Origin: an uncultured delta proteobacterium | Lineage (GTDB): Bacteria; Desulfobacterota; Binatia; UBA9968 | DNA length: 64,000 nt | Reading direction: 5' to 3' | NCBI GenBank assembly: GCA_963847445.1 | Contig: CAWJZV010000028.1 | Coordinates: 60,973 to 124,972 of the forward strand | Part shown: in pieces, positions 1 through 64,000 of the stretch | Layout of the letters: each line of letters opens with the position of its first letter | How positions within the stretch are numbered: the first letter of the stretch is position 1 | Made by a program: the position numbers and the translations under genes | Notes under the pieces: model-generated | The model's input: the letters and a program-made list of their open reading frames with translations, nothing else | Told to the model about the DNA's origin: nothing | The model's database searches: none

Positions 1-2
1 GT

Positions 3-569
3 ATTTTTAGTTCCCAGGCAAACGCAGCCCGGGCTTATGGCGATTTACGTTCGCTCAACCTTCACAGAGACGATCTCATTCTACTCTCGCCCGAGCCCTC
101 GTTACAACAAATCGATGCCGTCCCCACGGAAGATGGCGAGCAGCCGGGCATGGGGAAGGCCCTCGGAGGGGTGGTCGGCGGCGCGATGGGGTTAGCCGCC
201 GGCGCTGCGGTGGCGAGCCTGCTTCTCCCCGGTGTAGGAGCCGTAATTGCGATCGGTCTGGGAGCAGGGACTCTCGGACTTGGCGGAGCCGTTGCCGGGG
301 CTGCAAGTGGTGGAGCGCTTGAAGAGCTGCTTACACGCGGCTTGCCGAAAGATGAAATCTACCTCTATGAGGATGCCCTGCGACAAGGCCGCACGGTAAT
401 TGTCGTCACTTCCGAAGACGATGATCTACTGACCCAAAGCCGGCAACTCATGGAACGCAACGGCGCGGAAAGCCTGGATGCTGCTCGTGAAAAACGGTGG
501 ATAGGGCTTCCCGATACGGATGAGGTTCATTACGCTGCACCCCAGGAGGCTCGGGACAAACCCCTGTAG
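3..569 (+). CDS. General-stress-type membrane protein with Gly/Ala-rich hairpin, 5'-truncated by window edge
   Basis: Frame open from base 3 (IFSSQANAARAYGDL...) into ORF 150..569. It has a glycine-zipper segment followed by GLPKDEIYLYEDALRQGRTVIVV. Confidence 0.7.
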   Translation: MFSSQANAARAYGDLRSLNLHRDDLILLSPEPSLQQIDAVPTEDGEQPGMGKALGGVVGGAMGLAAGAAVASLLLPGVGAVIAIGLGAGTLGLGGAVAGAASGGALEELLTRGLPKDEIYLYEDALRQGRTVIVVTSEDDDLLTQSRQLMERNGAESLDAAREKRWIGLPDTDEVHYAAPQEARDKPL

Positions 570-641
570 CGATCTGGATTTCAAGCCGCGATGGCACCTG
601 ATCAGTAGCCCGTCCCCTTTCACGGATGCTTTTCTCTTGTC

Positions 642-962
642 TTATTTCACGACCGCAACGACCAAAGCTAGTAGTGCGATTAATCCTACGCCCGCTCCCA
701 CCACGGCCAAAATTTTCAGGGATTTTTGCACGGTTTGAAGAACCGTTTCGATGAGTTTCAGCTTGTCGTTCATCTCCTGATTGACTGCGGCCTGTAATTC
801 TAGCGCCTTCTTTAGATCGTCGAGTTGATTCTGAGTCCCAGCTCCGGGTTTTCGAATTGTCTCGACTAATTGGCGAATTTGCTCGATGGAAACATTGACC
901 GCAGGGGTGACAGTCGCTAGTTGTATCAGCAGTTTAGCGATTGCTGTGATTGGAAACATCAT
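642..962 (-). CDS. Hypothetical coiled-coil protein with C-terminal TM helix
   Basis: MMFPITAIAKLL start within ORF 642..1046, heptad-like middle and hydrophobic C-terminus. Confidence 0.55.
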   Translation of the reverse strand: MMFPITAIAKLLIQLATVTPAVNVSIEQIRQLVETIRKPGAGTQNQLDDLKKALELQAAVNQEMNDKLKLIETVLQTVQKSLKILAVVGAGVGLIALLALVVAVVK

Positions 963-1064
963 GACGCTCGTTTCGCCAGTGCGACAATTATAGTTGCCCG
1001 ATGGAGCCTCTGCAGCTACGCTACTTCGGCAGTCAGGCACAGCCACTTTCGGCAGCTTAGCGCT

Positions 1065-1232
1065 TCAGCGTTTCGCTCTAGAAACGAGCCAGATGACAAG
1101 GCCGAGAATTGCAAAAACCAGAAGCACTCCGACCCACACTCCGGCCTTAAAAATGGCTGCAACCAGCTCACAGCCAGACAGCGCGACTGAAGAAAAAAGC
1201 ACACCCACCGACAACCACCACGATTGTTTCAT
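1065..1232 (-). CDS. Small (55 aa) membrane lipoprotein
   Basis: GGAGGG RBS before MKQSWW. Lipobox-like LSGC is followed by IFKAGVWVG and a TM helix. Confidence 0.65.
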   Translation of the reverse strand: MKQSWWLSVGVLFSSVALSGCELVAAIFKAGVWVGVLLVFAILGLVIWLVSRAKR

Positions 1233-1576
1233 AGAAGCCCTCCAGGATTCCGATTTAGTGGCTAGTAGTCTAACAAGTAAAACGAACCGGACAAGTAATG
1301 TGATTACTGAAACTGAATTGGGCAGGACGCGACACGCGCCGCGTAAGGAGGCAGGATTAAATTCACTAGAGCGACGCACAGAAAACCAATCGCCCTGAGA
1401 AGGGCTGCTGCAATAACTAAAGATTTTACTGAAAGCCCTCACGTTTCCTCCTGGATCAAAACAATTACGGTCTGTGAAATTGGCGCTAGCTCACAGAGAA
1501 CGCGCAGATACGAGCGGTTTTGAAGCTCCAACATCTGGCAGAGGGATATTTTTGTGCGCTTCGATAACATTGTGAT

Positions 1577-2115
1577 TCAGTAACTCCAAGTCTCGTGCGC
1601 CAGCGGAGCCGCGTTCAATTCAGCGCGCCGCGATCTCCATTGGGGCAGAAATTTGCTTATCAGCGCGGTGAAGTTGTCGTTATGATGCCGCTCCAACAGG
1701 TGGATCAATTCGTGGACGATGATGTATTCGAGACACTGCACTGGCTTCTTTGCGAGTTCGAGGTTTAGCCAGATGCGGCGGGCTTCAACATTACATGCAC
1801 CCCACTTCGTCTTCATCTTTTTGATCGCCCATTGTTTTGCTTGAACACCTAGCTTGGTTTGCCATTTTTCCACGAGCGGCGGGAGCAATTCCTTTAATTG
1901 CTGGCGATACCAGTGCTGCAATACCCGTTCGCGTTGTTCAGGCTTGCTATCTCGCCTCACATAAAGTTCGATCGCCGACTTATTCCGTACAATCACTTTT
2001 GCCGGACCGTGGTCCTGGACCACATGGAGCCGATAACGCTGTCCCAAGAAAAAGTGACTCTCTCCGCTCGCCATCTCACGCGCCGATTGTCGTGGTTGAG
2101 CAGCAAACCTTTCCG
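1577..2115 (-). pseudogene. M48/YgjP (DUF45) metallopeptidase, N-terminally truncated
   Basis: MKTKWGAC and EYIIVHELIH (HEXXH) motifs. Upstream in-frame ...FAAQPRQSAREMASGESH abuts hsdM sequence and the N-terminal region is missing. Confidence 0.8.
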
Positions 2116-3946
2116 TATTGCACCGCGACTTTCGCTAGCAATGCTTCCTGCGCGGCTTTGACCTTGGCGCTGGTCGCCCCTTCTTTTTCGACGAGAGCAA
2201 GATACTCTTTCAGCACTTTGCGCTCGTCCGCCGCGTCTGCGTCACCCTTGATTTCGTTCAACCGCGCCGCGCCCGACGCTTTGGTGAGCTTGTCCTTGTC
2301 GTTCTTCGCCTCTTCCAGCAGTCCTTCCTCGCCGCTGTTTTCCTCGGCCATTTCTTCCATCGCCTGCTCGATGGCCGCGACTTCGGCTTCCAGTTTGTCG
2401 ATGGCCGTCTGCTCGGCGGCGAAGTAGCGTGCGATGACCAACGGCGGCCTTCAGTTGGCTGTAGAGCCGGGGCGGTCCGCCTTCTTGAACAATGTCGCGC
2501 GCACGGCGGGAATGACCTGCCAGTAGCGTTCGAGCGCGTCAATGTCGCGCTCCGGGATGCCGCCGTTCAGATGGCCGTCGATGTCCTGCAAGTCCTCCGG
2601 CTCGCTGCTGTCGATGTAGCGCGGCAGGTTGAGATTGTAATCGTTCTTTGGGTCGCTGATCTCCGCCAGCGAAACCATGCGCGAGTAGCGTTTGATTTCT
2701 AGCTGTCGCGTAAAGGTGTCGACGATCTTGTGGATGTCCTGGGCGCGCAGGCGGTTCTTATTGCCGTCTTTGATGAAGCCCTTTGACGCATCGATCATGA
2801 AGATACCCTTGCGGGCGGCGGCGTTTTCCTTGTCGAGCACGATGATGCACGCGGGAATGCCGGTGCCGTAGAAAAGGTTGGCGGGCAGGCCGATGATGCC
2901 TTTGATGTAACCACGGCGTATGACGTTTTTGCGGATATCGGCCTCTGCCCCGCCACGGAATAAAACTCCGTGCGGCAGATTGACCGCCGCCTTGCCGGTG
3001 CTCTTCAGCGTTGTGAGAATATGCAGCAAGAAGGCAAAGTCGCCGTTCTTCGTCGGCGGTATGCCGAACTCGAAGCGGCCATACTCGTCGTTGGCCGGAT
3101 TGAAGCCAGTGGTCCACGATTTGAATGAGAACGGCGGATTGGCAACGATAAAGTCGAAAAGTTTAAGTCGGCCGTCGCGCTCCTTGAAATGCGGACTTGA
3201 GAGAACGTTGTCCTGCCAGATTTCCGCCGTGGACAGCCGTGCAGGATCATATTCATGCGCGCCAAAGCCGCCGTGGCATTATCCATTTCCTGCCCGTAGA
3301 TGGCGAGGTCGAGACCCGTGCGGCTTTTGGCTTCGTCGTGGGCCTTGATCAGCAGGGAGGCAGAGCCGCAGGTGAGATCGTGGATGGACTGGTCGTTGGA
3401 CGTAGCGCTGCCAATACCGATGACTCGCGACATGATGATGGAAACTTCAGCGGGAGTGTAGAACTGCCCCTTGCTCTTGCCGGATTCGGTGGCGAAGTGG
3501 CGCATCAGGTATTCGTAGGCGTCACCGAGAATGTCGTCGCCCTCGGCGCGGTTGCCGCGAAAATCCAGCGCGGGGTTGTCGAAGATGCCGACCAGGTTCG
3601 AGAGGCGATCCACCATCTCCTTGCCCTTGCCGAGTTTATCTTCGTTATTAAAGTCGGCGACGTCGATGACGCCCTTGAGGTCGTTGGCCTCGGCAAGCTT
3701 GGCGATGATCTTGTTCATCTTGTCACCGATCTCTTTATCGCCCCTGGCCGCCACCATGTCGGCAAAGCCGCCGCCCTTGGGCACGTCGAGCAGCGCGTCC
3801 TTTTGCCCGGCGTACTTGTCGGAAACGTATTTCACGAACAGCAAGACCAGCACGTAGTCCTTGTACTGCGACGCATCCATGCCGCCGCGCAGTTCGTCGC
3901 AGCTCGCCCAGAGCGAAGAGTAGAGTTCAGATTTTTTGATGGCCAT
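2076..3946 (-). pseudogene. hsdM: Type I restriction-modification methyltransferase subunit M, disrupted
   Basis: MAIKKSELYSSLWASCDELRGGMDASQYKDY, GQFYTP, VANPPF and LPHGVLFRG motifs. Frameshift near 3230, break/deletion near 2450 and truncated C-terminus. Confidence 0.9.
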
Positions 3947-4287
3947 GAGCTAAGTGAGTCATTCTAATGGTGAGAGCTTGCGGCAATTACTCTGCGCCTT
4001 ATAAAAAATCTTTCAACAAGACAGTCGTAATGACCACGGTTGGTGTTTTCAGCAAACGGTCCGCTCTCAAACCGTTCAAGCCCGGTCCTCCGACTTTGCT
4101 TGGCTTCGCTCAGGATAGGCACTCCGGCTAAGACGTTTTAATAGCGCGGGGAATGGACTCGGCCCAAATTTTCGTCACTCTACTGGAATCGGCGATGTGG
4201 CAAGGGTTCTAATAATAACGCTGTTCAAGGTTCAAGGGTTCAACGTTCAACGACTGATTTGGGCGGGATGAAGGCAAGGATAGGTAC

Positions 4288-4400
4288 GTTCAAAAGCTCA
4301 AGGCCAGATCTGCGGGCAAGCTCGCGCGGCGAGGACCGTTCAAGGGTTCAAAGCTTCAACGAGCTGACTGGCCGATGCCCGTCATCCCGAGTGACCGCGA
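4288..4400. repeat. Direct repeat copy 1 (~115 bp) flanking the TA module
   Basis: gttcaaaagctcaaggccagatctgcgggc...ctggccgatgcccgtcatcccgagtgaccgcga is nearly identical to 5374..5490. Confidence 0.9.
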
Positions 4401-4409
4401 TGCCTCGCT

Positions 4410-4769
4410 TCATGATTTCGCGGACTTGCGTTTCACCCGGTAGGGCACGGACGACTCCGCGACGCGGCCGCCTCGCGCCTCATCTTCGGATTCAAGAACC
4501 ACGCGCACCTTTGCGCTCAAGACCTTGGCCACGCGGCGCAACATGCTCAACGAATGACCTTCGTAAGACGGCGATTCGAGGCGGCTGATCTGTTGCTGGG
4601 AAGTCTTGAGTTTGCGCGCGAGGTCCTTTTGCGAGAGGCCGGCCTTCTCGCGCAGCGCCACAATCTGCAACGCCACATCCCACGCCTCGCCTGCCCGCTT
4701 GAACCGTGCCGCGAAATCCGGGTCGCGGAGTTGCTCTTCCAGAAAAACATCAAAGTTCGTCTTGCTCAT
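4410..4769 (-). CDS. XRE/HTH antitoxin (HigA-like)
   Basis: LREKAGLSQKDLARKLKTSQQQISRLE HTH; overlaps the toxin stop (ATGA coupling). Confidence 0.88.
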   Translation of the reverse strand: MSKTNFDVFLEEQLRDPDFAARFKRAGEAWDVALQIVALREKAGLSQKDLARKLKTSQQQISRLESPSYEGHSLSMLRRVAKVLSAKVRVVLESEDEARGGRVAESSVPYRVKRKSAKS

Positions 4770-5125
4770 CGCTCATTCCTTTCTTGCCAGTCGCGCATCC
4801 GGGCCCGTGCGGTGTCGAGGTCGCGAGCCGGGATCGCCTGGCCTTTGTTGCGGACGCCGTGAACTGCGACGATGCGCCGGCCTTTCATAAAGAACCACAG
4901 CACGCGCGTGTTCAACTTGCCAACGTGGCGCAATTCAAACAGGCCGTCGTTCAGCGCCTTGGTCAGCGGCTCGCGGTGATACAGGCGATGGCGCAGTTTC
5001 TCCAACCCCGCTGTCACCGCTGCAAAGTCGCCGGGATCGCTGGCCTTGAGTTCCAGCAGAAACTCCCGCACCGGAGATTGTCCGCTGGCACTCATGTAAA
5101 ACTCTACAGTGAACTCCATAGACAT
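4766..5125 (-). CDS. Type II TA toxin, RelE/ParE (Gp49/HigB-like) family
   Basis: FY..ASGQSPVREFL, GLFELR, RVLWFF and VHG..NK motifs; toxin-first order. Confidence 0.88.
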   Translation of the reverse strand: MSMEFTVEFYMSASGQSPVREFLLELKASDPGDFAAVTAGLEKLRHRLYHREPLTKALNDGLFELRHVGKLNTRVLWFFMKGRRIVAVHGVRNKGQAIPARDLDTARARMRDWQERNER

Positions 5126-5131
5126 GCAACA

Positions 5132-5270
5132 TCAATTTTGGTGTGGTTCTGGCGGGTCCATCTCCGTCCGCTTCACAGCCGCCAAGTCCGCGTCCGAAAT
5201 GCGGCGGCGCTGGCCGGTGACGCACTCGTGAATCAGCGACTGGCGGCAGGCGGTGAGTGTGGTGATCGGC
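5132..5270 (-). pseudogene. hsdS: C-terminal remnant of type I RM specificity subunit
   Basis: ITTLTACRQSLIHECVTGQRR resembles the conserved HsdS C-terminal helix (L..YRxSLI...VTG); no N-terminal portion. Confidence 0.65.
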
Positions 5271-5291
5271 AATTCGATGCCGGACATGACG

Positions 5292-5333
5292 CTCAAATCG
5301 TTCAAGCCGTTCAACCGCTTCGCTCCGCTCAAA
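5292..5333. repeat. TTCAA-unit repeat arm
   Basis: ttcaagccgttcaaccgcttcgctccgctcaaa is the reverse complement of the right arm of the elements at 19826 and 21705. Confidence 0.75.
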
Positions 5334-5373
5334 ATGTTACCTGATTGCCTAAGCCCTGATCAAAGGTTCAACA

Positions 5374-5490
5374 GTTCAAAAGCTCAAGGCCAGATCTGCG
5401 GGCAGGCTCGCGCAGCGAAAGCCGTTCAAATGTTCAAGGGAAGCTTCAACGAGCTGACTGGCCGATGCCCGTCATCCCGAGTGACCGCGA
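5374..5490. repeat. Direct repeat copy 2, continuing into a GTCATCCCGAG...GAAATCAC palindromic element (to ~5528)
   Basis: Matches 4288..4400; tail resembles 59534..59590. Confidence 0.9.
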
Positions 5491-5661
5491 GGGATCGCAG
5501 AACGATTTCTCCCTGGGGTCGAAATCACAGCGAATCCGAACTTGACGTTTTTAGCGTGGCGTAACTAACGGTGGGCGATCAGATCGAGGCCGCGGCAGGC
5601 GAAGCAATGATGACAGGTTCGACTTTTCGCCGTCGCCTGCCGTGGCGCGAGTGGCTGCCGC

Positions 5662-6090
5662 CTATGCCTTGCCATGCGACGGCACCACGAGCACCGGGCA
5701 TTTCGCCGCGCGCAGCAGTCTATCCGTGACGCTGCCGATCAGCATGCGCGACAGGCCGCTGCGGCCATGGGACGACATGACCACCAGATCGATTTGCTCA
5801 TTCTCGGCGCAGTCGACGATGGCGCTGTAAGGCTGGCCGGCGACCACCACTTCGCGGAGTTTCACGTCGGCGCCGTGATTGGGAACGGCCTTGGCGACAA
5901 ACTCGGCGAGCCGCACTTTGTGCGCTTCGATCTCGCCTTTGCCGACGGTATTGGTTTCATCGAGGACAATGACATTCATGACGATGACCTCGGCCCCGAC
6001 CTGGCTGGCCAAGAGGCAGGCATAGCGAACCCCTTCGCCCGAGAGTTCGGAGAAATCGGTCGGCGCGAGAATCTTTTTCACCACGGCCAT
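5662..6090 (-). CDS. Universal stress protein
   Basis: KKILAPTDFS and SHGRSGL..LIGSVTDRLLR..CPVLVV motifs. Confidence 0.95.
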   Translation of the reverse strand: MAVVKKILAPTDFSELSGEGVRYACLLASQVGAEVIVMNVIVLDETNTVGKGEIEAHKVRLAEFVAKAVPNHGADVKLREVVVAGQPYSAIVDCAENEQIDLVVMSSHGRSGLSRMLIGSVTDRLLRAAKCPVLVVPSHGKA

Positions 6091-6144
6091 AGCGAACCCC
6101 TTTCTACCGTTTAATTCTTATGCTCAAGCAGCCATTATACCTAG

Positions 6145-6160
6145 TGCAACCGAGATGCCA
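6145..6160 (-). promoter_or_regulatory. Putative sigma-54 promoter
   Basis: Minus strand TGGCATCTCGGTTGCA (GG-N10-GC), upstream of USP. Confidence 0.7.
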
Positions 6161-6462
6161 CCGAAGGCTGCAAAAACCCTTGAAGATTGTCAAAGCTCTT
6201 CCCATAGTCGCAAAAAACTACTGGCATAAAGAGCAAAATTTCTCAAGATTGGCAATCTGTCGGCAAATTGTCGAGTGCCGTGGTTTGAAATTCACCACGG
6301 CACAACCAATTCCACCGTGTGATCGTTGGTGCAAGTAAAAACCCACAGTCTGCCGGAAGTTCTTACGGCGTCGTTCGCCGCGAAACGCCCCGGTTTTTAA
6401 AATTCGCTGCGGTAATGGTCGCCCCAAATACGAGCGCCGACCCACCGTCGGTGTTCGAGCAG

Positions 6463-7326
6463 TTAGTAGCCTTTTTCCAAGCACCAGTTGGCGATTTCGA
6501 TGCGCCGGGCAAACCAGACTTTGGCGAAGCCTTTAGCGTAACGGATAAACTCGTCGACGATCTTAGCCCGAAACGGCACGCCGGAAACGAACGGATGCAG
6601 ATTGAAGGCAAAAAACTTCGGCGCGCCTTGTTCGCCTTCCCAATAGAGATAGTCGAATTGATCTTTCATGATTTGCAGCAGATCGCGAGGGGTTCTGCCG
6701 GCGCCGTAGGTCGAGTAATCGTTGCAGCCGGGAACGTTGTAGGGCACGACAACGACTTTTCGTCCGCCTGATTCCACTGTGTACGGATTGTCAGAATTCA
6801 ACGGATCGGCCCACCAGACAAAGCCGGCTTCGGCGACCAATTCCAACGTATGCGGCGTCGACGCATGCCCCGGAGAAAGGTATCCGGTGGGCTTTCGGCC
6901 CAACACCTTTTCAAAAGCAGCGACGGTTTTTTGTATCGACTCGCGCTCCTGCTCGCGGGTGTACATGAAGGAATACTCATGTTCGTAGCTTTCCGCGGAG
7001 AATTCATGGCCTTGGGCCTGAAACCCTGTGCATTCCGCGGCAAACTGCTCGACCTTGAGACCGTTCATCAAGAAAGTGACCTTGAGGCCGTGGCGCTCGA
7101 ACATGTCCATGATGCGCCAGATGCCGATGCGGTCGCCGTATTCTCGTTCCGTCACCGCCGCCAGGTTTTTCTTAAACACCGCGTTGGCGGGCGGAATCGT
7201 ATGGGTGCCGTGGCGCTGTAGCGACTCGCGAGTGGCGAAATTCTCCGGCCACACTTCCCAGGGGATGATAAAGGTAACGCAAATATTGGCCTTATCCGGC
7301 CATTCGATGATTTTTGGTCTCGGCAT
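6463..7326 (-). CDS. Polysaccharide deacetylase (CE4/PuuE-like) family protein
   Basis: EYGDRIGIWRI, GYLSPG, DQFDYLYWEG and LHPFVSG motifs. Confidence 0.85.
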   Translation of the reverse strand: MPRPKIIEWPDKANICVTFIIPWEVWPENFATRESLQRHGTHTIPPANAVFKKNLAAVTEREYGDRIGIWRIMDMFERHGLKVTFLMNGLKVEQFAAECTGFQAQGHEFSAESYEHEYSFMYTREQERESIQKTVAAFEKVLGRKPTGYLSPGHASTPHTLELVAEAGFVWWADPLNSDNPYTVESGGRKVVVVPYNVPGCNDYSTYGAGRTPRDLLQIMKDQFDYLYWEGEQGAPKFFAFNLHPFVSGVPFRAKIVDEFIRYAKGFAKVWFARRIEIANWCLEKGY

Positions 7327-7468
7327 GAAGCTCTCCTTTGCGGACTTTACGTTAACAAGATTTAACCTTTTTCATCTGCCGGCGGCGCAGCTGATCGACC
7401 AGCGAGAGGCGCCAAGGTAAATCAGCTCACGTGTTCTTCACGCATTAACCATGACAGGAAGCCGGAAA

Positions 7469-8125
7469 CTAATCCGGCACGTACCACAGCACTGCGGCAA
7501 AATGACACGCGGTGCCCGTGAGCACGAATAGATGCCAGACCAAGTGGCCGTAACGAAGCCGCCTAGTCGCAAAGAAGGTCACCCCCGCCGTGTACGCGAT
7601 ACCGCCGGCTAATAGCCAGAGGAAACCCGGCAGGCGTAGATTGAGCCGGAGCGGCTCAATCGCGACTATGACCAGCCAGCCCATGGCGATATACAGGCTG
7701 GTCGAAAGTTTTGGATACCGGACACCGCCAATAACTTTGAAAGTGACGCCAACGAGGGCCAACCCCCACACCAGCCCCAATAGCGTCGAGCCCCAAGTCC
7801 CGCGCAGCGGGCCGAGCATGAACGGCGTGTAGGTACCGGCGATCAGGAGGAAGATTGCTCCGTGATCGAGAATTCGGAATAACCGCTTGGCCCGATTCAT
7901 CGGCAACGCGTGATAGAGAGTAGATGTAAGGTACGCCAGCACCATTGTTGTCCCGAAGATAGTCGCGCCCACTAAATCAGCCACGCTGCCGCGCTGAAGG
8001 GCAGCAACCACGAGGACCAGCGCCGCGATCAGCGCCAACAGCAAGCCGACGCCGTGGCTGACGGCATTGGCGATTTCCTCTCCGACGGATTGGCTGCGTT
8101 CCGGCAAGGCGCGCGCTTCACTCAT
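7469..8125 (-). CDS. Hemolysin III / PAQR family membrane protein
   Basis: EEIANAVSHG, STLYH, DHGAIFLLIAGTYTP and HLVWHLFV motifs. Confidence 0.95.
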   Translation of the reverse strand: MSEARALPERSQSVGEEIANAVSHGVGLLLALIAALVLVVAALQRGSVADLVGATIFGTTMVLAYLTSTLYHALPMNRAKRLFRILDHGAIFLLIAGTYTPFMLGPLRGTWGSTLLGLVWGLALVGVTFKVIGGVRYPKLSTSLYIAMGWLVIVAIEPLRLNLRLPGFLWLLAGGIAYTAGVTFFATRRLRYGHLVWHLFVLTGTACHFAAVLWYVPD

Positions 8126-8149
8126 AACTTTTTGCCGGGCAAAGAATAT

Positions 8150-8675
8150 TTACTCCAAGGAGCCACCCGGTTGGGCTACCGGCCCGAGCGCTAACTCCAA
8201 AGCCCAAATATCAAGCCCTCCGGAAATGGGATATGCAGAAGACCGGTCAAAGAGGCCTTCCATAAAAACCCAAGCAGCTGCCGTTAGAAAAATGGTGAGC
8301 ATCCAGGGTTCTCGGCCGGCTATTTTCAAATAGGCAAAAACAAAGATTGGCACTGCGAGAGGAAAGCCAACCAACAGAATGAGCACCATAAAGCCCAGCG
8401 TCCAGACAATTATTGCTATCGTTCTCTTCCTGGCCAAGGCAGGCTCGACTGTTTCGGTAAGTTGAAAATCCACCGCATGACCCTCGTGTTCTTTTTCGCT
8501 GCCCCAGACGCACAGGGCCCATTCGATCACAGGCGAGGAAAAGAATCGGCAGCGCGATAATCCTTGGGAACAGCGCGGTTCGAAACGGCCAGCTCCATGA
8601 TGCGTAAAGAGCATAACCGGCAACACCTGCAGCCGCTAAGCTGAGGATGCAACGAAGACTCAAGAAACGCTTCAC
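8150..8675 (-). CDS. tctB: Tripartite tricarboxylate transporter TctB (frameshifted)
   Basis: Hydrophobic helices split over ORFs 8247..8675 and 8150..8626; follows tctA. Confidence 0.75.
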
Positions 8676-10183
8676 AACTGGTTTCCTCCGGTCGACGGTT
8701 TCCCTTTAAATCGGATAAAGGGTAGGAAAACCACGATGACTGTCAAAGCGATGAGAACCAAGACCAGCGGGCGCATCGCCCAGGACGAACCGTAGCGAAT
8801 GGTTGAAATATAGAAATTGTTCTCCGCTATCCTGCCCAAAACAAAGCCGAGAACCAGAGGGGCTCGGGGCCAGCCGCATTTGATCATGAGATAGCCGAGA
8901 AAGCCGAACGCTAGCAAAACCAGCAAATCTCCCAAATGATTGTTGGAGGTATAGGCCCCAATGAAAGCGAAGAATAGGATAAACGGGATAAGCACTGTGC
9001 CGCGGATCAGCGTGAGCTTGGCCAGGTAATTCAGAAAAAAAAGGCTGACTGCCACGGTGATAATATTGGCGACGACCATCGTCCAGACCATGGAAAAGGT
9101 AAGAACGAGATGCTTATTCAACATGTCCGGACCGGGCATAATTCCCAGAAGGAAAAACGCGCCCAGGAGAATGGCCATGGAAGAGCTGCCGGGAACTCCG
9201 AACGCAATGGTTGGGATGAGAGACCCGCCTTCCTTGGAGTTATTAGCCGCGCCGGGACCCAAAACGCCCCGGACGTCTCCTTGGCCAAACCCCGCTCGCT
9301 CCTCACTAGTGCGCGCGCTCTGCACCGCATGACCATAAGCGATCCACTGCGCCACCCCGCCACCTAAGCCCGGCATGATGCCGATGAAGGTGCCGACGAG
9401 GCTGCATCGGACAGTTAGCCACAAATGCACGAACGTATCTTTGACCCCGACCCAAACGCCTTTGCCAAGATTTTCCTGCGGCAGCTCGCCCGAGATCGAC
9501 GTCCCTCTGACGGCAAGGTCGATGATCTCGGGAATGGCGAATACGCCCACCAAGACGGGATCAAGTCGAGCCCGTTCCATAGATAGAGCTGGCCGAAGGT
9601 GAAGCGCAGAACTCCCGCCTGGGGATCTTGGCCGACGAGGGCGAACAGGAGTCCCAAAAGTCCGGCGAGAACTCCGCGCAACAAGGCGCCGTCCCCCCTC
9701 TCCGCTCAACGACGAGATAAAGGCAATGCCGACGATGGCAAGCATGAACAGTTCCGGCGCCCCAAATGAAAGAACCAGCGGGCGCACGACCGGGATCGCC
9801 AGGGCCAAGGCAAAGGCGCCAATCAAGGCGCCGATCAGGGAGCTCATGAGCGCCGCCCCCAGTGCCCGTCCGGCCTCGCCTTTCTTGGCCATTGCGTGAC
9901 CGTCCAAAACCGTTGCTGCGGTGGTCCCCTCTCCGGGAATGCCAAACAGAACCGACGTGATATCTCCGGTGGTCGAGACCACCGAGTGCATCCCCAAAAG
10001 GAAAGCAAAGGCTTCCACAGGCGTCATCTGGTAAATAAAGGGAAGCATCAGCGCCAGGGTGGTTGTGCCGCCGAGACCCGGGAGCAGTCCCACCCAGAAG
10101 CCCAGAAAGATGCCCAACAGCATCATGAGAAAAGTTTGCCATTGAAAGACGACGAAGAGTCCTTGGACAAACGCATCCAGCAT
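8672..10183 (-). CDS. tctA: Tripartite tricarboxylate transporter TctA permease (compensating indels ~9560-9690)
   Basis: GLLPGLG, GIPG, DGH.MAKKG, ANNSKEGGSLIPTIAFGVPG and RAPLVLGFVLG motifs. Confidence 0.92.
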   Translation of the reverse strand: MLDAFVQGLFVVFQWQTFLMMLLGIFLGFWVGLLPGLGGTTTLALMLPFIYQMTPVEAFAFLLGMHSVVSTTGDITSVLFGIPGEGTTAATVLDGHAMAKKGEAGRALGAALMSSLIGALIGAFALALAIPVVRPLVLSFGAPELFMLAIVGIAFISSLSGEGGRRLVARSSRRTFGTPVRPRRPRSPGGSSALHLRPALSMERARLDPVLVGVFAIPEIIDLAVRGTSISGELPQENLGKGVWVGVKDTFVHLWLTVRCSLVGTFIGIMPGLGGGVAQWIAYGHAVQSARTSEERAGFGQGDVRGVLGPGAANNSKEGGSLIPTIAFGVPGSSSMAILLGAFFLLGIMPGPDMLNKHLVLTFSMVWTMVVANIITVAVSLFFLNYLAKLTLIRGTVLIPFILFFAFIGAYTSNNHLGDLLVLLAFGFLGYLMIKCGWPRAPLVLGFVLGRIAENNFYISTIRYGSSWAMRPLVLVLIALTVIVVFLPFIRFKGKPSTGGNQL

Positions 10184-10258
10184 AGTTAGAGCACCCCAGG
10201 CGAGAGCGCGGATCAAGCCGCGCTCTCGCTGCCGCAATTATCTAATTCGCGTATAGGC

Positions 10259-11260
10259 TCAATCGCCAAACTTGATATGTTTCGCCAGCGTCTGGACTAC
10301 GTCCGGCGGTTGACCTAAAACCTCGGAGACGACCTTCAGAGCATCCTCCGGCGATACGTAATCGATGGTCATCTTGCCCTTCTCAGCTTCCGCAAGGAGA
10401 TCTTTGTCCTTGAGAGCGTTGGCAAATGCATCGCGGAGTATTTTTATCGCGTCCTTCGCTGTTCCCGGAGGTGCCACGAAAGGCCGGTAGATTTGCGTCG
10501 GGACAGCATTCACGGCCATGATGAGCTTCCCTTGCTGAGTCTTTGCAAGATTCTCGTCAACCGCTAATTTTTCGATTCCCGGCGCCGAGGTCCGGTTTCG
10601 AATAATTGGACGCACCAGACCACGGTCGATAAAGGGCTTGATCGAATCGTAAGAGCCCGCCCGGCCATCCACCTCTTTGCGCTCGAGGGCGAGCATTACA
10701 TCGGCGCTCGATGAGTAACCAGGGACAAGTTTGAAGTCAAAACCAGCGAACTCCTCAAGGAGCGCGGGAAAATCATGGGTCGAGCTTCCGGGTCCGGTGG
10801 TGCCGATGACAAACTGCTTGGCCTTTCGCAAGTCCTCCGCGGTCCTGTATGGTAAATCGGAGCGCACGCTGAGGATCACGGCATCGCTGGCAGCACTGCC
10901 CAACCAGGCAAACTTGGCTACATCGAACCTCACCCCCTCAACCTTGATCAATTGCGCAATGACCGTAGCATTGTTAAAAGTCCCGATCGTCAGTCCGTCT
11001 GGCTTAGCGATGCTGAAAAGGTGATTCGCCGCAATCACGCTGCTGGCTCCCGGCATATTCTGAACAATGGCGCCGGGATTTCCCGGGATATACTTGGGCA
11101 GGTGTTTAGCGATGAGGCGCGCATATCTGTCATAGCCCCCTCCCGGTTTGTAGCCAACGACAATTGTGATCGTCTTGCCTTCATATAATGAAGCGCCATA
11201 AGAAGGCGCGTTTGCAAAGAACAAAACCAGAGAAAGAACGATGATCGATGATGTCTTCAT
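10259..11260 (-). CDS. tctC: TctC/Bug family substrate-binding protein
   Basis: Signal peptide; VGYKPGGGYD..AR, VQNMPGA and PDGLTI motifs. Confidence 0.92.
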   Translation of the reverse strand: MKTSSIIVLSLVLFFANAPSYGASLYEGKTITIVVGYKPGGGYDRYARLIAKHLPKYIPGNPGAIVQNMPGASSVIAANHLFSIAKPDGLTIGTFNNATVIAQLIKVEGVRFDVAKFAWLGSAASDAVILSVRSDLPYRTAEDLRKAKQFVIGTTGPGSSTHDFPALLEEFAGFDFKLVPGYSSSADVMLALERKEVDGRAGSYDSIKPFIDRGLVRPIIRNRTSAPGIEKLAVDENLAKTQQGKLIMAVNAVPTQIYRPFVAPPGTAKDAIKILRDAFANALKDKDLLAEAEKGKMTIDYVSPEDALKVVSEVLGQPPDVVQTLAKHIKFGD

Positions 11261-11375
11261 AAAAACTCCTTTCCTAAAACCCCTTCAGTCTGTTTAGCTA
11301 GATAGATCACCTGCTTGGTTTATGAAGCGCCCATTGCCGCTCCGTCGTGCTGTGCAAAACCGTCCTGAATTGACT

Positions 11376-12005
11376 TTATCCCGTTGCGCCTGCCAATTCC
11401 TCCGCGATCTTTAGATATTTCTCATGCACTTCCGCGCCCATTTCTTCGGCCTCGTGCTGCGCGAAAGCCGCCAAGAGTTTTTTCTGTTCGTCGGCGGAAA
11501 TCACCTCGTCCGCCATGCGAAAAAGTATCTCGTCTTCTTTCTGAATATGTTCCCTTAGAAGCCGAATGTAAGCTCGCGCGCTGCTAAACAGAACTGCCGC
11601 CGCGGCGTCGTTCTTCGCTTCCAACAGGACGATCGCCGCGGCCATCGCCCGCACATAAGATCGCCCCTCTTCATGTTCCGTCAACATCATGCCGACGGGA
11701 CCACCATCGCTCGGTATGCCGTGTTCCTCCAACGCCGGAAATAAAACTTTCTCCTCTTTGATATGGTGGCACTGATCGGCGAAGTGGCGGATAAAGTCGA
11801 GCGCCTTTTTCCATGAATCCAATGACGCAAGCGCCGGCTTCTCGGTCAATTTTTCCACTGCCGCGAGCACGCGCTCGATAACGCGATGCTCGTCGCTGAG
11901 CAGCGCCGTGGCTTTGTCGGATTGATGATGGCTGCTAGCGGTCAGTGTTGCGTCATGCGCCGAGTGCGCGCGCGACGATTTCTCCGCGTCGGTGCGATTT
12001 TCCAT
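11376..12005 (-). CDS. Hemerythrin (HHE) domain protein
   Basis: EHRVI, HHIKEE.VLFP, EHEEGR and HIQKEDEILF motifs; start MENRTD. Confidence 0.9.
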   Translation of the reverse strand: MENRTDAEKSSRAHSAHDATLTASSHHQSDKATALLSDEHRVIERVLAAVEKLTEKPALASLDSWKKALDFIRHFADQCHHIKEEKVLFPALEEHGIPSDGGPVGMMLTEHEEGRSYVRAMAAAIVLLEAKNDAAAAVLFSSARAYIRLLREHIQKEDEILFRMADEVISADEQKKLLAAFAQHEAEEMGAEVHEKYLKIAEELAGATG

Positions 12006-13151
12006 GGCTATTTTTCCTCTCCATCGCTTTGGGCTGATAAACACAATAGGGATCGCTGCGCATCGGATCGCCGGTGATCGCGTAAGCCCGCGACCGGCTA
12101 CCGCCGCAGATCGATTTGAACTCGCACACGCCGCACTTGCCTTTGAGTTGGCTGAAGTCGCGCACGCGGGTAAACACATCAGACGATCGGTAGATGTCCG
12201 GCAATGGCTGAGAGCGGATGTTGCCGCCGACGAGAGTCAAAAAGCCGCTGGGCTGGACATCGCCGGTGTGAGAAATGAAGACGACGCCGCGGCCGTCGTT
12301 GACGCCGAGCGGCGCGCGCAGAATCTTGGCCGCCTTGCCGTTTGGCGCGACCTCTGTCGGAGTCAGAGACCGTGCGTTCGCCTCGGCGAGCAATTGTTCC
12401 ACGGGCATGGCCAATTCAGCCGCGCGCCGCTGCAACAGCACGCGCCGGTAGTGATAACCTTCGCGCGGCGTGACATCGAAGGGCGCCGACTTCGCCAAAT
12501 CATATAACCAATGAAACAGCGACTCGATCTCTTTCGCGGTGATATTGAGCCGGCGAATCTCCGGACGCGCCGCCCGGCCAACCGCGATGAGTAGAAATAG
12601 CGCCCACAGTTTGATGCCGCGTTCGGCGATCATGGCGGCGATCGCCGGCAAATCGGCCAACACATGGCGCGTCACGGTGGTGTGGATCTGCGACTCCAGG
12701 CCGAATTCGCGGCACCAATCGAGGATATCGAGCGTGCGCTCGAAAGACCCAGTAGACGCCGCGAAAACCATCGTGGGCGGCGCTATCTTTGCCGTCTAGG
12801 CTCACGGCGAGACGAATCAATCCGGCCTCGGCGAATCGGCGCACCGCATCGCGCGTGATCAGCGGCGTCGCCGACGGCGTCATCGCCACGCGCAGTCCTT
12901 CGCTGCGGGCGTACGTCGATGATGTCATAGATATCCGGCCGTTTGGCCGGATCGCCGCCGGTCAAAACAAAGATCGGATAGGGTGAACCGAATGCCTTGA
13001 CGCTTTGGATCAGCCCTTGGGCTTCCGCAAAGCTCAGCTCACTTGGATCGCGCACAGCTCGGGCTTCAGCGCGGCAATGAATGCAGGCAAGATCGCAAGC
13101 CCGCGTGGTCTCCCAAACCACCGTGAATGGCCGTTGATTGAAATCCATCAA
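11953..13151 (-). CDS. Radical SAM/SPASM protein, TIGR04053 / NirJ-Ahb-like (frameshifted)
   Basis: WETTRACDLACIHCRAEA (CxxxCxxC), TGGDP and C-terminal KCGVCEFKSICGGSRSRAYA...DPYC; split over three ORFs. Confidence 0.88.
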
Positions 13152-13162
13152 TGATTCTAATG

Positions 13163-13178
13163 AGCATGTTGCGTGCCA
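13163..13178 (-). promoter_or_regulatory. Putative sigma-54 promoter
   Basis: Minus strand TGGCACGCAACATGCT, 12 nt from the radical SAM start. Confidence 0.6.
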
Positions 13179-13303
13179 CGGCGGCGGCGCGAAGCTAGGC
13201 TAAAGAGCGAAGCTATTCGACGAATGTCGGCGAATTATTGTTGGAGTTGAGAATTGGCTTGAGCGAATTTCCTGTTTTCTGGAAATACTTGGACTTTCTG
13301 ACA

Positions 13304-13870
13304 TCACTTCGGTCGCGCAGCAATGCTCTCACGTTTTCTAACTGCAAGAATGTTATTGGCCAAAAACACAATGACTGCCAGCGTGTTGAGCAAACCGCCC
13401 CAGCGTTGTAGCGCATGCCACGCACCGAGATCGCCGGCGACTCGTAGCAGCAACGACGCGTGCAGCAGGCCGACGTGCAGGTAAAAAGCATTTCGAAACG
13501 GTAGTGGCAAACCCGTAATGGTCGGCAAGATGATTGGCGCGTGAGCAAAGATCATCGAGAAAACGAAGCCCAAGAAAATCGCGTGCAGCATCGCATCGTA
13601 TTTCGGGACGGCGCTGAAAGCTTGCGCCAAGCCTAACCAGAGAATCGCGCCTAGCGCCAACCAAAAATAGCCGGCGATCAAACCGAGCGCCATGTAGCGC
13701 GGCAAGCCTTCTTGGCGCGCCGAATGCCAAGCCAGATCGTAACGGAGCAACCAGAGAGCGATCGCGAGTAAACCCACGGCGGCGATACGCAGGCCAGAAT
13801 GAAAATCGATTAGTGTGCCGCAAAGTCCAATGACGAAAATCGCCACGCTTAGGTAGAATTTCGCGCGCAC
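13304..13870 (-). CDS. NnrS-like polytopic membrane protein, probably C-terminal half only
   Basis: GYFWLALG, YDAMLHAIFLGFVFSMIFAHAPIILP and LLH.SLLLRV; no convincing start. Confidence 0.6.
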   Translation of the reverse strand: MRAKFYLSVAIFVIGLCGTLIDFHSGLRIAAVGLLAIALWLLRYDLAWHSARQEGLPRYMALGLIAGYFWLALGAILWLGLAQAFSAVPKYDAMLHAIFLGFVFSMIFAHAPIILPTITGLPLPFRNAFYLHVGLLHASLLLRVAGDLGAWHALQRWGGLLNTLAVIVFLANNILAVRKRESIAARPK

Positions 13871-14135
13871 GGTCAGCGAGCGGTTGGCGGATTCTCCCCT
13901 GGACGGGACATTGCCCTCTGTACTAGAGGCGCATGCAGCAGGGATTTATCCTTTTCTTTACTTCGTCGAAACCACATCAACGCAGAACTCTCCGGGACTT
14001 GTGTGGAGCAGGATCGCTCCCAAAAATGGGGTGACCCTTCCCAAAATAGGGAATCAAACGCGGGAATTTTCTTGTTCCTAGAAATTCACCGCGGCGCGCC
14101 GGCGCAAAAGGGGAGCGAAAAGCGACGTCAATCAT

Positions 14136-14151
14136 TGGTACGGCGATTGCG
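14136..14151 (+). promoter_or_regulatory. Putative sigma-54 promoter of the nxr-like operon
   Basis: TGGTACGGCGATTGCG (GG-N10-GC), ~50 nt before the Rrf2 gene. Confidence 0.7.
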
Positions 14152-14199
14152 TCCTCGAAGAGTCAAAGGACCAAAATGGTCTACTGACTCCGGCGACAA

Positions 14200-14630
14200 A
14201 TGAAACTTGGCAAAGAAAGCCGCTATGCGATCGAGGGATTGGCAGTGTTAGCCAGTAAGCCCTTTGGAACCATCATGCACGTACACGATATCGCGGAAGC
14301 CGCTCACGTGTCCCCGAGTTTTCTGGCAAAGATCTTTCAAAAACTCCACCGGGCGAAGCTGTTGACCTCTTCGCGCGGCGCAGTTCGCGGCTACGCCCTC
14401 GCCCGTCGGCCAAACGCGATCAATGTAAGGATATATTTGTCGCGGTCGAGGGCGGCGATGTCTTCGATCGCTGCATTTTTTGGAGCGATCGATGCGCCGA
14501 TCTTTCTCCCTGCCCGATGCATGCGGAGTGGAAACGGGTGCGACAAGCCATCACCAAAAGGATGCAGAGAATAACCTTGGCGGGCATGGCGCGAAAAAAT
14601 CCTGCGAAGCGCATGCGATCGATGCGCTGA
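14200..14630 (+). CDS. Rrf2 family Fe-S transcriptional regulator (frameshift ~14428)
   Basis: SRYA, FLAKIFQKL and SSRGAVRGYALAR; the shifted frame continues VEG...CIFWSDRCADLSPCPMH. Confidence 0.9.
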
Positions 14631-14652
14631 CGAGCCGGGGAGGGACGCTCAG

Positions 14653-16236
14653 ATGAAATTGTTTTTTGCTTCGATGATCGCGCTGGTTCTCGTTTTGAGC
14701 GGCCTCGCCGTGATCAAATCCGCCGAAGTCGTCAAATCACCTCCTGCTTCCTCCCAACTCATTGCGGCCGGAAAGGCTCTCTACGGCCAGCAATGCGCCG
14801 CTTGCCACGGCAACACCGGCCGGGGCGACGGCGAAGCGGCCTATCTGTTGTATCCCAAGCCGCGCGATTTCGTTGCAGCGAGGTATCGGCTGGTTTCCAC
14901 CTGGGATCGCGTGCCGACAGATCAAGATCTCTTCGACACGATTTCGCGCGGCATGCCCGGCTCAGCGATGCCGTCGTGGGAACATCTAACGACGGAGCAA
15001 CGATGGGGCTTGGTCTACTACATTAAATCCTTCGCGGAAAAGCCGATCGAGATAAGATCTCAGAAAATGCCGTCAGCTGACGGGAGCGGCGGCGAGGGTA
15101 TCATAGAAGTTCCCAACCGGTTCCTTTTGATGCGGCGGCAAGAGCACGCGCCCTGGAGCTATATAAGGACGCCTGCGCCTCGTGCCACGGCGCGACGGCA
15201 AGAGGCGACGGCGCGCAAGAGCAAAGAGACGACGAGGGGTTTCCTACCCGGCCGCGTGATCTGACCGCGGGCATTTTCAAAGGCAGCCCCGATCCGATCG
15301 CGCTTTACCGCCATATCGTCGCGGGCATTCCTGGAAGTCCGATGCCGATGAGCGATTGGGCTTACGGCGCTGACGCGTGGCATTTGGTCAATTACGTGCG
15401 CTCGCTCTCCAGCGATCCGCAACGCGAACGCGTGGAGATGAAGAAGTTCACGATTCAAGCGGTACGAGTCACGACTCTTCCGGATCATCCCGAATCGGGA
15501 ATCTGGCGTCTGGCGTCGCCGGTCAATCTTCATCTGATGCCGCTTTGGTGGCGCAGCGAACGGCCGGAAGAAGTGACCGTGCGGGCGGTGCATGACGGCA
15601 AAGAGATCGCCATTCTCATGGTCTGGCACGATGATACAAACGATCAGACCGCACTTCGGCCCCAAGATTTCCGCGATGCATCGGCGATCCAATTTTCGCT
15701 AACCGCTAATCCGCCGTTTTTCGCCATGGGCGAGCAAGCAGCAGCAGTGAATATTTGGATGTGGAAATCCGAGCGGCAAGCCGATCTCCAAACGCGCGTA
15801 TCAAGAGCTGGAATCTGTTTATCCCAATCTTGGTATCGATTCCTATCCGAATCTCATGCGCTCCGCTGTAGAGCAGCCGCATCGTCATGCTCTGACATTG
15901 GAATCGGACCCCTCATTCGTGACCGGCTGGGGTGCCGGGAATATCGTCTCGGATCCAGAACGAAAAAGCCCTGTCGAAGATCTCACGGCTAAGGGATTCG
16001 GCACACTGCAAGCGAGACCCAGGATAGATCAAAAAGTCGGCGCACACGGACTCTACGGGCACGGTTCCTATGAAGTTATGTTCCGTAGATCCTTGTTGCC
16101 CACCGGCCAGGGCGCCGTCGCACTCCGAGCCGGGACTACCGTGCCAGTGGCCTTTGCCGTCTGGAACGGCAGCGCGGGAGATCGCGACGGCAAGAAGTCG
16201 GTGACGATTTGGCAGGATCTAAAAATCGCAAAATGA
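14653..16236 (+). CDS. Diheme cytochrome c fused to ethylbenzene-dehydrogenase gamma-type heme-b (DOMON) domain; NXR gamma candidate (frameshifted)
   Basis: N-terminal hydrophobic helix, CAACH and CASCH (~15174) each followed by PRD and G..MP, then FRDASAIQF, MG, VNIWMWK and VAFAVWNGSAGDRDGKK. Confidence 0.85.
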
Positions 16237-16327
16237 ACGTTGCAAACGTTCAAGCAATTCAAACGTTTTGAACCGCTTGAGGATTGTAACGACTTGAACG
16301 TTTGGAACGGCTGGAACGATTGGAACG
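16234..16327. repeat. TTCAA/TTGAA 9-bp-period inverted repeat element
   Basis: gttcaagc/ttcaaacg units followed by ttgaacg/tggaacg units. Confidence 0.8.
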
Positions 16328-16353
16328 CAAGCGACGTCGTAGGAGCGAGAATA

Positions 16354-19300
16354 ATGAACGATGATGAAGCCAGAGAGATGATGCGGGTAACCCGCCGTGA
16401 CTTCCTCAAGTGGATGGGCATCGGCACCGGCGCAGCGGCCATCGCTGCCGGTTCCTTGCACTATTTCAGACCTGCGGACGCTGGCGACAATCCGCTGGCA
16501 CGGTCGGTCAATCGAGAGTGGGAAAAAATTTACCGCGATCAGTACAAATACGATAGCGCTTTCGATTGGGTCTGCTCGCCCAACGACACCCATGCATGCC
16601 GCGTTCGGGCTTACGTTCGCAATGGCATCGTGACGCGCATGGGGAGCACCTACGATTACCAAGACTACGCCGACCTTTACGGCAACAAAGCAACCGTCAA
16701 TTGGAATCCGCGCCAGTGCGCCAAGGGCTATACCTTTCATCGTGTGATCTACGGCCCCTACCGCCTGCGCCATCCGATCGTGCGCAAAGGTTGGAAGGCC
16801 TGGGCCGATGCCGGCTTTCCCGAACTGACGCCGGAGAACAAAACGAGATACATGTTCGATGCCCGCGGCCAGGACGAGTTCGTGCAAATTTCCTGGCCCG
16901 ACGCCTTCGACTCCATCGCTAAAGCGCTGGTCGCGATTTCAGCACGCGTTACAGCGGCGAGGCGGGGAAAAAACTGCTCCTGGCACAGGGCTATCAACCG
17001 GAAATGGTCGAAGAGATGGGCGGCGCGGGAACACGGACAGTGAAAATGCGCGGCGGCATGGGGCTGCTCGGCGTGATCGGCAAGTACGGTATGTATCGTC
17101 TCAACAACTCGCTCGCGCTGCTCGACGCAAAGATTCGCGGCGTCGGTCCCGACAAAGCCCGCGCCGGGCGCAATTTCTCAAACTATACCTGGCATGGCGA
17201 TCAAGCGCCGGGCCATCCTTGGGTGCACGGCCTGCAAGCTTCCGAATGCGACTTCAACGATCTGCGTTTTTCCAAGCTCATCATCATGGACGGAAAGAAC
17301 CTGGTCGAGAACAAGCTCACGGACTCGCACTGGTTTATCGAATGCATGGAGCGCGGCGCGAAGATTGTCGTGATCGCGCCGGAGTACGGCCCGCCTTCGA
17401 CCAAAGCCGACTACTGGATTCCGATTCGGCCGCAGACCGATGCTGCGCTTTGGCTCGGGATTACCAAGCTGATGATCGACAAGAAATGGTACGACGAAAC
17501 TTTCATCAAGCGCTTCACCGATTTCCCGCTGCTGGTGCGCACCGACAATCTAAAACGGCTGCGCGCCCAGGAGATTTTCCCAGATTATAAGACCACGCTC
17601 GCCGCCGATGGGGCGTCCATGAAAATCCAAGGATTGACCGCCGAACAGCACGCGCAACTCGGCGACTTCGTGATTTGGGACGCAAAGAAGAACGGCCCGG
17701 TAGCAATCACGCGCGATGATGTGGGCGAGGCTATGGCAAAAAAAGGCTTGGACCCTGCACTCACCGACACTTTCAAGGTTAAACTGCTCGACGGCAAGGA
17801 AGTCGAAGTCGCGCCGTTGTGGACGCTCTATCAAACCCACTTGAAGGACTATGACCTCGACACCGTCGCCGATATCACCAGCGCGCCGAAAGCGATGATC
17901 GAGCAGCTCGCGCAGGATATCGCGACCATGAAGCCGGTGGCGATTCATCAGGGCGAAGGGATCAACCACTGGTTCCACGCCACGGAAATGAACCGCGCGT
18001 CATACTTACCGTTGATGCTGACGGGCAACATCGGCAAGCCCGGCGCCGGCTGCCATACCTGGGCCGGCAACTACAAAGCCGCCCTGTTCCAGGGATCGCC
18101 CTGGTCCGGACCCGGTTTCAAGGGCTGGGTAGCCGAAGACCCATTCGAAATTAATTTAAATCCCAATGCCCACGGCAAAGAAATTCACGCCCACGCGTAC
18201 ACCAAAGACGAAGAACCTGCTTATTGGAACCATGGCGATCTCGCCTTGATCGTCAACACGCCCAAGTTCGGGCGCAAAAATTTCACCGGCAAGACCCACA
18301 TGCCGACGCCCACCAAAGCTTTGCTCTTTAACAACGTCAACCTGATCAATAATGCCAAGTGGGCCTACGGCATGATCAAGAATGTCAACCCGAATGTCGA
18401 AATGATTGTTTCGATGGACATTCAGATGACCGCTTCCATCGAGTATGCGGACCTCGCGCTGCCCGCCAACTCGTGGCTCGAATTCGAAGGCTTGGAAATT
18501 ACCGCGAGCTGCTCAAATCCATTTCTACAAATTTGGAAAGGCGGTATTCCGCCGGTCTTCGACAGCAAAGATGACCTCGACATCATCGCTGGCATCGCCA
18601 ATGCGCTCGCCAACGTCACCGGCGAGAAGCGATTCCGCGATTACTTTGCCTTTGCCGCCGCCGACAAACGGGGCATTTACATCCAGCGCCTGCTCGATAC
18701 CTGTACGACGACGGCCGGTTACAAGCTCACTGATATCATGGCCGGCAAGTACGGCCCTCCGGGCGGCTGTTTGCTAAACTTCCGCACCTATCCGCGCATT
18801 CCCTTCTATGAACAGGTGCATGACAGCGAACCGTTCCATACGGACACAGGACGGATGCATGCTTACGCGGACGTGCCTGAGGCGATCGAGTACGGCGAAA
18901 ATTTCATCGTGCATCGCGAAGGACCGGAAGCGACGCCGTATCTGCCCAATGTGATCGTCAGCTCCAATCCGCTGGTGCGGCCGGAGGATTACGGCATTCC
19001 CACCAACGCCGAGCACTGGGACGAGCGCACCATCCGCAACATCAAGATGCCCTGGAGCAAGGTGAAGCAGACCAAGAACTTTCTCTGGGAAAAGGGCTTC
19101 CAGTTCTACTGCTTGACGCCAAAGACGCGCCACCGGGTCCATAGCGGCTGGTCCAACGTCGACTGGCATATGCTGATGGATTCTAACTTTGGTGATCCCT
19201 ACCGCCTGGACAAGCGAGCGCCCTGCGTCGGCGAACATCAAATGCACATGAATCCGCAGGCGGCGCGTGATCTCAATATTAATGATGGCGACTATGTTTA

Positions 19301-19823
19301 CGTCGACGCCAATCCGGCCGACCGACCGTATCTCGGCGCCAAGCCCGACGATCCGTTCTATCGCGTGTCGCGCCTTATGCTGCGCGTCACTTACAACCGC
19401 GCTTATCCATACAACATCGTCATGATGAAACATGCGCCCTTTATCGCCACGGAGAAAAGCGTGAAGGCGCACGAGACCCGTCCCGATGGCCGCGCTTTAT
19501 CGGAGAACACCGGCTATCAAGCCAACCTGCGCTACGGTTCGCAGCAGTCGATCACGCGCAACTGGCATATGCCGATGCATCAGACCGACACTTTGTTTCA
19601 CAAAGCCAAAGTGTCGATGAGCTTCATCTTCGGCGGCGAAGCCGACAATCACGCCGTCAACACCGTGCCAAAAGAAACCCTGGTGCGCGTGACCAAAGCC
19701 GAAGACGGCGGTATGGGCGGCAAAGGGATCTGGAAGCCGGCGACGACGGGTTATTCGCCGGACAACGAAAACGATTTGATGAAACGATATCTGGCGGGAG
19801 ATTTGACGAAAGTGAAAGTGTGA
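16354..19823 (+). CDS. nxrA: Periplasmic nitrite oxidoreductase/nitrate reductase alpha subunit, anammox/Nitrospira type (frameshift ~16947)
   Basis: Tat motif TRRDFLK, FS0 motif C-X3-D-X3-C-X39-C (CSPNDTHAC...RQC), NYTWHGDQAPG, HTWAGNYKA and VHREGPEATPYLPN; AGGAG RBS at 16341. Confidence 0.92.
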
Positions 19824-19825
19824 GA

Positions 19826-19987
19826 TGAACACGTTCAAGCCGTTCCAATCGTTCAACCCGTTCAACCCCCTCCTTAGTCCTCCCCCACGGGCGCGGGGGA
19901 GGAAAGGAATCGGAGGTTCGAACGACTGAAACCTCCGAAACGGTTTGAACGGAGCGCAGCGATTGAACGGCTTGAACGATTGGAACG
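19826..19987. repeat. Composite palindromic repeat (TTCAA arm, two hairpins, TTGAA arm)
   Basis: Near-identical to 21705..21870; core cctccccc..gggggagg and tcggaggtt..aacctccga. Confidence 0.9.
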
Positions 19988-20009
19988 CGAGCGACGAAGG
20001 AGCGAGATA

Positions 20010-20447
20010 ATGCCCTTTAAAGACCCCGACCCCACCGACCCGAACATGCTCGTCGGCGTGATGCTTTCTGCCGACGCCGAGGCAACCCGTGACATGGCCT
20101 ACGTCTTCGCCGAGGAATTCGCTCGTCTCGGCTATACGAGAGAGCAATTGCTCTGGCTGTTTAAGAATCCCTTCTACGGCGGCGCCCATGGCGCCTACCG
20201 AGCGCTCGGAGAAAACGAGACGCAGTCGATCATCGATGAATGCTTGAACGTCTGGGGCACCATCAGAATAACAGTTCAAGACGTTCAAACAGTTCAAACC
20301 GATCAAACCCCCTCCTCAATCCCCCGCGTCGCGGGGGAGGAAGGGAATCGGAGGTTCGAATCTCTGAAACGGTTTGAACGGAGCGAAGCGATTGACCGGC
20401 TTGAACGGTTTGAACCTTCGCGACGAGAGGAGCGAGACGATGACTAA
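20010..20447 (+). CDS. Small protein between nxrA and nxrB, C-terminus encoded by a repeat copy
   Basis: MPFKDPDPTDPNMLVGV...FAEEFARLGY..LFKNPFYGG; AGGAG RBS; stop overlaps the nxrB start. Confidence 0.75.
   Translation: MPFKDPDPTDPNMLVGVMLSADAEATRDMAYVFAEEFARLGYTREQLLWLFKNPFYGGAHGAYRALGENETQSIIDECLNVWGTIRITVQDVQTVQTDQTPSSIPRVAGEEGNRRFESLKRFERSEAIDRLERFEPSRREERDDD
20272..20416. repeat. Composite palindromic repeat copy inside a CDS
   Basis: Same arms and ccccc gcg tc gc ggggg agg core as the 19826 and 21705 copies; second hairpin partly deleted. Confidence 0.85.
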
Positions 20448-21705
20448 GGTTCACAACTGGCAGATCGGCCGGGAGATGAATTATCCTTATCCGCAGGCAT
20501 TCCCGCGCCGCCAATTCGCCTTCGTCTTCAACATCAACCGCTGCATCGCCTGCCAGAGCTGCACCATGGCGTGCAAGTCGACTTGGACTTTCAGCAAGGG
20601 CCAAGAGCATATGTGGTGGGCCAACGTCGAGACCAAACCCTACGGCGGCTATCCGCAGTTCTGGGACGCCAAGATTCTCGACCTGATGGAGAAAGCCAAT
20701 CCCGGCAATCAGCAATGGTCGGGCAAACCTTCCGCCGATAAGCAGAAACCCTACGGCCAGTTCGACGGCATGACGATCTTCGAAGCGCAAAACATGCTGA
20801 CGCCGGACAGCGCGCGTGTACTCGGCTATCTGCCGACGGATGAAGAATGGAATTCGCCGAACATTTTCGAGGACAATCCGGTTGGAAAAAAAGGCGTGCG
20901 CAATGAACTGGATAAAGAAGGCACCGCGCTGCCGGAACACAAGACCTGGTTCTTTTATCTGGCGCGTATCTGCAACCATTGCAGCTATCCCGCTTGTCTA
21001 GCCGCCTGCCCGCGCAAGGCGATCTATAAACGGCCGGAAGACGGCATCGTTTTAATCGACCAAAAAGAATGCCGCGGCTATCGCAAATGCGTTGAAGCCT
21101 GCCCGTACAAGAAATCAATGTACCGCGGCAACACCCGGGTGTCGGAAAAGTGCGTCGGCTGTTATCCGCGTGTCGAAGGCAAAGATCCCGAAAGCGACGG
21201 ACAGCCGATGGAAACCCGCTGCATGGCCGCCTGCATCGGCCAGATCCGCATGCAGGGGCTAGTGAAGATGAACAACGACGGCAGTTGGGCCGAGGACCGC
21301 TACAATCCGCTTTATTACATGGTCCACGTCGCAAAAGTCGCCCTGCCGCTCTATCCACAGTTCGGCACCGAACCCAACGGCTATTACATCCCGCCGCGCT
21401 GGGTGCCGCGCGATTATCTGAAACAAATGTTCGGCCCCGGCGTCGATGACGCCATCGAGCGCTACAGTTATCCGGACCGCGAACTCTTGGCGGTGCTACA
21501 ACTTTTCCGCCGCTCGAACCGGATCATCTTCCGCTACGAAATCAAAGAAGGGCCGCAGATTTACGAAGCGACCCTGCGCGGAAGAAAAATCACCATGTAT
21601 AACGACACCGTGATCGCCTACGGCCAGAACGGTAAAGAAATTTTTCGCACCCAGGTCGAAGAACCGGTGCATGTGCGGCCCAACAAACATGCGAACTCGA
21701 TATGA
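20440..21705 (+). CDS. nxrB: NXR/NAR beta subunit (Fe-S), anammox/Nitrospira type
   Basis: VHNWQIGR, FNINRCIACQSCTMACKSTW, CNHCSYPACLAACP, CRGYRKCVEACP, KCVGCYPR and LYPQFGTEPN. Confidence 0.93.
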   Translation: MTKVHNWQIGREMNYPYPQAFPRRQFAFVFNINRCIACQSCTMACKSTWTFSKGQEHMWWANVETKPYGGYPQFWDAKILDLMEKANPGNQQWSGKPSADKQKPYGQFDGMTIFEAQNMLTPDSARVLGYLPTDEEWNSPNIFEDNPVGKKGVRNELDKEGTALPEHKTWFFYLARICNHCSYPACLAACPRKAIYKRPEDGIVLIDQKECRGYRKCVEACPYKKSMYRGNTRVSEKCVGCYPRVEGKDPESDGQPMETRCMAACIGQIRMQGLVKMNNDGSWAEDRYNPLYYMVHVAKVALPLYPQFGTEPNGYYIPPRWVPRDYLKQMFGPGVDDAIERYSYPDRELLAVLQLFRRSNRIIFRYEIKEGPQIYEATLRGRKITMYNDTVIAYGQNGKEIFRTQVEEPVHVRPNKHANSI

Positions 21706-21870
21706 TTCAAAGGTGTTCAAACCGTTCCAATCGTTCAAGCCGTTCAACCCCCTCCTCAGTCCTCCCCCGCGTTCGCGGGGGAGGAAGGGAATCGGAGGTT
21801 CAAACGATTGAAACCTCCGAAACGGTTTGAACGGAGCGAAGCGATTGAACGGTTTGAGCGGTTTTAACGA
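21705..21870. repeat. Composite palindromic repeat
   Basis: Near-identical to 19826..19987. Confidence 0.9.
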
Positions 21871-21890
21871 TTCGGCAGGTGAGGTAGCCA

Positions 21891-22698
21891 ATGAACACCA
21901 ACTAAGTCCAATGTCCATCAAGAGAGTAACGATCTCGATGCTACCTTTTGCCGAGCCGCACTTTACAGCGCGCTGGCGATTGGCTTCCAGGCGCCGACGG
22001 TGGAAAATCTCGCCCGCTTGCTCACGACGGAAAGCCGCGCCGCGCTCATCGGCGCGGCCAGTCTGCTCTATCCGTCCGGCGAGCCTGATCTGATTTCCGT
22101 AATCGAGACGTTCCCCAATTTTAATGAGGCGTATTTGACGGACGTCGCCTCACGCCACCGCGAGCTGTTCGGTCACACCGTGCGCGGACCGATTCCGCCT
22201 TACGAGACCGAGTACGGCAACGAAGCGTTGTTTCAGCTACCCCATGAATTGGGCGACTTGATGGGATTCTACAACGCCTTCGGCCTGATATTGAAGCCGG
22301 GCCAGCGCGAGCGCGCTGATCACATCAGCTGCGAATGCGAGTTCTTGATGTTTCTCGCGCTCAAAGAAAGTTATGCATTGGAGCATGAAGACCGAGAAAT
22401 GTTGGCGGAAACCCAGAAGGCGGAAAGATTATTTCTGCGCGACCACCTCGGCCGATTCCTGCCAACCTTTGTCTCCAAGCTTAGGCGCCATGAAGACTCC
22501 GGCTTCTATGGATTGCTCGGCGATCTTTGCCTGCGTTTGGTTACGGCGGAATGCAGCCGATTACAGGTTCCATCCGGCGCCGCCAATCTCGATCTTCGAC
22601 CGGCCGATGACGACCGCGTGCCGATGGCCTGCGGCAGCGGCACCGACTGTGGCGCGATGCCCGGTGCCTGCGTGCCGGAGGAAGCCGATTCGGTATGA
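21891..22698 (+). CDS. TorD/DmsD/NarJ family molybdoenzyme chaperone (indel near start)
   Basis: PPYETEY, GFYNAFG, ERADHISCECEF and FLRDHLGRF; GAGG RBS before ATG 21891. Confidence 0.88.
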
Positions 22699-23675
22699 AC
22701 CAAGCTCTGAACCTCGTTTACGGGCCGCGCTTGATCGAAGAAGCGGTGTTTCTCGCCCAGCACGACAGCGATATTTCCGCGGAGCTCCAAGAACGGCGCA
22801 ATCGTATTTACGAAATCGCCGACGCCGACGAGCGCGACCGGCGGTTTAACGAACTCAACCGGGCTTGCTTCGATCGCCTTGGTTTAGGCAAGGTCATCGG
22901 CCAGAGCTTGCAAGAACAACCCCTCATCGGTGCCCACGTCGAGCGCGGCTTCGTGGTCGGCGCGACCCAGGCCAAAGAAGAGGGCGCCGAGCTGTTCGTC
23001 GCGCCGGATGAAATAAACAATGGCCACGGCCACCGCACGCTGCGACTGCTCCTCCGCCCCGAATCGCTGCTTAATGAAGATGGGTTGCGCCCCTTCTTAC
23101 GCCATGAATTGTTCCATATCAGCGATATGCTCGATCCGACATTCGACTACGAACCAACCCTGCCGAAGGCCGAGGGCGGGCCGACCTACGATACCCTGAT
23201 TACGAGTCGCTATCGTGTGCTCTGGGATGTGACGATCGCCGGCCGCATGGTGCGGCGCGGCTGGTGCGCCGCCACCGTTCGCGATCAAGAGTTCAAAGAC
23301 TTCCGCCAAGCCTTTCCAATGTTGAACGGCGAGTCTGATGAGTTTTTCAAGCGCTTCTTTGATGCCGCGGCACCGCGCCATAATGAACTTGCCGCCTTCG
23401 CCTTCGACCCGAGGGCGGCCACGGACAGTGTCTCAAACCAAGCGGTCGCGGGAACCCACTGTTCCTTATGTCGCTTTCCCACGCACGCTTTTGAAACCGC
23501 GCCTGCGAATCTCGGCGCTGAAGTTTTAGCAGCGATCAAAGCAGATTTTCCCGACTGGACTCCGGCAAGGGGACTCTGTGTTCAATGCGCCGATCTCTAC
23601 CGTGGCCGTCAACTGTCGATGGCGGCGGCAACTTCTGCCCGGATAGTACCTGGTCAACGCACCAGTCGCTCATAG
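22695..23675 (+). CDS. Hypothetical protein with HEXXH motif and C-terminal CxxC...CxxC
   Basis: LRHELFHISD, CSLCRFP and CVQCADLY; ATGA-coupled to the chaperone. Confidence 0.75.
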   Translation: MNQALNLVYGPRLIEEAVFLAQHDSDISAELQERRNRIYEIADADERDRRFNELNRACFDRLGLGKVIGQSLQEQPLIGAHVERGFVVGATQAKEEGAELFVAPDEINNGHGHRTLRLLLRPESLLNEDGLRPFLRHELFHISDMLDPTFDYEPTLPKAEGGPTYDTLITSRYRVLWDVTIAGRMVRRGWCAATVRDQEFKDFRQAFPMLNGESDEFFKRFFDAAAPRHNELAAFAFDPRAATDSVSNQAVAGTHCSLCRFPTHAFETAPANLGAEVLAAIKADFPDWTPARGLCVQCADLYRGRQLSMAAATSARIVPGQRTSRS

Positions 23676-23737
23676 ATACAATTTTACCGCGGGAGTTCAC
23701 AAAATCGCAGTCCAAGAACCGAAGGGATCGATTCACC

Positions 23738-24830
23738 ATGCGAAACTTCGATGAGCTATTAAAGAGTCTTCGGCCATCCACGGCCACCAGTGCGCCGGGC
23801 AAATCTTGGGCGTCCGCATGGCGATGCTGGGATGCCGCGAAGTCGCCATCGACGAGCCGCGCGGCTGCAAGAAGCTGATCGTTTACGCCGAGATCGACCG
23901 CTGCGCCACCGATGCCGTGCAGGCGGTCACCGGCTGCTCGCTCGGCAAACGGACCTTAAAATTTCTCGACTACGGCAAGATGGCGGTGACCTTCCTCAAC
24001 ACCGAGACCGGGCGAGCGGTGCGAGTGTTGGCGAAAGACGACGCGCGCAAGCTGGTGCCGCTGTATGTCCAAGACAGCGCCAATTCGCGCGACGCACAAA
24101 AACAAGCCTATCGAATCATGCCCGAAGAAGCGCTTTTCGCCGTTAAACCGGTAACGATCGAAGTTCCCCCTCAAGAGATGCCCGGCTATCGCGGCAAACG
24201 GGTGGAGTGCGCCGAGTGTGGCGAGGGCATAAATTTCAATCGCGAAGTCGAGCGCGGCGGCCGTATGCTCTGTATCCCTGCTCACAGGAACAACTGCGCT
24301 CGAACGGTCACGCCAGTGGAGCAAAAACAGCCAACCCTAAAGTCCTATTGATTGTCGGCTCCAAGAAAGTCGGCAAAACAACTTTGATCGAGAGACTGAT
24401 CCCCGAGCTCTCTCGGCGCGGCTATCGAGTCGGCACGGTGAAGCATCATCACTCGGATTTCCCTATTTCAGTCGATACCGCGGGCACCGACAGCTGGAGA
24501 CACCGTCAAGCCGGCGCCACCGGTGTCGCACTGGTGACGCCGACCGACATCGCGCTGTTCCGCAACGGCGAAGATTCGCTTTCTCTCGATGACATCGTCG
24601 CCGGCTTGGGCGCAACCGATATTGTCTTAGTCGAAGGATTTCACAACGAACCGCGAGTCAAAATCGAAGTGCGCTCGGCTCGCAGCGATGCGGCGTTGTG
24701 CGAGAAGGACAAGAACCTGCTTGCGGTTGTGGCGCCAGAGGCACACCCCGCTTCGGTGCCGAGCTTTGTGCCCGAAGACATCCAGCCCATCGCCGATTTC
24801 ATCGAACGCGAGATTTTGGCGCGAACCTAA
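23738..24830 (+). CDS. mobB: FmdE-family zinc protein fused to MobB (two single-base indels)
   Basis: HGHQCAGQILGVRM, EIDRCATDA, TGCSLGKRTL and CAECGE, then GSKKVGKTT, KHHH, DTAGTDSWRH and LVEGF. Confidence 0.8.
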
Positions 24831-24861
24831 AGACCGGGGCATCGACGCGAGGTCAAATCCC

Positions 24862-25368
24862 CTAACCCGCCTTGCGCTTGCCAGCGGTTCGCCGCTTTTC
24901 GCGTAGTTTTCGCCGCAGGAACTCCAGGATGCCGATGTGTTTGTGTGAGTCGTGAACCATCGTCGTGTAGAGCAACGCAAACACGTCACGATAGAGCCCC
25001 TGGCTCTCTTTTTTCAGCCGTTCGTATTCTTTAATCCCCTTGCGCTCGGCCTCAAGAAAGCGCTCAACGGATGCCAGCAGCTGTGCGCGCTTCTCACCCT
25101 TTTCATCAACTCGCCGGGCCATCCCTTCGGCGCGCGTCCACGCCAACTCATCCTTGAGTTTCGTTATCATTCGGCGCGTCAGCTCGTGATGACGCTGTTC
25201 GTCGGCGACGATCAGACCGAGGAGAAAGCGGATCAGTGGATCGCTCGACTCCTTGGCGATCACTTGATAATCGGTCAGCCACTGCTCCTCATGAGTCGCA
25301 TGGGTTTGGAATTCGTTCATCAAACGCTGCACGGAGGAGAATTCCGGTGACTCAGGGACTCCCCACAT
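24862..25368 (-). CDS. Ferritin-like four-helix protein
   Basis: Repeated E...DExxH pattern (DEQRHH, DSHKH); start MWGVP. Confidence 0.6.
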   Translation of the reverse strand: MWGVPESPEFSSVQRLMNEFQTHATHEEQWLTDYQVIAKESSDPLIRFLLGLIVADEQRHHELTRRMITKLKDELAWTRAEGMARRVDEKGEKRAQLLASVERFLEAERKGIKEYERLKKESQGLYRDVFALLYTTMVHDSHKHIGILEFLRRKLREKRRTAGKRKAG

Positions 25369-25480
25369 CGCGTCTTCCGCCCAGTAATTGGCAATCGCTT
25401 TAATCGCTGATCGATCGTGGGCTTCGCGCCATGGCGCTTCTCCTTTGGTCAGCCAGTCCTGTGTTGACACAGTTGAAATG

Positions 25481-25496
25481 AGCAAGGCGTATGCCA
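25481..25496 (-). promoter_or_regulatory. Putative sigma-54 promoter
   Basis: Minus strand TGGCATACGCCTTGCT. Confidence 0.7.
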
Positions 25497-25615
25497 TGAG
25501 CTATGCGATGGAAAGCCGTGCATTTTTTTCTGATTGCTGAGAATCAACTGTCACGGAGCTTTCCGATTGTTGGGAAGATTCTCAGTGAGATCCGCCGTTA
25601 TCCCTTGGAAAATCC

Positions 25616-25631
25616 TGGCATTACGATTGCG
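25616..25631 (+). promoter_or_regulatory. Putative sigma-54 promoter of the bcr operon
   Basis: TGGCATTACGATTGCG, ~40 nt before bcrC. Confidence 0.72.
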
Positions 25632-25669
25632 TTGTTCCTATTATCAGAACCATGAAATCGGGGTGGTCA

Positions 25670-26828
25670 ATGACAACTGTCGAGAATATCGTTTCTCGCT
25701 ATCGCGAGCCGCTGGAGAACTCTCCTCTCGATCTCGTCCAAGATTGGAAACGGGCCCACCCTGAAGCAAAGATCGTCGGCTGCTATCCGGTCTACACTCC
25801 CGTCGAACTCATCCATGCCGCTGGAATGCTCCCGGTCGGCGTCATTGGCGCGGGCAACCGGTTGGAGATCGCCCACGCAGATTCGCGTTTTCAGTCTTTC
25901 GTCTGCTCGATTGTTAAGAGCACGCTAGAGCTGGGGCTCACCGATAAACTAAAATTTCTCGACGGCATCGTCTTCCACTCGATCTGCGACCCGGCGCGCA
26001 ATCTCGGCAGCGTCTTCAAACGCAACTTTCCCGATCTCATGGTGGAGTACATTCACTTTCCGCAGAACATGACTTCGCCCCATACCATCGATTATTTGAT
26101 CGCCGAGTACAAAAGAATCAACGTCAGCTATGAGCAACTATCCGGAAGAAAAATTACCGACCAAGCGCTGCGAGAAAGTATCGCGCTCTACAATGCTCAG
26201 CGGCGCTTAATCCGGCAACTCTACGCCATCCGCCGAGAAACGCCGCAGAATCTTTCGACGGTTGAGTGTTACGTCCTGACGCGTATCGGTACGCTGCTGC
26301 CGCCGGAGGAACATATCGCGATCCTTGAAGAGGCGATCCCACAGCTACGCCAACGCAACGAAAAGCCCAAGGACCGGATTAGAGTCGTCCTCGAAGGCTC
26401 GTTCTGCGAGCAGCCGCCCATTGAGCTGCTCGACGGACTGGAGGCGGCGGGTTGTTATATCCTGGACGACGATTTCCTCATCGGCTGGCGCTGGTTTTCC
26501 GACGATATTCCCACCGAAGGCGATCCCCTGCGCAACATCGCTAACGCCTATTTCAACCGCAGTGTTTATTCCGGCGTGAAGCACGACACCCGCGAGCCGA
26601 AAGCGAAACATCTGATCGACAAATACAAAGACAGCCGGCGCCGCCGCGGTGTTGATCCTCGCCGCCAAATTCTGCGAGCCGGCGCTATTCGACTACGCGC
26701 TCTATAAACGGGCACTGGAGAAAGAGGGTATTCCACACCTCTGCCTCGAGTTCGAGGAAAAGATGTGGATCTTCGATAAGGCGCGCACGGAAGTGGAAAC
26801 GTTTGTCGAGTCAATGCTCTTCGATTAG
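25670..26828 (+). CDS. bcrC: Class I benzoyl-CoA reductase subunit C (BcrC/BadD-like; frameshift ~26630)
   Basis: PVELIHAAGMLPVG, SICD..RNL, PQN, GSFCEQPP and KFCEPA...FEE motifs. Confidence 0.85.
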
Positions 26829-26837
26829 GAGAATTTT

Positions 26838-28143
26838 ATGGCGCAAACAGCGGTAGCCGAAAAAACTCAGTACCAGGGTCAGATGCATCTGCTGCAGAAA
26901 GAGCTGATGGGGCGCTACTTCGAGCGCGTCACCCGGGCCGCGGAACAGGGCGAGGGCAAAGCCGTCTACATGTTGATCAGCGGCAACCCGGTGGAGCTGA
27001 TCCAGGCATTCGACTCTGATCCCGGTCTATCCGGAGATCGACGCCCTGCAGCTGGCGGCGAAGAAAAGCGCCCTGCCCTTTATCTTGAAGGCCGAGGAGT
27101 TGGGCTACTCGATGGACAACTGCGCCTACGTGAAAGCCGATGTCGGCCTGTTTCTCGGCGACCGCAAAACCCCGTTCGCAACCATCCCACTGCCCTCGCT
27201 GATTCTCTGCAACTACGTCGGCTGCAATGTCTACTTGCAGTGGTTCGAGCACCTGGCCGAATACTGCGATGGCCAACTCTACAACCTCGACATTCCGTTC
27301 TTGCGCGACCCGTCCGGCGTGCCGAGCCCGGAGGACGTTACTTATGTCGTGCGCCAACTCGAAGAAGTGATCGAAGATCTGCGAACGGCTGACCGGGAAG
27401 AAAGCTCGACTACGCACGGCTCAAACAAATCGTCAGCCGCTCGAGTGAAACCGGCGAGATGTGGTCGCGGATCAAGGCGCTGACCAGGAATCTGCCTTCT
27501 CCCTTCGACGCCTACTTCGACTCGGTGACCATGATGGCGCCGCTCTACTGCCTGCGGGGAACCGAAGAAGGCGTGCGCTTTTTCGAGACCGCCCTCAAAG
27601 AGATGGAGGAGAAAGTGCGCCTGGGCCAGGGGCCGTTACCCCAGGAGCGCTTCCGCTTCGTCATCGAAGGACCGCCGCCTTGGGGCCATCTGCGAACCTT
27701 TAGAGATATGTTTTCCAAATGGGGCGCGGTGGCAGTGGCTTCGACTTACTCCACCGTCGGCGGCCTGTGGGAATTCGGTTTCAGGCATGACTGCCAATCA
27801 CCCGTTGGAATCCATCGCCCAGCATATGCTCCAGTGGAACGTCACCAACCGCAACTTCCTGCAGCGCTACCAGCAGATCCGCCGCTATGTCGAAGAGTGG
27901 CATGCCGACGCTCTGGTGATTCATTCGGTGAAAAGCTGCCGGCTGTTTTCCGCGGGACAGGGCGACATGCGCGAATATTTCACCAAAGAGTTGAACGTTC
28001 CCACTCTATTGATCGAATCGGATTTCGAAGATCCGCGCTATTTTTCCGAAGCCCAGCTCAGGAACCGCATCGACGCATTTTTCGAATCCTTGGAACACAA
28101 GAAAATGGTCCGTGCCGGAGCGGAAGCGGGAGGGGCAGCATGA
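26838..28143 (+). CDS. bcrB: Class I benzoyl-CoA reductase subunit B (BcrB/BadE-like; several frameshifts)
   Basis: [47 protein letters not shown] and DPRYFS. Confidence 0.88.
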
Positions 28144-28980
28144 TTTACGCCGCAGGCATTGACGTTGGCTCGACTCAGACTAAAGGGATTATCCTCAACG
28201 ACAAGTTCGAGATCGTCGCCCGAGCCTTGACCGACACCGGCGCCTACGTCACCAGGGCCGCGGAACGATGCTTCGTCGAAGCGCTGCAAATCGCCGGCGT
28301 CAAGCGCGAAGATGTCGCCTACGTCGTCGGCACCGGTTACGGCCGATACAAGGTCACCTTCGGCGACGCCCAGATTACCGAGATCAGCTGCCATGCGCGC
28401 GGCGCCAGCTACCTCTTTCCCAACACCCGCACGGTGATCGACATGGGCGGCCAGGATGCCAAGGGCATCAAGATCGGCATCGATGGCGACGTCAAAGACT
28501 TCGTCATGAATGACAAATGCGCCGCCGGCACGGGAAGATTTCTCGGCAGCGCCGCCGACGCTCTGGGCATGCGCCTTGGACGACATCGGCGACATCTCGC
28601 TCAAGGCGAAAAATCCGGTGCGGCTCACCACCGTGTGCACGGTGTTCGTCGAGTCGGACATCATGTCCTACCTGGCCCAGGGCAAGAAGACCGAAGATAT
28701 CCTCGGCGGCGTGCACAGCGCCATCGCCGCGCGGACGATTTCGCTGATTCGTCGCGTCGGCATCGAGCCGGAAGTCACTTTCACCGGCGGGGTTTCGAAA
28801 AATATCGGCATGGTGCGCGCGCTCGAAGAAAAACTCGGCATGAAACTCAACGTCAGCCCGGATTCCCACTTCGTCGGCGCCCTCGGCGCGAGCATCTTCG
28901 CCCTCGAACGCGCCGCCAAGGCAACCGGCGAAAGGCAGCAAGCAACCGGAATCGACGGCCGGGCCTACTGTCTAACTTAA
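28140..28980 (+). CDS. BCR ATPase (ASKHA activase) subunit 1 (frameshift ~28570)
   Basis: [42 protein letters not shown] and CTVFVES. Confidence 0.9.
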
Positions 28981-28989
28981 GGAGGCATC

Positions 28990-29827
28990 ATGACGTTTGT
29001 CGCTGGCATCGACATGGGCGCTAAATCGACCAAGGCGGTGGTCTTGGATGGGGAGAAGCAAATTTGTGGCAAGGCCGCGATAAAAACCCGTCCGGATTTC
29101 GCCGCGGTCGCCAAGGAGGTGCTGAACCTAGCGCTTGCACAGGCCGGGCTCAAAGAGAGCGATCTAAATTACATCGCCACCACCGGCTTCGGCCGCTACA
29201 ACGTGCCCTTCCGCGACGTTCAGATCACCGATATCACCTGCGTCGGGCGCGGCGCGGTTTTTCTCTTTCCCAAGACCCGCTGCGTGCTCGACATCGGCGC
29301 GCAGAGCACGCGGGCGCTGCGGGTCAGCGACACCGGCAAGGTGCGTGAGTTCCGCACCAACGACAAGTGCGCCGCCGGCGCCGGCGGCTTCATCGAACGC
29401 GCTTGCAAATATCTCGAGGTCAATATCGATCAGGTCGGCGATCTTTCCATTCAAGCGAATAAGCCGCAGACCATCAGCAGCGTCTGCGCCGTCTTGGCCG
29501 AATCCGAGATTATCAATCACGTCTCCAACGGCGAGACCATCGAAAATATTCTGCGCGGCGTCCACAACTCACTCGCCTCCCGCGCCCTAGCATTGCTCAA
29601 GCGCTCGGGCATGGAAGACGAGGTCACGTTCGTCGGCGGCGTGGCGCGGCAAAAAGGCATGGTCAAGGCGCTGGAGGAAACACTCAAAAGAAAAGTCAAC
29701 GTCAGCGACGGAGCCCGAACTGGTCGGCGCGTTGGGCGCCGCCCTGCTGGCGCTGCGGCGTCTTGAGAAGATTCGGGAAGACAAGAAATCAGCCGTGGTC
29801 GGAGAGGAGGCAAGAGCAGCGTTATGA
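28990..29827 (+). CDS. BCR ATPase (ASKHA activase) subunit 2 (frameshift ~29710)
   Basis: [30 protein letters not shown] and CAVLAESE. Confidence 0.9.
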
Positions 29828-30586
29828 AGCTACAAGGAAAAACCGCTCTGATAGCAGGAGGCGGAGGAGGAATCGGCCGCGCCGTCGCGCTTGCCTTGGC
29901 ACATGAAGGCGCAAAGACCGCGATCGCGGATATCGTCAAAGACAATGCTGAGAAAGTCAGCGGCGAGGTGAAGGCGGCCGGCGTGGACGCGATGGCCTGC
30001 CAGGTGGATCTGACCAAGAAGGCCGACGTCGACCGCATGGTCGGCGAAATCATCGAGCGCTTCGGACAGATCGATATTTTAGTCAACTGCCAGGGCTGGG
30101 ATCGGCTCGAACCTTTCGTCGAAAGCAACGAGGAGACCTGGGAGAAACTCTTGGCGATCAATTTCAAATCGGTGCTCTACACGGCGCACGCCGTGCTTGC
30201 CGAACATGATCTCCCACGGCTTCGGCAAGATCGTCAACATCAGCTCCGACGCCGGCCGCGTCGGCTCCAGTTGGGAAGCGGTCTATGCCGGCGCCAAAGG
30301 CGCAGTGATCGCGTTCTCGAAAACCATCGCCCGCGAAGTGGCGCGCTACAAGATCAACGTCAATGTCGTCTGTCCCGGTCTGACGGAAACGCCGCTGCTG
30401 CAAGCCGTGCGCAGCCAATCGGAACAGACCGCGAAGATCATCGACGCGGTGACCAAAGCGACACCATTCCGCCGACCGGCGCAGCCGGAAGAGATCGCCG
30501 AAGCGGTGCTGTTCTTAACTTCGCCGCAGGCAAGTTTTATCACCGGGCAAACACTCAGCGTCAGCGGCGGATTAACGATGGTGTAA
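29824..30586 (+). CDS. SDR dehydrogenase, BadH-like (frameshift ~30200)
   Basis: GGGGGIG, GWDR..PF, SSDAGRVGS, YAGAK, VCPGLTETP and TGQTLSVSGGLTM. Confidence 0.85.
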
Positions 30587-30706
30587 GGAAGTGACAGAGA
30601 TAGAGACAGAGATAGAGAAGGGGCAGAGCGGTCTCTGTCTCAATTCTCAATCCACCCAGCGAAATTGAAGACGCGGAACGAGGCAGGCACACAAGAGGAA
30701 CTGAGA

Positions 30707-31563
30707 ATGGATAATCGAGTGAAAGCCATCGACATCATGTACTACGTCGCCACGCCGGAGTTCATCGCAGCGCTGGAACGAAGCGAAGAAAGGCGAGCTC
30801 ATCTGCCGCATGGAAAAAGCCATCGGCGGCTTGCCGCAGTACGACAGTTTCGACGCCATGCTCGCCAAGATGGACGAAGCCGGCGTGGCAAAAGGTTTTC
30901 ATCACCCAGACCAAGATGTGGTCGTACCGCAACAAGTGGATGTACATGGACACCCAGCTCGATGAAGTCGCCCAGTACACCAAACGTTACCCCGACCGCT
31001 TCGTCGGCCTGGCCGGTTACAATCCGTTTCGCATCAAAGAGTCGCTGACGGAAATCGACCGCGCGGTCAAAGAGTATGGCTTCAAGGGCGTCTACATCCA
31101 CATCTACGGTTTCGACATCCCGCTGCACGATGCGAAAATGTATCCGCTCTATGCCAAGTGCGACGAGCTCAAGATTCCCGTGTCCATGCAAGTCGGTCAT
31201 GTCTTGGAAGCGATGCCGAGCGAGCATGCCCGGCCGATTTATTTGGACCGCATCGCCAGCGACTTTCCCGAGCTGAAAATCGTCGGCGCCCACACCGGCT
31301 GGCCTTGGGTCGAGGAGCTGATTTCCGTCTGTTACAAATGGGATAATGTTTACTTCGGCGTCGATGCTTGGATGCCGAAATACTTAAAGCCGGAGATCAT
31401 CCACTACATCAACAGCCGCATGGGCCAGGACCGTTGCCTGTGGGGCACCAACGGCTTGCCCTGGAAAGAGAGCCTGGATCAGTGGGATGAGATGGGGCTC
31501 AAAGAAGCGACCAAGAAAAAGCTGCTGCACGATAACGCCGCGGAGCTGTTCGGTCTCAGTTAA
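30707..31563 (+). CDS. Amidohydrolase_2 family protein (frameshifted)
   Basis: YPDRFVG, GFKGV, MYPLYAKC, FPELKIVGAHTGWPW and WGTN. Confidence 0.85.
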
Positions 31564-31583
31564 CGCAGCGAAAGGAGAGCGCC

Positions 31584-31832
31584 ATGATGTGCCGATTCTT
31601 ATGCGCCGATTTCGAACTCACATTAAAATGTCCTGTCGACAAGACTGATCATAACGTCCGATTCCAGGCTTACCCGCAGTTGCGCGACCATGGGTTGGAC
31701 GTCGTCGCCTGCGATGCCGCAACCGAGGTCGAGCAGTTGACCTGCGGCAAAAATTGCCGGGCACTGCTTGAAAGCGGTCACTACTGGCAAAGGATTTATC
31801 CGGAAACGGTGAGTTACACGCAGAGCCAATAA
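31584..31832 (+). CDS. Small Cys-rich protein
   Basis: AAGGAG RBS; CP...VVAC...CGKNC. Confidence 0.7.
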   Translation: MMCRFLCADFELTLKCPVDKTDHNVRFQAYPQLRDHGLDVVACDAATEVEQLTCGKNCRALLESGHYWQRIYPETVSYTQSQ

Positions 31833-31888
31833 GAGTTTTCGATTGGATGAACGAATCGAAGCTGAGCCGCAACAGGAGCGAATGAGTT

Positions 31889-32669
31889 ATGTATCAAACG
31901 CTGCAATACCGCGAAGACGGCGCGGTGGCGACGATCCGACTGAACCGGCCGCAAAAAAAGAATTCTTTCAATGGCGCGATGCGCCAAGAGTTGGCGCAGG
32001 CGCTTCAAGCGATCGCGCGCAAGCCCGAGCTGCGAGCGGTAGTCATCACCGGTGGCGACGAGATTTTTTGCGCCGGGGCGGACATTAGCGAAATGGGCGG
32101 AACCCCGAGCGCGGAATCCTCCTATCACCACGCCCGCGAGTTTCAAATTCTTTTCGATCAAGTCGAATCGCTGCCGCAACCGGTGATCGCCGCGGTTTCC
32201 GGGTATGCATTGGGTGGCGGCTGCGAGTTGGCTTTGGCTGCGGATTTCCGCATCGCTTCGGAAACGGCGCGCTTTGGCCTGCCGGAAATCAAGATCGGCG
32301 CTTTCCCCGGCGGCGGCGGCACGCAAAGACTGACACGTCTGGTCGGCACCGCCAAGGCCAAAGAAATGATTCTCCTCGGCGATCCGATCAGCGCGCAAGC
32401 AAGCGCTCGCCATCGGTTTGGTCATGAAAGTTACGGCGACGGAACAGTATTTAAAAGAAGCCTGTAGCCTTGCCGCCAAGCTTGCCGCCCTGCCCCGTCT
32501 CGCTCTGCAAGCATCGAAGATGTTGATCAATCGCAGCCAGGATGTCGACCTGGCGACGGGTCTGGAGTTCGAAGCGCGCACTTTCGGCGCCATCGCGCAT
32601 ACCCATGATCTAGCCGAAGGTACGCAAGCCTTCTTGGAAAAGCGCCAGGCGAATTTCACCGGCTATTGA
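31889..32669 (+). CDS. Enoyl-CoA hydratase/isomerase (frameshift ~32400)
   Basis: FCAGADI, GGGCELA and PEIKIG..PGGGGTQRL; both catalytic Glu present. Confidence 0.92.
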
Positions 32670-32730
32670 TTCTACCCGAGAATCAACTATCGTCGCCGAC
32701 AAAATTTATCATCGAGGAGACACAGACACG

Positions 32731-33528
32731 ATGACCTACGATAGCTTTGTTTTCGAAAATAATGACGGCGTTGCGACGATACGCTTGAACGATCCGGAAC
32801 GGCTCAATGCGCTTACGTTTCAAGACCTACGGCGATCTGGAAAAGATTTTTGCCGAATCTAGCGCAGGACAACGGCGTCAAGGTCGTCGTCCTCACCGGG
32901 ACCGGCAAAGGTTTTTGTTCCGGCGGCCGGGTCGACGACATCATCGGCCCGCTGCTCAAGATGAAAGGCGACGAGCTTTACAAATTCACCCGCATGACCT
33001 GCAACGTCGTCAAGAACATGCGCAACTTAAAAAAGCCGATCATCGCCGCGGTCAACGGCATCGCCGCCGGCGCCGGTGCCATGCTCATGCTGGCGTCCGA
33101 CCTGCGCATCTTCTCGGATAAAGCGCGGGCCGCGTTTCTCTTCGTCAAAGTCGGCCTGTCGGGCGCCGACATGGGCGCGCTGTATTTGCTGCCGAGAATC
33201 GTCGGGCTGGGCAAAGCGACTGAGCTGGTCTTACTTCGGCGATACCATCGACGCCCAGGAAGCCCAGCGCATCGGCCTGGCCAATCGCGTCGTGCCCGGC
33301 GACGCGTTGATGGACGAAGCCTACAAATGGGCGGGACGACTCAAAGACGGGCCGCTCTACGCTCTCGGCGTGACCAAAGAGCTGTTCGAATACGAAGCCA
33401 ACGTCGATTTAGAAACCGCGCTGGAGATGGAAGCGGCGGCGCAGGCGAGATGCATGGAGACGCCCGACTTCATCGAGGGCTACAACGCGTTTGTCGAAAA
33501 GCGACCGCTGCGCTTTAACCGCGGCTGA
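32731..33528 (+). CDS. Crotonase-family protein (frameshifted)
   Basis: FCSGG, AVNG.AAGAG, FVKVGLSGADMG and EG..AFVEKR. Confidence 0.88.
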
Positions 33529-33551
33529 GAGCGGCACAGGAGGAAAACAAC

Positions 33552-34002
33552 ATGGCAAAAACTATTCACATCAGAAGTCTCGAAAAAGGCGATCTCGCGG
33601 CGATCGTCAACATGGAAGAACGCCAAACCGGCGTCGCTCGGCCCGACTACTGGGAAAAGCGGCTGGAGATTTCCGAAGCCATCCGGCCGCACTGGGCATC
33701 GCTGGTCGCCGAATACGATAACCGTGTCGTCGGATTCATCCTGGGCCGGGCCGGTGAACATGAGTTCGGCCTGCCGGGAACGGTGGCGTGGGTCGAGATG
33801 ATCGGCGTCGATCCAGCCTATCGCCGCCGCGGCGTTGCCGAAGAACTGATGGAGACAGTTCACCGAATCGGCCGAAGACCACGGCATCAAAACCATCTTC
33901 ACGCTGATCGATCCGAACCGAGCTGAATTGCAACATTTTTTCAGCCAGCTCGGTTTCGTGCACGGCAAGATGGTGCACTATCAAAAGGATCTGTCGAGCT
34001 AA
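33552..34002 (+). CDS. GNAT acetyltransferase, BadL-like (frameshift ~33855)
   Basis: SLVAE...VVGFILG...EFG and IGVDPAYRRRGVA. Confidence 0.82.
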
Positions 34003-34048
34003 CTCGGTGTCTCCGGCGAGTTCGCCGCCGAATACATGGAACCAACCC

Positions 34049-35201
34049 ATGGATTTCGAGTTGCCCGAAGAATTGGCCGAGGTACAAAAGCTAGCGCGCG
34101 ACTTTAGCGAAAAAGAAATCGCACCTAGCGCAGCAAAAGACGACCGAGAGCATATCTTTCGCCAAGACCTCGTCGTTAAAATGGGCGAGCTAGGTTTCTA
34201 CGGCTGTCTGATTCCGGAGACATTACGGCGGCAATGGTCTCGGTTTTCTCGCTCACACGCTGATCTCGGAAGAGATCGCCCGCGCGCACAGCGCCATCCG
34301 AGTCTACGTAAACATGCAAGCGGGCCCCGCCGTGACACTTTGCGAATTCGGCAACGAAGAACAGAAGAAAAAATATCTCCCGCGGCTTTTGAGCGGCGAA
34401 TCCATCGGATTGTTCGCCATCACCGAGCCCGATGCCGGATCGGACGTGGCGGCGATGAAGACCACCGCCAAGCGCGACGGCAAAGACTATCTGATTAACG
34501 GCACCAAGATCTGGATCACCAACGCCACGGTTGCCGATGCCGGCGTCATCTTTGCCTATACCAATCGCGCCGAGAAGCATCGCGGCATGTCGGCGTTCTA
34601 CGCCGACTTGAATCAGCCGGGTGTGAGCCGGCGCGACCTCGACAAGCTGGGCGCCCACGCCTCGCCGACCGGCGAGCTGACGTTCGATAATTTTCGCATT
34701 CCAGCGGAAAACTTGATCGGCCAAGAAGGCGATGGCTTCAAAATCTGCATGCGCCACTTGAATCATACCCGCCTCGGCTGCGCCGCCGGCGCCGTCGGCC
34801 TCGCTAAAGCCGCCCGCGAAGCAGCAGTCAGTTACGCCAACCAGCGCGAGCAGTTCGGTCAAAAGATCGGCCAATTTCAAATGAATCAGGATTTGATCGC
34901 GCAGATGCTCGTCCAGGAAGAATCATCGCGGCTGCTGGTTTATCGCGCCGCTTGTCTCGCCGACCGCGGGCGACCCTACAACTTGGAAGTCTCCATGGCG
35001 AAATACGCCGCCGCTGAAGCGGCTGCGTTTTGCGCCGACAGCGCGCTCAAGATTCTCGGCGCTTACGGCTACTCGACGGAATTTCCCGTCGAGCGCTACT
35101 ATCGCGACGCCAAATCCTATCAGATCGTCGAAGGTTCGGTGAATATTCAAAAGCTCATCATCGCCCAGGACGCGCTGGGATATAAAAAAGCAAATCGCTG
35201 A
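34049..35201 (+). CDS. Acyl-CoA dehydrogenase, non-decarboxylating glutaryl-CoA dehydrogenase-like (frameshift ~34222)
   Basis: ITEPDAGSDV, KLGAHASPTGEL, LNHTRL, FQMNQD, GAYGYSTE, IVEGS and C-terminal KANR. Confidence 0.85.
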
Positions 35202-35224
35202 GCCGTCGATGGGGAGAAATCGAT

Positions 35225-36064
35225 ATGACCGAGACGACATCTAAATCACGGGAGTCGTTCGAGCAGCCGGGCCTACCCTCCCAGCCGCTAAAAAAGATAT
35301 CCTTACAACGCGGCATCATCTACGGCCCCGTGCCCTCGCGCCGCCTCGGCCAATCCCTCGGCATCAACTTGCTGCCGACGAATCACAAGCTGTGTTCTTT
35401 CAATTGCCTCTACTGCCAATATGGCTGGACGAAAAACGTCACCTTCTCACCCGAAGAGCAATTGAAGAACCTGCCCTCGGTCGATGCCGTAGAAGCCGCG
35501 CTGGAGCAGGCCTTAACGGCGCTTGGGCGCGAACATAAGACCATCGATTGCATTACGATTTGCGGCAACGGCGAACCGACGCTTTATCCAGCTCTCGCTG
35601 AGGCGATCGTCGCGACGAAGATCCTGCGGGACCGCTACCAGCCCGAGGCGCGCGTCGCGATTCTTTCCAACTCGTCGACGGTCGGCAATCCAGCGGTTCG
35701 CGCCGCCCTTGATCGACTCGATCTAAAGATCATGAAATTCGACGCCGGCAGCGAAGAAATGTTTCGCCAGCTCAATCATCCGGCCGCGCCGGTTTACATG
35801 GGCGACATTATCGCTGGATTGAAACAGCTCAAAGACTGCTACCTGCAAGCCTGTTTCGTCCAGGGGAGGGTTACTAACGCCGATCCCGATTCGGTGGCCA
35901 TGTGGATCGAGAAAATCCGCGAGATTCATCCCCTTGCGGTGCACATTTACACCCTCGATCGTGAACCCGCCGATAAACGAATCGAAAGAGTCAGCCTGCC
36001 CACGCTCGAGTGGATCGCCCACGAAGCGCGCTGGCGGGCAGGTGTAACGGCGGATGTGTTCTAA
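35225..36064 (+). CDS. Radical SAM protein (COG0731-like)
   Basis: YGPVPSRRLG.SLGINL, CSFNCLYC and GNGEPTL. Confidence 0.9.
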   Translation: MTETTSKSRESFEQPGLPSQPLKKISLQRGIIYGPVPSRRLGQSLGINLLPTNHKLCSFNCLYCQYGWTKNVTFSPEEQLKNLPSVDAVEAALEQALTALGREHKTIDCITICGNGEPTLYPALAEAIVATKILRDRYQPEARVAILSNSSTVGNPAVRAALDRLDLKIMKFDAGSEEMFRQLNHPAAPVYMGDIIAGLKQLKDCYLQACFVQGRVTNADPDSVAMWIEKIREIHPLAVHIYTLDREPADKRIERVSLPTLEWIAHEARWRAGVTADVF

Positions 36065-36339
36065 ATAGAAACACTGGCCGAGTGATGCAGAGGGAATGGG
36101 CGAGTGGCGACGGGATGGCAGTCATACCGAGTTGATATTCTGTATAAGTCAACACTTGATCTGACAGTCGGCTGACAAGTTCTCATCCTCGGTCATGGTT
36201 GAGAGCTCCACTCGCGCCGCCTCCGTTGGACGTACGCCGCTCCGAAGTCGCGCGCCCGACTTGCGCGCAGGTTACGCGCCGAAAATCTGCCGGCTAATCA
36301 AATCATTATTCCGCCAGTGATCTTCTCCGGTTCGCTCGG

Positions 36340-36841
36340 TCATTCAACTTTCACCTTGGCGTCCTCGATGATCACATCGTATTTGTAACCAGCACCCAAA
36401 TCTTTATCGAGCGCAACGGTTCCTTCGACCAAAACCGTGTCGCCGACTTTTGCCTTGGCTTGGGTCGTCACGGTAAGGTCGTTGGTCGGCTCCTTGCCGG
36501 TGCCGTCGCGCAGATGGAGCCAGTTCTTTCCCATGATCGCCGCGCTGTACTTGACGACTTTGCCGCGCAGCGTCACTCGCTTGCCGTTGAGCTTGGCCTT
36601 TTCTTGATAAATTTCCTGCACCGTCTTGCCGTCCTTCGGCTTGACGATCTTCGAGAAGTCGAACTTGGGCGCCGCCGGCGCGGCGCCACCGCTCATGTCG
36701 ATATTCGGATGGCCTTCGGGAAGCGGCGCGCTGGCCGCCCAAGCAATGCCGGCGGCGTAACGATCCAACGCGATCGCACTCGCAGCCCAAAATGCCAACC
36801 GCTATCAAGAACCTTCCCGCCGTGTAAACAATTTTCCTCAC
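36340..36841 (-). CDS. Exported OB-fold protein with LPEGHP motif (indel in signal region)
   Basis: AAGGAG RBS plus GTG at 36841; GKVVK...IMGKNWLHLRDGTG...DLGAGYKYDVIIEDA. Confidence 0.7.
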
Positions 36842-37051
36842 TGTTTCTCCTTCGCTGAAGTATTTCTGTCGGACTGAGTTCGAGCGTAATAAGCACTCTC
36901 GTCACGGATAGTCCTAGGCACAGAAATTCGCAGGCAAACAAGTCGGCGAGGCCCAATATGACATCGCCTTCTGTCGGCGGAAGTCCCGGCATTCGGGTTC
37001 GGCAATGACTCTGGCCAATTGCGCCGATTAACCAAGTTCTCGGTCGGCACC

Positions 37052-37303
37052 CTACGTCGTCTTCATGGCATCATCAATCCAGGCGGCCACCGAAGCCGGT
37101 GAAGGAATACGCCCCGACGAAACCAGTTTTTCGTTAATCACCAGGCCGGGTGTGGACACGAGGTCATAAGCCAAGATCTCGTTGTAATCGGTAACTTTGG
37201 TGAACTCAGCCGTAACGTTTAGGTCGCTTGCAGCCTTACGGGCGATCTCCTCCAAGCGTTTACAATTGGCACAGCCAGGGCCGAGGATTTTAATGGTCAA
37301 CAT
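37052..37303 (-). CDS. Small redox-active disulfide protein (MTH895/TM0996-like thioredoxin)
   Basis: IKILGPGCANC and TPGLVIN..LVSSGRIP. Confidence 0.92.
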   Translation of the reverse strand: MLTIKILGPGCANCKRLEEIARKAASDLNVTAEFTKVTDYNEILAYDLVSTPGLVINEKLVSSGRIPSPASVAAWIDDAMKTT

Positions 37304-37341
37304 ATCGAAACCTCCTGCATGATCACAAAGTTTGCGCCTGT

Positions 37342-38806
37342 TTATCGTCTTGCTGATGATTGCGCTGGCTCACTAGCCATAAGGCGAGCGCCAGCAGGGT
37401 CAGAAATAGCCCAAGATAGATCGACGACGAGCCCCAGGCTCATGCCGTCCACCCATGCGCCGTAGATGAGCCCGGCGATCGTGCTGAAAAGCGCTACCCA
37501 AACGACATAGGTCCAGGTCTTGAGTTTACCGATGATGGCGGAAAGGATCAGAATGCTTTGCAGACTGAGCTCCGGATCGGCCATGAGATAGGCCAGCAGC
37601 GGGCCGCGGTGCATGCCCAGGCTAAGAAACAGTTGAGCGATCGGCACTTCCACCAGTGTCGGGAAGTACATGAAGACACCGAACGCGACGCCGGTCAGAT
37701 TACCGAGAAGCGTGTTGCTCCCGGCCAGGCTTTCGATCCACTCCGGGCGGATCAGCACCCGGATGACGCCGACCAAAAACACGCCGACCACCAGCAGCGG
37801 AAAGATCTGTTTGACGAAGCGCCACGACTCCCACAACCAGTCGCGCAATTCGTCCTCGGTCAGATAGGCGCGGCCGAGCTCGAAGAGAACCGCCAGCGCA
37901 AACAACACGCCGAAAAACTTGCCGGTGAAGCCGACACGCAGCCCGGCCAGGCGTCGCCTGCATGTTCAGGGCGGCCACCAGCAGCGTCACGCCAATCAGG
38001 ACTATCGCCGCCTTTGTCCACGCACTGAAACCGTCGTGGATGCGCTCGAAGCCGCGCCATGAAGCCAGCCCAATGGCAGCCAGCAAGAGAATCAGCAGCA
38101 CACCCTGCAACGAAACGCCTTCCTCTCCTTTGCCGGCATCGAAAGGAACCAGCCGGTCGAGCAGCGCCTGAAACTCTTGCGCCCCGGCGAGCGGTAGGTT
38201 CACGTAAAGGTAGGAGCCGGTGAGGATATCGAGCTTCAACGTGCCGACCAGCAGCAGTGCCACCCAGGTAAGCAGAAAAATCAATGCGGTGCGGCTCATG
38301 CCTTTATCGCTTTGCGCCGCGAACATCTGACTGGTCGCCGCATCATGAGCTGCGTCATCCGCTCGGAACAGCAGGGCCATGATCAGGCCAATGCCGATAC
38401 CGAAGGCAAGCGAGAGAAACAATCGGGCCAAGGCCAAGTCGACGCCGATGACGCTACCGGTGTAAACCAACGCCAAGATGTTGGCCGCAGGGGCGAAAAA
38501 AAGAAACGTGATCGCCGGGCCGATGCCGGCGCCCTTTTTGTAGATGCCGGCGAAAAGCGGCACGATCGTGCAAGAACACACCGCCAGCAAGCCCCCCGCC
38601 AGCGCCGCCGCTGGATACGAAACCGCTCGGCGCGTGTCGCGGCCGAGAAAGCGCGTCACGCTTTCCTTCGGGATCAGCGCGGTCATCGCCCCGGCGATAT
38701 AAAATGCCGGCAACAGACATAAGAGCACATGCGCCGCTAGGTACGCCGCTAGATTGCCTAGACCGCCGCGAGTTGCATTGACCAGGAACGCCGCAACATC
38801 CATCAC
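37342..38806 (-). CDS. ArsP/DUF318 permease (frameshifted)
   Basis: HVLLCLLPAF, AVCSCTIVPLFAGIYKKGAG and MYFPTLVEVP..GM..GP.LA. Confidence 0.88.
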
Positions 38807-38919
38807 CAGCTCCGTTCTCGTCGCCGGGCAACTGGAATCATTTGATGCATATCCTCCAAGATCATGTTGAAGGATCGTTATTAAATCTAACCATCGAAAA
38901 TCTTGGCCCTCCGGGTGAA

Positions 38920-39405
38920 CTACAGTTTATAGCCGATTTTGCGCAAGAGCTCTTTGCGCCAGGCGATGCCCTCTTCGTCTTCGACGCCTTGACTCTTGCC
39001 GCCGTCGATGACACCCATGATGCCGCGCCCTTGCGCGGTCTCGGCGATGATCACTTCGACCGGGTTCGCGGTGGCGCAGAAGATGCGGCAAACTTCGGGC
39101 ACCATTTTGATCGCGTTAAGCACGCTCACAGGAAAGTAACCGGCGCCGAGAAATAAAATAAAGCTATGTCCCGCCGACAGCGCCAGGGCGTTGCGCTTGG
39201 CCAGATCGATCATGGCGCCGTCGGTGCCGCTCCAGCGCACCAGCATGGCGCCGGACGCTTCGCAGAAGGCGACGCCGAACTTGATGCCGGGGATGCTTTG
39301 CACCAGCACTTCATGGATATCTTCGACGGTCTTGATGAAGTGACTCTGGCCGAGGATGAAATTGATGTCGTCGGGCTTATCGATGGTGACGGTCAGTAAT
39401 TCCAT
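38920..39405 (-). CDS. Adenosine-specific kinase family (DUF355)
   Basis: GQSHFIKTVED, AFCEASG and FCATANP...GRGIMGVIDG. Confidence 0.92.
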   Translation of the reverse strand: MELLTVTIDKPDDINFILGQSHFIKTVEDIHEVLVQSIPGIKFGVAFCEASGAMLVRWSGTDGAMIDLAKRNALALSAGHSFILFLGAGYFPVSVLNAIKMVPEVCRIFCATANPVEVIIAETAQGRGIMGVIDGGKSQGVEDEEGIAWRKELLRKIGYKL

Positions 39406-39454
39406 AACGCGATAACCTGCGAGCAGTGCGCGTGGGTATTGACTCGCTGCAACA

Positions 39455-39904
39455 CTAGCCGCTAGCGCGAATCAGCAGCACCGGCGCGCGCGAGTGTTGG
39501 ACGACCCTTTCGGCGACACTGCCAAGCATCCAACGACCGACGCCGGACCTGCCGTGGGTCGACATGGCGATGAGGCTTTGCGGCGATCCTGCGGCAAGCT
39601 CGACGATCTCGTTGGCCGCGTCGCCCTCGATCACAGTTGCGGTCACTGGGTCGACGCCGTCAGCACGCAGCCCGGCGACTTTGCCGTCCAAGTATTTTTC
39701 GCATTCCTCGTGCATCGACCTGCGATACTGCGCCGGCCCCTGGTCGATCACACCATCAGCGACCAAATAGGCGTCGGGCGGCAGGGCATAGGCTCTTACC
39801 AGCTGCACTTCGAGTTTTAGTTTTCTTGCCAGGGACGCGACATGGGGCAGAACTTTTTCGGCCAGGCCCGAACCATCCAACGGCACGAGAATTTTCTTAT
39901 ACAT
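39455..39904 (-). CDS. Universal stress protein (single domain)
   Basis: [12 protein letters not shown] and THGRSG..RWMLGSVAE. Confidence 0.92.
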   Translation of the reverse strand: MYKKILVPLDGSGLAEKVLPHVASLARKLKLEVQLVRAYALPPDAYLVADGVIDQGPAQYRRSMHEECEKYLDGKVAGLRADGVDPVTATVIEGDAANEIVELAAGSPQSLIAMSTHGRSGVGRWMLGSVAERVVQHSRAPVLLIRASG

Positions 39905-39933
39905 AGTCCCTCGCCTATCTCCTCGATCGACGG

Positions 39934-40844
39934 TCAATCCGCCGCGCGCAAGACCAATACCGGGTTGCCCGCGTGGCGGACGACGGTCTCGGTCACGCTA
40001 CCGAGCACCCAGCGCCGCGCGCCCGAGCGTCCATGGGAGCACATGGCGATCAAATAGTCAGGCTTGGTGCGCGCATAATGAATAATCGCGTCCCCAGCAA
40101 GTCCCTCTTGGGAGGCATAAGTAACCTTTACCAGCCCAGCCTTAGAGAGGGCGGCGCAGCGCTCTTCAAGATAGTGCTGCACATCGGTTTCGATGGCGGC
40201 GCTCAACCGCGGCAAATCCACCGCATAGGAGCCGCCGCCTTCGTAATAGCTGGCGTAGGGGACGTTGTAGGAACGAAAGAGAATCACTTCGAGGTCGAGT
40301 TGTCCGGCGACCTCGGCAACCAAGGGCAACACCTGTTCGGCGACACTGGAACCGTCGAGAGGAACGATGATGCAATCGAGCGTCTGGACACCGGTGACGG
40401 CTCCGCCTTCGGCGGCGCGCACCAGCAGCAGCGGATTCGCCGTCGCGCGCAAGACTTTCTCCGCGACGCTGCCGAGCAACCAACGTTGCAGCCCGGAGCG
40501 GCCATGGGTCGCCATGACGATGAGAGTGTTCTTATCGGCCGCCGCATACTCGACAATCGAACCGGCGGCCACGCCTTTCTTGACTTGGCATCTCGACCGC
40601 CACGCCGGCAAAGCTCTTGGCCGTCGAAGTCAAATATTCATGACGGCGGTGCGTCTCAAAATCGTCCAATGTATCGAGAAACAGTCCGCGCTCGGTCGCG
40701 ATATGGCGGGCGATCTCCTCAAGGTCGATCGCCGACAGCAACGTACACCGGCAAGTTCAATCCTTGCGCCAGCGCACGGCCATAGGGCAAGGCGATTTCC
40801 GCGACCGGCGAACCATCCAAGGGTAAGACAATCTTGCTAATCAT
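39934..40844 (-). CDS. Tandem-domain universal stress protein (frameshifted)
   Basis: MISKIVLPLDGS; two HGRSG..RW.LGSV motifs. Confidence 0.88.
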
Positions 40845-40871
40845 CGCCGCCGTCCAATTGGGCGCTACCGT

Positions 40872-41791
40872 TCAGGTGCCGGCGCGCAGCACCAATACCG
40901 GATCGCCGGAGTGGCGCACAACAGTCTCGGTGACACTACCGAGCACCCAACGCTTGACCCCAGAACGGCCATGGGTCGACATGGCGACTAGATTGGCCGG
41001 CGTCTCGCGGGCGAACTTGATGATCTCATCGGCGCTCAGCCCTTCCTTGGCGACGAAGGAAACATTGGCGACAGCCATTGCGCTTGAGGTCGAGCGACTT
41101 TCCTTTCGAGATAATCGAAGGTTTCTTCGCGCAGCCGGGCCAGGAACGCTTCGAGATTGACCGGATCGTAAAATCCGTCGCCGGTGCTATAGGCGCCGTA
41201 GGGGATGGCGAAAGCGCGAATCAGAACCACTTCGAGATCGAGGTTTCTTCGCCAACTCCTCGACCGTCGGCAGCACGCCTTCAGCGAGATCAGAGCCGTC
41301 CAAAGGCACGACAATCGATGTCAGCGCAGCTTCGCCCTGCGCTAGCGATGGGCTCGAGTCGCTTTGACCAACAGCAGTGGATTAGCCGTGGCGCGCAAGA
41401 CTTTCTCGGCGATGCTACCCAGGAGAAAGCGGTTCAGTCCGGAGCGGCCGTGGGTCGCCATGACGATGAGGGTGTTCTTGTCGACCGCCGCGGTCTCGAT
41501 GATGACGTCGGCGGCATCGCCCTTCTCACACCGCGTCGTCGACTTGCACACCACGCAGAGTTTTGGCGATTTTGCCGAGATACTCGGCGCTGTGGCGCGA
41601 CTTCATCTTCGAGCTAGCCGGTCGAGAAACAGTCCGTCGGCGGCCGACACGCTGCGGGAGATTTCGCGCAAATCGATGACGCCGAGCAGCTCCACGGGAA
41701 GCGCCAATCGGCGCGCCAATGAGCGGACCAGCGGCAGCGCGCTTTCAGCCGCCGTCGAACCATCCAGCGGGACAAGAATCTTGCTATACAT
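40872..41791 (-). CDS. Tandem-domain universal stress protein (frameshifted)
   Basis: [12 protein letters not shown]; two HGRSG motifs across fragments. Confidence 0.88.
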
Positions 41792-41817
41792 GACTGTCGT
41801 TCCTTGCGCCGGCTCGA

Positions 41818-42727
41818 TTACTTCGCCCGCACCACCAGCACCGGGGCGTCGCTGTGGCGCACGACATTTTCGGTCACGCTGCCCAGCACCCAACGTTTGA
41901 CGCCGGACCGGCCATGGGAACACATGGCGATCAAACGCGTCCGGGGTCTTGTGCCCGAGAGCGATGATTTCGTCGCCGGCGAAACCTTCTTTGCTCAGCG
42001 CCGACACCTTGGCGACACCGAGCTTCTTCATCTCGGCGACCTTCTTGTCGAGATACTCCTTGGCCTCATCGCGCACGCCGTCGATCAGCTCGTCATAGTT
42101 CACCCATAGTAGCCGTCATCGCCGCCGTAAGCGTTGTACGGCATATGGTAGGCGCGGAAGAGCACCACTTCGAGGTCGAGCTTCTTGGCCATGGTCGACG
42201 ACCAGTCGGAATCACGCTTTCGGCGAGCTCCGATCCGTCCAGCGGCACGATGATCGATTTGAACGGCGCTTCACCGCTGGTCTTCGCCTCTTCCGTTGGC
42301 GCGCACGAGCACCAAAGGATTGGCGCTGCCGCGCAGCACTTTCTCGGCGACGCTGCCCAACAGGAAGCGGTTCATTCCCGATCTGCCGTGGGTCGCCATG
42401 GCGATCAGCGTGCCGCCGTCCGCGCTCAGCCTTGCCGATGATCGCTTCTTCGGCGCGGTCTTTTTCCACCGTGCAGGTCACGTTGCCCTCGGGGAAAGTC
42501 GTCGCGATGCCGCGCAAATAAGTGGTGCTGGCACGCATGCCGTCTTCGATCATGGTATCGAGATGACGCGCCCTTTCAGCCGAGATATGGGTCGCCATTT
42601 CGGCGATGTCGAGGACGGCAAGCAGCTCGACGGGAATCTTGAACTTACCTGCCAAGTGACGAGCGTAGGGCAGGACTTTTTCTGCCGTCTTGGAACCATC
42701 CAGCGGTACTAGAATTTTGCTATACAT
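41818..42727 (-). CDS. Tandem-domain universal stress protein (frameshifted)
   Basis: [12 protein letters not shown]; two HGRSG motifs. Confidence 0.88.
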
Positions 42728-42790
42728 ATATTTCTCCTCATCTCCTCTGCGATCGTTCGGCGACTCCCTACGCTCGTCGGCCCGCGCCTG

Positions 42791-43290
42791 CTACTCGACT
42801 TTCACTTTGATCTCTTTGGCTCTTAGCCTCTTCGGTCTTCGGCACGCGCACTTCCAAGATGCCGTTCTTGAAGGACGCTTTTACCTTGTCGGCGTGAACG
42901 TCCTTCGGCAACTCCACTGAACGGAGGAAGGAGCCGTAGGAACGCTCGCACCTGTAGTAATTCTCTTCCTTGACCTCTTCTTCTTTTTTCTTTTCCCCTT
43001 TGATGGTGAGCGTGTGATCGGTGAGGTTGACCTCAATGTTCTCTTTGTCGATGCCGGGTAGCTCTGCTTTTACGACGATATCGTCCTTCTCTTCGAAAAC
43101 ATCCAACGCCGGCGCGGCGATCTCCGTCCCGCCAGTGGGGAACCACCGTTCGGGCCACCAGGGCCGCATGCGCCGCCCCATGAAAGTCATCGAACACATG
43201 CTCCATGTCCCTCTCCCAGCGGGTGAGGTCCATGAACGGCCGCCAAGGTGTCACCGCCTTGGTTTCTTTCTCTTTTGCTTTCTCCGCCAT
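42791..43290 (-). CDS. Hsp20/alpha-crystallin small heat-shock protein (frameshifted)
   Basis: DVFE...AELPG, ERSYGSF.R..LP and [12 protein letters not shown]; AAGGAGG RBS. Confidence 0.93.
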
Positions 43291-43342
43291 TGTCAGTTCC
43301 CTCCTTATCTATTAATTTGTCATGTCTACCGATAATCCATTC

Positions 43343-43358
43343 CGCAATCGACGTGCCA
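43343..43358 (-). promoter_or_regulatory. Putative sigma-54 promoter (hsp20-usp operon)
   Basis: Minus strand TGGCACGTCGATTGCG. Confidence 0.78.
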
Positions 43359-43516
43359 GTCGATAGCCAGTGAAATTTATACTCTCAGTCGGCAGAAGTT
43401 TCGCAAGTTTGAAAAAATAACTCGACGGTTTCTCGCATGACTGCGAGGCGCTTGCCGATCACTCCTAGCACCGTGAAAATTCGCTTGTAGATTGGCGACA
43501 CATACGAAAGACTCCA

Positions 43517-43532
43517 TGGCATCCATCTTGCG
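43517..43532 (+). promoter_or_regulatory. Putative sigma-54 promoter (OFOR operon)
   Basis: TGGCATCCATCTTGCG. Confidence 0.7.
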
Positions 43533-43564
43533 CTTTTGCATCAGCGACAAGTGTCGGTAAGCCA

Positions 43565-44457
43565 ATGATCGAAGTACGATTTCACGGCCGCGGCGGCCAG
43601 GGCGCCAAGATCGCCAGCCGCATACTCGGCCACAGCGGCATTCTCGCCGGACTCTACGCCCAGGACTTCGCTTTGTTCGGCGCCGAACGGCGCGGCGCGC
43701 CGGTGGTTTCCTTTACCCGGCTCAGCGCCGAACCGATCGACCGACGCGGCGAAATCGAGCGGCCGGATCTGGTTGATGGTTTTGGACGACTCGCTTTTGA
43801 AGGAAGCGCCCGGCCAGGTGTATCGCGGCGTCCATCCAACAACCCCGCTAGTCGTCAATGCCGATCCGCAGCGCTTCATCGCCGGCAAGCCTCGCCGCCG
43901 CCGACTATCGCGCCATCGACATGCAGCGCATCGCCCAGGAACATATCGGCCGCAGCTTTGTCAGCGCCATCGCCGCCGCCGTTGCGGCAAAACAGATTGC
44001 CGCCATCGATGTCGAGCAATTAGCCGTTGCCGTGCGCCTCGAACTCGGCGATTTCGGCTTAGCGCCGGACCTGATCGAGAAAAACCTGGCCGCGGCGCGC
44101 ATCGCCTACGCCATGACACCGATCCTCGATCTGTCGCGCTCGCCGGTCGACGAAAACGAGCCGTCACCGTCGTGGCAAGCCGTCCCGTACTTGGGCTCGG
44201 CGCAATACGCCGGCCCGACGATTCGCCACCGCGGCAGCGCCGCGCTGCGCCAGACCGGCAACTGGCGCACCGAACGGCCGGTCATCGAGCTCGACAAATG
44301 CAAGCGCTGTTTTCTCTGTTACCTTTACTGCCCCGAAGCGGCGCTGCGCTTGGACAGCGACAATTTCCCCCATGTCGACTACGACCACTGTAAAGGTTGC
44401 ATGATCTGTTACGAGGAATGTCCCACCGACGCCATCACACGGAGGATGGAATCGTGA
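43565..44457 (+). CDS. 2-oxoacid:ferredoxin oxidoreductase gamma-delta fusion (frameshifted)
   Basis: RFHGRGGQG, FGAERRGAPV, TGNWRTERP, CKRCFLCYLYCP and CKGCMICYEECP. Confidence 0.9.
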
Positions 44458-45732
44458 CGCGCACCATGTTAACCGGCAACGCCGCGGCCGCCTGGGGCGC
44501 CCGGCTCGCCGCGGTGGATTATGTGCCGGCGTTTCCGATCACACCGCAGACCGAGATCGTCGAGACCTTGGCGCGCTGGTGCCGCAGCGGCGAAATGGCG
44601 GCGCGCCTGGTGATGATGGATTCCGAGCATTCCATGCTCGCCGCGGCGGCCGGCGCCGCGGCCACCGGCGTGCGCGTGTTCACGGCGACATCGAGCCAGG
44701 GACTGCTCTACGGCTTTGAATTGCTCTATGTCATCGCCGGCTTGCGCTTGCCGCTGGTATTGGTCAATGTCTCCCGCGCCCTGGCCCATCCGATCACTCT
44801 CGAACCCGATCACAACGATGTGCTGTCGGCGCGGGACAGCGGCTTTCTCCAGTTTCACTGCGAGACCAGCCAGGAAGTGCTCGACTCGATCCTGATCGCC
44901 TACCGTCTGGCGGAAGATGCCAAAATCCTCCTGCCGGCGATCGTCAATCTCGACGGCTTCTATCTGTCGTTCACGCGCGAATCGGTGGAGCTGCCGGAAG
45001 CCGGCGAAGTGAACGAATTCCTGCCCAGCTTCACGCCGGCATATCCGGTTCTATCCAACGCGCAACCCGCCGCCCTCGGCGCCGCGGTGCTGGACTCGAG
45101 TCTGTACAGCTACTTCAAGCACCAGATGCACCATGCCAGCGACAATGCGCTGGCGACTTTATCCCAGCATCGCCGACGAGTTCGCCGCCAGATTCGGCCG
45201 GCGCCACGACATCGTCGAAGCATTCATGCTCGACGACGCCGACTATGTATTCGTCATGACCAACTCGTTCGCCTCCATGGGCAAGGCGGAGATCAAACGC
45301 TTGCGCAGCGCCGGCAAGAAAGTCGGCTTGGCGCGCCTGCGCATGATCCGGCCCTTTCCCCACGCCGAGTTGCAGACGAATACTGGCCGGTCGCAAGGGC
45401 GTCGCCGTCATCGATCAAAACATTTCCGTCGGCAAAGGTGGCATCTTGTTTAGCGAGATCGCCAGCGCGCTTTACGGGCAACGGATCGCCCGCCGGTGCT
45501 GCTGTCGTTCATCGGCGGCCTCGGCGGCCGCAGATTTCGGCCCGGCGAATTCGACGGCATGTTGGCCAAGCTGGTCGCAGCCGATGAATCGCCGGCAGAA
45601 ATGGCCGAGCCACATCTGCTCTTCACCGGCGAAGAATGCCGCGAAGTGGGCCGATTCTTCGACATCGCCAGCAAAGAACCACCACAGGAGGAAATCCTGT
45701 CGGGGCAGGTTTCAAACCGCCCGTCAGGCTGA
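44454..45732 (+). CDS. 2-oxoacid:ferredoxin oxidoreductase alpha subunit (frameshifted)
   Basis: GNAAAA, FPITPQT, DSEHS, TATSSQGL, DGFYLS, RPFP and GGLGGR. Confidence 0.9.
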
Positions 45733-45894
45733 ATTGAGGACAGCCATGGGGGAAAGTTACGAAAACAATTATCACTCGGTTTCTACTTTGCGTACTGTGG
45801 ATCGCTATCCATTAGAGTTTGCGTCGACCGCGCAAATTTTGTTGCCACGCAATCGCCGCGCCGCCACCCCAGGGCGTATGCCATACGCCCATAC
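45699..45894. repeat. Degenerate GTAG-type REP hairpins (45699..45726 and 45871..45894)
   Basis: gtcggggcaggtttcaaaccgcccgtc and agggcgtatgccatacgcccatac. Confidence 0.5.
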
Positions 45895-45972
45895 ATCCGA
45901 ACTTCCTCGCCGATGTTATTTTGCGTTCTTTGCGGCCAACTTTCCGATTCCGCGAAACGCGAATGGTGACCC

Positions 45973-46950
45973 ATGAAGCGTGAAGCCTACAAAAGCCTGC
46001 GCACGATCTCACACCAAGAGCCGATCGGCCCCGGCGGACCGCTGTGCGCCGGCTGCGGCGGCCAGCTGAGCTTGCGCCTGTTTCACAAAGCGCTCGGCGA
46101 AAATGTCATTTTCGTCAATGCCGCGAGCTGCTCCACCATGCTCGCGACCTATCCGTTCACGCCGCTCAATTCGTCGTGGATTTATCTGGCGATGGCCTGC
46201 GCTCCGGCGGGCGCCCAGGGCGTGCGCGATGGGCTCGACATTCTCAAAGCCAAAGGCAAACTGGCCGGGCAACCGGACCGCAAGGTGGTCGTGCTCACCG
46301 GCGATGGCGCGGCCCAGGAGATCGGTTTGCAGTCGACCCTGGCGGCGATCCATCGCGGCTTGGATTTTTATTATCTGTGCTACGACAACGAATCCTACGG
46401 CAACACCGGTTTTCAAAGCTCGCCGAGCACGCCCTACGGCGCGCGCACATCGACCGAGCCGATTAGCCCGGCCGCGCCCCACGGCCGGTTGCACGAGCGC
46501 CGCGACTTGTTTGAAATCTGGCGCGTGCAGAAGCCGGATTATCTCGCGACGATCTCCGCAGCTTATCCATTGGATCTATCGGAAAAAGTCTATCGCGCCG
46601 GGAAATTCACCGGGCCAAAACTCTTCATCGCCCTGTCGCCCTGCCCGCCGGGGTGGGATGTCGATCCCGAGTGGTCCATCGATATCGCGCGGCTGGCGGT
46701 GGAGACCGGTATCTGGCCGCTCAGAGAAGCGATCCACGGCGAAGTGTCGCACACTTACATACCGCGCAAGTTTGCGCCGGTGGAAGATTATTTAAAGCGC
46801 CAGGGCCGCTTTCGCCATCTGTTCGAGCCAAAACGTGACGATGAAACCATCGCGCATATTCAAGCAACGGTGGATCGCTATTGGAAAACGGCTCGAGAAC
46901 AATATGACGACACGAGACCAGCAAGCCACCGAGACCTAATCCCGATGTAG
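45973..46950 (+). CDS. 2-oxoacid:ferredoxin oxidoreductase beta subunit (TPP-binding)
   Basis: CAGCG, GDG...YDNESYGNTG and PCPPGW. Confidence 0.92.
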   Translation: MKREAYKSLRTISHQEPIGPGGPLCAGCGGQLSLRLFHKALGENVIFVNAASCSTMLATYPFTPLNSSWIYLAMACAPAGAQGVRDGLDILKAKGKLAGQPDRKVVVLTGDGAAQEIGLQSTLAAIHRGLDFYYLCYDNESYGNTGFQSSPSTPYGARTSTEPISPAAPHGRLHERRDLFEIWRVQKPDYLATISAAYPLDLSEKVYRAGKFTGPKLFIALSPCPPGWDVDPEWSIDIARLAVETGIWPLREAIHGEVSHTYIPRKFAPVEDYLKRQGRFRHLFEPKRDDETIAHIQATVDRYWKTAREQYDDTRPASHRDLIPM

Positions 46951-46972
46951 GGGCAGGCCGGCGTGCCTGTCC
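46947..46972. repeat. GTAG-type REP-like hairpin
   Basis: gtaggggcaggccggcgtgcctgtcc. Confidence 0.5.
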
Positions 46973-47043
46973 GTGGTAGTGCAGCCAAGTCGAGGTTGCC
47001 TAAAGACATCGCTTGACTCGAACGCATCGATAGGGAGAGAAAC

Positions 47044-48147
47044 ATGAAAGACATTTTCGAATTCGCCGACGACACTAGGTCCGATCAAGATCGTCCACGT
47101 CTACGATCCCAAGCATGGCCTCAAAGCGGTGGTCGCCATCGACAACGTCGCCCGCGGACCATCCATCGGCGGCATCCGCATGGCGCCGGATGTCAGCGCC
47201 GAGGAAGCGTTTCGTTTAGCCCGCGCCATGACGCTGAAAAACTCGGCGGCCAATCTGCCCCATGGCGGCGGCAAGTCGGTGATCTTCGGCGATCCGAAGA
47301 TGGCGCCGGCGAAAAAAGAACTACTCATCCGCGCCTTCGCCCGCGCCATCCGCGACTTGGTCGAATATATCCCCGGCCCCGACATGGGCACCGACGAGCG
47401 CTGCATGGCGTGGATCAAAGACGAGATCGGCCGCGCCGTCGGCCTGCCGCCGGAGATCGGCGGCATCCCCCTCGACGAGATCGGCGCCACCGGCTTGGGG
47501 CTCAAAGCCAGCGTCGAAGCGGCGATGCAGCATTGCGACTTCAAGCTCAACGGCGCGCGTATCGCGGTTCAAGGCTTCGGCTCGGTGGGCAAACATGCGG
47601 CGCGCTTTCTCGGCGAGAAAGGCGCCATCCTCGTCGCCGCCTGCGACTCCCATGGCACGATTTTCAATCCGAAGGGCATCGACGTCGGCCGTCTGATCGC
47701 GCTCAAAGACGCCGGCAAAAACGTCAGCGACTATCCCGACGGTGAAAAGCTCGCTGTCGACGCCGTGATCGATATCGAATGCGAGATCTGGATTCCCGCC
47801 GCCCGTCCTGATGTCATCCGCAGAGACAATGTGGCGCGGCTTGAAAACCAAGCTGGTGCCGCAGGGAGCGAACATTCCGTTTACGGCGGAAGCAGAACGC
47901 ATCCTGCACAAAGCCGGGACGACTGGTATTGCCGGACTTCATCGCCAACGCCGGCGGCGTGATCTGCGCGTCGGTGGAATACCACGGCGGCACACAATCA
48001 CAAGCGCTGCAAACCATCGAAGAAAAGATTTACGCCAATACCGAAGAGGTCCTGGCCATCGCGAAGAAAAACGGCACGCTGCCGCGCCAAGCCGCGGTCG
48101 AATTGGCCGAAGCGCGGGTCAGGAAAGCGATGACGTATCAAAAGTGA
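47044..48147 (+). CDS. Glu/Leu/Phe/Val dehydrogenase (frameshifted)
   Basis: GP.IGGIR, MTLK, GGGKS, PDMGT, QGFGSVG, GAN.P and PDFIANAGGV. Confidence 0.92.
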
Positions 48148-48163
48148 CGGAATGATCCGCCGG

Positions 48164-48198
48164 CTTGAACGATTTGAACGTATTGAACGGCTAGAACC
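48164..48198. repeat. TTGAAC tandem units between convergent genes
   Basis: cttgaacgatttgaacgtattgaacggctagaacc. Confidence 0.65.
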
Positions 48199-48209
48199 TC
48201 ATGACTCAT

Positions 48210-49193
48210 CTAATGCAGCATTGCGGTTGCAATCCGCAGATAAATGATCACCGACAGCAAATCTTGAATCACCGTTGCCAGCGGGCCGCTGCCGAACGCC
48301 GGATCAAGGCCGAGCCGGTTGAACAGCCATGGCAACGTGAGCGCAACCGCGCTCGCCGTCGTGCAAGCCGCTAGAATCGCAAGCGCCACTGCGGCGACCA
48401 TGCTCGCATCGCCCCAGCGCCAGAGTCCAATCGGAAAAAAGACCGCCGCTAAGGTCACTCCAACCAGCAAACCGGTATAAACTTCACGCCGCACCACGCC
48501 GCCAATGGATACACCTACGGACAGTCCCCGTATGACGAGCGCTTCCGTCTGCGTTCCGACCGCGTCGGCAAGATAGACAATGCCGGGAATAAAGAACGCT
48601 AACATCACATTTGCCTGAAGTTGCTGCTCGTAGGCGCCGACGATATCGGCGGCCAGCAAAGCTCCCAATAGCCCCACCAATAGCCACGGCACGCGGTGCC
48701 AAAAGCGCTTTACCACCGGCTCTTCGCTGGCTGCCCGTGCCATCGACGAGTCATGCAGGAAACCGCCGAGCCGGGCCAAATCTTCGTCATGCTCGTGCAG
48801 CAACACAGCGAGCAACCGGTCAGGCGGAATAAATCCGACGAAGCGGCCGCCGTTGTCTATGATGGCCAGCGCGCTCTCGCCATGCTGCAGCGCTTTCCAG
48901 GCGGCCTTTTCCTGATCGACTCCCGGCGCCACTGCCGGCGGATCGGCATCCATGATATCGCCGACTTTGGCGTCGCTTAGAGCGCCAAAAAGCTCCTCGA
49001 CTCGGAGCACACCGACAAGCTTGCCGTCGTCGCAGACACCGATATGCGTCGCGCTTTCAAAATGAACCCCGGCCATCGACTCGCGCAGCTCACCCGCTGT
49101 GGTTTGCGGCGAGGCCACCGGCACCAGCGTGCAGACATGTTCCGACGCGGTCCCCGAAATCAACTCGGTAATCGGAATCGGTTCACCAGCCAT
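48210..49193 (-). CDS. mgtE: MgtE-family Mg2+ transporter (CBS plus TM, no N-domain)
   Basis: CBS pair, R.PWL, GTQT and DPAFGSGPLATVIQD. Confidence 0.9.
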   Translation of the reverse strand: MAGEPIPITELISGTASEHVCTLVPVASPQTTAGELRESMAGVHFESATHIGVCDDGKLVGVLRVEELFGALSDAKVGDIMDADPPAVAPGVDQEKAAWKALQHGESALAIIDNGGRFVGFIPPDRLLAVLLHEHDEDLARLGGFLHDSSMARAASEEPVVKRFWHRVPWLLVGLLGALLAADIVGAYEQQLQANVMLAFFIPGIVYLADAVGTQTEALVIRGLSVGVSIGGVVRREVYTGLLVGVTLAAVFFPIGLWRWGDASMVAAVALAILAACTTASAVALTLPWLFNRLGLDPAFGSGPLATVIQDLLSVIIYLRIATAMLH

Positions 49194-49202
49194 GCGAAGA
49201 TC

Positions 49203-49405
49203 TCACGAACTGCCGGTCTTGGCGAGCAAGTAACTAACGCAACCGTTCAGCGTGGTTAGCTGGGCAACATCAGAGTCGGGAATCTCGATGTTGGTTTCCT
49301 TGTGCAGGCCAATGACGAAATTCAAAAAGTCGACGGAATCGATATCGATCTGATCGCGTAAATCTAGCGCGGGATTGAGCCTACTCACGTCCACCTCGGG
49401 CGCAC
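49203..49405 (-). pseudogene. Acyl carrier protein fragment
   Basis: APEVD...LRDQIDIDSVDFLNFVIGLH...IEIPDSD...L.TL; first helix and start missing. Confidence 0.65.
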
Positions 49406-49611
49406 ATTGTTTTCCATCGGTCAATTGCGCAACTGCGCAAGAAATACGCCAAGGTTCTGACCGCTGAATCTCCTCATTTAGCAATGAATCTTGCCATTTC
49501 TGCGAAGCCACGAGCGGACTTTTTATCACAGTTGAAAATAGCCTCCGCAGATATATCGATCGCGCCGCACTATTCGCAGTCTTACTTATCGTTCGAGGCG
49601 GCACGGGAACG

Positions 49612-49627
49612 CGGCACTGAAATTGCT
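49612..49627 (+). promoter_or_regulatory. Putative sigma-54 promoter
   Basis: CGGCACTGAAATTGCT, upstream of DUF2267. Confidence 0.6.
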
Positions 49628-49687
49628 CGTAATCGTTGAAAGTGAGAAGTTGAATGGAAGAGGAATTTGATCAAGGAGGATCCGACA

Positions 49688-50191
49688 ATGAAAACCGGAC
49701 CGAGCTATCGCTACAAACTGGTCGGCAAACAGTCGCGCCGCAAGACTAGCCATGATCTCTTCGACGGCACGCTGCAGAAAACCCAGATTTGGCTAAACGA
49801 TCTGATGTCGGAACTGGACTGGGAAGGGAAACCGGATAAAGCTTACTTCGCGCTGCGCACAGTGCTCCATGCCCTGCGCGACCGTTTGACGGTTGAAGAA
49901 GCGGTGCAGTTGGGCGCGCAGCTGCCGATGTTGGTGCGCGGCTTTTACTACGACGGCTGGACGCTCAAGGGCAAGCCACACAAGGAGCGCCACAAAGAAG
50001 ATTTTCTGGACCATATCAAGGAAGCGTTCAAAGGCGACGTTACGGTCAGGCCGGAAAGCATCGCGCGGGCGGTTTTTCGCGTCCTGGAGCTCCACACCAG
50101 CGACGGCGAGATCGCCGACGTGAAGAATCTTATGCCCAAGGCGCTCCATGAGCTTTGGCCGAAACGGCGTCCCGTTGCCCGCGCGAATTGA
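49688..50191 (+). CDS. DUF2267 family protein
   Basis: T..WL, ALR.VLHALRDRL..EA.QL.AQLP.LVRG..Y.GW. Confidence 0.9.
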   Translation: MKTGPSYRYKLVGKQSRRKTSHDLFDGTLQKTQIWLNDLMSELDWEGKPDKAYFALRTVLHALRDRLTVEEAVQLGAQLPMLVRGFYYDGWTLKGKPHKERHKEDFLDHIKEAFKGDVTVRPESIARAVFRVLELHTSDGEIADVKNLMPKALHELWPKRRPVARAN

Positions 50192-50265
50192 GCGGCGACG
50201 GATTACCAACGGCACGGACGCCCAAGCGATCCGTATGACTGACCCATAGTCCGGGATGAACTACC

Positions 50266-51385
50266 GTGATCGGTTCGCCACAGAAACGCGACTACTACGA
50301 AGTGCTCGGCGTCGAGCGGTCGGCCACTCAGGAGCAGCTCAAACAGGCCTATCACCAACTGGCGATGAAATGGCACCCGGACCGCAATACTGCGCCGATG
50401 CCACGGATAAATTCAAGGAGATCGCCGAAGCCTACGCAGTCTTGTCCGACCAGACCAAACGGCGCGCCTATGACACCACCGGCCACGCCGGCGTGAGCGA
50501 ACGCTGGAGCACCGAGGATATATTCCGCGACTTCGATTGGTCGGCGATATCTTCGCGGCCGCTGAACGATGTCTGGAGCGTGTTTGGCAACTTATTTTCC
50601 GGCCGTCCGCCGCGAGCCGATAAAGCCCCAGGGTGCGGATCTGCGCTACGATTTACATCTCACCTGTGGATCGAACGCCGCCAAAGGGCGGCGAGCCGAC
50701 GGTCGAACTCACCCGCTCGGATAGGTGCAAGAGCTGCGGCGGCAACGGCGCCAAACCGGGAACCAAACCGGTGAGCTGCGTCGAATGTCATGGCAGCGGC
50801 GAGCAGCAGCAAGCGCGCACCGACAAGCAGATGCGGGTGGTGACCTTGACCACCTGCGCGCGCTGCAACGGGCGTGGCCAGTTCATCGAATCGCCCTGCG
50901 CCACCTGCAAAGGCAACGGCCTGCAATTCCTGCCGCACTCGATCCAGGTGCAAGTACCCGCCGGGGTCGAACATGGCATGCTGCTCCGGCTCGCCGGCCA
51001 AGGCGAGGCCGGCCCGCAAGGCGCGCCGCCCGGCGACCTGCTGGTGCGGATCTACATCCAGCCTCATGCCACGCTGAAACGCGACGGCGACGATCTCCAT
51101 GCGATGATGCCGATTTCGTTTCCCGACGCTGCGCTCGGCACCAAAGTGACGGTGCCCTGCCTTGAAGATGAAAAGGTCATCTTCACCGTGCCGGCGGGCA
51201 CGCAACATGGCACGCTGCTGCGCGCTCGCGGCAAAGGCATGCCGCGCCTGCACGGCCGCGGCAAAGGCGATCTCTATGTCGTTGTGGAAGTGACCATACC
51301 GACGGCTTTGACGCCGAGACAACGGGAATTGCTCAGAGAATTTAGCATGGAGGCGAACAAAACCAATGCCGCCACCGGATCGTGA
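50266..51385 (+). CDS. dnaJ: DnaJ chaperone with zinc finger (frameshifted)
   Basis: DYYEVLG, HPD, four CxxCxGxG repeats and C-terminal G.GMP..GDL. Confidence 0.9.
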
Positions 51386-51460
51386 CCCGCCTTTGGTCTC
51401 GCGGCGGCGGGCGTCGCCTCACTCGTTGCCCTCGCTGGGCTTGGCGCGCCGAACCGAGCA

Positions 51461-52078
51461 ATGGACTTCGATATGAACACGCTACGTTATTTTCTTGCAC
51501 TGTTTTTGGTGATCACGCTGCCTCCGCTACTTCTCTATTGGCTACTCATTCATCCGTTCGTCAACTTCTGGCGCGGCAAAGGCATCGGCCCGGCCTTCAC
51601 GATCATTCTCAGCGTAATTATTGCGGCCATGATCGGCTTGTTCTCGCTGCGCCATTTCCTGCTTGGCATCGACTACGGTAGCAGCTATCCGCTCGCCGCT
51701 TTGGGCGTGACGCTGTTGATCGTTGCCGGCGCGCTGCGATTCAAGCTGCAAAAGCATCTCGATATCAGAACCCTGCTGGGCTTCCCGGAGATCGCTCCCG
51801 AGCGCTTCCCGCGCAGACTCGTCACTGAAGGTATCTATGCGCGCATGCGCCACCCGCGCTATGTGCAGCTCCTGATCGCGCTCACCGGCTACGCGCTGAT
51901 CGCCAATTACTTGGCGGCCTATCTCGCCGTCGCGCTCTGGGCGCCAGCCATCTACGTCATTGCCCTGCTGGAAGAAAAGGAATTGCGCGCTCACTTCGGC
52001 GCCACTTACGATCAGTATTGCCGCAGGGTGCCGCGCTTTCTACCCAAACTCAGACGCGATTCTGGACCGATCGGTTGA
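51461..52078 (+). CDS. Isoprenylcysteine carboxyl methyltransferase/PEMT family membrane protein
   Basis: LVTEGIY..MRHPRY and EEKEL..HFG..Y..Y..RVPRF. Confidence 0.88.
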   Translation: MDFDMNTLRYFLALFLVITLPPLLLYWLLIHPFVNFWRGKGIGPAFTIILSVIIAAMIGLFSLRHFLLGIDYGSSYPLAALGVTLLIVAGALRFKLQKHLDIRTLLGFPEIAPERFPRRLVTEGIYARMRHPRYVQLLIALTGYALIANYLAAYLAVALWAPAIYVIALLEEKELRAHFGATYDQYCRRVPRFLPKLRRDSGPIG

Positions 52079-52081
52079 AAC

Positions 52082-53231
52082 ATGAACCGACCCGCAAGCG
52101 CACCGGCACCGATGCTGGATCAAATAGGACGGATTTCCATCACCTCGGCCGGCGCGATTTGTTGCACTGGCGCTTGGACGCTCGATCATTTGGCGGAACT
52201 GGAACGTCAGACCGCCAGGCTTGCCAAGACACTCACCGGTCCTATCCATTGCGACGTTGGCGCGATCATGGCGATGGACACTGGCGGCGCCTGGCTGCTG
52301 CAGCGAACTTTGAACCAGTTGGAGCGCGGCGGTTGCACCATCTCGCTGCTGGGCTTGTCAAATGATTTTGCCACGCTCATGCAAACCGTCGCGCGCAGCG
52401 GCTCGCAAACCGAGCGACTCCAACCCCTGCCCCATTCCGGCAGGTTGGAGCGCATGGGCCGATTTGCCTGGTCTGCTAGCGCAAATTGTTTCAAGGCGCT
52501 GGCTTTCATCGGTGAAACCGCGTTCGCTTCCGGCGCGCTGCTCGCCCGTGCCAATCGCATGCGCTGGCGGGTGTTGCTTTACAACCTTCAGGTCGATGGT
52601 CTAAACGCGCTGCCGATCGTCGGCCTGCTGTCATTTCTGATGGGCATCGTCATCGCTTATCAAGGCGCCGAGCAGTTGAAGACCTTCGGCGCCAATATCT
52701 TCATCGTCGATCTGGTCGGCATCGCGCTGTTGCGCGAAATCGCGCCGCTGGTGACGGCGATTCTGGTTGCCGGCCGCTCCGGTTCGGCCTACACCGCGCA
52801 GATCGGCACGATGACGGTAACCGAAGAGTTGGACGCGTTGCGCTCTTTGGGCATTTCGCCCATGAGCTTATTGGTCGTGCCCAGAGTATTGGCCTTGATC
52901 ATCGCGCTGCCGTTGCTCACGGTTTTTGCCGACGCGGTCGGCGTCTTCGGCGGCATGTTGATTGCGTCGAACCAGCTCGGCGTGACATTTACGGAATTTC
53001 TTAACCGGTTCGAATACGCGATTGTCTTGCGCCATTACCTCATCGGCGTCGGCAAGACCCCGGTCTTCGCCGTGATCATCGCGCTAGTCGGCTGCTATCA
53101 AGGGTTCCAAGTATCCGGCAGCGTCGACAGCGTCGGCCGCCACACCACGATCAGCGTCGTCCAAGCGATCTTTCGTGGTCATCGTCACCGACGCCTTCTT
53201 TTCGATTCTCTTCAGCTGGTGGGAAATATGA
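52082..53231 (+). CDS. MlaE-family ABC permease with N-terminal STAS domain (frameshift ~53172)
   Basis: [37 protein letters not shown] and VG..TT.SVV. Confidence 0.9.
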
Positions 53232-54032
53232 ATACCAACCTCGCTTCAACCACTGCCCCCGTGCCGCTGATCGAAGTCAATCATATCCACACCCGCTTCG
53301 GCGCGGCGGTCGTGCATGACGATGTCAGCCTGACCGTCAACAAGGGCGAGGTGTTCGCCATCGCCGGCGGCAACGGTTGCGGCAAATCGGTGCTGATGCG
53401 CGAGATGATCTTATTGCAAGCGCCAACGGCCGGCGACATTAAACTCTTCGGCCAAAGTGTCCGAACCATGAGCGCAGCCGACGTTGGGTCATTGCGCCGG
53501 CGCTGCGGTGTGCTGTTCCAACATGGCGCGTTGTTCAGCTCGCTGACCGTTACCGACAACGTCGCGGTGCCGTTACGCGAACATACCAACATCGGCCCAC
53601 GACTTATCGAAGAACTCGCCTTACTGAAGATCGCCAGCACCGGCTTTCCCATGGCCAGTGTCGGCAAATTTCCCAACGAACTGAGCGGCGGCATGCGCCG
53701 GCGCGCCGCCATGGCGCGCGCCATGGCGTTGGACCCGGAGATCCTATTTCTCGACGAGCCGACCTCGGGGCTCGACCCGATCAGCGCCGCCGCTTTCGAT
53801 GAGTTGATCCAGCAGCTGCGCGAATGGTTTAAGCCTGACGATCGTCATCATTACCCATGATTTGGACTCGCTCTGGCGCATCGCCGACCGGGTCGCGGTA
53901 CTGGGCAATGGCAAAGTGCTGGGCATCGGCAGCATGGACGAACTTTCCACTTCTACCGATCCGCTAATCCACGAGTACTTTTATGGGCCGCGCGGCCGCG
54001 CGGCCAAGGAGCAGGCATGGAACCGAAAGTAA
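53228..54032 (+). CDS. MlaF-family ABC ATPase (frameshift ~53830)
   Basis: [29 protein letters not shown] and ITHD. Confidence 0.92.
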
Positions 54033-54980
54033 ACTACACGCTTGTCGGTCTTTTCATCGCGCTGCTCGGCGCTGGATTGGTCGCGGGAGTTCTTTGGCTC
54101 AGCCGAACCGATTATCGCGGCGTGTATGACCGCTACTACACCTACATGGACGAATCGGTATCGGGCCTGAGCAACGATTCGTCGGTCAAATACCGTGGCG
54201 TCGATGTCGGCCGGGTCAAAGAAATAGCGTCTTAATCCGGATAATCCCGAACAAGTGCGCGTGGCCATAGATCTCGTGCGCGGCACGCCGGTCAAGGAAG
54301 ACACTTTCGCCGTGCTCGAAACCCAGGGGTTGACGGGCATAACCACGGTGAACTTAACCGGCGGCGGCCGCGCGGCGCCGGTGCTGAAAGCAAAACCGGG
54401 GGAAGCTTATCCGGTGATCAAGAGCCAACCCTCTTTGCTAGCCCAGCTCACCGGCGGCCTCGCGCGTATCGCAAGCAATCAACAGTTGCCGATCCTGTTG
54501 GCCAACCTCGATAACTTGACGCAAGATGCGCGCGGCATATTAGACGCGCAAAACCGCGCCGGGATCAAGCAAATACTCGCCGATTTAACTCAGGTTACGC
54601 GAACCCTCGCGGCCCATCGGGGCGAGCTCGCAGACGGCATTACTAAAGCCGACGCCGCGCTGGATCGCTTCGCCGCGGTAGGCAAGAGACTGGATGAACG
54701 GCTGCCCGAAGTCTTGGATCAAACCACGGCGAGCGTGCGGGCGCTGCGCGACATGACTAACGAAATCGCCCGTGCCAGCGCTTCATTTGGCGCCACCGTC
54801 GACGGCAGCCGCGCGGATATCGCGCAGTTCACCGGCCAGACCTTGCCTGAGTCGGCTGTCTTGATTGCCGAAGTGCGCCAGCTAACGGCAACCTTACAGC
54901 GACTAGCCAGCGAACTGGAGCGCGAGCCCAGCGCATTGGTCTTTGGCCGCGCCCGGCCAGTGCGCGGTCCAGGAGAATGA
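54017..54980 (+). CDS. MlaD/MCE family protein (frameshift ~54228)
   Basis: ESVSGL..S.VKYRGV.VGRV, QGLTG and coiled-coil tail. Confidence 0.9.
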
Positions 54981-54984
54981 CACC

Positions 54985-55620
54985 ATGACTAGCCACGCCG
55001 CAATGCTTCGAACTTTAACGCTCACGCTTGTTCTGTTTGCTGAGTTCCTGCGCCCTGGGTCCCGTCGAAACCAGCGCGCCGCGCAGCTATTTCCTCAACC
55101 CGGAGATCTCCTGGAATAACCCGCACGGTCACGGCGAGCGCATCGGCACCGCCGTTCTCCTGATCACCCAGCCCAAACCACAAGCCGGCTTTGACACCGC
55201 GCGCATGGCCTATCTGCTGCGCCCTTATGAAGATCAACTATTTCGCCTTCAACCAGTGGGCCGACACGCCGGCGCGCATGGTGCAGCAAATCATGGTCGA
55301 GAACCTAGACAAGACCGGCCGGTGGCGCGCCGTGCTGCCCGCCGCGGGCGCAGCACCCGCGCAGTATCGTCTCGATTACGGACAATCTCATCTTGGAACA
55401 GCAGTTCTTCTCCCACCCCAGCCTTGTGCGGCTGTCAGTCCGCGCGCAGATTATTGACACGAAAAGAGCGGCGATCCTGGCGACGCGATACTTTGAAGTG
55501 CTCGAAGTTGCCCCAACTGAAGACGCCTACGGCGGCGTCCAGGCCGCGAATCACGCGGCGGCAAAACTTCTTATCGAGCTGGCAAGCTGGCTAGATGCTG
55601 TCATGAAAGAAACCAAGTAA
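54985..55620 (+). CDS. PqiC-like ABC auxiliary lipoprotein (frameshifted)
   Basis: LSSC lipobox, GFDT.RMAY, QWADTP and A..GV.A.N.A. Confidence 0.82.
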
Positions 55621-55941
55621 GCGAAAAATCCGCATGATCTCGTGCGAACTTGCGCCGATTGTATTTGGCCAATGGAAAAACTACCAGGGCGCGGATCGCT
55701 CTGTCTAAATGATTACGCCGCCCGCTCCTTCGGTCACCTATCCCGAACCGGCTTTCTCCCCGCCAGGGTGAAGTTGTCGACTCTAGTTCGACTCTATTTC
55801 CGTCAGTGCTGCGAAAGCAGGTAATTCAGAGCTATTTCACCCAGCCGAAAACGAACCTGGATGCCGGCGAGACTTTACGAACTTTCACTTCGTCTTAAAG
55901 CGAAAGATTTCGATCATCACGAAATAAACTTAATTCGCTAA

Positions 55942-56145
55942 CTAAGCCGTTTGCAGCGCCATTTCATGACTAGGCTTTCTATGAGATCTGCGGTTCAGCA
56001 CCGGTTCGTGATCGCGAATCTGATCCAACCTGGCTTGAAACCAAGTTCCCTTTGGCCAATCCCAATTTTGCTGCGTCAGCTCATCCTCTTCGTAGCAGCC
56101 GCCATTGACCGGACTTTGAAAAAAGATCGACTCCCAAGCGCTCAT
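55942..56145 (-). CDS. Small hypothetical protein
   Basis: GGGGAG RBS and an upstream sigma-54 motif; no family recognised. Confidence 0.4.
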   Translation of the reverse strand: MSAWESIFFQSPVNGGCYEEDELTQQNWDWPKGTWFQARLDQIRDHEPVLNRRSHRKPSHEMALQTA

Positions 56146-56193
56146 GAATTTCTCCCCCTTCTTTTTATCAACTCGAGTTGTTTTCTATGCATG

Positions 56194-56209
56194 CGCAAAG
56201 GTGATGCCA
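56194..56209 (-). promoter_or_regulatory. Putative sigma-54 promoter
   Basis: Minus strand TGGCATCACCTTTGCG. Confidence 0.65.
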
Positions 56210-56872
56210 AGGAGTTTCGAAGATCGAGCCGCAAGCAGCGACAGGTTTTGCTGGATTTGTGAAAACTGTAATGGCTTTGAGTTTTCACAGTTGCGATAAT
56301 CCTCCCCTCCACTTGCCATTTTTGCGAAGGAACAACTTCTTTTTTTAATTGCTTGCTTTGTCTGGATTCGGAACGAACAGACGGATGAGTTTATTTACCG
56401 GCGTGGGCGCTACGAACGATCAACAGCACCCGTCTGTGGCACCAGGTGCAAGAGACAGGTTGACATGACCGCGCGCTACTGCGACTCGCTACGCTGATTC
56501 CCTGCTGCATGGCCCGAAAATCGCATTGTGATTGGACCAAACATCGCCGGATGTTAGGCGCAGGACATATGCCGCACCACGACGCTCAGACATTAGTAAT
56601 TCTGTTGGTTTGCTTTCTACCCGCTGTCTCTACAACGTCGTCGGTAGAACTGACCGCATATACACCGCGAAGCCATGCTTCGCTCGCCGCCCGGGCTGAC
56701 GCGATTGGTAAATTGTTTACCGCCGAATTTCCCTTCTCCAGTGTGCCCACCGAGCTTGCCGCCAAACCAAGCCGCGGAACCGCCGGCGGTCCAAACCCGG
56801 CGACTGCACTGAGCCGGAAGGAATCGCGGCAGACTGGCCGCATCGACAACCTGCTAAGCGCTGGAGACCGCG

Positions 56873-58030
56873 GTGAGTGATAGAGTCCATTTCGGCATCA
56901 TCGCGATCCTGCTGCTGGCAGCCTTGTCGTTTGTCGGCGCCACACTGACAACGGCGGCAGAGCCGCCGCCGTCCGAGGAGCTGCAAGTTTTTGTCCGTCC
57001 CGGTTGTCCCTACTGCGAAGCCGCCAAACGATTCTTGCCCGAGCTGCAGCGCGCCCGGCCCGCGCTGCGCATTCACATTCGCGACATCACCGCAGATCGC
57101 CAAGCATTGGCGGATCTGCAAAATCTCGCCGATCGATTCGGCCTGCACCCCATCGGCGTGCCGGCTTTTTACCTGCGCGGAAAGTTGATCGTCGGTTTTG
57201 ACAGCGCTGAAACCACCGGGCGGGAACTGGCAGCGCTGCTCGATCAATCGGCGGCGCAAGCGCTTGCCAATGGTCCAGCCCATGCCATTCAGTTGCCGCT
57301 GCTCGGCCCAGTCGACCTGCGCCGTTTAGGGCTGCCGCTTTTCACCATCGTCTTGGGCCTGCTCGACGGCTTCAATCCCTGCGCCATGTGGGTGCTGCTG
57401 TTTCTGCTGTCGATGCTGATCAACCTGAGCAACCGCAAGAAAATGTTTCTGATCGGCGGCGTTTTTGTCGCCGTCAGCGGCTTGGTTTACTTCGCCTTCA
57501 TGGCCGCCTGGCTCAACATTTTTTTCTTGATCGGCATGTCGCGCCTGACCCAGCTGTTGCTCGGTGCCATCGCCCTGCTGGTCGGCAGCCTCAATGTAAA
57601 GGACTATTTCGCTTTCGGCGCCGGGCTGTCGGTGGGTATTCCCGAACGCGCCAAGCCGCATATCTATCGCCGAGTGCGCCAAATCATACGCGCCGAGAAC
57701 TTGACCGGAGCGCTGGCGGCGGTGATCCTGCTGGCGTTGCTGGTGAATACCGTGGAGCTGCTCTGCACCGCCGGCATTCCGGCGATCTACACCAGAGTGC
57801 TGACCGAGCAGGCTCTGCCCGGCTGGGCCTACTACGGCTACTTGGCGCTCTACAATCTCGCTTACATGGCCGACGATAGTTTGATGCTGGCGATCGCCGT
57901 GGTGACTCTCAGCGGGCAGAAACTCCAAGAACGCGGCGGCCGCTGGCTAAAGCTCTTGAGCGGCATGGTCATGCTGGCACTCGGTCTGGTCTTGCTACTC
58001 AGACCCGAGTGGCTCGGGGAGATTGGCTGA
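56873..58030 (+). CDS. Glutaredoxin-domain (CPYC) membrane protein with CcdA/DsbD-like TM domain
   Basis: GCPYC, GVP, LDGFNPCAMWVL and ELLCTAG.P. Confidence 0.85.
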   Translation: MSDRVHFGIIAILLLAALSFVGATLTTAAEPPPSEELQVFVRPGCPYCEAAKRFLPELQRARPALRIHIRDITADRQALADLQNLADRFGLHPIGVPAFYLRGKLIVGFDSAETTGRELAALLDQSAAQALANGPAHAIQLPLLGPVDLRRLGLPLFTIVLGLLDGFNPCAMWVLLFLLSMLINLSNRKKMFLIGGVFVAVSGLVYFAFMAAWLNIFFLIGMSRLTQLLLGAIALLVGSLNVKDYFAFGAGLSVGIPERAKPHIYRRVRQIIRAENLTGALAAVILLALLVNTVELLCTAGIPAIYTRVLTEQALPGWAYYGYLALYNLAYMADDSLMLAIAVVTLSGQKLQERGGRWLKLLSGMVMLALGLVLLLRPEWLGEIG

Positions 58031-58061
58031 TAGGCGCCGTAGCCGGAAACCCAGGCGGTCA

Positions 58062-58724
58062 ATGATGCGACGCCGCACAACGGTAATTCCTCTGTTGTTG
58101 ATCCTCGGCATGTCCGGCTGTGGCTGGATCCGCCAAAACCGCGTGGTAAATTCTCCAGGCCTGGGTCGCATCGACAACAATATCTACACCAGTCCGCACC
58201 AATCCTTTCGGCTTCGCCTTCCCTGGCTTGCACCCGACGCGACATTGCGCGACGAGCAACCCACCGCTGATACACTACTCGTGACCATCGAGGATGACCT
58301 GTGCCGTGAATTTGTCGTTTCCGAGCGGCCTGGCTCTCTGGGTAAGGAGTCGCTCCAATCATGGGTCGATGCGCATATCGTCGAGGAGCTAAAGCGGCTT
58401 GGATTCGAGGTGCGGAGCAAGCCGTTAACGACGCGCAACGGCACGGTGATAGAGCTGCGCTATCGGGCGCCCGCCGCTGCTCCTTGTCGGCAAACAAAGG
58501 ATGCAGATGGCAAACCGGTCGTTGCCAAACTCGATGCCGACGTCGGTTGGTATGTTTATCATCGCGATGGCGTGTTCTACCGCTTGATCTATGTCGTAGC
58601 CATAGGCCCGGGCGCCCCGCGCCTATGGTATATCAATCGCGAACCTGTCGATGCGGTGCTGGCGCAATTCGCCGAGGGCTTTGAAATTCTTAAAATGAAC
58701 GCCCGGCAAGGTCCGACGAACTAA
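58062..58724 (+). CDS. Hypothetical lipoprotein
   Basis: MMRRR-hydrophobic-MSGC lipobox. Confidence 0.6.
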   Translation: MMRRRTTVIPLLLILGMSGCGWIRQNRVVNSPGLGRIDNNIYTSPHQSFRLRLPWLAPDATLRDEQPTADTLLVTIEDDLCREFVVSERPGSLGKESLQSWVDAHIVEELKRLGFEVRSKPLTTRNGTVIELRYRAPAAAPCRQTKDADGKPVVAKLDADVGWYVYHRDGVFYRLIYVVAIGPGAPRLWYINREPVDAVLAQFAEGFEILKMNARQGPTN

Positions 58725-58977
58725 AAGCTGAGCAAGGTCCGGCGGTTTCACCCTGTCAGGCTGGTGCCGAACCATCGAGCCGCTAATGCACCGCGCACAT
58801 CCTGGATTCAAGATGACGATAGAGCAATTGGCATACCTCGATGCCAATTCAACTCGCTCGGCATGGCGGTCGATTATGCACAGCAAACTCGACCGCCTGG
58901 CTGTCACTCACTGAGAATTGGCAACGATATTTTTGTCAGTTGTGAAAAATTATTACCGCCGCCTCGACGCAGGCCAA

Positions 58978-58993
58978 TGGCACGGCGCTTGCG
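58978..58993 (+). promoter_or_regulatory. Putative sigma-54 promoter
   Basis: TGGCACGGCGCTTGCG, close to consensus TGGCAC-N5-TTGC. Confidence 0.78.
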
Positions 58994-59084
58994 CTGTTAT
59001 CCGATTGACGGGAGCGTTATCAATCAGCCGGGGATAAGCTGCTCTCTAAGTTTCGACTGAGGCCGGCTGACCAAGGAGCTGACC

Positions 59085-59406
59085 ATGACTGGGCGTATTT
59101 CTACTCATCGCTGGCATTATCATTCTCGGCCTCTATTTCGTCGTCGCGCCAGCGGTTCTTAGCAGCTATCGCCGCTACCGCGGCCGCCGAACGATCATTT
59201 GCCCGGAAACCGATCAAATCGTCGAAATGGAATTGAAAGCCGGCCGGGCCGGTGTCATGGCAGCGCTCGGCAAGCAGGATCTGCGGGTCAAATGGTGCAG
59301 CCTTTGGCCACGCCGCAAGGGTTGCGCGCAGGAATGCGTAAAAGACGATTGGCCCGCAGCCGGTGAACCGCGCGCCGACGATCGGGCTCATGCTAACGGC
59401 GTTTAG
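59085..59406 (+). CDS. Small membrane-anchored 4-Cys protein (missed by the ORF track; +1 indel after start)
   Basis: AAGGAG RBS and ATG, then GVFLLIAGIIILGLYFVVAP...RYRGRRTIICPET...LRVKWCSLWPRRKGCAQEC, stop at 59404. Confidence 0.75.
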
Positions 59407-59533
59407 AAACAGCGAGAGCTGAAACCTTCGTATTATTATGTTGAGAATCTGCCGCCCGGGCAAATTTTCTCAGCCCAGAGTTTCGGATGCGAATCTTCCT
59501 CGCGCCAAGGACGACAAGTGACGGCGCTCTGTC

Positions 59534-59590
59534 CGTCATCCCGAGTCGAGACGAGGGATCCGCGAAGATTTCTCCTTCGGTCGAAATGAC
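59534..59590. repeat. GTCAT...ATGAC palindromic REP-like element
   Basis: gtcatcccgagtcgagacgagggatc...gatttctccttcggtcgaaatgac; similar to 5471..5528. Confidence 0.75.
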
Positions 59591-59715
59591 AATCAACTTA
59601 TTCCTTTGCGCTCTTTGCGTGCTTGGCGCGAGATATTCCGGAATTCGCTTTCGGCTGCGCCGCGCTAGGTCCTTCGTGGTGAAGCAACGCCCTTGATATG
59701 TCGGCGAAATCCAGG

Positions 59716-61039
59716 CTAGGCTGAGGCATCCACCAGCGCCGCGACCCGGCGGCCTTCGGCGACATCGACACGACGCAACAAAAGCGCCCCCGCGGCAAAC
59801 AGTAGGGTGATCGACACGATGCCCCAGCGGCTGCTGCCGGTGAGCTGGCCGACCAAAGCAAAAATCACCGGGCCGACGATACCCGCGACTTTCTCCCCGG
59901 TGCTGAAAAAACCGAAGAACTCGGCGCTATGGGTTTTTGGCACCATGGTACGCGAACAGCGAGCGGCTGAGCGCCTGGGTGCCGCCCTGCACCACGCCGA
60001 CCATGATCGCCAACGCGTAAAACTCCCAGCTGCTGCGCACGAAAAAACCGGCGACGGAAATCACCGAGTAGACAGCGAGACCGAAAAAAATTGCCCGTTT
60101 CGCGCCCCAATACCGCGCCAGCACGCCGAAACCGATGGAACATGGAAATCCGATGAATTGTGTGAGAATGAGCGCGCCAAGCATGTCGTTGTGATCGACG
60201 CCGATTTCGTCGCCATAGGCGGCTGCAAGTTTGATGATCGTGCCGATGCCGTCGTTGTAGAGCCAAAATGCCGCGAGGAACAGCGTCAGCTCGCGGTAGC
60301 GGCGAATCTGTCTGAAGGTTTGCCGCAAACGCGCCAAGCTGTCGGCGAACGCACGAGACGCCGGCGGTCGGCCGCGAACCATAGGTTCCGCCACGGTGCG
60401 AAATAGCGGCATGGCGAAAACCAACCACCAACCAGCCACGCTGATAAAACAGGCGCGCAGGGCGACGCTTCGATCCGCCATCCAGAACCATTGCGGCCGA
60501 TAGAGCCACAGCGCATTGACGACCAGCAGCAGTCCGCCGCCAAGATAACCGAGAGCATAGCCGCGCGCCGAGACCCGATCCAAGTCGTCCGACCGCGCCA
60601 CCTGGGGCAACAGCGACTCATAAAATATATTGCCGCCGGCAAAGCCGAGGTTGGCGACCGCGAACAGGAGTGAAGCGAGGAGATATTCGCCAGGGCCAAG
60701 CAACGCCAGACTCGCCGTGCCGAGAACACCGAGCCATAAGGCCACCGCCAGGAAGCGCTTCTTGGCGCCGAGAAGATCCGCCGCCGCGCCGGCCACCGGA
60801 CCGATCGCCGCGACCAATAGCAGCGACAGCGACGTCGTGTACGCCCAGTACGCCGTGGCGGTTTGCGGCGCCGCGCCGGCGTCCAGCGCCAGCGCCCGAT
60901 AGTACACTGGAAAAATCGCCGTGAGGATGACGACGGCGAACCCAGAGTTCGCCCAGTCGTACATCGCCCAGCCATGCACGACCCGCTGATAATCCCGTTC
61001 GGCGCTCTGCGACGGCTGGTTCACTCTACCATCGTCCAT
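59716..61039 (-). CDS. MFS transporter, UMF1/ATG22-like (frameshift ~59945)
   Basis: WAMYDWANS, FYESLLP, YNDG..T, QALSRS and EFFGF. Confidence 0.9.
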
Positions 61040-61040
61040 A

Positions 61041-61917
61041 TCAGCGCGGCCGAATCACCAGCACCGGTCCACTCGTGTAACGCACGACCCGTTCGGTCAC
61101 GCTACCCAACGGCCAGTTGCCGACTCCCGACTCGCCCAACGTGCACAGGGCGACCAGGCTTTCGGGAGTCTTGTTGACGAGATCGACGATCGCTGCCGCA
61201 GCGCCATCGGCGCCGCTTTCAAGCACCACCGACTCGACCTGCGTTAGCCCTTGCTGGCGCAGTTGGTCTGCTTTATCGATCAAGTATCCATTCGCCTCGG
61301 CGCGCGCCTCTTCCCAGAGTTTTTTGAGATTGGGCGCATTGGCGCCGAACACCGGCAGGAAGGCTTCCGGCGGCGCGCTGTAGATACGCCTGGTGACGCG
61401 GACCAATTCGACTTGGAGAGACAAGCGCGAAGCCAATTCGCTCACCGTCGGCAATACCGTTTCGGCGAGTTTGGAACCGTCGAGCGGAACCAGAACGGTG
61501 GTCAACTTCGCCTCCGCACGCGGCTCGCCGTTCGCTGGGCGCACCAGCAGAAGGTGATTTGCCGCCGCGCGCAGCACTTTTTCGGCGACGCTGCCCAACA
61601 GCCAGCGCTTGGCACCGGAATAACCATGAGTCGCCATGGCGATCAGCGATCTCCGGCTGCGCCGCCGCCACTTCGACAATCGTCGCCGCCGTGTGGCCGG
61701 TTTCGACTATCGAACCGACGGCGCCGCCGAAAGACTCGCCAATGCGTGGCAAATATTGGTTGGCCATGAATGGCGCGAACGCGGGCGGCTCCTGCGGATC
61801 GTGCACGTACAAAAAGTCCACGGGGATACTGAGTTGCCGGGCCAGCACGCGCGCATAGGGCAACACAGCTTCGGCGAATTTCGAACCATCGAGCGGTATC
61901 AAGATCTTGCTATACAT
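61041..61917 (-). CDS. Tandem-domain universal stress protein (frameshift ~61650)
   Basis: MYSKILIPLDGS, THGYSG..RWLLGSVAE and GSVTERV. Confidence 0.88.
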
Positions 61918-62006
61918 AGCCCCTCATCGTCTAATCAAATCGTTTGGACCTGGATTCGCTCAAGATACTGAAATTTCGACGCGATTCCATCCATGACAGA
62001 CTTCAG

Positions 62007-62022
62007 AGCGATAACCGTGCCG
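62007..62022 (-). promoter_or_regulatory. Putative sigma-54 promoter (weaker)
   Basis: Minus strand CGGCACGGTTATCGCT. Confidence 0.5.
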
Positions 62023-62204
62023 GCAACCCGCGACTGTAATGCCACGCGCGAATTTGCTTTGACGTCAAAGAAAGCCAGCCAATTGAGGGTTTTCGTCTGT
62101 ACCCATGGCCCGCAGGGACTTATCGTTAATTTCATTCTTGCGAATCGTTAAGCGTGTTTATGTCAAATTTGCAAAGCGCGACAGCCTCCACCCGTGAGAT
62201 TCTC

Positions 62205-62220
62205 TGGTATGTCGATTGCT
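62205..62220 (+). promoter_or_regulatory. Putative sigma-54 promoter
   Basis: TGGTATGTCGATTGCT, upstream of cytochrome c. Confidence 0.7.
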
Positions 62221-62255
62221 GCTTATTCGATTCGAGATCAAGGAGATTTGACGAT

Positions 62256-62684
62256 ATGGCATCACTCGCATTCAAAGCGGCGGAAATTATTCTCGGGTTG
62301 ATTTTCTTGTTGTCGCTGCCGTCACCGTTGGCAACAGCTCAAGAGGTGGAAGTGATCGCCGGCGGCGAGCTAGAGTACCAAAACGCATGCGCGGTTTGTC
62401 ACGGCGGCGACGCCAGGGGCAACGGCATCATGAGCCCGTACTTGACCGTGAAGCCCGCCAACCTGCGCCGGCTCACCCTCACCCCCGGTGGCAGTTTTCC
62501 CTTTTGGCAAGTCTACCGAAAGATCGATGGGCAGTTGGAGATCCGCGGCCATGGCACAAGAGACATGCCGATCTGGGGCGACCGCTTCCGCGCCCAGGCG
62601 GGCGGTGATAGCAAAAGCGCCCGGACTCAGGCAGCTGGGCGAATACTCAGCTTGGTTTTCTATTTGCAGCATCTCCAAGAATAG
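62256..62684 (+). CDS. Monoheme cytochrome c
   Basis: Signal peptide, CAVCH and HGTRDMPIWG; AAGGAG RBS. Confidence 0.92.
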   Translation: MASLAFKAAEIILGLIFLLSLPSPLATAQEVEVIAGGELEYQNACAVCHGGDARGNGIMSPYLTVKPANLRRLTLTPGGSFPFWQVYRKIDGQLEIRGHGTRDMPIWGDRFRAQAGGDSKSARTQAAGRILSLVFYLQHLQE

Positions 62685-62731
62685 TCATCGGCGCGCTATC
62701 CCCAAGCAGCGTTACAGAGTAGGGTAAGATC

Positions 62732-63511
62732 ATGCTAGAGATCATTCAACAAATCCTCGGACCCGCTGGCGTTGTGTTCGTCATCGCCGCGATCGTTCTG
62801 ATCAGCGGTATCAAGATCCTCAAGGAATACCAGCGCGCCGTGATCTTTCGCTTGGGACGGATGGTCCGGCCGCGCGGCCCAGGGATCACTTACGTCATTC
62901 CCTTAATCGAAAAGATGGTGCGCGTCGATCTGCGCACCGTCACCATGGACGTGCCGCCGCAGGACGTCATCACTCGGGACAATGTCTCGGTCAAAGTCAG
63001 CGCGGTGCTCTATTTCCGTGTTCTGGACCCGGTGCGCGCCATCCGTGAAGTCGAAAATTATCTGTTTGCCACTTCGCAACTGGCGCAGGTAACCTTGCGC
63101 AGCATCTGCGGCCAGGGAGAACTCGACGAGTTGCTCGCCGAAAGAGAAAAGATCAATGCCCGAATCCAAACGATCCTCGACGCCCAAACCGAGCCCTGGG
63201 GCGTAAAAGTCGTCCTGGTCGAGCTCAAACATATCGATCTGCCGCAGGAAATGCAGCGTGCCATGGCGAAGCAAGCGGAAGCGGAGCGCGAACGGCGCGC
63301 CAAAATCATTCATGCCGAAGGCGAATTCCAGGCGGCGCAGAAGTTAGCCGACGCGGCGCAGGTCATCGCCGAACAGCCCACCGCGATTCATTTGCGCTTT
63401 TTGCAGAGCTTGGTCCAGGTGTCGGCGGAAAATAACCACACGGTGATCTTGCCCCTACCCGTCGATATCGTCACCCAAATGTTCGCTAAGGCAGCCAGCC
63501 TGTTAAAATAG
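62732..63511 (+). CDS. Stomatin/slipin (SPFH) family protein
   Basis: [20 protein letters not shown] and [15 protein letters not shown]. Confidence 0.95.
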
Positions 63512-63537
63512 CGTGCGGCCCTACGGGAGGACCCCAA

Positions 63538-63843
63538 ATGAACGTCGAGTTTACCCCGGACGAATCCTACGAGCACCACCGGCGCAACGTCGTCTGGTTT
63601 AGCGCCGTCGTCGATGAGAAAGTGATCGATTGCGCGATTTCAATCGAGGCCTTAACCGAACACTTCGGCGCCTATGCCGACGATCCGCTGCCCGCTTTCA
63701 GAAATCACCGCCAACGAATCTGGGATACCGCCGCCAAGCTGATCGCCCAACGGCGCTTCGAAGACGATGGCAGGATCTTGATTCAGAGCGCCGATTTAAC
63801 GCCGACGAATACTGGCGGAGCGGCGACCAGCGCGAACCGGTAA
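63538..63843 (+). CDS. DUF1488 family protein
   Basis: V.F.A......CAIS.EAL..HFG and AF..HR..I. Confidence 0.8.
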   Translation: MNVEFTPDESYEHHRRNVVWFSAVVDEKVIDCAISIEALTEHFGAYADDPLPAFRNHRQRIWDTAAKLIAQRRFEDDGRILIQSADLTPTNTGGAATSANR

Positions 63844-64000
63844 CGATCTCGCAAAGAAGCTGGGGCGGTTTACCGACTACCGATACCTTCTCAACACTGC
63901 TTCAAGATCGTCACTAAGTCGCAGCACCGATCTCCCGCTGGCGAAACGAGCTCCCCATATAACAATTCTCTATCCAACCGAATGCTTTTTGCTCTTTGCC

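Follow-up and report, generated by a model that had tools for sequence, protein, structure and literature searches.

A plus-strand operon filling positions 14200–24830 of the window (the whole stretch of 64,000 nucleotides analysed, from an uncultured Binatia bacterium) was found to encode a molybdoenzyme whose alpha and beta subunits belong, on the support of sequence similarity and motifs, to the lineage of the periplasmic nitrite oxidoreductases (NXR). In its host, a heterotroph-like Binatia MAG, the enzyme on balance seems likely to act as a cytochrome-c-fed respiratory nitrate reductase, converting nitrate to nitrite at low oxygen. The genes follow one another in the order listed, with the repeat lying between them.

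14200..14574, plus strand: Rrf2-family transcriptional regulator, truncated (Pfam Rrf2, 60.4 bits)
14653..16236, plus strand: gamma subunit, alt-NxrC type (Pfam Cytochrome_CBB3/Cytochrom_C and EB_dh)
16354..19823, plus strand: NxrA-type Mo-bisPGD catalytic subunit with Tat signal (profile and structure-chain matches)
19833..19987, no strand: palindromic intergenic repeat, 155 nt (repeat families D1–D4, inverted pairs I1–I3)
20010..20447, plus strand: small conserved ORF in the nxrA–nxrB gap (tblastn, 74 of 80 loci)
20440..21705, plus strand: NxrB-type four-cluster Fe-S subunit without signal peptide (Fer4_11, 84.9 bits)
21916..22698, plus strand: TorD/NarJ-type chaperone (NxrD), start codon uncertain (Nitrate_red_del, 65.7 bits)
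22695..23675, plus strand: conserved cassette protein with an HExxH-type site and a C-terminal 4-Cys site
23758..24830, plus strand: FmdE-MobB fusion, predicted to serve Mo-bisPGD cofactor supply (Pfam FmdE 96.5 bits, MobB 138 bits)

The intact NxrA of the orthologous locus L001 matched the Kuenenia NXR chain 7b04_B (PDB 7B04) with 1788.2 bits, and the C-terminal part of the window's own NxrA did so with 1501.9 bits, against 189, 177 and 111 bits for PcrA, EbdA and NarG. NxrB aligned with 7b04_A over its full length (607.8 bits), PcrB being second at 196.7 bits, while PcrAB, EbdAB and NarGH gave 197, 184 and 167 bits for the beta subunit; both subunits are thus far nearer to Kuenenia NXR than to these families, in keeping with the periplasmic NXR grouping proposed in the first-pass annotation. 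TIGR01580 scored 60 bits on alpha (cut-off 1084), and NCBIfam subfamily models also remained below their cut-offs (347.6/984.75, 242.6/480.7 and 123.5/169.85). The features on which that proposal was built were each located where it had placed them, namely the beta subunit, the chaperone, the Tat-signalled alpha N-terminus (MMRVTRRDFLKWMGIGTGAAAIAAG), the FS0 motif (CSPNDTHAC, 39 residues, then C, i.e. C-x3-D-x3-C-x39-C) and NYTWHGDQ, which the alignment sets against Asp275, the Mo ligand of Kuenenia NxrA. The comparison with Kuenenia NXR disclosed conservation of C67-x3-D71-x3-C, N70 and D275. The likeness to Kuenenia NxrA that the first-pass annotation had named was right, because GFPELTPENK, RGGMGLLGVIGKYGMYR and HREGPEATPYLPN stand both in the window and in 7b04_B. 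The Tat signal scored 20.2 bits with Pfam TAT_signal, below the cut-off of 22.7, and 17.2 bits with TIGR01409 (cut-off 16.7) on the L001 orthologue.

These comparisons make it quite unlikely that the enzyme reduces another oxyanion (chlorate, perchlorate, selenate) or dehydrogenates some other substrate, as do enzymes of the type II DMSO-reductase group. PcrA and EbdA are indeed the next-best solved relatives, soil contigs are described as pairing uncharacterised pNxr-like enzymes with chlorite dismutase (PMC9751292), and the host bin G000 has one Chlor_dismutase-family gene (C48:46950-47573, 192.5 bits). However, that gene sits on another contig, and since the same Pfam family also matches seven control genomes from organisms that do not reduce chlorate, it may encode a haem-synthesis enzyme; moreover, the PcrA score is ten times lower, and the enzyme has N70, D275 and long stretches of the active site exactly as in Kuenenia NXR.

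The first-pass annotation had correctly listed alpha, beta and chaperone, and the operon is free of a NarI-type gene in the Pfam profile search, as it had stated, but the gamma subunit had been overlooked, so that a third subunit is not absent. This protein has a Sec-like N-terminus, two cytochrome c domains (CAACH and CASCH) and a fused EB_dh haem-b domain. It occupies three frames owing to single-base errors, one near 15116 and one near 15795, the intact 527-aa L001 gamma aligning by tblastn with 14653–15117 (frame 1), 15114–15791 (frame 3) and 15796–16233 (frame 1). L001 gamma matched 6h5l_B with 132.2 bits and 7b04_C with 99 bits, and the haem-b ligands Met155 and Lys305 are conserved.

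Among the accessory genes, the chaperone was covered by the tblastn alignment of its L001 orthologue at 21916–22695, this orthologue scoring 93.4 bits with TIGR03482, below the cut-off of 152.3. The Rrf2 match spans only profile positions 3–74 of 132, with a base missing near 14428; its intact orthologue (L071:5016-5606) gave 98.5 bits with TIGR00738 and, as NsrR, 37 bits against a cut-off of 182. FmdE-MobB changes frame somewhere from 24225 to 24279, the 360-aa L001 protein aligning in two frames. About 90 N-terminal residues of the small ORF are conserved, its tail extending into the intergenic repeat; searches of Pfam and NCBIfam returned no family for it, and the Atlas only 'hypothetical protein' clusters, at 0.80–0.83. 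The HExxH/4-Cys protein likewise matched no Pfam or NCBIfam family, although E138, H141, D144, C256, C259, C295 and C298 are invariant across 31 sequences. Its AF2 model (pLDDT 90.9) had no Foldseek match at E ≤ 0.001, and structure comparison (VIA) gave a top Z of 6.1, with zincin-like chains at Z 4.6–5.1.

Five frame changes occur within 10.6 kb of the operon, and a decaying pseudogene cluster, dead in this strain, had to be weighed. NxrA is split into 16240–17043 and 17004–19823 by two extra bases near 16942–16949, and the indel noted earlier at about 16947 is genuine, the alpha frame shifting between 16938 and 16956; the further frameshifts in Rrf2 and FmdE-MobB had escaped notice. Frame-restoring indels were present in other public runs at four of the five sites (14428, 15116, 15795 and 16942; 93–100% likeness), the fifth (FmdE-MobB, 24225–24279) lying outside the coverage of the compared runs. 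Contigs of X4 and X6 have an additional C behind 14428 and both restoring indels of gamma, and the two bases at 16942 are absent from contigs of X4 (DNA) and X15 (RNA library), although X6 is without this deletion (0 of depth 11.1). HsdM and DnaJ, elsewhere in the window, are likewise split, nxrA of the long-contig relative L071 is interrupted at another position, and the operon pieces are 86–96% identical in amino acids to intact orthologues, with frames internally free of stops. The frameshifts are assembly errors and the operon was therefore taken as functional, decay being most improbable.

Comparison with Kuenenia stuttgartiensis NXR-ABC (kustd1700/1703/1704; PDB 7B04; Chicano et al. 2021, PMC8387239) showed that alpha, beta and the gamma haem-b domain align over their full length (1788, 608 and 99 bits), and the FS0 Cys3/Asp ligands, Asn70, Asp275, Met/Lys haem b, Tat export signal and TorD-type chaperone are common to both. 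The Binatia gamma differs in having two c-haem domains fused to it, whose likeness is to a dihaem cytochrome that Kuenenia has as a separate protein (6h5l_B, 132 bits); NXR-T, the cupredoxins and the bd-like membrane protein have no place in the Binatia operon, and the anammoxosome and tubules of Kuenenia are not to be expected in its heterotroph-like host. For Nitrospira and Nitrospina, compared by description only, Lucker et al. 2013 (PMC3578206) list 'alternative NxrC' gamma candidates with one to three c-haem sites plus a haem-b domain and count among the genes conserved with NXR one for a TorD-like chaperone and one for a putative zinc-finger protein, all of which have counterparts in the cassette.

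Cytoplasmic NarGHI (E. coli, PDB 1Q16) shares the superfamily and the cofactor chain and can reduce nitrate, as can the NXR type, but its alpha gave 111 bits only, its FS0 ligand is His at another position in place of Asp, and, unlike the Binatia enzyme with its Tat signal, it has the quinol-oxidising anchor NarI. EbdABC, PcrAB, Ser and Clr are, like the Binatia system, built of alpha, beta and gamma, with an EB_dh haem-b domain in gamma; they too have a TorD-type chaperone and are coupled to c-type cytochromes, whereas the scores against these soluble periplasmic enzymes are lower by a factor of about ten (189 and 177 bits). The 'NarGHI' of Thermogutta terrifontis (PMC5673643), a cultured heterotroph whose nitrate respiration is described as involving a deep-branching enzyme of the Nar/NXR cluster, together with a TorD chaperone and NrfAH, was placed by Suarez et al. 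in the same major clade as NXR; it is described with NarI and as cytoplasmic, unlike the Binatia enzyme, and is compared from that description only.

The cassette is not rare. Relatives are encoded on at least 761 stretches of species-representative genomes, and all six core genes were present in 39 of 80 fetched loci, with identical order and strand in every one of the 39 and a spread over about ten phyla. In the FastTree phylogeny the window copy fell within a Binatia sub-clade (23 rows, support 96) nested in a multi-phylum clade of 59 rows (support 100). Cassettes reported from uncultured Methylomirabilota/Rokubacteria, Acidobacteriota, KSB1, Planctomycetota and Gemmatimonadota (PMC9562985, PMC10732223) have the same six genes in the same order, with alpha identities of 79–97% and no difference of substance, and raise the same question of direction. 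Hundreds of species-level non-nitrifier genomes carry this cassette, which makes the Binatia copy an ordinary one, and published accounts of it exist, Binatia included.

The operon product would be a periplasmic alpha-beta-gamma enzyme, soluble or loosely attached to the membrane. NxrA would fold in the cytoplasm around Mo-bisPGD, aided by the TorD-type chaperone and with the Mo cofactor supplied by the adjoining FmdE-MobB gene product, and be exported by Tat with NxrB probably hitch-hiking, while gamma would leave by Sec. Electrons are predicted to pass between the Mo site and the exterior by way of FS0 (Cys3/Asp), four further Fe-S clusters, a haem b of high potential with Met/Lys ligation, and the two c haems fused on the same polypeptide, a chain that would plug the enzyme into the periplasmic cytochrome c pool and not into quinol via NarI.

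We know of no sequence feature that tells the direction of such an enzyme, and the NXR type is reversible in vitro. Purified Kuenenia NXR is reported to reduce nitrate at 1.5 µmol/min/mg and to oxidise nitrite at 61 nmol/min/mg (PMC8387239). A Binatia 'NarG' was given unique peptides after a nar/nxr tree in a river-sediment study (10.1101/2022.03.11.484050), though this protein, known from its description, may not be of the NXR type. The host is not a known nitrite-oxidising or anammox taxon, same-genus records being named 'Candidatus Binatia bacterium' or 'delta proteobacterium', and its neighbouring genes (TctABC, BcrAD/HGD-D, acyl-CoA dehydrogenase, Glu/Leu/Phe/Val dehydrogenase) are organotroph-like, as had been remarked. 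Nitrospira and Nitrospina are autotrophs with rTCA and special oxidases, whereas searches of G000 found neither RuBisCO, which was likewise found in none of 37 genomes from the relatives set, nor a cytochrome bd family protein, nor hydrazine synthase alpha. As no match to narG or NapA exceeded the cut-off in G000, the NXR-type enzyme is its only candidate dissimilatory nitrate reductase; of the 61 genomes in the relatives set, G000 included, none had narG above the cut-off and one had NapA. G000 also encodes NrfA (465.9 bits) and, in split form, qNor, both of which would consume nitrite or NO, and this bin, 6.9% contaminated, is the only one of 37 genomes with both NXR and NrfA. NirK and NirS gave no meaningful scores, so that nitrate respiration would stop at nitrite in most carriers.

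The NXR-type identity thus stood, and of the two directions first offered, both of which remain candidates, we lean, on indirect evidence, towards nitrate reduction. Facultative nitrite oxidation, in which the c haems of gamma would hand electrons on to cytochrome c and an aa3/cbb3-type oxidase, is a weaker but real possibility, and would give a heterotroph without autotrophy a supplementary energy source. The lineage is that of the only known periplasmic nitrite oxidoreductases, and to our knowledge all its physiologically studied members (Nitrospira, Nitrospina, anammox) oxidise nitrite in vivo. Haem-copper oxidases are encoded at four or more loci of G000, among them an aa3-type operon some 27 kb upstream of the cassette on its own contig. 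As an argument for nitrate reduction, NrfA does not extend beyond G000; it was found in 0 of 11 family relatives with high-identity NXR and in 9 of 25 without it (one of the nine, G005, being an unpublished genome). Metagenomes of soil and sediment from 13 studies contain near-identical DNA. Against this direction count the small energy yield for a large metalloenzyme, the scarcity of free nitrite in soil, the missing RuBisCO and Nitrospira-kind bd-like oxidase, and a family without other respiratory nitrate reductases. The Met/Lys haem b and c-haem gamma suit the proposed electron exit, as such a gamma was proposed to pass nitrite electrons to cytochrome c (Lucker et al., PMC3578206), and nitrite oxidation has been proposed for Planctomycetota, KSB1 and groundwater MAGs (PMC10732223, PMC9562985). 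Neighbours with a nitrosative-stress theme suit either direction; these are the Rrf2 regulator, an NnrS-like protein and a hemerythrin that weakly resembles RIC/YtfE, which recur in Binatia-clade loci (10, 7 and 8 of 80 loci, respectively).

Last, further copies of the 155-nt repeat lie at 20274–20415 and 21715–21869, with a partial copy at 16287–16336, and genome-wide blastn gave 58 hits on 22 contigs, five of them of at least 120 nt.

The operon at 14200-24830 was found to be a single row of genes on the + strand, and it holds the only NXR copy of the host genome, a 7.19 Mb assembly of 48 contigs with 57.5% GC, 91.8% completeness and 6.9% contamination. The genes are the following.

14200-14574, + strand: Rrf2-family regulator; the Pfam match ends at profile position 74 of 132
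14653-16236, + strand: gamma subunit, combining cytochrome c and EB_dh domains and broken into three frame pieces
16240-17043 and 17004-19823, + strand: Mo-bisPGD alpha subunit (nxrA), in two pieces
20010-20447, + strand: small ORF, conserved part 20010-20290
20440-21705, + strand: beta, the four-cluster Fe-S subunit (nxrB)
about 21916-22698, + strand: TorD/NarJ-type chaperone (NxrD)
22695-23675, + strand: 326-aa protein without family
23758-24830, + strand: FmdE and MobB

The alpha subunit starts with RRDFLK followed by a hydrophobic stretch, the features of a twin-arginine signal. The intact reference orthologue L001 scored 17.2 bits with TIGR01409 (cut-off 16.7), and the window alpha 20.2 bits with Pfam TAT_signal, slightly below the cut-off of 22.7. 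The FS0 motif CSPNDTHAC-x39-C (C-x3-D-x3-C-x39-C) aligned with C67, N70 and D71 of 7b04_B, the alpha chain in the Kuenenia NXR structure (PDB 7B04), and NYTWHGDQ aligned with the Mo ligand Asp275. Equivalents of the Kuenenia FS0 ligands Cys67, Asp71 and Cys75, of the substrate-side Asn70 and of Asp275 (PMC8387239) are all kept in this alignment. The three motifs had been noticed in the first-pass annotation, and the three long alpha stretches named there as Kuenenia-like were likewise found, both in the window and in the 7b04_B alignment.

The C-terminal part of the window alpha scored 1501.9 bits against Kuenenia NxrA, and the intact L001 alpha 1788.2 bits against 7b04_B versus 189.3 for PcrA, 176.6 for EbdA and 110.7 for NarG. 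For beta, the score was 607.8 bits with Kuenenia NxrB versus 196.7 (PcrB), 184.3 and 167.1 for other type II enzymes. Scores against 7b04_B, which serve as a proxy for placement beside a tree whose rows are MAG sequences only, were 1788 for the Binatia-type, 1747 and 1715 for two Chloroflexota-type and 1590 for one Planctomycetota-type sequence. With alpha and beta far closer to Kuenenia NXR than to PcrA/B, EbdA or NarG, the NXR-type interpretation already put forward is supported: the observation of a periplasmic NXR-type operon is confirmed, and sequence likeness supports its assignment to the periplasmic NXR lineage. Beside these scores, action on another substrate appears very improbable.

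Alpha, beta, a TorD-type chaperone and the absence of NarI had been recognised correctly, and no NarI-like membrane subunit gene is present in the operon, but a third subunit had been overlooked. The gene directly upstream of nxrA encodes a gamma subunit in which two cytochrome c domains (CAACH, CASCH) are fused to a haem-b domain. It scored 99 bits against the Kuenenia gamma chain 7b04_C, and its FFAMG and DGKKS segments aligned with Met155 and Lys305, which ligate haem b in that chain (PMC8387239, Chicano et al.). In its c-haem part it is similar to a dihaem cytochrome that is a separate protein in Kuenenia (6h5l_B, 132.2 bits), and c-haem sites combined with a haem-b domain are also described for the gamma candidates in the accessible part of Lucker et al. 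(PMC3578206). Gamma is intact in 51 of the loci compared, with a length of 525-622 aa. As a difference from NarGHI, the best TIGR01580 match anywhere in the host genome reached 70.7 bits against a cut-off of 1084.

Proteins of L001 aligned with the window in changing frames at ~15116 and ~15795 (gamma), at 16938-16956 (alpha) and at 24225-24279 (FmdE-MobB), the alpha site being the indel placed near 16947 in the first-pass annotation. Contigs of other public runs, compared at a likeness of at least 93%, differ by frame-restoring changes: one C inserted after 14428, one G inserted after 15116 and a single base missing at 15795 in the contigs of X4 and X6, and two bases missing at 16942 in X4 and in the RNA-library contigs X15, but not in X6. 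No such contig covers 23847-24900, so the FmdE-MobB site lies outside the comparison. HsdM methylase and DnaJ genes are also frame-split outside the operon (2451-3946, 50256-51385 and others), which indicates a general indel error rate of the assembly, and nxrA of another long-contig relative is split at a different position. On these grounds the frame changes are read as assembly errors, and a dead operon, which the broken frames might suggest, is given next to no credence. X15 contigs match nxrA-nxrB with 93-99% likeness, and almost none match the flanks; they show only that the population or close relatives were present in the library, neither expression level nor direction, and uncovered parts were not taken as transcriptional silence.

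Of 7997 candidates scored in a protein search, 2348 passed E<=1e-50; identity was 82-96% for the best 120 of these, which carried the names KSB1, Rokubacteria, Binatia, Actinomycetota, Limnocylindrales, Acidobacteria and Vicinamibacterales. Every name from the homologue searches was that of a MAG, Pirellulales and Dehalococcoidia among them. When one genome per species was scanned, at least 771 stretches matched, at least 761 of which encode a relative. Among the best 80 of these stretches, the six core genes (gamma, nxrA, the small ORF, nxrB, the chaperone and the 326-aa protein) were all present in 39 loci, with the same order and strand in 39/39. For 39 of the 41 incomplete loci the contig stops short of where the missing genes would be; L057 and L079 showed no gamma within 1.5 and 4 kb upstream, respectively. 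A FastTree phylogeny of 71 rows, composed of MAG sequences only and without named Nitrospira, Nitrospina or Brocadiales rows, placed the window in a clade of Binatia type with 23 rows and a support of 96, nested in a tight multi-phylum clade of 59 rows with a support of 100 and a stem length of 0.19, outside which Chloroflexota- and Planctomycetota-type sequences branch next. In a clustered library a single representative, at 64% identity, stands for the whole lineage, and identity falls to 44% at the next full-length one. Further type II molybdoenzymes, 41-59% identical to NxrA, were noted in some relatives and in other phyla, at L046, G015:C3 and C5, G034:C131 and G031:C837, of which L046, together with representative P0125, falls outside the NXR-type clade.

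The copy in the window is therefore an ordinary case of a known, widespread and already published cassette type. In the accessible parts of the respective sources, Mosley et al. treat diverse MAGs with NXR homologues as 'potentially novel nitrifiers' (PMC9562985), Suarez et al. describe NxrA of the Kuenenia kind from MAGs of Planctomycetota and KSB1 and call its direction not assignable (PMC10732223), and Barnum and Coates mention uncharacterised pNxr-like enzymes on soil contigs (PMC9751292). In the available text of Rodriguez-Ramos et al. a tree of nar and nxr sequences serves 'to resolve novel Binatia role', and peptides of a Binatia 'NarG' were detected (10.1101/2022.03.11.484050), while the available text of PMC12638822 holds nothing on Binatia NXR; PMC12780646 (Sporomusa) concerns Nap and was set aside as not relevant.

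Two proteins of the cassette are uncharacterised. The ORF of ~90 aa between nxrA and nxrB was present in 74 of the best 80 loci (out of at least 771) with the consensus MPxxDPDPxDPxxLVGV...FAEEFAR...PFYxGAH...WG, and matched no Pfam or NCBIfam family. In the 326-aa protein E138, H141 and D144 (HExxH-type) and C256, C259, C295 and C298 are invariant. Its AF2 model (pLDDT 90.9) retrieved nothing at E<=0.001 from the solved structures with Foldseek; the highest VIA-align Z was 6.1, for a partial helix match, with 4.6-5.1 for zincin-like chains, and Atlas gave hypothetical clusters and a SprT-like lead at 0.79. Among conserved companions of NXR, the accessible part of Lucker et al. (PMC3578206) lists a zinc-finger protein and a chaperone resembling TorD; the 326-aa protein may be the companion which that 2013 study calls a 'putative zinc finger'. 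The FmdE domain and MobB form one 360-aa protein in relatives, found 3' of the cassette in 12/80 loci.

The closest alpha sequences, among the best 80 of at least 771 stretches, are 94-97% identical and come from Binatia. As these nearest alphas and the same-genus genomes are labelled Binatia or delta proteobacterium, the host is a member of a Binatia lineage, neither a known nitrite oxidiser nor an anammox taxon. An alpha of high identity occurs in 9/30 same-genus genomes and in 2/6 genomes of other genera of the family, but in 0/24 genomes from two other families of the order; 3/300 further genomes of the phylum matched at E<=1e-250, two at 83-90% identity and one at 60%. This patchy distribution fits gain by transfer followed by loss.

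The organotroph-like neighbours named in the first-pass annotation, TctABC, BcrAD/HGD-D and an amino-acid dehydrogenase, are indeed present in the flanks, together with SDR, enoyl-CoA hydratase, acyl-CoA dehydrogenase and 2-oxoacid:ferredoxin oxidoreductase genes. A 2-hydroxyacyl-CoA dehydratase/benzoyl-CoA reductase-type cluster (HGD-D, BcrAD/BadFG ATPase domains) occupies 25652-29766 and is followed by SDR, amidohydrolase, enoyl-CoA hydratase and acyl-CoA dehydrogenase genes. Divergently upstream of the operon, at 11376-13870 on the - strand, lie NnrS-like, radical SAM/SPASM and hemerythrin genes. The second, frame-split in the window, is a TIGR04053 member related to AhbD/NirJ (438 bits for the orthologue in the long-contig relative L071), and the hemerythrin has a weak RIC/YtfE likeness; the cluster recurs 5' of the cassette in several Binatia-clade loci.

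Apart from nitrite oxidoreductase, no biological source of nitrate is known. In marker-gene surveys nxrA is scored as 'nitrite oxidation', and as matches number thousands among database proteins and at least 761 among genomic stretches, counts based on it can err badly either way. The window is one more example of a periplasmic NXR type whose carriers are for the most part uncultured non-nitrifiers; in itself the copy contributes little, and the direction question, real and important, is no more testable here than in hundreds of other copies.

As to that direction, the cassette enzyme somewhat more probably works as a nitrate reductase. No narG or NapA exceeded its cut-off in the host genome, and in the set of relatives including it the counts were 0/61 and 1/61, so that the cassette is the sole candidate respiratory nitrate reductase of the host. 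Of the CO2-fixation and hzs genes named in the first-pass annotation, the RuBisCO large subunit was not found in the host genome (91.8% complete) or in any of the 37 genomes of the relatives set, which also favours nitrate reduction, and hydrazine synthase alpha (PF18582) was found in 0/11 genomes including the host, which differs in this from anammox bacteria. The nitrosative-stress theme among the neighbour genes points the same way, as do the rates of Kuenenia NXR in vitro, where nitrate is reduced ~25x faster than nitrite is oxidised (PMC8387239). Cultured nitrate respirers add to this lean: Thermogutta has a deep Nar/NXR-cluster enzyme according to the accessible part of PMC5673643, and Limisphaera 'distant NarGHI homologs' whose enzyme type is not visible in the available text of PMC13608581.

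Facultative nitrite oxidation is a less probable reading, yet one with arguments of its own, for all studied members of the NXR lineage oxidise nitrite in vivo and oxidases are present in the host genome, with at least four haem-copper oxidase loci, one an aa3-type operon ~27 kb upstream of the NXR operon. Cytochrome bd (PF01654) gave no match in the host genome (91.8% complete) and matches in 9 control genomes; a cytochrome bd-like oxidase is conserved together with NXR in Nitrospira, Nitrospina and Kuenenia, from which the host differs in this respect. ATP-citrate lyase (PF16114) and NosZ (PF18764) gave no match either, and the control genomes were likewise silent, so both are uninformative. 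NirK (42.8 bits, cut-off 296) and NirS (26 bits on part of the profile) were read as not found in the host.

The host genome also carries NrfA (465.9 bits), beside which NrfH was not confirmed, and a split qNor. A fixed NXR-to-NrfA (DNRA) pathway, proposed from this genome, was rejected: NrfA is present in 9/25 family genomes without the cassette, one of the nine (G005) being an unpublished genome, and in 0/11 NXR-carrying family relatives, so that both occur together only in the host (1/37). Failure of the DNRA idea among relatives counts against nitrate reduction. The pattern reflects either two ecotypes or a mixed bin, the host assembly having 6.9% contamination.

A broader proposal, which we regard as speculative and rather doubtful, is that horizontal transfer has spread the cassette among heterotrophs of about ten phyla, Binatia included, as a module that couples nitrite oxidation to cytochrome c. 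If so, ordinary heterotrophs of soil, sediment and groundwater would burn nitrite with oxygen without autotrophy, organisms that nobody has regarded as nitrifiers would account for a sizeable, unrecognised part of the nitrate formed, and the mutual exclusion of NXR and NrfA among the window's relatives would mark two opposite lifestyles on nitrite.

By analogy with type II DMSO-reductase enzymes, Mo-bisPGD would be inserted into alpha in the cytoplasm with the help of the TorD-type chaperone, alpha and beta would be exported together via Tat, and gamma via Sec. Electrons would pass between Mo, FS0, FS1-4, haem b, the two haems c and the cytochrome c pool; as no quinol-oxidising subunit is encoded, they would be exchanged with complex III/ACIII or a cytochrome c oxidase via c-type carriers. 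What the study yields besides the copy is a fixed cassette of six genes, two of them for conserved proteins that are uncharacterised, a c-haem/b-haem gamma as the standard electron port, and the lack of co-occurrence of NXR and NrfA among close Binatia relatives.

Two further molybdoenzymes of the host were considered and rejected, one on contig C48 as NapA-like, its neighbours forming an NAD-linked formate-dehydrogenase-type cluster, and one on C2 (37% identity), which is a 764-aa non-type-II enzyme. A Chlor_dismutase-family gene (G000:C48:46950-47573, 192.5 bits, 388-aa open frame) lies on another contig than the operon and, the family being ambiguous, may encode either a chlorite dismutase or a haem-synthesis enzyme.

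A 155-nt palindromic repeat was observed at 19833-19987, 20274-20415 and 21715-21869, with a partial copy at 16287-16336, and occupies the spacers nxrA/small ORF, small ORF/nxrB and nxrB/nxrD. Its 9-nt periodic GAACGGTTT-like arms flank a GC-rich hairpin, and in Binatia the tail of the ~90-aa ORF reads into it. The repeat gave 58 blastn matches over 22 contigs of the host genome, some adjoining a haem-copper oxidase locus on contig C6, and is present in relatives at identical positions of the operon.
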